From Flavobacteriaceae bacterium (GTDB taxonomy: Bacteria > Bacteroidota > Bacteroidia > Flavobacteriales > Flavobacteriaceae): a DNA stretch of 32,000 nt. The position numbers and the translations under genes were made by a program. Shown here one piece after another: positions 1 through 32,000 of this stretch (the stretch's first letter is position 1; the number at the start of each line of letters is the position of its first letter). The notes beneath the pieces are model-generated. The model had not been told where the DNA came from, did not search any database, and saw nothing but the letters and a program-made list of their open reading frames with translations. The stretch lies in contig OZ245049.1 in assembly GCA_965224465.1 (NCBI GenBank), forward strand, positions 4,590,001 to 4,622,000. The letters run 5' to 3'.

Positions 1-501
1 TTGTGGAACTGGGAAATGCCAGATATTGAGAACCAAAAACTACCCTTATTTGTTTATGATACTGTATTTAAAGCGGAGGTGCCCTATTCAATTAATACAC
101 TTGACACCAAGGCAGTTGATTTATCTAAAATAGACAAAGACATACTGCTAGAGAAAGTACTTACAGAATTTACTAGGATTAGAGCATCTGTTATTAATAA
201 AACACAAGACAAAGAAGCTTTATGTAAATTGGTAAATCGTGGAATTATACAATTATACAAAGGAGAAAAACTTAAAGACGAGGTGGTTGATGATATGATA
301 AATCTTGGAGATGGAAAAGAACCACAAGCCTTAGAGAATTTTGAAATGTGCATGTATTATCACAATAGAACTGTAACTCTAGTTAGAAAAGTTAATAAAG
401 GAGCTGTTATCTGGTTTGAGAATCCAGAAACGGGAGGGACATCCTGGCAGCCTGTTTATATATACATAGATAAGGTTACTGGGAAATGGGTGCGATGGTA
501 A
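1..501 (+). CDS. Family-A secreted/lipoprotein paralog A0, C-terminal 166 codons (5' end lies outside the window)
   Basis: The frame is open from base 1 to TAA 499-501. WNWEMPDIENQKLPLFVYDTVF...YIDKVTGKWVRW aligns residue for residue with the C-terminal halves of 3723-4625 and 4637-5539 (19/166 differences against the latter by hand alignment). Confidence 0.85.
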   Translation: MWNWEMPDIENQKLPLFVYDTVFKAEVPYSINTLDTKAVDLSKIDKDILLEKVLTEFTRIRASVINKTQDKEALCKLVNRGIIQLYKGEKLKDEVVDDMINLGDGKEPQALENFEMCMYYHNRTVTLVRKVNKGAVIWFENPETGGTSWQPVYIYIDKVTGKWVRW

Positions 502-713
502 TAAAAGAAAGTTAAAATTTGATTACCCACGGTATTTTACATAGAGTCTGATTTTTCGACGGATTTTTATTTTTCAGGAGTCACCATTTTTGTTAAATTT
601 CAAGGAGGGAGAAAGAAAAAGGATAAACCCTCTACTTTTTCCATAATCGACGATTTAAGCACTTCTTTTGATATTTTAAAAAAGAAAGGAGAATTCAAAT
701 AAAATAATAAAAA

Positions 714-1637
714 ATGAAAGCACAAAAACACCTCATACTAAGCATTGCAATGCTAGTACTTGTTAATTGTAAAGGACAAGAAAGTAAAAAAACAAACGAT
801 CATAAAAAATACGCAATGAATATACCAAAAAAACAATATTTTCTAAACTTTGAGTTATTTATGTCTTATGAAATATATATAAATGACATGAAAATAGCAA
901 ATAACATTCAATCTGGACCAGTATCTGGATTACGATATTTGAACGATTATATTTTGAATTCGGGAAAACAAACAATAACATTAATTGACCGTGATTTAGA
1001 ACCTGATTCTAATATAGCAAATGATATATTTAAAAAAATAAGTTTAGAAATTTATAGTGCAGATGAAAATGATGAAAACACAAAGTTGGAAAAGAAGTTT
1101 GATTTCCCTGATATACCAACTCCAAGACCATATTATTATAAAAACACATGGGAGTTTGATGCTGAAGTTCCTTACACCGTAGACGGATGGAAAGATGGGC
1201 AAGATTTATCAAAAATAGATCAAAAAGAGTTGAAGAAAATGGTGGTAGCGAAATTTCAACACTTAAGAACAATTTTAAATCAAGGAAAAGTAGATCAATT
1301 TATGGAAGAAAACGCCAAAGGATATAAGGAATTTGTTATTACCAACTATTATCAAAAAAAATGGCATGAATTTGACGAAAACATTAGAGAAACTATAGGT
1401 AATCAAAAGGGAATTATGCTTCCTTTAGAGCATTATAAAATGAAAATAGTTGCAAATGGTCAATTGGTAACCTTAGAAAGAATTAACCTCCCTTATAAAG
1501 GACAAAGTGCATTGTTAGCAATCAATGAAAAAATAAACAGGCTATACACTGATTATATTCATTTATATATGCCAAAAGGAAAAACAAGCTTAGAGCCAAT
1601 ACGTCTAAATATAGAATATGATCTTGCTCATTTTTAA
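714..1637 (+). CDS. Family-B probable lipoprotein B1 (distant homolog of family A), function unknown
   Basis: 307-aa ORF. MKAQKHLILSIAMLVLVNC is a signal peptide ending in Cys. It shares positional motifs with family A (ILNSGKQ/ILKSGKQ, FDAEVPYT/FNAEVPYT, DLSKIDQKEL/DLSKIDKDIL). A near-identical copy lies at 5752-6675. Confidence 0.85.
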   Translation: MKAQKHLILSIAMLVLVNCKGQESKKTNDHKKYAMNIPKKQYFLNFELFMSYEIYINDMKIANNIQSGPVSGLRYLNDYILNSGKQTITLIDRDLEPDSNIANDIFKKISLEIYSADENDENTKLEKKFDFPDIPTPRPYYYKNTWEFDAEVPYTVDGWKDGQDLSKIDQKELKKMVVAKFQHLRTILNQGKVDQFMEENAKGYKEFVITNYYQKKWHEFDENIRETIGNQKGIMLPLEHYKMKIVANGQLVTLERINLPYKGQSALLAINEKINRLYTDYIHLYMPKGKTSLEPIRLNIEYDLAHF

Positions 1638-1742
1638 AAACAACAACTTTACAACAGATTAATCATCAATGATAAAAAGGCTGCTATCTGGTTTAAGAAT
1701 TCAAAAACGAGAGGAACATCCTGGCAGCCTGTTTATACTTAA
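1638..1742 (+). pseudogene. Orphan 3' fragment of a family-A gene, no start codon
   Basis: Translates to ...NDKKAAIWFKNSKTRGTSWQPVYT*, which matches the family-A tail KRAAIWFENPETGGTSWQPVYIY. It begins directly after, and in frame with, the B1 stop (1635-1637). Confidence 0.6.
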
Positions 1743-1995
1743 TACATTTCCAAGAGACGGTTTAGAAATGGAATTATTTTTTATATCGGTCATTTTGGAT
1801 TGTAATTGGTATCATATATACATAGATAAGGTTAAAGGGCAAAGTGGCTTGTCCGAAAAAAAAGAAGTATTAAAAAAAATCAACTTCTCACTTGGTATAG
1901 CCGCTGCTTATGGTACAAATAAAATTAATTTAACACCTGATTTAGGTAAAAAAATACATGACCTAATATATGAGTTTGCCAAAGCTAAAACTTAA
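1669..1995 (+). CDS. Doubtful chimeric ORF (108 aa) spanning gene-fragment debris
   Basis: The ORF overlaps the orphan fragment out of frame. It carries a second family-A tail remnant (WYHIYIDKVKG vs VYIYIDKVTGK, about 1806-1840) fused to unrelated sequence. There is no signal peptide and no recognizable motif. Confidence 0.2.
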   Translation: MIKRLLSGLRIQKREEHPGSLFILNTFPRDGLEMELFFISVILDCNWYHIYIDKVKGQSGLSEKKEVLKKINFSLGIAAAYGTNKINLTPDLGKKIHDLIYEFAKAKT

Positions 1996-2081
1996 TTGAT
2001 TCTATAAGTGGAAATTCTGTTAGTAAAGAAAAACAAAATTCATTATACAAAAATCGGATAAAAAATCTTGGTGGAAAATGG

Positions 2082-2768
2082 ATGAAAAAACTAGACAAAC
2101 TACCTGTTACCATAACAGTGTATCAACCCAGTTTTTCAGCTGGTTTTGCATGGGGTAGGAAAACATTGGAATCACAAACAAATTGCAATGCTCCTATAAC
2201 ATATGATGTGTTTTTAAAAGCAGATCCTTTATTTAAAATGGAAGGAAGCCTAGATTTAATTACCTGTGCTACTTTTATGCCTGTTATTGGACAGGTAATA
2301 AAAGTAGTTGATATTGTATTAAATGTTGCTGGAATAGAGCCTGTATTGAAGCTTACTGCCATGGGGGAAATTAAATTATCACTAATAGGTACAATAAAAG
2401 TTGACGGCGACACCAATGAGAAAAAACTAGAAACTAAAATGAGTGCAGGACTCAAAATGACTATAGAAGCAAGTATTACTATAGGAGATGGACTGGTAGG
2501 ATTTATGTTTGCCGGTGGTGATATTATTGGTGCTGTGACAAAAAACACCTATACCGCCTATGCGGAAACAGGATTTGAATTAAACCTATCCACTGGCGTT
2601 ACGGCTCATAAAGGCCCCTATGTAGGAGTGAAACTAGAATTCCTAGGTCTTATTGCCGCAGGGAAATTAGAAACAAAAATGGATGAATATGGAGGGACTT
2701 CCGAAGAATCTTTTAAGTATATTATTATAGAGAAAACTACTTTTATAGATAAAACTTTTTACTTTTAA
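2082..2768 (+). CDS. Hypothetical 228-aa beta-rich protein without signal peptide; candidate membrane-active partner of the array
   Basis: Clean ORF whose frame is closed upstream at TAA 1986-1988. It has alternating amphipathic stretches, a Gly/small-residue hydrophobic segment GDGLVGFMFAGGDIIGAV and a C-terminal ...TFYF. Its stop at 2766-2768 lies 4 nt before the ATG of the next gene. Confidence 0.7.
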   Translation: MKKLDKLPVTITVYQPSFSAGFAWGRKTLESQTNCNAPITYDVFLKADPLFKMEGSLDLITCATFMPVIGQVIKVVDIVLNVAGIEPVLKLTAMGEIKLSLIGTIKVDGDTNEKKLETKMSAGLKMTIEASITIGDGLVGFMFAGGDIIGAVTKNTYTAYAETGFELNLSTGVTAHKGPYVGVKLEFLGLIAAGKLETKMDEYGGTSEESFKYIIIEKTTFIDKTFYF

Positions 2769-2772
2769 AATT

Positions 2773-3546
<774 letters not shown>

Positions 3547-3711
3547 AATTTTGAAATGCACTTGTATTATCACAATAGAATTGTAACTCTTCTAAAAAAA
3601 GTTGATAAAGAGTCTGCTATCTGGTTTGAGAATCCAGAAACGGGAGGGACATCCTGGCAGCCTGTTTATATATACATAGATAAGGTTACTGGGAAATGGG
3701 TGCGATGGTAA
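3547..3711 (+). pseudogene. Orphaned in-frame 3' tail of A1 downstream of the premature stop
   Basis: It continues in the same frame as 2773-3546 and reads NFEMHLYYHNRIVTLLKKVDKESAIWFENPETGGTSWQPVYIYIDKVTGKWVRW, ending at TAA 3709-3711. This is homologous to the last 54 residues of the family-A C-terminus. Confidence 0.7.
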
Positions 3712-3722
3712 TAAAAGAAAGT

Positions 3723-4625
3723 ATGAATAGAATTTTATTGATTTCGTGGGGCTGTATTTTTTTCTGTTGTTCAGTGTATGGACAACAGAAAAAAAACATG
3801 AACACCCAAACCAGCCAACAGAACAATTACCCGTATAAAAACGACAGCCGACCTGGTTATTATTTACAAATAAATAATCAGAATTGTTATTACGAACTGA
3901 GAATTAATGATTTTAATGGAGGTAATTATTTTGGTATGTACCCATCATATTCAGTACGGATCCCTTTAAATTTACGAATATTAAAAAGTGGAAAACAAAG
4001 TCTTTCTTTAAAAATAGTTCCTTATAAAGGTGATACCCTGTCTCCCAAAGCCAACCTACAAATGCGTTTGATAAAATATGCAGACATGACAGATTTAGAA
4101 AACGAATATGGAGGAAGTACTGTATTGTGGAGCTGGGAAATGCCAGATATTGAGAATCAAAAATTACCCTTATTTGTTTATGATACTGTATTTAATGCAG
4201 AAGTGCCCTATACACTTGATAGACTTGACACCAAGGCAGTTGATTTATCTAAAATAGACAAAGACATACTGCTAGAGAAAGTACTTACAGAATTTACTAG
4301 GATAAGAGCATCTATTATTAATAAAACACAAGACAAAGAAGCTTTATGTGATTTTATAGATTGTGCACTTATACAATTATACAAAGGAGAAAAACTTAAA
4401 GACGAGGTGATTGATGGTATGATAAATCTTGGAGATGGAAAAGAACCACAACCCTTAGAGAATTTTGAAATGCGCATGTATTATCACAATAGAATTGTAA
4501 CTCTGGTTAGGAAAGTTAATAAAAGGTCTGCTATCTGGTTTGAGAATCCAGAAACAGGAGGGACATCCTGGCAGCCTGTTAATCTATACATAGATAAGGT
4601 TACTGGGAAATGGGTGCGATGGTAA
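3723..4625 (+). CDS. Family-A secreted/lipoprotein paralog A2
   Basis: The ORF track starts at 3696, but that ATG lies inside the preceding gene tail. ATG 3723 gives MNRILLISWGCIFFCCSVYGQQ, a hydrophobic signal parallel to the A1 MNKILL start. It is full length, ending ...KVTGKWVRW. Confidence 0.85.
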   Translation: MNRILLISWGCIFFCCSVYGQQKKNMNTQTSQQNNYPYKNDSRPGYYLQINNQNCYYELRINDFNGGNYFGMYPSYSVRIPLNLRILKSGKQSLSLKIVPYKGDTLSPKANLQMRLIKYADMTDLENEYGGSTVLWSWEMPDIENQKLPLFVYDTVFNAEVPYTLDRLDTKAVDLSKIDKDILLEKVLTEFTRIRASIINKTQDKEALCDFIDCALIQLYKGEKLKDEVIDGMINLGDGKEPQPLENFEMRMYYHNRIVTLVRKVNKRSAIWFENPETGGTSWQPVNLYIDKVTGKWVRW

Positions 4626-4636
4626 TAAAAGAAAGT

Positions 4637-5539
4637 ATGAATAGAATTTTATTGATTTCGTGGGGCTGTATTTTTTTCTGTTGTTCAGTGTATGGACAAC
4701 AGAAAAAAAACATGAACACCCAAACCAGCCAACAGAACAATTACCCGTATAAAAACGACAGCCGACCTGGTTATTATTTACAAATAAATAATCAGAATTG
4801 TTATTACGAACTGGATACAAATGGTTTAAGTAGTGCAGAGTATTATGGCGAATACCCTGCTTATTCAACAAGAATACCTCTAAATCTTCAAATATTAAAA
4901 AGTGGAACACAAAGTCTTTCCTTAAAAATAGTTCCTTATAAAGGTGATACCCTGTCTCCAAAAGCCAACCTACAAATGCGTTTGATAAAATATGCAGACA
5001 TGACAGATTTAGAAAATGAATATGGAGGAAGTACCGTATTGTGGAACTGGGAAATGCCAGATATTGAGAATCAAAAACTACCCTTATTTGTTTATGATAC
5101 TGTATTTAGAGCAGAGATGCCCTATACAATTAATACACTTGACACCAAGGCAGTTGATTTATCTAAAATAGACAAAGACATACTGCTAGAGAAAGTACTT
5201 ACAGAATTTACTAGAATAAGAGCAACTATTATTAATAAAACACAAGACAAAGAAGCTTTATCTAAAGCTATAAAACGCCCACTTATACAATTATACAAAG
5301 GGAAAAAACTTAAAGACGAGGTGATTGATGGTATGATAAATCTTGGAGATGGAAAAGAACCACAACCCTTAGAGAATTTTGAAATGCGCATGTATTATCA
5401 CAATAGAATTGTAACTCTGGTTAGGAAAGTTAATAAAAGGGCTGCTATCTGGTTTGAGAATCCAGAAACGGGAGGGACATCCTGGCAGCCTGTTTATATA
5501 TACATAGATAAGGTTACTGGGAAATGGGTGCGATGGTAA
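4637..5539 (+). CDS. Family-A secreted/lipoprotein paralog A3
   Basis: Same logic as A2: ATG 4637 lies 11 nt after the A2 stop. The first ~60 codons are identical to A2, and the 3' portion is the counterpart of A0. Confidence 0.85.
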   Translation: MNRILLISWGCIFFCCSVYGQQKKNMNTQTSQQNNYPYKNDSRPGYYLQINNQNCYYELDTNGLSSAEYYGEYPAYSTRIPLNLQILKSGTQSLSLKIVPYKGDTLSPKANLQMRLIKYADMTDLENEYGGSTVLWNWEMPDIENQKLPLFVYDTVFRAEMPYTINTLDTKAVDLSKIDKDILLEKVLTEFTRIRATIINKTQDKEALSKAIKRPLIQLYKGKKLKDEVIDGMINLGDGKEPQPLENFEMRMYYHNRIVTLVRKVNKRAAIWFENPETGGTSWQPVYIYIDKVTGKWVRW

Positions 5540-6816
5540 TAAAAGAAAGTTAAAATTTGATTACCCACGGTATTTTACATAGAGTCTGATTTTTCGACGG
5601 ATTTTTATTTTTCAGGAGTCACCATTTTTGTTAAATTTCAAGGAGGGAGAAAGAAAAAGGATAAACCCTCTACTTTTTCCATAATCGACGATTTAAGCAC
5701 TTCTTTTGATATTTTAAAAAAGAAAGGAGAATTCAAATAAAATAATAAAAAATGAAAGCACAAAAACACCTCATACTAAGCATTGCAATGCTAGTACTTG
5801 TTAATTGTAAAGGACAAGAAAGTAAAAAAACAAACGATCATAAAAAATACGCAATGAATATACCAAAAAAACAATATTTCCTGAACTATGAGCTATTTAT
5901 GTCTTATGAATTATATATAAATGATGTAAAATTAACCAATTACATTCAATTGGGACCAGTATCTGGTATGGAGTATTTGAATGATTACATTCTGAATTCG
6001 GGAAAACAAACAATAACATTAATTGACCGTGATTTAAAACCTAATTCTAATATGCCAAATGATATATTTAAAAAAATAAGTTTAGCAATTTATAGTGCAG
6101 ATGAAAATGATGAAAACACAAAGTTGGAAAAGAAGTTTGATTTCCCTGATATACCAACTCCAATACCATATTATTATAAAAACACATGGGAGTTTGATGC
6201 CGAAGTTCCCTACACAATAGATGGATGGAAAGATGGACAAGATTTATCAAAAATAGATCAAAAAGAGTTGGAAAAAATGGTGGTAGCTAAATTTCAACAC
6301 TTAAGAACAATTTTAAATCAAGGAAAAGTGGATCAATTTATGGAAGAAAACGCCAAAGGATATAAGGAATTTGTTATTGCCAACTATTATCAAAAAAAAT
6401 GGCATGAATTTGACGAAAATATTAGAGAATTAGTAGAAGATCAAGAAGGTTTTATGCTTCCTTTAGAGGATTATAAAATGAAAGTAGTTGCAAATGGTCA
6501 ATTGGTAACCTTGGAAAGAATTAACCTTCCTTATAAAGGACAAAGTGCATTATTAGCAATCGATGAAAAAGAGAATACGATATACACTGATTATATTCAT
6601 TTATATATGCCAAAAGGAAAAACAAGCTTAGAGCCAATACGTCTGAATATAGAATATGAGGTTGCTGATTTTTAAAAACAACAACTTTACAACATATCAT
6701 TAATGATAAAAAGGCTGCTATCTGGTTTAAGAATTCAAAAACGGGAGGGACATCCTGGCAGCCTGTTTATACCAAATACATTTCCAAGAGACGGTTTAGA
6801 AATGGAATTATTTTTT
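5039..6816 (+). repeat. Segmental duplication, copy 2
   Basis: See copy 1. Homology ends after ...GGAATTATTTTTT at 6816. Confidence 0.95.
5752..6675 (+). CDS. Family-B probable lipoprotein B2
   Basis: Copy of B1 at an offset of exactly 5,038 nt, with ~33/307 residue differences by hand alignment. Confidence 0.85.
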   Translation: MKAQKHLILSIAMLVLVNCKGQESKKTNDHKKYAMNIPKKQYFLNYELFMSYELYINDVKLTNYIQLGPVSGMEYLNDYILNSGKQTITLIDRDLKPNSNMPNDIFKKISLAIYSADENDENTKLEKKFDFPDIPTPIPYYYKNTWEFDAEVPYTIDGWKDGQDLSKIDQKELEKMVVAKFQHLRTILNQGKVDQFMEENAKGYKEFVIANYYQKKWHEFDENIRELVEDQEGFMLPLEDYKMKVVANGQLVTLERINLPYKGQSALLAIDEKENTIYTDYIHLYMPKGKTSLEPIRLNIEYEVADF

Positions 6817-6827
6817 GTTTTAGCTAG
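6669..6827 (+). pseudogene. Orphan 3' fragment of a family-A gene (second copy)
   Basis: Translates to ...TTTLQHIINDKKAAIWFKNSKTGGTSWQPVYTKYISKRRFRNGIIFCFS* with no start codon. A 4-nt indel puts it out of frame relative to B2. Confidence 0.6.
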
Positions 6828-6913
6828 GCGAAAAACATAAGAATATCCCCTTAGTTGTCATTCTGTTTTTTTATCCATAACAAATCAGATTTCTTGTGAA
6901 AACAAGAAGAGTT

Positions 6914-7819
6914 TTACAATTTATAGCCTATAGAAAAAAGTACAATTCTTGGTGTGATGTATGTTTTTCTGTCAGAAACTATATAGCTGCTAAAACTATT
7001 ACTTTGTTTAAAATGTTGGTTAAATAAATTGTTAGCTGTTAAGAGAAAACTCCAAGCACTGTTTTCTTGTTGATAAAACAGAGATGATTGTGCAATTTTA
7101 TAGGTATTTCTGTTATTGATACTTTTGTTCTGATAGTGGTATTGTTCAAATTCAAAAGAGAAACTGAAATTTTCTAAAAAATCATATTCAATGTTTAGAA
7201 ATGGTTCTTGGGTAACAAAATTAGATATGTTTCCGCTAGAGGTATATTTTCCAAAACGTTGCTTGTATCCAATTTCAATGGTTGGAAATTTATCAAATAA
7301 AGTTTTTGCAGAGAGTTGATAACTGGTTTCGGTTTTCTTGTTTTTTACAAGAGTTTGGTCAATGGATTGTAAATAGTTTGAAGTGGAATAAGTTGTTTTT
7401 AAACGGTATTTTATGCGTTTTATTTTTTTATGGATGTCCAATCTGTACCTCCAGTCTTCACTTGGATTGTTTAGCATTACCGGGCTTAAATATTGATTTT
7501 TATTTTCGAACTGTACACTGTTTACAATACCTTTAATTTTTTTAGAATAGTTGAGGTTGGTATAAAGCATCAGGCCTCTGTATAAGCTAAATCTACGGAA
7601 GGAGAGTCTTGCATTGTGATAGATTTCGTTTTCCAAAGCAGTATTTCCTTTGTAAATAGAGTTGTAAGAACGTAGGTAGTAATTGTTGGCTAGTTTTGAT
7701 GCATTGCTAAACTTACTTTTAAGATGGTAGTTTAAGGTGATTTTTTTAGAATTTGAAAATTTATAAGTGCCTGTAAATTGCGGAAGTACAACTGTTTTTT
7801 GATGGTGTGTAGTATTTAT
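6914..7819 (-). pseudogene. C-terminal beta-barrel fragment of an outer-membrane receptor gene split by an IS
   Basis: The minus-strand frame is open from the IS boundary (...INTTHHQKTVVLPQFTGTYKF...) down to the stop at 6914. It ends ...VLFSIGYKL and has an alternating beta-strand pattern. The first canonical start is only an internal TTG at 7636. Confidence 0.8.
7812..7819. repeat. Target-site duplication GTATTTAT (left copy)
   Basis: The identical 8-mer directly abuts the other IS end at 9235-9242. Confidence 0.85.
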
Positions 7820-7844
7820 GGTTGTGTAATTTAAACTCTGTCTG
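7820..7844. repeat. IS terminal inverted repeat (transposase-distal end)
   Basis: GGTTGTGTAATTTAAACTCTGTCTG compared with the reverse complement of 9210-9234, GGGACTGTAAACTCAACTCTGTCTG. 19/25 positions match, including a perfect inner 11-mer AACTCTGTCTG. Confidence 0.8.
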
Positions 7845-7860
7845 CTTGTTTTTTTCTACG

Positions 7861-7920
7861 TTTTAAAATAGTTCGATTTTCTCTTCATAAGGCTGCTTTA
7901 AAAATCGAACTATTTTAAAA
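7861..7920 (-). terminator. Perfect 20-bp-stem hairpin inside the IS, downstream of the transposase stop
   Basis: TTTTAAAATAGTTCGATTTT (7861-7880) is the exact reverse complement of 7901-7920, with a 20-nt loop. It lies 20 nt past the stop at 7940. Confidence 0.4.
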
Positions 7921-7939
7921 TGAGCCCCAGCGGCTAGCG

Positions 7940-9172
7940 TCACGAACTGCTTCCGTTTTTATGTAAATCCAACGTTATTCGATCTTCAAATTTAATATAT
8001 AATTGTTGAATTGTCAAGCACCAATTATGTAAAGGGTTTGTCCATTTTTTTTCGATATTTTTTGTTGCTAAGTAAACAAGCTTCAATAGTGCCATATCAC
8101 TGGTAAAAGCCCCTTTTGTTTTAGTTACTTTTCTTACCTGTCTATGAAAACCTTCTACTGCATTTGTTGTGTAAATTATTTTTCTGATAGGTTCTGTATA
8201 CTGAAAAAACTGAGATAACTCTTCCCAATTACGGTTCCAGCTTTCTAAAACTACAGGGTATTTTTCTCCCCATTTTTCTTCTAATTTCAATAACTCCAAC
8301 TCAGCAATATCTTTATTAACTGCCTTGTAAACAAGCTTTAAATCTCGAATAAATTCTTTTTGATCTTTGGAAGCTATATACTTTAAAGAATTACGAATTT
8401 GATGAACAATACACTTTTGAATTTGTGTTTTAGGAAATACACTCAAGATAGCTTCTGAAAACCCTTTTAAGTTGTCTGTACAGGCAATTAGGATATCCTT
8501 AAGCCCTCTGTTATTAAGGTCTGTCAATACTTGAAGCCAAAAATTTGCGCCTTCACTTTCTGAAATATACATTCCTAAAACCTCTTTTATCCCTTCTTTA
8601 TTTACTCCTAAAACATTGTAAAGTGCTTTGTGTTGTATTTTACCGTCTACTTTTACCTTGTAATGCATAGCGTCAAGCCAAACAATGCAGTACATCTGTT
8701 CTACTGGACGACTTTGCCATTGTTTTATATCGGGTATGATCTTATCTGTAATTTGACTTAAAACAGTGTGTGATATATCTGTATCATACATCTCTTTTAT
8801 ATGACCAGAAATATCGCGTAAGCTCATTCCTAAGCCATATAATCCAATGATCTTATCTGATAAATTATCTGCTAAAATGGTTTGACGCTTTTTTATCAGA
8901 ACAGGCTCGAAACTACTATTTCTATCCGCTGGCGTACTTATTTCAAAACTACCAATACTAGTTTTAACAGTCTTTTTGCCCTTTCCGTTACGTTTATTCC
9001 CTTTAGAACGTTCCTCTTCACTAAGGTGTGATTCCATTTCTGCTTCCAATGCTTTCTCAAGAAATTGTTTCATTAAAGGAGCAAAGGCACCTTCTTTTCC
9101 GAATAAACTTTTTCCTGATAATAATTGATCCAATGCCTTTTTTTCAATGTTGGCTAACTCGTCTTTTGTCAT
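7940..9172 (-). CDS. IS256-family (mutator-type) transposase
   Basis: 410 aa. The layout and motifs are typical of Transposase_mut proteins (WLDAMHYKV, ACTDNLKGFSEAI, QKCIVHQIRNSLKY, YTTNAVEGFHRQVRKVTK). Confidence 0.9.
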   Translation of the reverse strand: MTKDELANIEKKALDQLLSGKSLFGKEGAFAPLMKQFLEKALEAEMESHLSEEERSKGNKRNGKGKKTVKTSIGSFEISTPADRNSSFEPVLIKKRQTILADNLSDKIIGLYGLGMSLRDISGHIKEMYDTDISHTVLSQITDKIIPDIKQWQSRPVEQMYCIVWLDAMHYKVKVDGKIQHKALYNVLGVNKEGIKEVLGMYISESEGANFWLQVLTDLNNRGLKDILIACTDNLKGFSEAILSVFPKTQIQKCIVHQIRNSLKYIASKDQKEFIRDLKLVYKAVNKDIAELELLKLEEKWGEKYPVVLESWNRNWEELSQFFQYTEPIRKIIYTTNAVEGFHRQVRKVTKTKGAFTSDMALLKLVYLATKNIEKKWTNPLHNWCLTIQQLYIKFEDRITLDLHKNGSSS

Positions 9173-9209
9173 GTTTTCTGTTTGAATAAAGTTAATACTT
9201 TTTTTTATT

Positions 9210-9234
9210 CAGACAGAGTTGAGTTTACAGTCCC
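9210..9234. repeat. IS terminal inverted repeat (transposase-proximal end)
   Basis: See 7820-7844. Confidence 0.8.
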
Positions 9235-10985
9235 GTATTTATATTCCAGTTGTATTGATGCAAAAAAGCACCTTGTTTCGCTGTGAATTTACCGATTTTG
9301 AATTTGTAATCCAATCCTAAAAAAACATCCTGTAAGTTATAATTAAGTTGATTGTTAAATCCGTTTACGTCAAAGTTTTTACTGCTTCCGTCTTTTAATT
9401 TTTGGAAGTCGTTAGTATTGAATTCTTCATCTAATAAGTGGCTGCCAAGTGTTGTGTATATATGATTACTTTTATCTAAAATCCAATAATGTTTGGCAAT
9501 AAAATCAATCGTATGAATGCTGTTTTCTTTTTTTTGTATAAATGTATAGTTGTCTTGTGGTTTTAAAGGTATTAATCCTTGTAATAATTGCTTGTTTGTA
9601 AACCAAGTGGTGTAGGGGGTGTTCTTGTTCAAGGCAATATTAACAGCAAAAGAAAATGTGTGTTTATAGCTTAATTGAGTATGCCATTCTAAGCTTTGAA
9701 GGATATGGCTTGTTTTAGTATTTTGCTTGCTTAAAATAATAGTACTGTCATCTGTAATTGTAGAATTGATGCTGTTGTTATTTGAATGATCACTCTTTTT
9801 AATTTGGGTTTTTAAAAGCGATTTAGAATGTGCACTAGGTTCATAATCAAAGGTGATTTTGACGATGCTTAACCCGTTTTTTTGTGAAGAGTTATTACTG
9901 TTAAGCTCGTCGAATTGTGTGTATTGATTTAGTGTTTTTGTAGTGCTTTTAGTATGTGTGTTTGAAAATATACCATATCCAGAAACTTCCGTTTTATTAG
10001 TAATGCTTTGTCGAATGTTGATGGCACTGAATCTGTTTTTACTAGCAGTGTAATCTTGAATGTCCATGAATTGCGTAAAATCATTCATGCTACTTCCAAA
10101 AAAAGTACCATCACCTTTTAATGCCGCGTTTATGCCTCCTTGAAAATTCATGTAATCTTTAAATGTGAATACCTTTTCTCCTGTATTATTTGTGTTTGTA
10201 ATTAAATTGATGTTTGTTTTTGGGCTGTAATAGAATAAATTTCCATGAGCTCTGTAATACTTATTATTGCCTTTTCCTGCTTCAATATCACCAAACAAAA
10301 ACTTTTTCTTGTCTTTTTTCAATAAAATATTCAGGGCAGTTTGATTGCTTTCGGAAACGTTTTTTAAAAATGCAATCTCGTTGTAGTTCTCCAATACTTG
10401 TATGTTGCCTACCGCATTTGCGGGGATGTTTTCAATGGCAAGTTTTGTGCCTCCTCCAAAAAACGGTTTTCCATCCACTAATAATTTGTCTATTTTTTTC
10501 CCAAGTACGGTAATTTCAGCATCTTTAGAGATTTCTATACCCGGTAGTTTTTTTAATATGTTTTTTAATTTTCTTTCCTTGCCATTTATAAATTTAGAGG
10601 TGTTATAAGTAATTGTGTCTTCTTTTATGGATACGGGTAGCTCAATAATTATTTCTTCTAAATTATTGGACTGTTCCTTTAAGATGATCTCTTTTAAACT
10701 GTTTTTAACTGCTTCAAATTTGAAACTATAGGATTTGTATCCCATATAACTAACTTTTACACTATAAGATTCATTTGGTTTGAGTTTTAGTAGATACCTT
10801 CCTTTGGCATCACTAATCGAGAATTTTAATTGTAGTTGCTTGTTTGCAGGCTCAGCAATAATGTTCGCATAAACAATAGGGTTTTGTATGCTGTCTTTAA
10901 CTGTTCCTTTAAGAATGGTTTGTGCATAGGAGCTCCATCCAATAAGAATAATAATGTTAAGAAATAAAACAGTTTTACAATTCAT
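9225..10985 (-). pseudogene. N-terminal fragment of the outer-membrane receptor (signal peptide, CarboxypepD_reg-like domain, plug-like domain, start of barrel), truncated by the IS
   Basis: MNCKTVLFLNIIILIGWSSYAQ is a signal peptide. TILKGTVKDSIQNPIVYANI...YSVKVSYMGYKS looks carboxypeptidase-regulatory-like. LPGIEISKDAEITVLGKKIDKLLVDGKPFFGG looks like a TonB-receptor plug. The last 3 codons and the stop (TGL*) are read from IS sequence. Confidence 0.8.
9235..9242. repeat. Target-site duplication GTATTTAT (right copy)
   Basis: See 7812-7819. Confidence 0.85.
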
Positions 10986-11719
10986 TAATTACGCATGTTT
11001 TTAATGCCTTCCCAAATACTGCTCTCTAACTTTAAAAATTCTTGTTGACTTATTTTTTCTCCTTTATTAGGTGCTGAAATATTGAGTTTGGATTTATTTA
11101 TGATTACTTTTTTTGCTTTGTAGGTAAAGTTGTTGATTGTTAATTCGAGAATCATTCCTGGAAGACTTCCAAAACTATGAGGACCAAAAGGGAAGGAGAT
11201 TTCAGGGCAAAACCATGCATATATTACCGTTTTTTTTATCCCTTTTTGTGTTGCTTGTTCCATAGATGCAGTAGCTTTATAGCAGACATATTTACCTACT
11301 TTTTTAGTCTGAGAGCTTATCTTCCATTTCCATTTGTTAAAGGGGCTTCGGATTAAATAATTGTCTCCTCTTACTTCTTTTGATCGTAGTTGGTAGTTTT
11401 CTGATATATTGGCATATCGTACTTTGTCGCTGTCTTGATAGTAAGCAAGATTAATACCTGCATTATCTAATTGTAAGGGCTCGTTTTTTTCTAATAATGC
11501 TTCATTTGTGTTAAATATCAACGTAAAGCTTACGGGGCGTATGTTTTTGTAGGTTGCTAGCATTTTACTTCTGAATTGCTTGGGAGCTTTATGTAAGTTG
11601 GCTATTTTTTTAGCTAGAGTTAGTGTGCCTTCGTAAGTTATTTTTCCTGAGTTGTATTGGGAGTGTGTTATTTGACTTAAAATGAGTAAGTGAAATAGTG
11701 TGATTATTAATTTTTTCAT
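10985..11719 (-). CDS. GLPGLI-family protein
   Basis: 244 aa with a signal peptide MKKLIITLFHLLILSQITHSQ and the family motif region FGPHSFGSLPGMILEL. Its stop overlaps the receptor start (TAATG), the usual pairing of GLPGLI genes with this receptor type. Confidence 0.75.
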   Translation of the reverse strand: MKKLIITLFHLLILSQITHSQYNSGKITYEGTLTLAKKIANLHKAPKQFRSKMLATYKNIRPVSFTLIFNTNEALLEKNEPLQLDNAGINLAYYQDSDKVRYANISENYQLRSKEVRGDNYLIRSPFNKWKWKISSQTKKVGKYVCYKATASMEQATQKGIKKTVIYAWFCPEISFPFGPHSFGSLPGMILELTINNFTYKAKKVIINKSKLNISAPNKGEKISQQEFLKLESSIWEGIKNMRN

Positions 11720-11782
11720 TGAGTTTGTTTTATTTAAAAACCTTCTAAAACTATTGTTTCAGAGAGCGATAATAGGTATTGT

Positions 11783-11968
11783 TTATCTGCAACAGTCGTC
11801 ATAAACTGCTCCGAAAGTTGCGTATGAATTTCCAGTACTATTAATTGCATATTCACAGCAAAAATCTTGAGTTTCTTCGCTTGGTATTTTGTTATGATTG
11901 GAGCTAGCAAATGTTAATGCGGTTATAAATAGCCCTGCAATAAGTAAATTTGTTGTTTTTTTTAACAT
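11783..11968 (-). CDS. Small secreted Cys-rich peptide (61 aa precursor)
   Basis: Signal peptide MLKKTTNLLIAGLFITALTFASS, then a ~38-aa mature part with two Cys-Cys doublets (DFCCEY...DDCCR). It is on the same strand as the GLPGLI gene and 63 nt upstream of it. Confidence 0.5.
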   Translation of the reverse strand: MLKKTTNLLIAGLFITALTFASSNHNKIPSEETQDFCCEYAINSTGNSYATFGAVYDDCCR

Positions 11969-12207
11969 AATATTTTCTAGTAAAATTTATTATTATGTAA
12001 TTGGTATAAAACATGTTTGTAATGCATAAAAATGCATTATATACTTATTCATAAATTAGGGAAAGTGTCTAAACGGAATCGTTTAGGTTTTGTGAAGTTA
12101 TATAAAAAAAACGATGCACTCAACGTTTTGTCAGAAAAAGTGAATTTTAACAGTTTTTAATGATGCCTATGATGAAGTCTTTTGTTTAAGTAATGAACCT
12201 AAGTGAT

Positions 12208-12248
12208 AAAAAAAACCAGCCGTTTTGAAAGTTTCAAAACAACTGGTT
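12208..12248 (-). terminator. Rho-independent terminator of the oxidoreductase operon
   Basis: On the minus strand AACCAGTTGTTTTGAAA / TTTCAAAACGGCTGGTT forms a hairpin with one 2-nt internal mismatch, followed by T8. It lies ~70 nt after the stop at 12316. Confidence 0.6.
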
Positions 12249-12315
12249 ATGGATAAGGAAGAGGGGGTTATAAGTAATTATAAACTTGTATCAAACATTG
12301 TTATGGTTGGTGTTA

Positions 12316-12885
12316 TTACTTTAAATTAAAAACCTCTTCAAAGTGTAAAGTCTTTACATTGGCCATTCCTAAATTGATGGCTTCTTTATTTAAAGGAATT
12401 AAGTGGTGGTAACGCTCTGGTAGCGATTTTTTCAAACCTTCGATCACGTTTTCCAATTTAACAATTGGTTTAACCTTTAGGAACGCCCCTAAAATCACCA
12501 TATTAAAAATTTTTAAATTCCCTTTTTCTGTTGCCAGTCTATTTCCTTCTATTTGATAGATATGAATATCGCTACGTTTTGGATGTTCTGTAATTCCGTT
12601 GGGATCGTAGATTAATACGCCTCCTGGTTTTACAGCCTCCTCAAATTTATCCATACTTTGTTGGTTTAAAACAATAACGGTATCAAATATTTTTAAATAG
12701 GGAGAGCTAATGCGGTCATCACTTAATATAACCGTTACATTTGCAGTACCTCCTCGCATTTCTGGTCCATAAGAAGGCATCCAACTTACTTCCTGATCTT
12801 GCATAATACCAGAATAAGCTAATATTTTCCCCATAGAAAGTACGCCTTGACCTCCAAATCCTGCAATTATAATTTCTTCTGTCAT
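12316..12885 (-). CDS. 2-oxoacid:ferredoxin oxidoreductase, gamma subunit
   Basis: 189 aa. The N-terminal IIIAGFGGQGVLSMGKIL is typical of POR/VOR/KGOR gamma subunits. It is 6 nt from the beta gene. Confidence 0.85.
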   Translation of the reverse strand: MTEEIIIAGFGGQGVLSMGKILAYSGIMQDQEVSWMPSYGPEMRGGTANVTVILSDDRISSPYLKIFDTVIVLNQQSMDKFEEAVKPGGVLIYDPNGITEHPKRSDIHIYQIEGNRLATEKGNLKIFNMVILGAFLKVKPIVKLENVIEGLKKSLPERYHHLIPLNKEAINLGMANVKTLHFEEVFNLK

Positions 12886-12891
12886 GCTGAT

Positions 12892-13665
12892 TTATTTTAA
12901 TTTACCATTCACTTTAATATCTCCTAAAGGATAGTAAGCAAACATGTTTTCTTCCATCCAAATATTAGATTCTGTCGGAGTCATTTTCCATCCAGAATTA
13001 CAGTTAGAGACTATTTCTACAAAAGAAATGCCTTTGTGTAAGCGTGTGTTTTCAAAAGCTTTTTTTAGCGCTTTCTTTGCTTTACGTGCATGTTTATGGG
13101 TGTGTACTGCTTGTCTTGTGGCATAATAAACACCAGGAAGATTGGCAACCAACTCTGTCATTTTTAAAGGTGCACCTGTCAGTTCTTCTTGCCTTCCAAA
13201 AGGGGAGGTGGAGGATTTCATTCCTTTTAAAGTTGTAGGTGCCATTTGCCCGCCTGTCATCCCATAAATACCATTATTCACAAAAATAATGACGATGTTT
13301 TCTCCTCTGTTACAAGCGTGTATTGTTTCTGCTGTACCAATTGCGGCTAGATCGCCATCACCTTGGTAGGTGAATACATATTTTTCTGGCCACAATCTTG
13401 AAATTGCAGTGGCAAGTGCGGGTGCTCTACCGTGAGCTGCCTGTGTCATGTCTATATTCATGAAGTCATAAGCCAGTACAGAGCAACCTACAGGAGCGAC
13501 TCCGATAGTGTCCTGAATAATTCCCATTTCTGCCACAACTTCCATGGCTAAATTATGAGCGGTTCCGTGTCCACAGCCGGGGCAGTAGGACAAACAGGTA
13601 TCCGTCATGGCTTCGGTCTTACAAAATACTTTGTTGGCTGGTTTTATGATGTCTAACAGTTCCAT
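12892..13665 (-). CDS. 2-oxoacid:ferredoxin oxidoreductase, beta (TPP-binding) subunit
   Basis: Carries the CPGCGHG motif and the TPP signature GDGD...NNGIYGMTGGQ. Confidence 0.85.
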   Translation of the reverse strand: MELLDIIKPANKVFCKTEAMTDTCLSYCPGCGHGTAHNLAMEVVAEMGIIQDTIGVAPVGCSVLAYDFMNIDMTQAAHGRAPALATAISRLWPEKYVFTYQGDGDLAAIGTAETIHACNRGENIVIIFVNNGIYGMTGGQMAPTTLKGMKSSTSPFGRQEELTGAPLKMTELVANLPGVYYATRQAVHTHKHARKAKKALKKAFENTRLHKGISFVEIVSNCNSGWKMTPTESNIWMEENMFAYYPLGDIKVNGKLK

Positions 13666-14746
13666 TGTGTATGATTTTTTGTTCTAATGCTTCTAAAATT
13701 TCTTCTGGTGTGTGTATAATTCCTCCGGTGCGTCCAAAGTGTTCAACGGGTACTTTGTGTTCTACAGATAAACGTACATCTTCTACCATTTGACCAGTGC
13801 TTAATTCTACACTTAAAAATCCTTTTACGCGATCAGCAAGATCAAATAATTGTTTTTTAGGGAAGGGAAATAGGGTGATAGGTCTTAATAAGCCTACTTT
13901 ATATCCTTTGTCTCTTGCCAATTCCATTGCTTTTAATGCGATACGTGCACTAGACCCGTAGGCAACCATCACGTATTCTGCGTCGTCGCAGTTTACCATT
14001 TCGTAGCGTAAATCTTCGCGTTCCATTTGAGCGTATTTAGCATACAGACGATGTACACGTTCTTCTAACTTTTCGGACTGTAAGTCTAAAGAAGTTACAA
14101 TGTTTCGTTCACGTTCAGGTGTTTTTCCTGTACAAGCCCAAGAACCTTCTTCTGTAATTAATTCTTCGTTTGTTCTACGTACTTTTTGTGGTCTGAGCGC
14201 TACTTTTTCCATCATTTGACCTATCAATCCGTCAGATAAAATCAATACTGGAGCTCTGTATTTAAAGGCGATATCAAAGGCGTCTTCTACAAAATCTGAC
14301 ATTTCTTGTACAGATGCAGGAGCTAAAACATAGAGTTTGTAATCTCCATGTCCACCACCTTTTACTGCTTGGAAATAATCTGCTTGTGAGGGTTGGATTG
14401 TTCCTAATCCAGGACCTCCACGTGCTACATTTACGATGACTGCTGGTAGTTCTGCGCCTGCTAAATAAGAAATGCCTTCTAATTTTAAAGACATTCCTGG
14501 GCTAGAGGAGGAGGTCATTGCTTTTTTTCCAGTACTTGCTGCACCGTATACCATATTTATAGCGGCCAATTCACTTTCTGCTTGCAGCACTATCATGCCG
14601 GTACGTTTTTCAGGTTGTTCGGCCATTAAATATTCAATCACCTCGGATTGCGGGGTGATGGGATAGCCAAAATAAGCATCTACTCCTGCACGAATTGCTG
14701 CTTCGGCCAATGCTTCATTACCTTTCATTAATTTTAATTCAGACAT
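13619..14746 (-). CDS. 2-oxoacid:ferredoxin oxidoreductase, alpha subunit
   Basis: 375 aa. LMKGNEALAEAAIRAGVDAYFGYPITPQSE is typical of KorA/PorA/VorA. It overlaps the beta start by 47 nt. Confidence 0.85.
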   Translation of the reverse strand: MSELKLMKGNEALAEAAIRAGVDAYFGYPITPQSEVIEYLMAEQPEKRTGMIVLQAESELAAINMVYGAASTGKKAMTSSSSPGMSLKLEGISYLAGAELPAVIVNVARGGPGLGTIQPSQADYFQAVKGGGHGDYKLYVLAPASVQEMSDFVEDAFDIAFKYRAPVLILSDGLIGQMMEKVALRPQKVRRTNEELITEEGSWACTGKTPERERNIVTSLDLQSEKLEERVHRLYAKYAQMEREDLRYEMVNCDDAEYVMVAYGSSARIALKAMELARDKGYKVGLLRPITLFPFPKKQLFDLADRVKGFLSVELSTGQMVEDVRLSVEHKVPVEHFGRTGGIIHTPEEILEALEQKIIHNGTVRHHKTSQQSIL

Positions 14747-14769
14747 ATGTTGTAATTAAAAGGATAAAT

Positions 14770-14997
14770 TTATGATACTTTTACGCGGTACACGGAAATG
14801 GCTCTATCTGGACAAACAATACCGCAGTTTGTACATCCTGTACATGCCTCTGGATTTTCCATATAAGCATAATGATAACCTTTTCTATTTACTTGTGGTG
14901 TCATTTTTATGACATCTTCTGGGCAAACAGGGATGCAGATTTCACAACCTTTGCAAATTTCACTGTCTACTACTATCGCGCCTTTAACTTTTGCCAT
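14770..14997 (-). CDS. 4Fe-4S dicluster ferredoxin-type delta subunit
   Basis: 75 aa with two CxxCxxCxxxCP motifs (CKGCEICIPVCP, CTGCTNCGIVCP). It is the first gene of the operon. Confidence 0.85.
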   Translation of the reverse strand: MAKVKGAIVVDSEICKGCEICIPVCPEDVIKMTPQVNRKGYHYAYMENPEACTGCTNCGIVCPDRAISVYRVKVS

Positions 14998-15043
14998 TAT
15001 GATAATTTTAGGGGTGATTAATAGGGGTAAATTTTGTTATTCT

Positions 15044-15051
15044 CAAATATA
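15044..15051 (-). promoter_or_regulatory. Candidate Bacteroidota -7 box (TATATTTG on the minus strand) for the oxidoreductase operon
   Basis: Matches the TAnnTTTG consensus, 47 nt upstream of ATG 14997. Confidence 0.35.
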
Positions 15052-15151
15052 TAACCATTATGGTATAAAATATATGATATTTATCAATTTGACTGATGAA
15101 TGTCATGATTTGTTATTGTTAAGGGGGCGTTGAGATTTAACTAAAGTCCAT

Positions 15152-15179
15152 AAAAAAACCACCTTAAGGTGGTTTTTTT
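15152..15179 (-). terminator. Rho-independent (bidirectional-looking) terminator after the E1 gene
   Basis: Perfect palindrome AAAAAAACCACC-TTAA-GGTGGTTTTTTT, 31 nt past the stop at 15210. Confidence 0.8.
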
Positions 15180-15209
15180 AGTTTATTTAGAATGAGTTAA
15201 AAAAGGTGT

Positions 15210-17663
15210 TTAATACAGTTTTTTGTATGTATTAGGGTCAGATTCACTCATTATGGCGTAAATAGCTTCAAAAATGTCATCGTGATTTGGTTTGGAAAAG
15301 TAATCTCCGTCAGATCCATATGCAGTTCTGTGTTCTTTAGCTGTAAGTGTAGCCGGTTTACTGTCTAAGAAGTTGTAGGCGTTTTGTTGCTCTAATATTT
15401 CCTGTAAAATATAGGCAGATGCGCCTCCAGGGACATCTTCGTCTATGACAATCAATCGGTTGGTTTTTTGTACGCTTTTTACGATATCATGATTCAGGTC
15501 AAAAGGCAATAAACTTTGAATATCTATGAGTTCTATATCGATGCCTACTTCGTTTAACTGTTGTACTGTTTCTTCTACTATTTTAAGTGTAGATCCATAG
15601 GATACAACGGTGATGTCTGTTCCTTCTTTTACAGTTTCAACCAGTCCTATAGGTGTTTTAAATGCCCCTATATTGTTTGGCATTTTCTCTTTTAGACGGT
15701 ATCCGTTTAGGTTTTCAATAATTAAAGCTGGTTCGTCACATTCTATTAAAGTATTGTAGAATCCTGCTGCTTTGGTCATGTTTCGAGGAACTAAAATATG
15801 CATTCCTCTCAAGAGGTGAACAATGGCTCCCATAGGGGATCCAGAATGCCATATACCTTCTAGTCGATGTCCGCGGGTACGAACAATAAGTGGTGCTTTT
15901 TGCCTTCCTACCGTTCTGTAATGCAATGTAGCCAAGTCATCACTCATTATCTGTATGGCGTAGAGTAGGTAATCTAAATATTGAATTTCTGCAATTGGAC
16001 GCAGCCCTCTAAGTGCCAGTCCTATTCCTTGACCTAATATGGTCGCTTCTCTAATACCTACATCTGCAACCCTAAGTTCTCCATATTTTTCTTGCATCCC
16101 TACCAAACCTTGATTGACATCGCCAATGTTTCCCGTATCTTCTCCGAAAATTACGACATTGTCGTTGTTTGCAAAAAGATGGTCAAAATTATCCTTTAAG
16201 ATAAGTCTCGCATCTACCATTTCTGCGTTTTCGTTATAGGTAGGTAGTACTTCTTTACTATTGCCAACTTTTAATTCGCTTTCACTGTATAGGTGCGAAC
16301 TAAATTTTGGTTGTTGTTCTTTCATATAATTAGCAATCCAGGTTTGAAGCTCTGTTTTTGCTGTAAAATCTTCATTTCTTAGATATACGATTATCTTTCT
16401 GGCACGTGAGAGTAAATCTAAACGAGCAGGGTCTCCTATGGCTAATAAATCACTTCGTAACTTGAGTATGAAAGCTTTTTGTTGACTTTTCTGAGCTACG
16501 TTTTCTAGTAATATGGTAAGCTTTAGTCGTTCCTCTTTTATAGGATTTAAAAAGGCAGCCCATGCAGTTCTTTTGGCAAGGCTAACTTCTTTTTTTGCTT
16601 CTTTTTCTATGCGAATTAAATCGTCTTCGTTTTCTATAAAAGAGAGTGTGTTCCCTTCGGTATCGGTCAATTCAAATTGTATGATCCAGTCTCTAAACTT
16701 GGCAATACAATCGTGTTGAAGTTCCCAAATTAGGCGCTCTTTACTTTTATAGCGTTCATGACTTCCAGAAGTGGAGTGTCCTTGTGGTTGGGTCAGTTCT
16801 TGTACGTGGATAAGTACTGGCACATGCTCTTCTCTTGCTATTTTTGCTGCCTTTTGGTACACTTCCATCAACTGTACATAGTCCCATCCTTTTACGGTAA
16901 ATATTTCATAACCGTTTTTCTTGTCATCACGTTGAAATCCTTTTAAAATTTCAGAGATGTTTTCTTTGGTGGTCTGGTGTTTTGCATGAACGGATATTCC
17001 ATATGCATCATCCCAAACGCTTATAATTAAAGGGACTTGTAATACCCCTGCTGCGTTAAAAGTTTCGAAAAATACTCCTTCAGACGTACTTGCATTTCCT
17101 ATGGTTCCCCAAGAAATTTCATTTCCATTTTTAGAGAAATTCGTATGCCCTTTAATTTCGTCTATGTTTCTATATAGTTTTGATGCCTGTGCCAATCCTA
17201 GCATACGCGGCATTTGCCCTGCTGTAGGGGAGATGTCGGAGCTTGAATTGTATTGTTCTGTCAAGTTTTTAAAACTTCCGTCTTTGTTCAAACTTTGGGT
17301 TCCAAAATGCCCACCCATTTGACGCCCACCAGACATAGGGTCGTTATTAATGTTTGGATCTGCATATAAACCTGCAAAAAACTGTTGCGGTGTTAGAGCT
17401 CCAATAGCCATCATAAATGTTTGATCGCGGTAGTAGCCCGATCTGAAATCACCTTTTTGAAAGGCTTTAGCCATCGCCAATTGAGGAACTTCTTTCCCGT
17501 CTCCGAAAATACCAAATTTTGCTTTGCCTGTCAATACTTCTCTACGACCTAATAAACTACATTCTCTACTAACTACAGCAATGCGGTAATCCTTGAGGAC
17601 TTCATTCTTAAAATCGTTAAACGAGATCTTTTCTTTACTTTCGGGTGAAGGGCTTACCTGCAT
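15210..17663 (-). CDS. Fused 2-oxoacid dehydrogenase E1 component (alpha/beta, TPP-dependent)
   Basis: 817 aa. The N-terminal half looks E1-alpha-like and the C-terminal half looks transketolase/E1-beta-like (VADVGIREATILGQGIGLALRGLRPIAEIQYLDYL). This architecture is common in Flavobacteriia. Confidence 0.8.
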   Translation of the reverse strand: MQVSPSPESKEKISFNDFKNEVLKDYRIAVVSRECSLLGRREVLTGKAKFGIFGDGKEVPQLAMAKAFQKGDFRSGYYRDQTFMMAIGALTPQQFFAGLYADPNINNDPMSGGRQMGGHFGTQSLNKDGSFKNLTEQYNSSSDISPTAGQMPRMLGLAQASKLYRNIDEIKGHTNFSKNGNEISWGTIGNASTSEGVFFETFNAAGVLQVPLIISVWDDAYGISVHAKHQTTKENISEILKGFQRDDKKNGYEIFTVKGWDYVQLMEVYQKAAKIAREEHVPVLIHVQELTQPQGHSTSGSHERYKSKERLIWELQHDCIAKFRDWIIQFELTDTEGNTLSFIENEDDLIRIEKEAKKEVSLAKRTAWAAFLNPIKEERLKLTILLENVAQKSQQKAFILKLRSDLLAIGDPARLDLLSRARKIIVYLRNEDFTAKTELQTWIANYMKEQQPKFSSHLYSESELKVGNSKEVLPTYNENAEMVDARLILKDNFDHLFANNDNVVIFGEDTGNIGDVNQGLVGMQEKYGELRVADVGIREATILGQGIGLALRGLRPIAEIQYLDYLLYAIQIMSDDLATLHYRTVGRQKAPLIVRTRGHRLEGIWHSGSPMGAIVHLLRGMHILVPRNMTKAAGFYNTLIECDEPALIIENLNGYRLKEKMPNNIGAFKTPIGLVETVKEGTDITVVSYGSTLKIVEETVQQLNEVGIDIELIDIQSLLPFDLNHDIVKSVQKTNRLIVIDEDVPGGASAYILQEILEQQNAYNFLDSKPATLTAKEHRTAYGSDGDYFSKPNHDDIFEAIYAIMSESDPNTYKKLY

Positions 17664-17688
17664 AAAAATATGGATTTGTTAGTTTTGG

Positions 17689-17696
17689 CAAAGTTA
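17689..17696 (-). promoter_or_regulatory. Candidate -7 box (TAACTTTG on the minus strand) for the E1 gene
   Basis: Matches TAnnTTTG, 26 nt upstream of ATG 17663. Confidence 0.35.
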
Positions 17697-17823
17697 CTTT
17701 TTTTAACTGATATTTAAAAATGCTTTATATTTTTTAGGTATAATTCAAAAAGGAAGGTCAAAATTGAAATAAATTAAGGATTCATTAATGATTTGATACA
17801 TTGAAAGTGTTTTGGCTTCTATA

Positions 17824-20586
17824 TCAGTAAAAACCTCGCCTGAAAAAATTGATAATCTTTTTAGGTTGAATTGTTAAAACGAACCTAATTTTAGTGGTAT
17901 AGTCAGGTTGTTGTAGTTCCCATCCTAAATTGGAATGTATAGGGAAATAGATTTCTAATATGTCGTGAATAAAATTTAGACGAATGCCATTTTCATGTGC
18001 AAAATACACTTTTGATCCCTTGTTTTTTACGAGTCCAACATCGTTATATACTTCAATCCATCTCCAGATTCCGATACTGGTATTAAATGTTGTAATCCAT
18101 CGGTTCGCATAAGGGGTGTTGAGAGATGATTTAAAACCTCCTTCGTTAGTGATGTATTGTTGACTAAAAAAACCACTGGTTTCCGACCTTCCTAAATAAC
18201 CGTATTGAAAGAGATAATCTGAAGGACGGTCTAAGGCAAAACTAAAAAAATCTGAATTGGTATTGTTATGTATAAAAGTTCCTAAATACCATCTAAAATC
18301 AAATTGGCGGTTGGTATTGGTGAGTTTTCTATAGCGGGCATCAATACTAAATTTAGAGAAGTTTTTAGCAAATTGAAATCCTGTGCTTAACCTCACATCA
18401 TCTATGATTTCGGGTTTGCTATAGCGGTACCCAATATTAAAAACAGCATAGTTGTTTGTTTTTTTGATGTTAGAGATACGCTTGTCTGCTTCCTTGTTTA
18501 CGCGCACGTAGGAAGCTACGATAGCACTGCCTCCAACATCACGTAAGCTTTTTCTTTTAAATAGGATGGATGCAAAATTACTGAAGCGTGTGTATCTTAA
18601 ATTGGGTGCGTATTGATAGCGGTTCCCTGTGGATCCTATAGTAAAACGTTCTATATTGGAGCTGTTGGGAAGGTATTTGTAGAGTACAGAAAACGAACCA
18701 TTAATTTGCCCGCTCCTAGTGCCGTATGTAGGGGTAATGATATAGTTGAATTCTTTGTTTAATAATGATTTGTTAGAGAATGAAAGCCCTAATAAAGCAC
18801 CGTCGTAATAGTTATAGCTTATTTGTGGATTTAAAAATATTTGATTGTAGTACGGGTCTTCTAAATCTTTAAATAATTTGAATTGGATAGGGCGGTTTAA
18901 TAGTTTTGATTTGATGTTTTTCCAGTTATTTCTATTGTTGTATTCTGGGTATAGATATTCGTAATTTAGGGAAACCTTCTGAAAGTTTTCTTTTTTTATG
19001 GAGATGGTTTCAGTACTGTCAATAGCATGAATCCACTGTTTAAATTTAATGGTTTTATTTTGAATACCATATAATAATACGGGGGCTTTAAAATCTCGTT
19101 TATTTTTAATGGTAATAGCCAAAGAGTCTCCTAAATCTTGTACTTTTTCTATGGTGTAGTCTATTTTTTTTGAGGTGTTTAGATAGTAGCGACTAAAGTT
19201 AGATATATTTTTTTGTGTCCGTTTTTCTAGTCTTTTTATAAACAGATTGGAGCTTATTTTTTTCGACTTATTGTGTTCAATAAAGGAACGTATTTCTTGA
19301 GGGATGATTGAGTCTCCCAAGTATTCATCCATATAGCGTAATCCGATTCCTGCTTTGTATTTATTAACTATTTTCCGATTAAAAGTTGAAAGTGAATCTG
19401 CGCGCGTTGTTAAAGACTGGTCAATGTTTTTTCTAGCTGAAAATTGATAAACAAAAGCGTATTTATCATTAAAGTTAGCCTTTGCTAGGTTAAATTTTCT
19501 AAGTCCCCATATTTTAGAAAGTTCCCCTAAAATCTTTTGGTTTGGATAGTTTTTCTCTACATACTTAATCATTAGGTATGTTTGTAAACCATCTACAAAC
19601 CAGTAATCTTTGCGCTTATTTACAAGGATTAACTGATCTATGTATTTTTTTGTAAGTATTTTAAATAGTTTGATATCCCATTCAAAGGAATTGCTAAAAG
19701 GAGCTAAAAAAGAAGGCAATTGATTCCAGCCATAAACAGGGTTTTTTGCGTATTCAACACGGTTTATAAAAAGTTTTTTATGGGGATAGTCTCCTAAATA
19801 TTTTTGTAAGAATTGAAGTTGTGTTTCTACTATTTTTTGTTTGATGGGGTTTGTTAATTGTGTTGCCTGTAAATTTGTGACAATGTCTATTTTTTTTGTG
19901 GAAATTGTCTCAAATTTTGAAAGGCTTGAAATAGAAATTTCAACATCTGTTTTTCCAATTCCTTTTAAACTGTAGTTTTTATAGTTTTGAAAAAAGTAAT
20001 ACGAGCTGTTTAGGTTTGAGTGTAATTCAAAATTTGCAGGAATAGAAATGTCAATGGAATAATCCATGTAGTCAGCGTACAAATCATCCATGTTTAAATT
20101 ACTCATACTGGCAGGATACCTGTCAGAAGGAGTAGGGATTAAGTACCAGTATTTAAGATCGTAACCGTATTTGTGAAATCCATAATTGCTGTATTTGTTT
20201 TTAGGAATTTTTACAGAGTAGAAGGTTTTTATAATTAACGAATCCGTTGCTTTTAACGCTTTATTTAAAGGGATAATTAAAATATCGGGAACTTTTTCTT
20301 TGATTACGTATGCTTGATTTATTCCGTTTATAGTTAAGTTGTGGATCGTAACATGTCCACGATCTCTTTTTTTTGCAAAATGAAAAGATTTGGAATAGTC
20401 TTCTATAAAACGTTTGGCTAATGGGGTGTGCTTGTCTTTGTAAGCATTTGCCCAATTGTAGAAATAGACGGTGTCCATAGCTGTATCGCTATTATTTCTG
20501 TATGTAGTAGTTTGTTGTATTTGTAAGGTGTTTGTAGTAGTATTTAGCACAGCATTTATCTCAATTTTATGCTGCTGGGCAATCAT
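17824..20586 (-). CDS. Large conserved hypothetical protein, probably exported (possible C-terminal beta-barrel); N-terminus likely mis-set
   Basis: 920-aa ORF with no HEXXH or other catalytic motif seen. The C-terminal third is rich in alternating aromatic strands and ends ...RRGFY. The 19 codons upstream of the ATG encode a signal-peptide-like stretch (see findings). Confidence 0.7.
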   Translation of the reverse strand: MIAQQHKIEINAVLNTTTNTLQIQQTTTYRNNSDTAMDTVYFYNWANAYKDKHTPLAKRFIEDYSKSFHFAKKRDRGHVTIHNLTINGINQAYVIKEKVPDILIIPLNKALKATDSLIIKTFYSVKIPKNKYSNYGFHKYGYDLKYWYLIPTPSDRYPASMSNLNMDDLYADYMDYSIDISIPANFELHSNLNSSYYFFQNYKNYSLKGIGKTDVEISISSLSKFETISTKKIDIVTNLQATQLTNPIKQKIVETQLQFLQKYLGDYPHKKLFINRVEYAKNPVYGWNQLPSFLAPFSNSFEWDIKLFKILTKKYIDQLILVNKRKDYWFVDGLQTYLMIKYVEKNYPNQKILGELSKIWGLRKFNLAKANFNDKYAFVYQFSARKNIDQSLTTRADSLSTFNRKIVNKYKAGIGLRYMDEYLGDSIIPQEIRSFIEHNKSKKISSNLFIKRLEKRTQKNISNFSRYYLNTSKKIDYTIEKVQDLGDSLAITIKNKRDFKAPVLLYGIQNKTIKFKQWIHAIDSTETISIKKENFQKVSLNYEYLYPEYNNRNNWKNIKSKLLNRPIQFKLFKDLEDPYYNQIFLNPQISYNYYDGALLGLSFSNKSLLNKEFNYIITPTYGTRSGQINGSFSVLYKYLPNSSNIERFTIGSTGNRYQYAPNLRYTRFSNFASILFKRKSLRDVGGSAIVASYVRVNKEADKRISNIKKTNNYAVFNIGYRYSKPEIIDDVRLSTGFQFAKNFSKFSIDARYRKLTNTNRQFDFRWYLGTFIHNNTNSDFFSFALDRPSDYLFQYGYLGRSETSGFFSQQYITNEGGFKSSLNTPYANRWITTFNTSIGIWRWIEVYNDVGLVKNKGSKVYFAHENGIRLNFIHDILEIYFPIHSNLGWELQQPDYTTKIRFVLTIQPKKIINFFRRGFY

Positions 20587-20643
20587 AAAATTGAGATTTA
20601 ATAAAATAAATGCTATGGTAACTATTTGTTTAATAGAGTGAGT

Positions 20644-21354
20644 TTAGAAATTAGGACTTAAGCTGTATTTGTTGTAGAACGTATCAATTACTTCTAGTAC
20701 TTCGTCAGAAGTGTCTACAAGTGAAATTAATTTTAAATCGTCAGGGTTGATGTTTTTCTCTTCAACCAAGGTTGTTTTGATCCAGTCCATCAGGCCTCCC
20801 CAAAATTTTCTTCCAACCAAAACAATTGGAAATTTCCCAATTTTCTTAGTTTGGATTAATGTCATGGCTTCAAACAATTCATCTAAGGTTCCAAAACCAC
20901 CTGGCATGACCACAAATCCTTGTGAGTATTTCACAAACATTACTTTACGGACAAAGAAATAATCAAAGTCTAAACTTTTGTCGCTATCAATGTATGGATT
21001 GTCGTGTTGTTCAAAAGGTAATTCTATATTTAATCCTACAGACACTCCTTTTCCTCTATGTGCTCCTTTATTTCCCGCTTCCATAATACCAGGGCCACCA
21101 CCTGTAATAACTCCGTAACCGTGTTGGGTCAATTGAAAAGCAATGGCTTCTGCTTGTTCGTAATATTTTTCTCCAGGCTTGGTTCTTGCAGATCCAAAGA
21201 TACTTACACAGGGACCAATGCGACTCAGTTTTTCATACCCATCTACAAACTCGGACATTATTTTAAAAATGGCCCAAGAGTCGTTTGTTTTTATTTCGTT
21301 CCAAGTTTTATGCTTGAATTTATTTCGTATTCTTCTATCTTCTTTTGAGATCAT
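20644..21354 (-). CDS. LOG-family (TIGR00730-type) Rossmann-fold nucleotide-binding protein
   Basis: Carries the GGGPGIMEA and PGGFGTLDELFE (PGGxGTxxE) motifs. Confidence 0.85.
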   Translation of the reverse strand: MISKEDRRIRNKFKHKTWNEIKTNDSWAIFKIMSEFVDGYEKLSRIGPCVSIFGSARTKPGEKYYEQAEAIAFQLTQHGYGVITGGGPGIMEAGNKGAHRGKGVSVGLNIELPFEQHDNPYIDSDKSLDFDYFFVRKVMFVKYSQGFVVMPGGFGTLDELFEAMTLIQTKKIGKFPIVLVGRKFWGGLMDWIKTTLVEEKNINPDDLKLISLVDTSDEVLEVIDTFYNKYSLSPNF

Positions 21355-21397
21355 ATCTTCTATTTTTTTTATTTATTTCTTTGAATTTGGGAACTCG

Positions 21398-24223
21398 CTA
21401 AGATAACTCTTTTTTTAAAAACTTTGCCGTATGGCTTTTTTTATGTTTAATTATTTCTTCGGGAGTTCCAGTACACACTATTTTTCCGCCATTTTTCCCG
21501 CCCTCGGGGCCTACATCTATAATATAATCTGCCATTTTTACAACGTCTAAATTATGTTCTATTACCAATACAGTGTTTCCTTTGTTGGTGAGTTTTTCAA
21601 GTACTTCCATTAAGACTCGGATGTCTTCAAAGTGTAGCCCTGTAGTAGGTTCGTCTAGAATGTAAAAGGTGTTTCCAGTGTCTCTTTTGGAGAGTTCAGA
21701 AGCCAATTTAATACGTTGGGCTTCTCCTCCAGATAAGGTAGTGGATTGTTGTCCTAATGTTATGTATCCCAATCCTACATCTTGGATGGTTTTTAGTTTC
21801 CTGTAAATTTTAGGAATATTTTCAAAAAATTCACAGGCATCGTTGATCGTTAGATTCAATACATCAGAAATTGATTTCCCTTTGTATCTGATTTCCAGTG
21901 TCTCTCTGTTAAAACGTTTGCCTTGACAGGTTTCACAGCTTACGTGAACATCTGGCATAAAATTCATTTCAATCACACGAACTCCGCCTCCTTGACACGT
22001 CTCGCACCTACCTCCTTTTACGTTAAAAGAAAACCGACCAGGTTTGTATCCTCTAATAGCGGCCTCAGTAGTTTTTGTAAATAGACTTCGGACTTCTCCA
22101 AAAACACCTGTGTAGGTAGCTGGATTAGAACGTGGTGTTCTACCTATTGGAGATTGGTCTATTGCAATTACCTTATCGATATGTTCCAAGCCTGTGATTT
22201 TTTTATAGGGCATTGGTATTTTTACACCATTATATATATGTGCATTTAAAATGGGGTAGAGGGTTTCGTTAATCAAGGTAGATTTTCCACTTCCAGAGAC
22301 ACCTGTAACACAAATAAAAGTTCCTAAGGGGAATTTTGCAGTTACATTTTTTAGGTTATTGCCTTTTGCGCCTGAAAGAACAATCTCTTTCCCGTTTCCT
22401 TCTCTTCGTGTTGAAGGGATTTTAATGGATCGTTTTCCTGTGAGGTAATCCGCTGTTAAGGTATCGTGTTTTAATAATTCCTGATAGCTTCCTTTACTTA
22501 CAATTTCGCCTCCATTATGTCCAGCCCCAGGACCTATGTCCAATACATAATCGGCATGTTCTATCATATCTTTGTCGTGTTCAACTACAATAACAGAGTT
22601 TCCGATATCGCGTAGCTTAATCAAGGATTTGATTAGTTTTTCGTTATCTCGTTGGTGCAATCCTATACTGGGTTCGTCTAGAATGTATAAAACACCTACC
22701 AGTTGAGAGCCAATTTGTGTTGCCAGTCGTATGCGTTGTGCTTCTCCCCCAGAAAGGGATTTTGAACTGCGGTCTAAGGCCAAATAATTGAGTCCAACAT
22801 CCAATAAAAACTGAATTCTAGTACGTATTTCTTTTAATATTTCTCCTCCTATTTTTAATTGTCTAACACTTAGTTTCTTCTCGATGTTTTCGAACCAGTT
22901 TGCCAATTCGTCAATATCCATCTGCGCCAAGTCGGAAATATTTTTATCATTAATTTTAAAAAACAAGGCTTCTTTTTTTAACCTTTTACCTTTGCAACTC
23001 GGACAAGAAATATCATCCATGTATGCTTTTGCCCATCTTTTTATAGAAGTTGATTCACTGTTTTTATACTGACTTTGAATAAAATTGACAATTCCTTCAA
23101 AATCTATTTCGTAGGAGCGAGTTACTCCCATTGTTTTTGAAGAGATCGTGTATTTTTCGTTTCCTCCATTCATAATAATGTCCAGTGCCGATTTTGGAAT
23201 TTTACGGATGGGGTCTGTCAAGCTAAATTTATAGCGGTCAGCAATCAATTGTAATTGTTTAAAAATCCAACTGTCTTTTTGTTCTCCAAGTGGGGCAATT
23301 CCTCCGTTTTTTATGGAAAGTGTGCTGTCTGGTAAAATTTTGTCTTGGTTTACTTCATTTACTCTTCCTAGACCGCTACAGTGCGCACAAGCTCCTTTTG
23401 GAGAATTGAACGAAAATGCATTTGGTTCTGGGTTTGGGTAGGAGATTCCAGTAGCTTCACACATTAGATCTCGGCTAAAATAGCGAGGTGTTTCTGTGTC
23501 AAAGTCCAATACCATTAATATATTGTCTCCAGCATACATGGCTGTTTTAATGGTTTCATCCAGTCTTTTCTGAGATTTAGGATCTATTTTTAAACGGTCT
23601 ATGACCACTTCTATATCATGTGTTTTGTACCGATCTAAACGCATGCCTTTTTCTATTTCTCTAATTTCACCATCCACTCTAACTTTTACAAAACCTTGTT
23701 TTCCTATCTGTTCAAACAGTTCTCGGTAATGCCCTTTTCTTGATTTAATTAAGGGAGCTAGTACCATTATTTTTTTTGATTCGTAAGATGCTAGTATTAA
23801 ATCTCGGATTTGCTCATCATTATAACTCACCATTTTTTTATTGGTATTAAATGAGTAGGCATCAGATGCTCTAGCAAATAATAAGCGTAAGAAATCGTAA
23901 ATCTCTGTGATGGTACCCACAGTAGATCTAGGGCTCTTATTGGTGGTTTTTTGTTCTATAGAAATTACAGGAGACAGGCCGTCAATTTTATCTACATCAG
24001 GGCGTTCCAGTCCTCCTAGAAATTGTCTAGCATAGGCAGAAAATGTTTCAATATACCTGCGTTGTCCTTCTGCATAAATAGTATCAAAAGCGAGTGAAGA
24101 TTTTCCGCTACCACTCAAACCAGTAATTACTACCAATTGTTCCCTTGGGATTTTTACATCTATGTTTTTGAGGTTGTGAACACGTGCTCCAAACACCTCT
24201 ATATATTCTTGTTGTTTAGCCAT
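21398..24223 (-). CDS. uvrA: Excinuclease ABC subunit A
   Basis: Two ABC modules ([14 protein letters not shown] and [14 protein letters not shown] Walker A; LSGGEAQR twice) and CxxC zinc modules. The start is set at [21 protein letters not shown] because a TAnnTTTG box lies inside the longer ORF (which runs to 24256). Confidence 0.9.
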
Positions 24224-24243
24224 TTGAAAATTGTCAAAAAGAG

Positions 24244-24251
24244 CAAATTTA
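24244..24251 (-). promoter_or_regulatory. Candidate -7 box (TAAATTTG on the minus strand) for uvrA
   Basis: Matches TAnnTTTG, 21 nt upstream of ATG 24223. Confidence 0.35.
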
Positions 24252-24394
24252 TACAAAATGATTTTATTAATAGAGTAGGGGACTTTTTATTTGAGATTTT
24301 GCTACAAAATAAGGTGATTTTTAAAAGATTTAGAGGTGTTAAATGTATTAATTCAGATAGAATTCACTAAAAATACTATCTTGCATTAAAATTT

Positions 24395-24628
24395 ATGTTT
24401 ATGCAGTGGATTCATTCTCTACGTCATTTTTTTGAAAGGCACGGTTTTGCGGTTTCTTCACGTTTTGCGGATAGATTGGGAATTAATGTTTCTAATGTGC
24501 GTTTGTTTTTTATTTACATTTCGTTTGTAACAGTAGGATTGTCCTTCGGAATATACTTAACCTTGGCATTTTTATTAAAAATAAAAGATATGGTATATAC
24601 CAAACGAACCTCTGTATTTGATTTGTAG
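24395..24628 (+). CDS. PspC-domain membrane protein
   Basis: 77 aa. GFAVSSRFADRLGINVSNVRLFFIYISFVT followed by a TM helix, as in PspC-domain proteins. Confidence 0.7.
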   Translation: MFMQWIHSLRHFFERHGFAVSSRFADRLGINVSNVRLFFIYISFVTVGLSFGIYLTLAFLLKIKDMVYTKRTSVFDL

Positions 24629-24630
24629 TT

Positions 24631-25626
24631 ATGTTGATAAAAAGTAAATTATACAGGGCAGTTTTATTGTTGATTATCATTAGTACTATTGGTGTATTAG
24701 GGTATAGCTTTTTTTGGGGGTATACTTTTGTAGATGCCTTGTACATGACCATAATTACGATGACAACGGTTGGTTTTTCCGAGGTACATTCTTTAGATGG
24801 AAATGGAAAATTATTTACGATAGGGTTGATTATTTTTAGTATCACCTCTTATGGGTATGCAGTAACGGTAATGTCTGAGTATTTGGCAAGCGGCGTTATT
24901 TATGAACAGTTTAAAAGAAAGAAAATGCAACAACGAATCAATAAATTGGTAGGTCATACTGTAGTTTGTGGCTATGGAAGAAATGGGAAACAGGCCGTAG
25001 CAAAATTAAAAGAATTTAATAAGCCTTGTTTGGTGATTGAAAGAGATCCAGAAGTGTTTAAGGAATTAGAAAGACTTGGAGTACCTTATGTAGAAGGAAA
25101 TGCGACAGAAGATGAGTCGTTAATACAAGCGGGGATATCTAGGGCTAATAGTTTGATTGCAGCTTTGCCATCGGATGCAGATAATTTATTTATTGTGCTT
25201 TCTGCCCGTCAAATAAATAAAGATTTCACCATTATTAGTAGAGCTTCAAATGAAGGATCTGTTAGTAAGTTAAGAGTCGCAGGAGCTACGAATATTATTA
25301 TGCCAGATAAACTGGGAGGCGACCATATGGCTTCTTTGGTAGTAACTCCAGATTTGGTAGAGTTTGTGCAGCGCTTAACTATTTCTGAAGAAGGGTCTAC
25401 GAATTTAGAAGAGATTTCAATTAATGATTTGCCAATAGAGTATTTGAATAAAACCATTCGAGATTTGGACCTACGTAGGCAAACTGGCTGTTCTGTGATT
25501 GGATTTAAAAAGGCAAACCAAGAATATATTATCAATCCAGAACCAAATACGGTATTGGAGCCTAATACTTATTTAATAGTATTAGGACGTTTAGGACAAA
25601 TTCAAAAATTACAGGAATTGTTTTAG
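24631..25626 (+). CDS. Two-TM potassium-channel-type protein with RCK (TrkA-N/TrkA-C) domains
   Basis: Pore helix plus filter region YMTIITMTTVGFSE. Rossmann motif VVCGYGRNGKQ. TrkA-C-like C-terminus. Confidence 0.8.
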   Translation: MLIKSKLYRAVLLLIIISTIGVLGYSFFWGYTFVDALYMTIITMTTVGFSEVHSLDGNGKLFTIGLIIFSITSYGYAVTVMSEYLASGVIYEQFKRKKMQQRINKLVGHTVVCGYGRNGKQAVAKLKEFNKPCLVIERDPEVFKELERLGVPYVEGNATEDESLIQAGISRANSLIAALPSDADNLFIVLSARQINKDFTIISRASNEGSVSKLRVAGATNIIMPDKLGGDHMASLVVTPDLVEFVQRLTISEEGSTNLEEISINDLPIEYLNKTIRDLDLRRQTGCSVIGFKKANQEYIINPEPNTVLEPNTYLIVLGRLGQIQKLQELF

Positions 25627-25740
25627 AATACAATATTTTTTGAGGGTGTAATTGACATTTATAGTAGCTTTTCTTGTAATACTTTCATTTTTTTATGATA
25701 TTGCGGTACGTTTAAACGAATGTAGAACTTATACCTTATT

Positions 25741-27327
25741 ATGAAGAAAAAATTGCTGACTATTTTAACACTAATTATACCTGTATTGACCTTTGCTCAA
25801 GAAAAGGGTTTTGATAAAAAAATAGACCAAGTCTTTGGCGATGCTACTGGCTGGTTTGTAGAATTAATATTTTATAAAATTCCTTTTTCTGAGGATGTGC
25901 AAATATTTTGGGTTTTATTCCCATTGATTCTAGGAGCGACTTATTTCACTATTTATTTTAAGTTTATTAATTTCAGAGGGTTTTTAACATCTGTCAATAT
26001 TGTTCGAGGTAAATACGATGCCATAGATCATGTAACTTCAGATGTGATGGCTGGAGATTCCACACCTGGAGGTGATGCAATCGAAACGGCAAGAATTGAA
26101 GGTCATGAAGGAGAAGTTTCACATTTTCAAGCATTGACTGCTGCACTTTCTGCGACGGTTGGATTGGGGAATATTGCTGGAGTTGCCATTGCTATTTCTA
26201 TTGGAGGAGCAGGGGCTACGTTTTGGATGATTGTTGCTGGGTTTTTAGGAATGGCTTCCAAGTTTGTAGAATGTACACTAGGAGTTAAATACAGAGATAT
26301 TGATAGTGAAGGAGTAGTATATGGAGGGCCAATGTATTACCTCACAAAAGGCTTGAAAGAAAAAGGACTTGAGAAATTAGGAAAAGTATTGGCAGCTGTG
26401 TTTGCGGTATTTGTAATTGGAGGTTCTTTTGGTGGAGGAAATATGTTTCAAGTAAATCAAGCCTTTCAATTGGTAGAAAACATTACGGGAGGAGAGGCTT
26501 CTTTTTTACATGGAAGAGGATGGTTGTTCGGTTTGGTAATGGCAGTTTTTGTAGGGATTGTAATTATTGGAGGTATAAAAAAAATTGCAAAGGTAACCGA
26601 TAAAGTTGTGCCGTTTATGGTGGTGATATATGTGGCAGCATCATTGTTTGTTTTAATAGCAAAATATGACATGATAGGGGATGCATTTGTTCAAATATTT
26701 GACGGAGCATTTAAAGCAGACGGAATTGTAGGTGGAGTTGTAGGTGTATTAGTTCAAGGATTTAGACGGGCAGCATTTTCAAATGAAGCGGGAATAGGAT
26801 CTGCTTCTATTGCACATTCTGCCGTGAGAACAAAATACCCTGCATCTGAAGGTTTAGTGGCTTTACTAGAACCTTTTATTGATACCGTTGTGGTGTGTAC
26901 TATGACAGCTTTAGTCTTAATTATTACAGGAAACGTAGCAACTTCAAATGCTTCGTTGAATGAAGCTCAAGCAATATTGTTAACTTCAGGAGCATTTGCC
27001 TCTGTAATTTCTTGGTTTCCTTATGTATTAACTGTTGCGGTAGTATTATTCGCTTTTAGTACTATGATTTCTTGGTCGTATTACGGATTTCAAGGATGGG
27101 CTTACTTATTTGGAAGAAGCAAAAAAATGGAATATGCGTACAAACTTTTGTTCTGTGTGTTTGTGGTAATTGGTGCGGCTGCGAGTTTGGGGTCTGTAAT
27201 AGGATTTTCCGATGCTATGATTTTTGCGATGATGGTGCCTAATATGATAGGATTAGTACTGTTGGCTCCGAAAGTAAAAAGCGAACTGACAAGATATATG
27301 AAAGCTATAAAGGCTACCAAGACATAA
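25741..27327 (+). CDS. Alanine/glycine:cation symporter (AGCS) family transporter
   Basis: 528 aa, polytopic. Carries the [35 protein letters not shown] signature. Confidence 0.85.
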
Positions 27328-27339
27328 AAACGCATTTAA

Positions 27340-28218
27340 ATGAGATATAAAAAATCCCACTTTAGGTTTACCAAAAGCCAGAAAAGGGGGATTTTTTTTA
27401 TACTCCTTATTAGTGTATTGATCCAACTTGTTTATGTATTTACTGATTTTAGTACAGGGAAATCACCGAAAATTGAAAAGGCCGAGCTCGTCTCTTTTTT
27501 ACGAGAAATAGATTCATTAAAAGAAATAGTGAACCTAGAACGAAAATCAAAAAAATGGACATTCAATCCTAGCTTTATAAGTGATTATAAAGGGTATCAA
27601 TTAGGCTTATCTGTTCAAGAGATCGACAGGTTACTATATCATCGGGAAAAAGGGAAATATATCAATTCTCCAAAACACTTTCAAGAGGTTAGTGGTATTA
27701 GTGATAGTTTACTCAAGGTCTTGACTCCTTTTTTTAAATTCCCAGATTGGCTTGTACAAAAACAAGCAGCTAGACAGCAAAAAAACAGGAATAGAAAAGA
27801 CCGGAGCTTTAAACTTGGAGTAAGAGATATAAATACGGCTACGTATAAAGATTTTATGCAGGTAAATGGTGTTTCGGAATCATTGGCAAAACGGATTGTA
27901 AAATACCGAAACAAACTGTCCTATTATAGTATGGATTCACAATTGTATGAGGTTTGGTATTTGAAAAGACCAATGGCAGATCAAATATTGAACTATTTTA
28001 AGGTGTTAAAACCTGTGACTATTCAAAAAATTAATGTAAACACAGCACAATTTAAAGAACTATTGAAGATTGTATACATAGATTACGAATTAACGAAGAA
28101 AATTATGAATTATCGTGATGAAATCGCAGAATATCAATCTTTAAACGAATTAAAAAATATACCTGGTTTTCCGATGGAGAAATTCGACAGAATAATATTA
28201 TATTTGGAGGCAAATTAA
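27340..28218 (+). CDS. ComEA-like helix-hairpin-helix repeat protein with N-terminal membrane anchor
   Basis: TM segment GIFFILLISVLIQLVYVF. Repeated HhH units (INTATYKDFMQVNGVSESLAKRIVKYR; INVNTAQFKELLKIVYIDYELTKKIMNYR; LNELKNIPGFPMEKFDRI). Confidence 0.7.
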   Translation: MRYKKSHFRFTKSQKRGIFFILLISVLIQLVYVFTDFSTGKSPKIEKAELVSFLREIDSLKEIVNLERKSKKWTFNPSFISDYKGYQLGLSVQEIDRLLYHREKGKYINSPKHFQEVSGISDSLLKVLTPFFKFPDWLVQKQAARQQKNRNRKDRSFKLGVRDINTATYKDFMQVNGVSESLAKRIVKYRNKLSYYSMDSQLYEVWYLKRPMADQILNYFKVLKPVTIQKINVNTAQFKELLKIVYIDYELTKKIMNYRDEIAEYQSLNELKNIPGFPMEKFDRIILYLEAN

Positions 28219-29418
28219 ATGATTAAAAAAAGCAAATTGAAATTATCTATGAGGAGTTCATTTTTTACAGAGGAACACGATGCTTTTAGGGCAAGTTTTC
28301 AAGAATTTTTACAACGAGAAGTTGTTCCACATATTAATAAATGGGAGGAAGATGGCGAGGTAGAACGCTTTATTTGGAAAAAATTTGGTGATATGGGCTA
28401 TTTTGGATTGCACTACCCCGAAAAATACGGAGGATTGGAATTGGACTTGTTTTATACCATTATATTTTTAGAAGAGCTTCAAAAAGTAAACTCTGGAGGG
28501 TTTGCAGCCGCTATGTGGGCACATACCTATTTGGCAATGACACATGTTTTAGAAGAAGGATCAGAAGCGATTAAAGAAAAATATTTACGACCGAGTATCG
28601 CTGGAGATAAAATTGGATGTCTGTGTATTTCGGAACCATTTGGAGGATCAGACGTTGCAGGAATGCGTACCACAGCTGTTAAAGAAGGAGAGAACTATAT
28701 TATCAATGGATCCAAAACGTTTATTACCAATGGACTTCTAAGTGATTACTTAGTAGTCGCTGTAAAAACAGCACCGGATTTGGCACATAAAGGAATGAGT
28801 ATTTTTATAATGGATAGAGATACGCCTGGAATTTCGGCAACCAAATTAGATAAATTAGGTTGGAAAGCTTCGGATACCGCAGAAATATCTTTTGATAATG
28901 TAAAAATACCAGCAGAAAATTTGATGGGTGAAGAGAACAAAGGCTTTTCGTATATCATGCAACACTTTGCATTGGAGAGATTGGTGATGGGAGTAAATGC
29001 ACATGCAAGGGCAGCGTATGCCATAGACTATGCAATCCAATATATGAAAGAACGTACTGCTTTTGGGAAAAAACTGAATGAGTTTCAAGTACTGAGGCAT
29101 AAAGTAGCCGAAATGGCGAGTGAAGTAGAAATGTGCAAGATTTTTAATTACAATATTACACATCGCCTTATTAATAAGGAGTATGTAGTAAAAGAAGCGA
29201 GTATGTCTAAATTAAATTCTACACGAATTGCTGATAAAGTAATTTACGAATGTCTTCAGTTGTTAGGGGGCTATGGTTATATGGAAGAATATCCTATGGC
29301 ACGCTTATTTCGAGATAGTAGAATAGGTACCATAGGGGGAGGGACTTCCGAGATTCTATGTGAGATTATTGCGAAAATGGTGATAGACAAGAAGGAATAT
29401 AGAAAAGCTACAAAATAG
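28219..29418 (+). CDS. Acyl-CoA dehydrogenase
   Basis: ACAD layout: CISEPFGGSDVAGMRTTA, GSKTFITNG and a C-terminal QLLGGYGYMEEYPMARLFRDSRIGTIGGGTSEI. An alternative start is at Met11. Confidence 0.85.
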   Translation: MIKKSKLKLSMRSSFFTEEHDAFRASFQEFLQREVVPHINKWEEDGEVERFIWKKFGDMGYFGLHYPEKYGGLELDLFYTIIFLEELQKVNSGGFAAAMWAHTYLAMTHVLEEGSEAIKEKYLRPSIAGDKIGCLCISEPFGGSDVAGMRTTAVKEGENYIINGSKTFITNGLLSDYLVVAVKTAPDLAHKGMSIFIMDRDTPGISATKLDKLGWKASDTAEISFDNVKIPAENLMGEENKGFSYIMQHFALERLVMGVNAHARAAYAIDYAIQYMKERTAFGKKLNEFQVLRHKVAEMASEVEMCKIFNYNITHRLINKEYVVKEASMSKLNSTRIADKVIYECLQLLGGYGYMEEYPMARLFRDSRIGTIGGGTSEILCEIIAKMVIDKKEYRKATK

Positions 29419-29463
29419 TTGTTGATTTGTAGGATTATATTACCGATGATTTGAAATTAATTG

Positions 29464-29471
29464 TATATTTG
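29464..29471 (+). promoter_or_regulatory. Candidate -7 box TATATTTG upstream of rpsU
   Basis: Matches TAnnTTTG, 43 nt before ATG 29514. Confidence 0.4.
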
Positions 29472-29513
29472 CAGCCAATTTAAAAGGAAGATTTTGAGAG
29501 GAGGTGATACATT

Positions 29514-29711
29514 ATGTTAATTATTCCAGTAAAAGACGGTGAAAACATCGATAGAGCGTTAAAACGTTACAAACGAAAATTCGATCGTACGAAAACTATG
29601 AGAAACTTACGTTCACGTAAGCAATTCAACAAACCATCAGTTGTAAAACGTGCAAGAAATATAAAAGCTTCATACGTTCAGAAATTAAGAACTGCAGAAG
29701 AACAAGGATAA
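29514..29711 (+). CDS. rpsU: 30S ribosomal protein S21
   Basis: 65 aa, basic. IDRALKRYKRKFDRTKTMRNLRSRKQFNKPS. Confidence 0.9.
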   Translation: MLIIPVKDGENIDRALKRYKRKFDRTKTMRNLRSRKQFNKPSVVKRARNIKASYVQKLRTAEEQG

Positions 29712-29736
29712 ATAGATCCTTACACAGTATAGAAAA

Positions 29737-29770
29737 CCATTAGTAATTTGAAAAGCTAATGGTTTTTTTT
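29737..29770 (+). terminator. Rho-independent terminator after rpsU
   Basis: CCATTAG-N12-CTAATGG followed by T8. Confidence 0.7.
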
Positions 29771-29794
29771 ATATTTATACTTTAAATAAATATT

Positions 29795-30694
29795 ATGGCG
29801 ATTCGTGCATTTTTAGAGTATTTGAGTTTTGAGAAAAATTACGCTTCCAATACAATTACAGCGTATCAAAATGATCTTGAGGTGTATCGAGATTTTTGTG
29901 CCTTAACATTTGAAAGGAAAGGGATAGAAGATGTGAGTTATGTAGAAATACGGACATGGATCGGAAGTTTAGTAGAAGAAGGCCTGTCTAATGCTTCTAT
30001 CAATCGAAAAGTAAGTACCTTAAAATCTTATTATAAATTTTTACAACGGATAGAGCGCTTGGAAGTTTCTCCATTGGTGAGTCATAAGAGTTTAAAAATG
30101 AGCAAGCGATTGCATTTTCCTTTTTCAGAAAAAGAGATTGCCGAAGTAATGTCTGCTTTTGATACCTGTACAGATTTTGAATCTATTCGAGATAAATGTA
30201 TGATTGAGCTCTTGTATGCAACAGGAATTCGTAGGTTTGAATTGATAGATCTGAAGTATAAAGACGTAGATCTTGTTAAAAAAACGATAAAGGTTTTAGG
30301 GAAGCGAAATAAGGAACGTTTTATACCGTTATTAGAGCCAGTACTTGCTACGATGCGGGTGTACATAGAGCATAGAGCTTTAATAATAACAAGTGAGTCT
30401 TGTTTTTTTTTAACTGTAAAAGGTAAAAAATTGTATGGTACATTTGTTTATCGGGTAATAAAGAAGTACTTTAGAGCGGTATCTTCGAAGGAAAAAACAA
30501 GTCCGCATGTGCTGCGTCATTCGTTCGCAACGCACTTGTTAAATGAAGGTGCTGATTTAAACTCGGTTAAGGAATTATTGGGACATTCGAGTTTGGCATC
30601 CACTCAAGTTTATACAAAAACAAACTTGAAAAAAATGAAAGAAGTGTATAACAATGCCCATCCAAGGGGCGCTAAAAAAAAAGAAGGATTATGA
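29795..30694 (+). CDS. XerC/XerD-like tyrosine site-specific recombinase
   Basis: N-terminal SAM-like core-binding domain. Catalytic C-terminus with ATGIRRFEL, HVLRHSFATHLL and LLGHSSLASTQVYT. Confidence 0.85.
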   Translation: MAIRAFLEYLSFEKNYASNTITAYQNDLEVYRDFCALTFERKGIEDVSYVEIRTWIGSLVEEGLSNASINRKVSTLKSYYKFLQRIERLEVSPLVSHKSLKMSKRLHFPFSEKEIAEVMSAFDTCTDFESIRDKCMIELLYATGIRRFELIDLKYKDVDLVKKTIKVLGKRNKERFIPLLEPVLATMRVYIEHRALIITSESCFFLTVKGKKLYGTFVYRVIKKYFRAVSSKEKTSPHVLRHSFATHLLNEGADLNSVKELLGHSSLASTQVYTKTNLKKMKEVYNNAHPRGAKKKEGL

Positions 30695-30990
30695 AAGTAT
30701 TTGTACAATCAGTGAATTTTACCGCAGACAAAGAATTAGTACTTTATGTCGAAAAGAAAATAAATAGTCTAGAAAAATATTTTGATAGAATTGTAGATAC
30801 AGAGGTGTTTTTAAAAGTGCAACAGACAAGTGAAAAAGAGAATAAAACAGTAGAGATTAAAGTAAATATACCTGGAAATGAAATTGTTGTAAGTAAGCAA
30901 GCGAAAACTTTTGAAGAAGGAGCGAGTCTTGCTGTAGATGTATTAAGACGTCAATTGACAAAGATTAAAGAAAAACAACGAACATCCTAA
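30691..30990 (+). CDS. hpf: Ribosome hibernation-promoting factor (HPF/YfiA/RaiA family)
   Basis: 99 aa of the short HPF type. It overlaps the recombinase stop by 4 nt (ATGA). The rpsU-recombinase-hpf order is common in Bacteroidota. Confidence 0.75.
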   Translation: MKVFVQSVNFTADKELVLYVEKKINSLEKYFDRIVDTEVFLKVQQTSEKENKTVEIKVNIPGNEIVVSKQAKTFEEGASLAVDVLRRQLTKIKEKQRTS

Positions 30991-31022
30991 GAAAAAAAAT
31001 AATGATTTTTATCGCTAAAAAT

Positions 31023-31053
31023 TTTGTTTAGCTAATTAACTTTTATACATTTG
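31023..31053 (+). promoter_or_regulatory. Bacteroidota sigma-A type promoter for the tRNA cluster
   Basis: TTTG (31023-31026), a 19-nt spacer, then TACATTTG (31046-31053). This is an exact match to the -33 TTTG / -7 TAnnTTTG consensus, ~50 nt upstream of the first tRNA. Confidence 0.6.
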
Positions 31054-31103
31054 CAGTCCGTTAGAAAAACAACGGGCTGTAATTGTTTAAAGCACTTACA
31101 AAA

Positions 31104-31177
31104 GCCGATGTAGCTCAGCTGGCTAGAGCAGCTGATTTGTAATCAGCAGGTCGCGGGTTCGAGTCCCTCCATTGGCT
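31104..31177 (+). tRNA. tRNA-Thr (anticodon TGT)
   Basis: Cloverleaf folded by hand: acceptor GCCGATG/CATTGGC, anticodon stem GCTGA/TCAGC with loop TTTGTAA, T-loop GGTTCGAGTCC. Confidence 0.9.
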
Positions 31178-31201
31178 CTGGAATAATAAAGTACTTAGGT
31201 T

Positions 31202-31229
31202 AAAAAAAATGTAGCAATACATTTTTTTT
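31202..31229 (+). terminator. Palindromic A8/T8 hairpin between tRNA-Thr and tRNA-Tyr
   Basis: AAAAAAAATGTA-GCAA-TACATTTTTTTT, a perfect 12-bp stem. Confidence 0.55.
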
Positions 31230-31314
31230 ATGAGTTAGGACGAAATAGCAAACTAAGTAAAATATCGAAGAAAAGTCCTTTCCTAGATGTGTTCATTGAA
31301 AGAAATAATTATAT

Positions 31315-31395
<81 letters not shown>

Positions 31396-31408
31396 CAATT
31401 ATTTTGTG

Positions 31409-31436
31409 TATCTTTGCAAAACTTTTAGTAGATTTG
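31409..31436 (+). promoter_or_regulatory. Two tandem TAnnTTTG boxes (TATCTTTG, TAGATTTG) just upstream of tRNA-Gly
   Basis: Both 8-mers match the -7 consensus and are followed by CAAAA. The second ends 10 nt before the tRNA. Confidence 0.35.
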
Positions 31437-31445
31437 CAAAACAAT

Positions 31446-31518
31446 GCGAAAGTAGCTCAGTTGGTAGAGCGTCAGCCTTCCAAGCTGAATGTCGCCGGTT
31501 CGAACCCGGTCTTTCGCT
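31446..31518 (+). tRNA. tRNA-Gly (anticodon TCC)
   Basis: Acceptor GCGAAAG/CTTTCGC, anticodon stem TCAGC/GCTGA with loop CTTCCAA, T-loop GGTTCGAACCC. Confidence 0.9.
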
Positions 31519-31527
31519 CAAATTATT

Positions 31528-31600
31528 GCCGACATAGCTCAGCTGGTAGAGCGCATCCTTGGTAGGGATGAGGTCATGGGTTCAAATCCCATTGTTGGCT
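31528..31600 (+). tRNA. tRNA-Thr (anticodon GGT)
   Basis: Acceptor GCCGACA/TGTTGGC, anticodon stem CATCC/GGATG with loop TTGGTAG, T-loop GGTTCAAATCC. Confidence 0.9.
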
Positions 31601-31654
31601 CAAATAGTTTAAAAATAGAATAATTATATAACTAAGAATAAAAATTAAATAATC

Positions 31655-32000
31655 ATGGCAAAAGAAACCTTTGATCGTTCGAAACCGCACTTAAACATCG
31701 GTACAATCGGTCACGTTGACCACGGTAAGACTACTTTAACTGCAGCTATTACTGTTGTATTAGCTGAAAAAGGTCTTTCTGAAGTTAAAGATTTTGATCA
31801 AATTGACAACGCTCCTGAGGAGAAAGAAAGAGGTATTACTATTAATACTTCACACGTTGAGTATACAACTGAGAAACGTCACTACGCTCACGTTGACTGT
31901 CCAGGTCACGCGGATTACGTAAAGAACATGGTAACAGGTGCTGCTCAAATGGATGGTGCTATTATTGTTGTTGCTGCAACAGATGGTCCAATGCCTCAAA
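31655..32000 (+). CDS. tuf: Elongation factor Tu, N-terminal part (3' end outside the window)
   Basis: [32 protein letters not shown]...[21 protein letters not shown]. Confidence 0.95.

What the first reader, a model, noticed from the sequence alone, without database searches (positions are those of the whole stretch)
1..6830. Mosaic head-to-tail array of two related secreted-protein families: candidate immunity or variable-surface cassette locus
Six paralogous ORFs sit on one strand: A0 1-501, B1 714-1637, A1 2773-3546, A2 3723-4625, A3 4637-5539 and B2 5752-6675. The A genes are separated by only 11 nt (TAA 3709-3711 to ATG 3723; TAA 4623-4625 to ATG 4637). Families A and B are themselves distant homologs, sharing ILxSGKQ, FxAEVPYT and DLSKIDxxxL at equivalent positions. 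Nucleotide identity is block-wise. A 287-nt block covers the last ~33 codons of one gene, the spacer and the first ~59 codons of the next. It is almost identical at 3613-3899 and 4527-4813 (about 3 mismatches by eye), while adjacent blocks are strongly diverged. I recognise no characterised domain. The C-terminal half (a helix DLSKID...RIRASI followed by strands ending AIWFENPETGGTSWQPVYIYIDKVTGKWVRW) gives me an NTF2/SnoaL-like impression only. Block mosaicism together with gene fragments is what recombining cassette loci look like. Examples are the orphan immunity-gene arrays next to polymorphic toxins or T6SS in Bacteroidota, and variable lipoprotein families. The array runs off the left window edge, so any cognate toxin or secretion genes would lie upstream.
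Basis: partly seen in the sequence, partly recalled or inferred. Interest (0 to 1): 0.8.

Follow-up and report, generated by a model that had tools for sequence, protein, structure and literature searches.

The report
Orphan T6SS toxin-immunity cassette array

Summary
A0, B1, A1, A2, A3 and B2 are at the stated coordinates. A and B are true distant homologues. The 287-nt block differs at exactly 3 positions.

This is a 5'-truncated copy of the last ~310 codons of a 985-aa protein (P0071) from the same 5.24-Mb genome.

In 16 of 16 related loci from other Flavobacteriaceae, the ~1000-aa homologue follows a DUF4280 (PAAR-like) gene. VgrG is detected upstream in 15 of them, and Hcp (TssD) in four. 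An A/B-family gene always follows it directly.

Identity of the toxin's C-terminal region tracks identity of the downstream A/B gene (Mantel r=0.95, p=2e-4). Identity of its N-terminal region does not (r=0.04).

All A/B proteins carry lipoprotein signals, and the toxin tip has hydrophobic Gly/Ala-rich segments.

I read the window as the distal 1.4 modules of an amplified array, each module being [B, toxin-tip fragment, A, A, A]. The genome holds at least 8 toxin tips, 10 distinct A proteins and 7 distinct B proteins.

Neither family matches Pfam, NCBIfam or the PDB. This is a new member of a known kind. The T6SS link in this genome itself could not be checked.

The parts
1..501 (+). A0: last 166 codons of an A-family lipoprotein gene. 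The full-length product is P0002 (309 aa as called).
   Evidence: The translation is identical to the C-terminal half of P0002. P0002 lies on a 5,241,564-bp contig.
502..713 (+). A-to-B intergenic spacer, identical to 5540-5751.
   Evidence: offset 5038, 100% identity over 501-800.
714..1637 (+). B1: 307-aa B-family predicted lipoprotein (signal peptide ending LVLVNC). Candidate immunity protein for a different toxin-tip class, the one seen in A. aquimarini and Aequorivita.
   Evidence: B is 58-66% identical to the gene directly after effectors whose C-terminal region shows no BLAST similarity to the window cassette (L002, L015; also the orphan cassette in L011).
1676..1741 (+). Remnant of an A-gene 3' end (reads KAAIWFKNSKTRGTSWQPVYT*), fused upstream of the toxin fragment.
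   Evidence: Repeat family D4, the sequence shown, and comparison with the A 3' ends.
1840..2768 (+). Orphan effector C-terminal cassette: about 310 codons homologous to the 3' end of the 985-aa effector P0071. It lacks the N-terminal ~640 residues. A -1 frameshift in an A-run near 1990 splits it into ORFs 1669-1995 and 2082-2768.
   Evidence: 90% cluster with P0070 366 aa and P0071 985 aa. (96-100% identity to the P0071 C-terminal part). (sequence at the frameshift).
2773..3711 (+). A1: the first A gene after the cassette, starting 4 nt after its stop. Lipobox LTTAC, (CAA)16 poly-Q linker at 2826-2873, in-frame TAA at 3547-3549 (pseudogene or truncated).
3723..4625 (+). A2: intact 300-aa A-family predicted lipoprotein (candidate immunity).
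   Evidence: AlphaFold model pLDDT 84.9.
4637..5539 (+). A3: intact 300-aa A-family predicted lipoprotein (candidate immunity).
5752..6675 (+). B2: 307-aa B-family predicted lipoprotein, 89% identical to B1.
6696..6817 (+). Start of a further module (A 3' remnant plus junction), cut off at ~6817. This is the right-hand end of the array.
   Evidence: 96% identity to 1662-1782. (similarity ends after GGAATTATTTTTT).

Best explanation
Window 1-6817 is the distal end of a tandemly amplified array of type VI secretion (T6SS-iii, Bacteroidota type) effector-immunity cassettes in an Aquimarina-like flavobacterium.

The parent gene is a ~985-aa cargo effector. Its N-terminal ~620 residues are conserved and presumably load it onto the VgrG/DUF4280 (PAAR-like) spike. 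Its C-terminal ~300 residues form a variable toxin region.

Each array module holds four kinds of element:
- a B gene;
- a remnant of an A 3' end;
- a promoter-less, start-less copy of the effector's last ~310 codons;
- up to three A genes.

A and B are exported lipoproteins of one superfamily. A is the cognate immunity protein for the toxin-tip class encoded here. B is an orphan immunity protein against a second tip class made by other strains.

The immunity proteins are periplasm-facing lipoproteins and the tip has hydrophobic Gly/Ala-rich segments. I therefore infer that the toxin attacks the target cell envelope, probably by inserting into or permeabilising the inner membrane, and that immunity works by binding it in the periplasm.

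The near-identical flanks let modules recombine by unequal crossing-over and gene conversion. This would amplify immunity dosage and breadth. It could also move a stored tip into the expressed effector gene.

Shown: gene anatomy, homology, copy numbers, operon context in relatives, co-variation, and mosaic structure.

Inferred: toxicity, immunity, envelope target, cassette switching, and adjacency to a T6SS operon in this genome.
For: 1. Toxin fragment in the array. ORFs 1669-1995 and 2082-2768 match the C-terminal part of P0071 at 96-100% identity. They cluster with 366-, 487- and 228-aa fragments from the same 5,241,564-bp contig.

2. T6SS context. In L001-L016 the ~1000-aa homologue follows DUF4280 in 16 of 16 loci. 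VgrG (Phage_GPD/Phage_base_V) is detected upstream in 15 of 16, with TssD/Hcp genes in L001, L011, L013 and L015. DUF4280 is a PAAR-like T6SS family (PMC5014421, found).

3. Immunity position. An A/B-family gene is the next gene after the effector in 16 of 16 loci. In seven loci the start overlaps the effector's stop by 4 nt. The window cassette keeps this layout (stop 2768, ATG 2773).

4. Modular co-variation. Identity of the last 300 effector residues against identity of the next gene gives Mantel r=0.95, p=2e-4. N-terminal identity against the next gene gives r=0.04. L005 and L006 are 81% identical in the N-terminal region but 24% in the tip.

5. Export. Every A/B protein examined has a signal peptide ending in Cys.

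6. Hydrophobic segments at P0071 812-851 and 883-909, with equivalents in the other tip class.

7. Amplification and mosaicism. The genome has at least 8 distinct tips, 10 distinct A and 7 distinct B proteins. The tips differ at 13 of 228 positions, 11 of them within a 22-residue patch. A copies vary in patches at residues 58-78, 158-167, 206-216 and 251-270. Differences between A2 and A3 are clustered, with synonymous and non-synonymous changes together at codons 61-80.

8. Orphan effector fragments after immunity genes recur in L004, L006, L008 and L011; L007 carries one in a separate array upstream of its effector operon.
Against: - The genome that holds the window could not be fetched, and it was not among the genome-contig hits.
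- A search with the A. longa DUF4280 protein returned no protein from the 5,241,564-bp contig. A VgrG/PAAR operon next to P0071 in this genome is therefore unverified and may be absent, degraded or divergent.
- Neither effector nor A/B matches any Pfam, NCBIfam or PDB entry.
- The effector model is unusable (pLDDT 49.7), so the toxic activity is only guessed.
- Overall dN/dS between paralogues is below 1 (0.27-0.70), so there is no global signal of positive selection.
- A1 and the window's toxin cassette are both disrupted, so part of the array may be decaying.
- No promoter or terminator signal above chance was found.
Confidence: 0.78

Rival explanations
1. A and B are variable surface or outer-membrane lipoproteins. 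They would be diversified by recombination to evade phage, predators or a host, and their position next to T6SS genes would be incidental.
For: Lipoprotein signals. Tandem paralogues with block mosaicism and hypervariable patches. A length-variable (CAA)n linker after the lipid-anchor Cys. No similarity to named immunity families.
Against: An A/B gene lies directly after the ~1000-aa VgrG/DUF4280-linked protein in 16 of 16 loci, often with overlapping stop and start. A/B identity follows the identity of that protein's C-terminal region and not its N-terminal region. The array carries truncated copies of that protein's 3' end, which a surface-antigen system has no reason to keep.
Confidence: 0.08
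2. The array is a decaying by-product of repeated unequal crossing-over, made of pseudogenised duplicates with no present function. Only the copy next to the full-length effector would be working.
For: In-frame stop in A1. Frameshift in the window's toxin cassette. Truncated copies elsewhere in the genome: P0055 282 aa, P0067 273 aa, and P0072/P0077, which look like pieces of a broken effector copy. An IS256-family element lies just to the right.
Against: A2, A3, B1 and B2 are intact. dN/dS is 0.27-0.47 between intact copies, which indicates purifying selection. The triple-A arrangement with the same A-A junction is shared with A. longa. Homopolymer frameshifts could also be sequencing errors.
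Confidence: 0.1
3. A/B proteins are accessory factors for the effector (chaperone, adaptor or maturation factor) rather than immunity proteins.
For: Tight linkage and co-variation with the effector C-terminal region would also be expected of a dedicated chaperone.
Against: T6SS chaperones and adaptors act in the producer's cytoplasm, whereas A/B carry lipoprotein export signals. Pure arrays of nine A/B genes without an effector fragment exist in C. algicola. That fits orphan immunity and not chaperones.
Confidence: 0.04

Closest known systems
Orphan immunity-gene arrays downstream of T6SS effector-immunity modules in Vibrio cholerae (Kirchberger et al. 2017, PMC5361080)
   Same: Arrays lie at the 3' side of VgrG-linked effector genes. 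They build up by homologous recombination that displaces effector ends and keeps old immunity genes. The clusters have a mosaic structure (abstract read).
   Different: This is the Bacteroidota T6SS-iii context, with an unrelated effector and immunity family. The array also keeps at least 7 truncated toxin-tip copies that are more than 90% identical to the expressed one. Modules look tandemly amplified rather than acquired one by one from other strains.
Orphan C-terminal toxin/immunity cassettes of Rhs and CdiA polymorphic toxins (my own knowledge of the polymorphic-toxin literature)
   Same: 5'-truncated toxin-tip fragments lack a start codon and the delivery region. Each is followed by its immunity gene. 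Each shares a stretch of homology with the full-length gene that would allow cassette exchange.
   Different: There are no Rhs/YD repeats and no CdiA features, and no Pfam hit at all. The stored tips are micro-variants of one toxin class, differing mainly in a 22-residue patch, not unrelated toxin domains.
[quoted passage not shown] 2025 preprint, PMC12247911)
   Same: Orphan immunity genes against T6SS effectors are arrayed in Bacteroidota. The copies diverge from cognate immunity genes, with changes suspected at the effector interface (abstract read).
   Different: No recombinase is seen within the window. The array holds one immunity superfamily plus toxin fragments, not mixed immunity families. 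The hosts are marine Flavobacteriaceae, not gut Bacteroidales.
Membrane-targeting T6SS effectors with periplasmic or membrane immunity proteins (e.g. VasX/TsiV2, Tse4/Tsi4, Ssp6/Sip6; my own knowledge)
   Same: The immunity partner is exported or lipid-anchored, and the toxin region has hydrophobic Gly/Ala-rich segments.
   Different: There is no sequence or fold similarity to any of them. The activity is untested.

Membership tests
T6SS cargo effector / immunity pair | The effector gene is encoded with VgrG, a PAAR-like protein and Hcp. | tested here: inconclusive
   Met in relatives: DUF4280 upstream in 16 of 16 loci, VgrG in 15 of 16, TssD in L001, L011, L013 and L015. Not verifiable for the window's own genome. 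A DUF4280 search found no protein from the 5,241,564-bp contig, and the genome could not be fetched.
T6SS cargo effector / immunity pair | The immunity gene lies immediately downstream of the effector and is specific to it. | tested here: met
   An A/B-family gene is the next gene in 16 of 16 loci. Tip identity against next-gene identity gives Mantel r=0.95, p=2e-4, while N-terminal identity gives r=0.04. In the window, the cassette stop is at 2768 and the A1 ATG at 2773.
T6SS cargo effector / immunity pair | The effector is toxic, secreted through the T6SS, and neutralised by the immunity protein. | not testable with these tools
   This needs expression, secretion and competition assays.
Polymorphic toxin with orphan cassettes (Rhs/CdiA-like logic) | A conserved delivery region is joined to a variable C-terminal toxin region. 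| tested here: met
   In the alignment of 19 homologues, invariant columns are dense up to ~residue 620 and sparse after it. Three tip classes plus singletons were found. The A-type and C-type tip classes share only ~140 residues of pre-toxin region (hhalign probability 93.7%). A-type against B-type is weak (26%).
Polymorphic toxin with orphan cassettes (Rhs/CdiA-like logic) | 5'-truncated toxin fragments, each followed by an immunity gene, lie downstream of the full-length gene. | tested here: inconclusive
   The fragment-plus-immunity structure is met in the window and downstream of the effector in L004, L006, L008 and L011. Whether the window's array is contiguous with P0071 could not be tested.
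Rhs / CdiA / named toxin and Imm Pfam families | A significant match to the family profile. | tested here: not met
   There is no Pfam or NCBIfam hit for P0071, P0070, A2 or B1 at E<=0.1-1 other than noise. None of 30 diverse A/B superfamily members share a Pfam family.
rAID (recombinase-associated orphan immunity arrays) | An adjacent tyrosine recombinase and an array of mixed immunity families. | tested here: not met
   No recombinase lies in 1-12 kb of the window; the only mobile gene is an IS256/Mutator transposase at 7940-9172. The array holds a single superfamily plus toxin fragments. The left flank is unseen.
   The model has three helices (180-234) followed by six short strands (248-299), an order compatible with an alpha+beta cone. 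The whole-chain Foldseek search of the PDB gave no match at E<=0.001, and no NTF2-like protein was among the top 50. A search with the C-terminal domain alone was not possible.
Bacterial lipoprotein | A signal peptide with a lipobox Cys. | tested here: met
   The N-termini end in LTTAC, LVNC, FISC, SISC and similar in A, B and distant homologues. This rests on motif inspection and a hydropathy scan only; no dedicated predictor was available.

The most novel reading that the evidence does not exclude
The array may be a working cassette store for specificity switching. The at least 8 stored toxin tips differ almost only in a 22-residue patch near the C-terminus, and the A copies differ in a few matching patches. 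Recombination between the conserved flanks could swap a stored tip into the expressed effector gene while the cell already carries immunity to every stored allele. That would be a toxin-immunity analogue of pilE/pilS-type antigenic variation. It would let a strain change which kin it can kill without passing through a self-sensitive state.
Probability: 0.2. Interest if true: 0.7.

Novelty: new member of a known kind. Interest (0 to 1): 0.5.

Why it matters
The locus points to a previously unnamed effector family and an unnamed immunity superfamily for the little-studied T6SS-iii of marine Flavobacteriaceae. The effector family is about 1000 aa long with about 20 homologues found. The immunity superfamily consists of ~300-aa lipoproteins in about 700 clusters at 50% identity. 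Neither has a Pfam or PDB relative.

It also gives an unusually clean natural experiment. One genome holds many near-identical toxin tips and immunity copies whose differences are confined to short patches. Those patches nominate the specificity-determining interface for direct testing.

The general logic, orphan toxin-immunity cassettes beside a secretion-system effector, is already well known from Rhs, CDI, Vibrio T6SS and Bacteroidales AID systems.

Tried and rejected
- **Fetching the window's own genome.** Exact look-ups of P0001, P0002 and B1 found no recorded gene position. The genome-contig scan returned 14 loci from other species but not this genome.
- **Confirming a PAAR-like gene in this genome.** A search with the A. 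longa DUF4280 protein listed 75 hits, none from a 5,241,564-bp contig. This neither confirms nor rules out a T6SS here.
- **Effector structure.** AlphaFold2 with 19 sequences gave pLDDT 49.7. Its long C-terminal beta-hairpins are below confidence, and Foldseek hits are generic Ig-like noise. I do not use them.
- **A-protein fold search.** The best PDB E-value was 0.037 with TM<0.2. The NTF2-like idea is left open.
- **Profile searches of the PDB** with the A/B and effector alignments. The only hit was a spurious match to the designed repeat protein Tako8, with no stretch passing on its own.
- **Promoters and terminators.** The Bacteroidota promoter motif TTTG-N17-23-TAnnTTTG has no match in 1-7000 and occurs at the chance rate in the whole window. 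Sigma-70-like sites and terminators do not exceed the shuffled expectation.
- **Whole-gene positive selection.** Rejected, since dN/dS is 0.27-0.70. Only local clustering of changes is seen.
- **Assembly-duplication artefact.** Rejected, because the copies differ at many positions in a block-wise pattern.
- **Diversity-generating retroelement.** Considered for the hypervariable patch. No reverse transcriptase is in the window, and DNA for the other tip copies was unavailable, so it was not tested.

Full report
**1. Observation**

- A0 1-501, open at the left edge
- B1 714-1637
- A1 2773-3546
- A2 3723-4625
- A3 4637-5539
- B2 5752-6675

The 11-nt A-A spacers are as described. The block 3613-3899 against 4527-4813 has exactly three mismatches, and the next 50-nt window falls to 56% identity. 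Direct-repeat families with 914-nt spacing, and a module period of 5038 nt, confirm a head-to-tail array. Over 501-800 against 5539-5838 the two modules are 100% identical. A and B are genuine distant homologues: BLASTP gives 27-28% identity with E from 1e-10 to 6e-12.

Two details were missed:
- A1 stops at 3546 only because GAG has become TAA at 3547-3549. The reading frame continues to 3711.
- The undescribed interval 1638-2772 is not spacer.

**2. What lies between B1 and A1**

ORFs 1669-1995 and 2082-2768 belong to a 90%-identity protein cluster with nine members. All nine come from one 5,241,564-bp contig, the same contig that carries proteins identical to the window's A0, A2, A3, B1 and B2.

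That cluster holds a 985-aa protein (P0071), a 487-aa piece, four 366-aa pieces, a 285-aa piece and two 228-aa pieces. The 366-aa pieces equal the last ~310 residues of P0071 preceded by about 57 residues of out-of-frame sequence. The window copy is the same piece, split by loss of one A in an A5 run near 1990 (sequence compared with P0070).

Upstream of it, ~1676-1741 is a degenerate A 3' end. The same junction starts again after B2 at 6696, and similarity ends at ~6817.

The repeating module is therefore [B, A-remnant, truncated 3' end of the 985-aa gene, A, A, A]. The window holds the last 1.4 modules.

To the right lie ordinary chromosomal genes:
- an outer-membrane-protein gene split by an IS256/Mutator element
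- a GLPGLI-family gene
- 2-oxoacid:ferredoxin oxidoreductase subunits
- uvrA
- transporters
- four tRNAs

**3. What the 985-aa protein is**

It has no Pfam, NCBIfam or PDB sequence match. About 20 homologues exist in Aquimarina, Tamlana, Cellulophaga, Spongiivirga and Aequorivita.

I examined sixteen loci (L001-L016; L002 and L009 are two A. aquimarini assemblies). In all of them the homologue follows a DUF4280 gene. In 15 of 16 a VgrG gene (Phage_GPD/Phage_base_V) lies further upstream. TssD (Bacteroidota Hcp) genes are present in L001, L011, L013 and L015. DUF4280 proteins are PAAR-like T6SS spike proteins (PMC5014421, listed).

This is the standard layout of a spike-loaded T6SS cargo effector.

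**4. What A and B are**

In 16 of 16 loci the next gene after the effector is an A/B-superfamily member. In seven loci its start overlaps the effector's stop by 4 nt. In the window, A1 starts 4 nt after the cassette's stop.

The effector's N-terminal ~620 residues are well conserved, and its C-terminal ~350 are not. Across 13 loci, pairwise identity of the last 300 effector residues predicts identity of the downstream gene (Mantel r=0.95, p=2e-4; partial correlation 0.96 after removing N-terminal identity). N-terminal identity does not predict it (r=0.04). L005 and L006 are 81% identical in the N-terminal region but 24% identical in the tip, and they carry different downstream genes.

The tips fall into classes:
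- A-type: L001, L006, L014 and the window. These are followed by A genes at 62-70% identity.
- B-type: L002/L009, L015 and an orphan cassette in L011. These are followed by B genes at 58-66% identity.
- A third class, with singletons.

Profile comparison shows that the A-type and third-class tips share ~140 residues before the first hydrophobic segment (probability 93.7%). The remainder is not detectably similar. A-type against B-type is weak.

Co-inheritance of tip and next gene, independent of the delivery region, is the signature of a polymorphic toxin with a cognate immunity gene.

**5. Likely mechanism**

Every A/B protein inspected has an N-terminal hydrophobic signal ending in Cys (LTTAC, LVNC, FISC, SISC and similar), which marks a lipoprotein.

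The AlphaFold model of A2 is confident (pLDDT 84.9, pTM 0.79). It has a disordered linker (residues 1-34), a beta-sandwich (45-159), and a domain of three helices followed by six strands (180-299).

The toxin tip has hydrophobic Gly/Ala-rich segments at P0071 812-851 and 883-909, with counterparts in the B-type tip.

An exported, lipid-anchored immunity protein implies that the toxin acts in the target's envelope. With the hydrophobic segments, membrane insertion or permeabilisation is my best guess, at about 45% confidence. It is an inference only, because the effector model is unusable (pLDDT 49.7).

**6. Array dynamics**

The genome encodes at least 8 distinct tip copies, at least 10 distinct A proteins and at least 7 distinct B proteins. 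Identical copies would collapse in these counts, so they are lower bounds.

The eight tips differ at only 13 of their last 228 positions. Eleven of those lie within a 22-residue patch 12-33 residues from the C-terminus, with up to four alleles per site. A copies vary in patches at residues 58-78, 158-167, 206-216 and 251-270. B copies vary in patches near 54-74 and 227-240.

Between A2 and A3, codons 61-80 carry 9 synonymous and 15 non-synonymous differences. This indicates an imported older block, meaning recombination. Codons 201-220 carry 1 synonymous and 9 non-synonymous differences. Whole-gene dN/dS is 0.27-0.70.

The mature part of A1 is identical to P0060, although the two have different signal peptides. 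This is direct evidence of mosaicism.

A. longa has the same effector-A-A-A arrangement, with the same kind of A-A junction. Its three copies are closer to each other (87-91%) than to the window's copies (71-79%). This indicates an old triplication kept similar by gene conversion.

C. algicola has nine A/B-superfamily genes in a row, flanked by transposase genes. They sit opposite a DUF4280 operon with an unrelated 949-aa protein that has its own B-like downstream gene.

A profile search finds 709 clusters (at 50% identity) of the A/B superfamily. None of 30 diverse members has a shared Pfam domain.

**7. Comparison with known systems**

The logic matches three known systems:
- orphan toxin-tip/immunity cassettes of Rhs and CdiA (my own knowledge);
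- immunity arrays built by effector displacement in V. cholerae T6SS clusters (PMC5361080);
- orphan immunity arrays of gut Bacteroidales (PMC12247911).

It differs in three ways:
- the families involved have no profile match;
- the setting is T6SS-iii in marine Flavobacteriaceae;
- the stored tips are micro-variants of one class rather than unrelated toxins.

No recombinase of the rAID kind is visible.

**8. Limits**

I could not read the sequence left of the window. A DUF4280 search returned no protein from this genome's contig. The link between this particular array and a working T6SS therefore rests on the presence of P0071 in the genome and on conserved synteny in relatives.

A1 and the window's tip cassette are disrupted. 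These may be real pseudogenes or homopolymer and base-call errors.

No expression signals were detectable.

**9. Verdict**

The immunity-array interpretation is supported.

This is a new effector/immunity family within a well-known kind of system, with an unusually amplified and finely variegated array. Interest is moderate (0.5). It would be higher if cassette switching of the specificity patch were shown.

Noticed in passing
window 6914-10985 (- strand): An outer-membrane-type gene appears split by an IS256/Mutator-family element. Its N-terminal part is at 9225-10985 (CarboxypepD_reg domain) and its C-terminal part at 6914-7636. The transposase is at 7940-9172, with 20-nt inverted repeats at 7825-7844 and 9210-9229. 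A GLPGLI-family gene follows at 10985-11719.
   Followed up: partly
window 2826-2873: A perfect (CAA)16 repeat encodes a poly-Q linker just after the lipobox Cys of A1. The paralogue P0003 has a shorter Q run at the same place, so the linker length varies between copies.
   Followed up: partly
window ~1987-1992 and 3547-3549: A one-base loss in an A5 run splits the toxin cassette, and GAG has become TAA to truncate A1. Other copies in the genome are also truncated (P0055, P0067, P0072/P0077). It is unclear whether this is real decay or long-read homopolymer error.
   Followed up: partly
L001-L016, between the DUF4280 gene and the effector gene: There are two alternative gene sets. A 452-457-aa DUF4280 protein comes with a ~380-aa Sortilin/BNR-like beta-propeller protein. 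A 533-653-aa DUF4280 protein comes with one to four ~130-aa proteins, some weakly CarboxypepD_reg-like. They may be alternative adaptors for loading the effector.
   Followed up: no
L017 (Cellulophaga algicola DSM 14237, CP002453.1 4239873-4260772): Nine A/B-superfamily lipoprotein genes of three subfamilies lie in a row without toxin fragments, flanked by transposase genes. Opposite them is a DUF4280 operon whose 949-aa protein shows no BLAST similarity to P0071 yet is followed by a B-like gene.
   Followed up: partly
L002 17260-18390; L010 13998-14399; L014 17066-17500: A conserved ~140-aa gene recurs just beyond the immunity genes. In A. aquimarini it is followed by a CHAP-domain protein, so this may be a second effector-immunity pair.
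   Followed up: no
alignment A4: One distant A/B-superfamily member is fused to ankyrin repeats.
   Followed up: no
window 31104-31600: A cluster of four tRNA genes lies on the + strand.
   Followed up: no
window 12316-17663 (- strand): The 2-oxoacid:ferredoxin oxidoreductase subunits and an E1/transketolase-like dehydrogenase gene lie in a stretch with higher G+C (0.36-0.42) than the array (0.30-0.34).
   Followed up: no

Follow-up and report, generated by a model that had tools for sequence, protein, structure and literature searches.

A probable orphan, frameshifted C-terminal domain of a Bte3-like T6SS cargo effector in a Flavobacteriaceae lipoprotein array

Within the window (the whole 32,000-nucleotide stretch of DNA that was analyzed), positions 1855–2768 are read, at a probability of about 0.8, as the orphan C-terminal toxic domain of a ~985-aa Bacteroidota T6SSiii cargo effector, most likely of the Bte3 type, in a copy that is delivery-less, tandemly amplified and likely non-functional. 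The Bte3-type assignment is drawn by analogy from matching architecture, synteny and immunity type, and is the most likely one. Judged by alignment to full-length relatives, the region is an orphan, 5′-truncated, frameshifted C-terminal part of a large effector and not a stand-alone gene, and the locus is a toxin–immunity island of a recognizable kind and not a new pore-former. An unannotated, "hypothetical" array thus becomes interpretable as an island of interbacterial warfare, and for annotation the lesson is that what looks like a compact toxin ORF may be no more than the tail end of an orphan that was truncated and frameshifted.

Reading frame and extent of the orphan copy

The 228-aa ORF (+ strand) starts with an ATG at 2082 and extends to 2768 including its stop, and the TAA at 2766–2768 is followed by AATT and by the ATG of the lipoprotein gene A1 at 2773. 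The sequence-only reading had therefore placed the stop correctly at 4 nt before A1 (its end at 2772 is the ORF end plus the 4-nt spacer), and its finding of no signal peptide and no lipobox was confirmed. Its description of a complete 228-aa protein did not hold, since coding runs upstream through ORF 1669–1995, and an intact 366-aa sister (P0001, 99% identical) is uninterrupted, reading through the frameshift site. The ORF is real coding sequence, with 263 aa at 76% identity to the C-terminus of an Aquimarina longa protein. Searches of the window with full-length effectors using tblastn gave matches in two frames joining at 1989, where 1855–1989 (frame +1) and 1989–2765 (frame +3) correspond to residues 676–983 of the 983-aa A. 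longa protein. The features of this region are as follows.

1670 to 1850, + strand: degraded 3′ end of an A paralog, forming the 5′ junction of the orphan (DNA alignment)
1855 to 1989, + strand: orphan effector fragment in frame +1, A. longa residues 676–720 (tblastn, 62% over 45 aa)
1987 to 1990, + strand: A4 run, one A fewer than in the intact 366-aa sisters (window vs. P0001)
1989 to 2768, + strand: orphan effector C-terminal domain in frame +3, equivalent to residues 721–983, stop included

By tblastn, the frame +3 part was 76% identical to A. longa over 263 aa, 68% to Aquimarina sp. RZ0 and 40% to A. muelleri, and ORF 2082–2768 is the portion of this region 3′ of the first in-frame ATG. 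The same genome encodes a full-length 985-aa copy (P0185, 62% identical to the A. longa effector end to end), which also contains the stretch encoded by 1855–1989, and residues 758–985 of which are 96% identical to the 228-aa ORF. At the frameshift, the window reads GCT AAA ACT TAA against ...AKAKNLIDS in P0001 (GCT AAA AAC TTA), with AAAA where P0001 must have AAAAA, and this 1-nt loss at 1987–1990 splits the orphan into ORF 1669–1995 and ORF 2082–2768. The claim that the 228-aa ORF is the only non-paralog gene in the array stands only if ORF 1669–1995 is counted as its second half. The ATG at 1669 is fortuitous: DNA alignment showed 1670–1737 (~65 nt), and again ~1815–1850, to be near-identical to the 3′ ends of A0–A3. 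Programmed frameshifting at the A-run was considered and rejected, with no supporting feature found and intact sisters present.

The orphan begins at about residue 645–676 of 985 and is without ~675 N-terminal residues, including everything that could load onto a secretion spike. The window copy is most likely not secretable alone, and a functional toxin is unlikely. These observations bear on the earlier proposal that the 228-aa ORF encodes an effector that is self-contained, has no signal and disrupts membranes through a glycine zipper, with A1 as its cognate immunity. The tight 4-nt spacing to A1 agrees with it; against this, the start of the ORF falls midway through a conserved domain, with homology extending 230 nt further upstream in another frame, and this upstream homology largely refutes the proposal. 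No delivery domain is present and the supposed partner A1 is broken by an in-frame TAA, and we regard the proposal as very improbable.

The exact ORF corresponds to P0192, and A2 and B1 to P0193 and P0201, all on one 5,241,564-bp contig, which also carries P0186 and P0191 (second truncated copy), four 366-aa orphans and two 228-aa orphans (P0187 and P0192). The source genome has P0185 as its one full-length copy and seven further truncated copies (eight toxin C-terminal copies), and at least 15 lipoprotein paralogs. Alternatively, the frameshift could be an assembly error, the true gene being a 366-codon orphan maintained as a cassette reservoir that swaps a C-terminal variant and A-type immunity into the full-length gene, as orphan Rhs/CdiA modules do. 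The position of the frameshift within an A-run, the single 5.24-Mb contig (which suggests long reads), the four intact 366-aa copies, and the at least 45 near-identical codons that the orphans share with P0185 upstream of the beta domain are in its favor, whereas the two independent 228-aa annotations (P0187 and P0192) indicate that the truncation may be real. We hold this alternative to be possible though doubtful.

Architecture of the C-terminal domain

An AF2 model of homologue P0010 (109-sequence MSA, pLDDT 75) showed N-terminal beta-rich domains and long C-terminal strands, the C-terminal part comprising 9 strands, six of them of 20–24 residues, around a helical hairpin. The alternating amphipathic stretches noted from the sequence are real, with hydrophobic/polar alternation in both homologues and window sequence: the six long strands alternate between mean hydrophobic fractions of ~0.7–1.0 and 0.13–0.32 (109 homologues), and the window sequence has a lag-1 autocorrelation of −0.19 vs. 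0.00 ± 0.07 for shuffles. Three features were placed within the domain.

2226 to 2333, + strand: signature PLF..G.LDL, then an amphipathic helical hairpin within the beta domain (conservation, AF2)
2484 to 2537, + strand: Gly-rich hydrophobic segment GDGLVGFMFAGGDIIGAV, an A-subtype-specific hairpin-tip loop (alignment, AF2)
2664 to 2735, + strand: hypervariable patch among this genome's eight C-terminal copies (copy alignment)

The Pro and Asp of the signature (P801 and D810, P0010 numbering) are ~99% conserved, and in the AF2 model helices 811–815 and 821–834 lie between long strands. A transmembrane helical hairpin was rejected here, as polar residues recur at helical periodicity and the helices are amphipathic, which also counts against a self-contained membrane-disrupting effector. 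Residues conserved above 80% in the homologue alignment of the C-terminal domain are only Pro, Asp, Gly, Leu and Phe, and so give no hint of a catalytic site.

The Gly-rich segment is found in every A-type C-terminus, which, like the amphipathic strands, would suit the self-contained effector. Its columns are occupied in 15–50% of the 109 homologues and are indel-prone, pLDDT is below 50 at 887–905 of the P0010 model, the B-type counterpart is acidic/polar, and no conserved GxxxG-type repeat in a membrane-inserting segment was found at 2484–2537. The glycine-zipper pore-former reading was therefore dropped, GDGLVGFMFAGGDIIGAV being a variable, low-confidence loop that is not conserved in the family. 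The C-terminal aromatic (...KTFYF) likewise proved not to be a family feature, since only 8 of the 109 homologues end in an aromatic residue; with the same count and no signal peptide, an OMP-like beta-signal was rejected, and the domain has strands of 20–24 residues without the aromatic-ended beta-signal and signal peptide of an outer-membrane beta-barrel.

Neither Pfam nor NCBIfam had an above-chance match for the full-length effector, the ORF, the ORF upstream of it, A or B, and PDB sequence searches (the ORF, a 109-sequence family profile, and A2) gave no match. Given the full-length model, Foldseek found in the PDB no more than generic Ig-like tandem-domain matches (TM-score at most 0.26), and given a low-confidence C-terminal model (pLDDT 49) it found no match below E = 0.01. 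Most of the matches listed for the latter are porins and long-hairpin pore formers, as a self-contained effector might predict, at non-significant E-values (at least 0.01) and probabilities that are all at most 0.14, and they carry no weight in the reading here. For the suggested pore-former identity, neither sequence nor fold searches gave a match to any pore-forming toxin. An exhaustive HMM search gave 287 cluster representatives at E ≤ 1e-3; the domain is always C-terminal in the full-length matched proteins (mostly 750–1050 aa), which include Flavobacterium oreochromis/columnare and Porphyromonas proteins of 762–774 aa, and no B. fragilis-named member was present among the ten ~755–776-aa match clusters examined.

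Effector–lipoprotein pairing and the tandem array

Full-length homologues (776–1007 aa) were found in 10 other Bacteroidota loci. The order in most of L001–L011 is VgrG (Phage_GPD / Phage_base_V), g321, DUF4280 (E = 1.6e-14), effector and lipoprotein, with one island gene incomplete in four of these loci, from a contig end or a weak match, and the L011 effector is in a cluster that includes Hcp/TssD and TssE. Directly after each full-length homologue (gap −4 to ~+130 nt) comes an A- or B-family lipoprotein, whose subtype goes with that of the effector C-terminus in 9 of 9 loci: A-type C-termini (L002, L003, L005) are followed by A-type lipoproteins with 40–69% identity to A2, and B-type C-termini (L001, L006–L010) by B-type lipoproteins with 28–33% identity to B1. 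The two types of C-terminus align throughout and share an invariant P, P, D and G. The window holds only the orphan, and we infer T6SS linkage in the source genome from P0185 and from relatives; exact-match look-ups with the proteins P0001, B1, B2 and P0185, aimed at the DNA upstream of the window, returned no record.

The features of the lipoprotein array in the window are listed below.

1 to 501, + strand: A0, A-type immunity-like lipoprotein paralog, 3′ part (166 codons), cut by the window edge
714 to 1637, + strand: B1, B-type lipoprotein, 307 aa, signal ...LVLVNC
2773 to 3711, + strand: A1, A-type lipoprotein paralog, pseudogene (in-frame TAA at 3544–3546)
3696 to 4625, + strand: A2, intact A-type lipoprotein
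4610 to 5539, + strand: A3, intact A-type lipoprotein
5752 to 6675, + strand: B2, B-type lipoprotein, last gene of the array

A signal and Cys are present in A1, A2, A3, B1 and B2. A1–A3 repeat with a 914-nt period at 86–94% DNA identity, B2 lies 5038 nt (one repeat unit) from B1, and A0 is 92% identical to A3 at the same 5038-nt spacing, which makes A0 the previous unit of the tandem array. A1 has a (CAA)15CAG poly-Gln tract (2827–2874) just 3′ of the lipobox Cys, and its TAA is GAG in A2 (two substitutions, no indel); the true start of A2 is likely the ATG at 3723 (MNRILLISWGC...). The gene that comes next after the A-type effector in L002 and L003 is 64–69% identical to A2, and the one next after the effector in L001 and L006–L010 is 28–34% identical to B1 over ~300 aa. 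The A and B paralogs are homologous to the three lipoproteins that follow the effector in L011 (E = 1e-4 to 8e-18; 8e-18 for B1). No recombinase adjoining the array was seen within the window, where an IS256-family transposase (7940–9172), inserted in a neighboring gene, is the only mobile element.

With homologues in VgrG/DUF4280 T6SS islands, an A/B lipoprotein next to each, and matching subtypes in 9 of 9 loci, both the proposed effector–immunity link and the co-occurrence of homologs with A/B-family genes were supported. The idea that the A and B proteins are immunity-like with this ORF as their cognate was supported for the A-type pairing and not for the B-type, which pairs with a B-type C-terminus. 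A different explanation would have the large protein serve mainly in the structure or loading of the T6SS spike and not as a toxin, with the lipoproteins as accessory envelope factors and not immunity. Conservation over the whole length, the fixed order with VgrG, adaptor and PAAR-like genes, the lack of catalytic-looking invariant residues, and the reported loss of Hcp secretion on deletion of bte3 in B. fragilis (PMC13402684) are compatible with such a role. The same report, however, describes Bte3 as lethal in the E. coli periplasm and Bti3 as protective (PMC13402684); subtype co-variation, lipoprotein amplification, orphan fragments and hypervariable patches are hallmarks of the evolution of toxin–immunity pairs, and B-type lipoproteins occur in the window without any B-type effector fragment. 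A primarily structural role is accordingly judged improbable.

Under the preferred reading of an orphan toxic domain, the full-length effector would be encoded after VgrG, a ~320-aa adaptor-like protein and a DUF4280 PAAR-like tip protein, as seen in homologous loci, and would probably be loaded on the spike through its N-terminal beta-rich domains and then fired into a neighboring Gram-negative cell. Its C-terminal domain, modeled as long amphipathic beta-hairpins wrapped round the amphipathic helical hairpin, would act in the periplasm or envelope, a compartment suggested by analogy with Bte3 and by the lipoprotein partner. The producer would be protected by the periplasm-facing lipoprotein encoded immediately downstream, A-type with an A-type C-terminus and B-type with a B-type one. 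Recombination may have joined an A paralog, at its 3′ end, to the effector at about codon 645–676, deleting the delivery part, after which a ~5-kb unit (B, orphan, A, A, A) would have been tandemly amplified, and the further loss of an A from a homopolymer would have reduced the window copy to the 228-codon ORF. Most likely, this copy is now a recombination cassette or a pseudogene, and the array around it works to provide immunity (A2, A3, B1 and B2).

Variation in the array is focused in one 22-residue toxin patch and two A-lipoprotein patches (A residues ~67–90 and ~205–235). The four sister orphans keep a 366-codon ORF, with their differences clustered in one patch; on these sequences, the orphans could be under selection and expressed rather than decaying. 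Tentatively, the ~5-kb unit may be a working diversity reservoir, in which orphan cassettes recombine into the single full-length gene and switch effector specificity together with matched immunity. This, and with it the assembly-error alternative raised above, would agree with the placement of 11 of the 14 variable columns among the eight copies within P0185 residues 953–974, with the mosaic makeup of the A paralogs, which combine two or three alleles in two patches, with the recurrence of other-subtype orphan fragments downstream of the main effector–immunity pairs in L001, L003, L006 and L007, and with the precedent of orphan Rhs toxin expression selected by recombination described for Salmonella (PMC3967940). 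On the other side, high copy identity may merely reflect recent amplification, and no recombinant was observed. If true, cassette switching would be seen here for the first time in a T6SS cargo effector that is of the Bte3 type and not Rhs, and the hypervariable patches would mark the toxin–immunity interface. Two homologous effector subtypes, each with a matching immunity subtype, eight near-identical toxin copies differing mostly in one loop, and mosaic immunity paralogs are natural material for mapping that interface.

Comparison with known systems

Tse4, Ssp6, Tme and the VasX/Bte2 family resemble the system as envelope-acting antibacterial T6SS cargo with membrane or periplasm immunity (the compartment here being assigned by analogy), and the A-type C-terminus has a Gly-rich hydrophobic loop. 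They differ in that no sequence or fold match to them was obtained, in being helical membrane inserters whereas the domain here is modeled mostly as long beta-hairpins, and in that the Gly-rich segment here is not conserved.

The AID and rAID orphan immunity islands of gut Bacteroidales (PMC12247911) are similar as immunity arrays without an adjoining working cognate toxin, in including immunity types (here B) that match effectors of other strains, and in diversification concentrated in patches. Unlike them, the array here has no recombinase next to it within the window, also holds toxin fragments, and probably adjoins the effector locus of the producer itself.

In Rhs and CDI arrays, the alternative C-terminal toxin domains are unrelated, and a conserved motif (PxxxxDPxGL, VENN) marks their boundary. 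A classic polymorphic-toxin architecture of this kind was rejected here, since the A- and B-type C-termini can be aligned over their whole length, as homologous variants of a single fold. Domain searches found no Rhs/YD or CDI domains, and the carrier is neither Rhs/YD nor CdiA; the amplification, at 8 C-terminal copies and at least 15 lipoprotein paralogs, is also unusually large. Shared with orphan Rhs/CdiA/CDI modules, as described for Salmonella Rhs (PMC3967940), are a 5′-truncated C-terminal toxin fragment without delivery region, retained homology to the main gene, immunity genes next to it (here A1–A3), the array layout and, plausibly, use as a substrate for recombinational switching.

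The closest known system is the Bte3/Bti3 effector–immunity pair of the Bacteroides fragilis GA3 T6SS, described with the adaptor Ate3 and the DUF4280 PAAR-like Pte3 (Valguarnera et al., Nat Commun 2026, PMC13402684), in which Bte3 is reported to be toxic only when directed to the periplasm, the immunity protein is a lipoprotein, and structural orthologues of Bte3 are reported in free-living Bacteroidota. Compared by description, the Aquimarina proteins are ~200 aa longer (980–1007 vs. 768 aa), the adaptor and PAAR-like genes are upstream in Aquimarina and downstream in B. fragilis, and the window copy is truncated, frameshifted and in a tandem array, a case absent from the description of Bte3 drawn on here. 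The modeled layout of beta-rich N-terminal domains followed by a ~300–350-aa beta C-terminal domain is consistent with that description, and in common with it are a large effector that lacks a signal, linkage to VgrG, a ~310–320-aa Ate3-like adaptor and a DUF4280 protein (full-length homologues, L001–L011), and a ~300-aa protein with a lipoprotein signal encoded directly downstream, of a subtype that matches the C-terminus in 9 of 9 loci. The order in L011 (VgrG, effector, lipoproteins, adaptor-like gene, DUF4280) mirrors the btei3 locus as described. By this analogy, a marine Flavobacteriaceae clade is most likely tied to the recently described Bte3/Bti3 type of T6SS toxin.

Gene model of the 228-codon ORF

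The ORF directly 5′ of A1, the first of the three A-type lipoprotein paralogs (A1–A3; B1 and B2 are B-type), had been proposed from sequence alone to encode a stand-alone, beta-rich, signal-less effector or pore-former partnering A1.

2082–2768, + strand: ATG-started ORF of 228 codons (from translation)

The ORF is real, and its stop (TAA, 2766–2768) is followed by AATT and the A1 ATG at 2773; the originally assigned end at 2772 takes in this 4-nt spacer. No signal peptide was found in the translation, as proposed, and the alternating amphipathic pattern was borne out by a lag-1 hydrophobicity autocorrelation of −0.19 in the window sequence (0.00 ± 0.07 in shuffles). Searches of Pfam, NCBIfam and the PDB with the 228-aa product gave no match.

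The gene model, in turn, was wrong. The nearest database relative, P0001 (99% identity), is 366 aa long, and its frame spans the window ORF 1669–1995 and the 228-aa ORF without a break. The window reads GCT AAA ACT TAA versus the GCT AAA AAC TTA needed by P0001, so one A is missing from the run at 1987–1990. Using full-length relatives as tblastn queries, window 1855–1989 (frame +1) matched residues 676–720 of a 983-aa Aquimarina longa protein at 62%, and 1989–2765 (frame +3) matched residues 721–983 at 76% over 263 aa, with the same two-frame split repeated for Aquimarina sp. RZ0 (68%) and A. muelleri (40%) queries. Upstream of ~1850 the sequence is not effector: A-paralog 3′ ends align to 1670–1737 and again at ~1815–1850, so even the 366-codon "gene" is an A-paralog tail fused to ~codon 645–676 of a far larger protein. 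Since homology continues upstream in a second frame and an A-paralog remnant is fused there, the 228-codon ORF is, as read from the sequence, the 3′ part of a 5′-truncated, frameshifted orphan effector copy, ruling out a stand-alone 228-aa protein.

Parent family, lipoprotein pairing and C-terminal domain

Scanning a genome collection and looking up exact proteins yielded 11 locus ids, or 10 distinct loci outside the window once L004, a repeat of the L001 contig, is discounted. Their sources are Aquimarina, Tamlana, Spongiivirga, a Chitinophagaceae MAG, an uncultured Flavobacteriaceae and an uncultured organism whose T6SS cluster is Bacteroidales-like. One module was common to all loci, with Hcp/TssD and TssE additionally upstream of it in L011.

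Genes of the module in homologous loci
VgrG: Phage_GPD / Phage_base_V
g321: ~320 aa, without Pfam domains
DUF4280 PAAR-like protein: E 1.6e-14; short form of 161–167 aa, or variable C-terminal extensions
Homologue of the orphan's parent: 776–1007 aa
Lipoproteins homologous to the window A/B paralogs: 1–3 per locus, the first beginning from 4 nt of overlap to ~130 nt past the effector stop

An exhaustive HMM search with a C-terminal domain profile returned 287 cluster representatives at E ≤ 1e-3 (155 at E ≤ 1e-10). The domain was always C-terminal in full-length matches, mostly of 750–1050 aa, starting at ~residues 440–535 and running to near the C-terminus in those of 755–776 aa; many shorter matches were fragments. 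Named members were "hypothetical protein" entries of Flavobacterium, F. oreochromis/columnare, Cellulophaga, Pedobacter and Porphyromonas macacae.

The C-terminal ~330 residues split into two homologous subtypes. A-type C-termini (L002, L003, L005, and the window orphan) had an A-type lipoprotein gene next in every case (68%, 64% and 40% identity to A2 at the three loci), and B-type C-termini (L001, L006–L010) in every case a B-type one (28–33% to B1, weaker or no match to A2). Among the computational results, this co-variation, in 9/9 loci, supports most strongly the suggestion that the A/B proteins are immunity-like, and effector homologues adjoined A/B-homologous lipoproteins in all loci found. 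A cognate link to the whole A/B set had been suggested; judged by subtype, the window fragment has its cognate partners in the A paralogs alone, and B1 and B2 correspond to the B-type effectors, seen here only in other genomes.

A shallow alignment produced a poor C-terminal model (pLDDT 49), and a model of P0010, a full-length A-type relative aligned to P0001 at 67% identity, was built with 109 homologues (pLDDT 75). The N-terminal domains of this second model are beta-rich; a helical linker (~633–757) follows, and then the C-terminal domain, in which nine strands, six of 20–24 residues (761–979), enclose a helical hairpin (811–834). The six long strands alternate hydrophobic fractions of ~0.7–1.0 versus 0.13–0.32 across the 109 homologues. 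P768, P801, D810 and G941 are near-invariant family-wide in this domain, and L802, L811, G822 and F939 exceed 78%. The 109-homologue alignment holds no conserved His, Ser, Cys or Glu in the domain, which points to binding or insertion, rather than enzymatic activity, as the likelier mechanism. A transmembrane hairpin was rejected, since its polar positions recur at helical periodicity, making it amphipathic. The proposed glycine-zipper pore is without evidence: the segment (2484–2537) is a variable loop with pLDDT <50, its columns are filled in only 15–50% of homologues, its B-type counterpart is acidic/polar, and the C-terminal aromatic occurs in only 8/109 homologues. Foldseek against the PDB gave no meaningful relative for either model, nor did PDB sequence profile searches. 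What stands of the original interpretation is a toxin-derived sequence with cognate A-type immunity.

In the N-terminal part of the effector family, just ahead of this domain, the cysteines C397 (DPCGYS) and C605 (STCRYPNQ), near-invariant together with P618 (P0010 residues ~395–400 and ~603–618), are a candidate disulfide or metal site. The DUF4280 proteins of L001–L010, encoded after g321 (for example L002:5655–7028, L006:1616–3577, L007:6186–7787, L010:5098–6804), share an N-terminal ~170 aa followed by differing extensions (totals of 453–457, 533, 568 or 653 aa) or none (161–167 aa). A 346-aa gene, g346, follows in 4/4 loci with the 453–457-aa form, and the arrangement looks like a second, polymorphic PAAR-like toxin-immunity pair of the island.

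Copies in the source genome and proposed working of the array

The 228-aa product (P0192), A2 (P0193) and B1 (P0201) share one 5,241,564-bp contig. On this contig, a single 90%-identity cluster includes P0185, a full-length effector of 985 aa (62% to the A. longa protein end to end and, over 228 aa, 96% to the window ORF); another long copy, truncated at ~residue 250 and present as two pieces (P0186, P0191); four orphans of 366 aa sharing the identical A-remnant junction; and two 228-aa versions (P0187, P0192). The A cluster has 8 members there and the B cluster 7. In the window, the repeat unit B, orphan, A, A, A has a 5038-nt period and the A genes a 914-nt period, with B2 the last array gene.

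Features of A1 and of the array end
2827–2874: A1 (CAA)15CAG poly-glutamine tract right after the lipobox Cys; other A paralogs have only QQ
3544–3546: in-frame TAA stop of A1, GAG in A2
6914–7636 + 9225–10985, − strand: apparent pieces of a CarboxypepD_reg-domain outer-membrane-protein-like gene around a transposase gene, just past the array end
12316–14746 and 15210–17663, − strand: housekeeping stretches

The A1 stop reflects two substitutions, so an indel from sequencing does not account for it, and A1 is either a pseudogene or encodes a truncated protein. An IS256/Mutator-family transposase gene (7940–9172, − strand, Pfam E 8e-98) apparently splits the outer-membrane-protein-like gene. 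The remainder of the window encodes housekeeping functions (2-oxoacid:ferredoxin oxidoreductase subunits, an E1/transketolase-like dehydrogenase, UvrA, a TrkA-type K+ channel, a Na/Ala symporter), placing the island border between 6675 and ~12000.

The window fragment lacks ~675 N-terminal residues and is frameshifted; it is inferred to be impossible to load onto the spike, and any cytoplasmic translation product should be harmless, as is cytoplasmic Bte3, a Bacteroides fragilis T6SS effector. The functional output of the stretch is probably immunity (A2, A3, B1, B2), which would guard against the cell's own A-type P0185, P0185 variants and competitors' B-type effectors.

Eight C-terminal copies (P0185, P0191, P0001, P0188–P0190, P0187, P0192) differ at only 14 columns, 11/14 of them in one 22-residue patch (window 2664–2735; P0185 residues 953–974) that may be an immunity-contact loop. 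The A paralogs (A1–A3 at 2773–5539; P0193–P0200) are mosaics differing mainly at residues ~67–90 (RINDFNGGNYFGMYPSYSV versus DTNGLSSAEYYGEYPAYST) and ~205–235 (EALCDFIDCAL, EALSKAIKRPL, KDLIRGIRRPL), with 2–3 alleles per patch variously combined, which suggests gene conversion or diversifying selection. Opposite-subtype orphan fragments recur past the main effector-immunity pair in L001, L003, L006 and L007. Patch, mosaics and recurring fragments would all be expected of a recombinational cassette reservoir, and the array is possibly one, yet recent amplification with gene conversion explains all three equally well.

Effector fragments elsewhere begin at ~residues 527–630 (L001:10001–11065, P0004; L006:9473–10198; L003:10408–10725; L007:12746–13066); P0004, of A-type, lies behind a main effector of B-type and has a B-type lipoprotein C-terminus in place of its last ~100 residues.

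Comparison with Bte3 and orphan toxin-immunity systems

As described by Valguarnera et al. (Nat Commun 2026, PMC13402684), Bte3 is lethal in E. coli only if exported to the periplasm, is neutralised by the lipoprotein Bti3, and is secreted in complex with its own VgrG, the adaptor Ate3 and the DUF4280 PAAR-like Pte3; structural orthologues in free-living Bacteroidota always adjoin a Bti3-like gene, with F. columnare named for the adaptor. Gene neighbours, domain position and lipoprotein partners all agree with that description, effector architecture is consistent with it at the level of secondary structure, and the orphan's parent is therefore filed as Bte3-like, a placement by architecture, synteny and immunity type. 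The window copy is most likely an orphan fragment belonging to a recently described kind of toxin. Its arrangement resembles both the orphan toxin-immunity modules of Rhs/CdiA loci (PMC3967940) and, in gut Bacteroidales, orphan-immunity arrays (PMC12247911). Three points set it apart: the carrier is neither Rhs nor CdiA, the alternative C-termini represent variants of a single fold, and the array has no recombinase beside it within the window.
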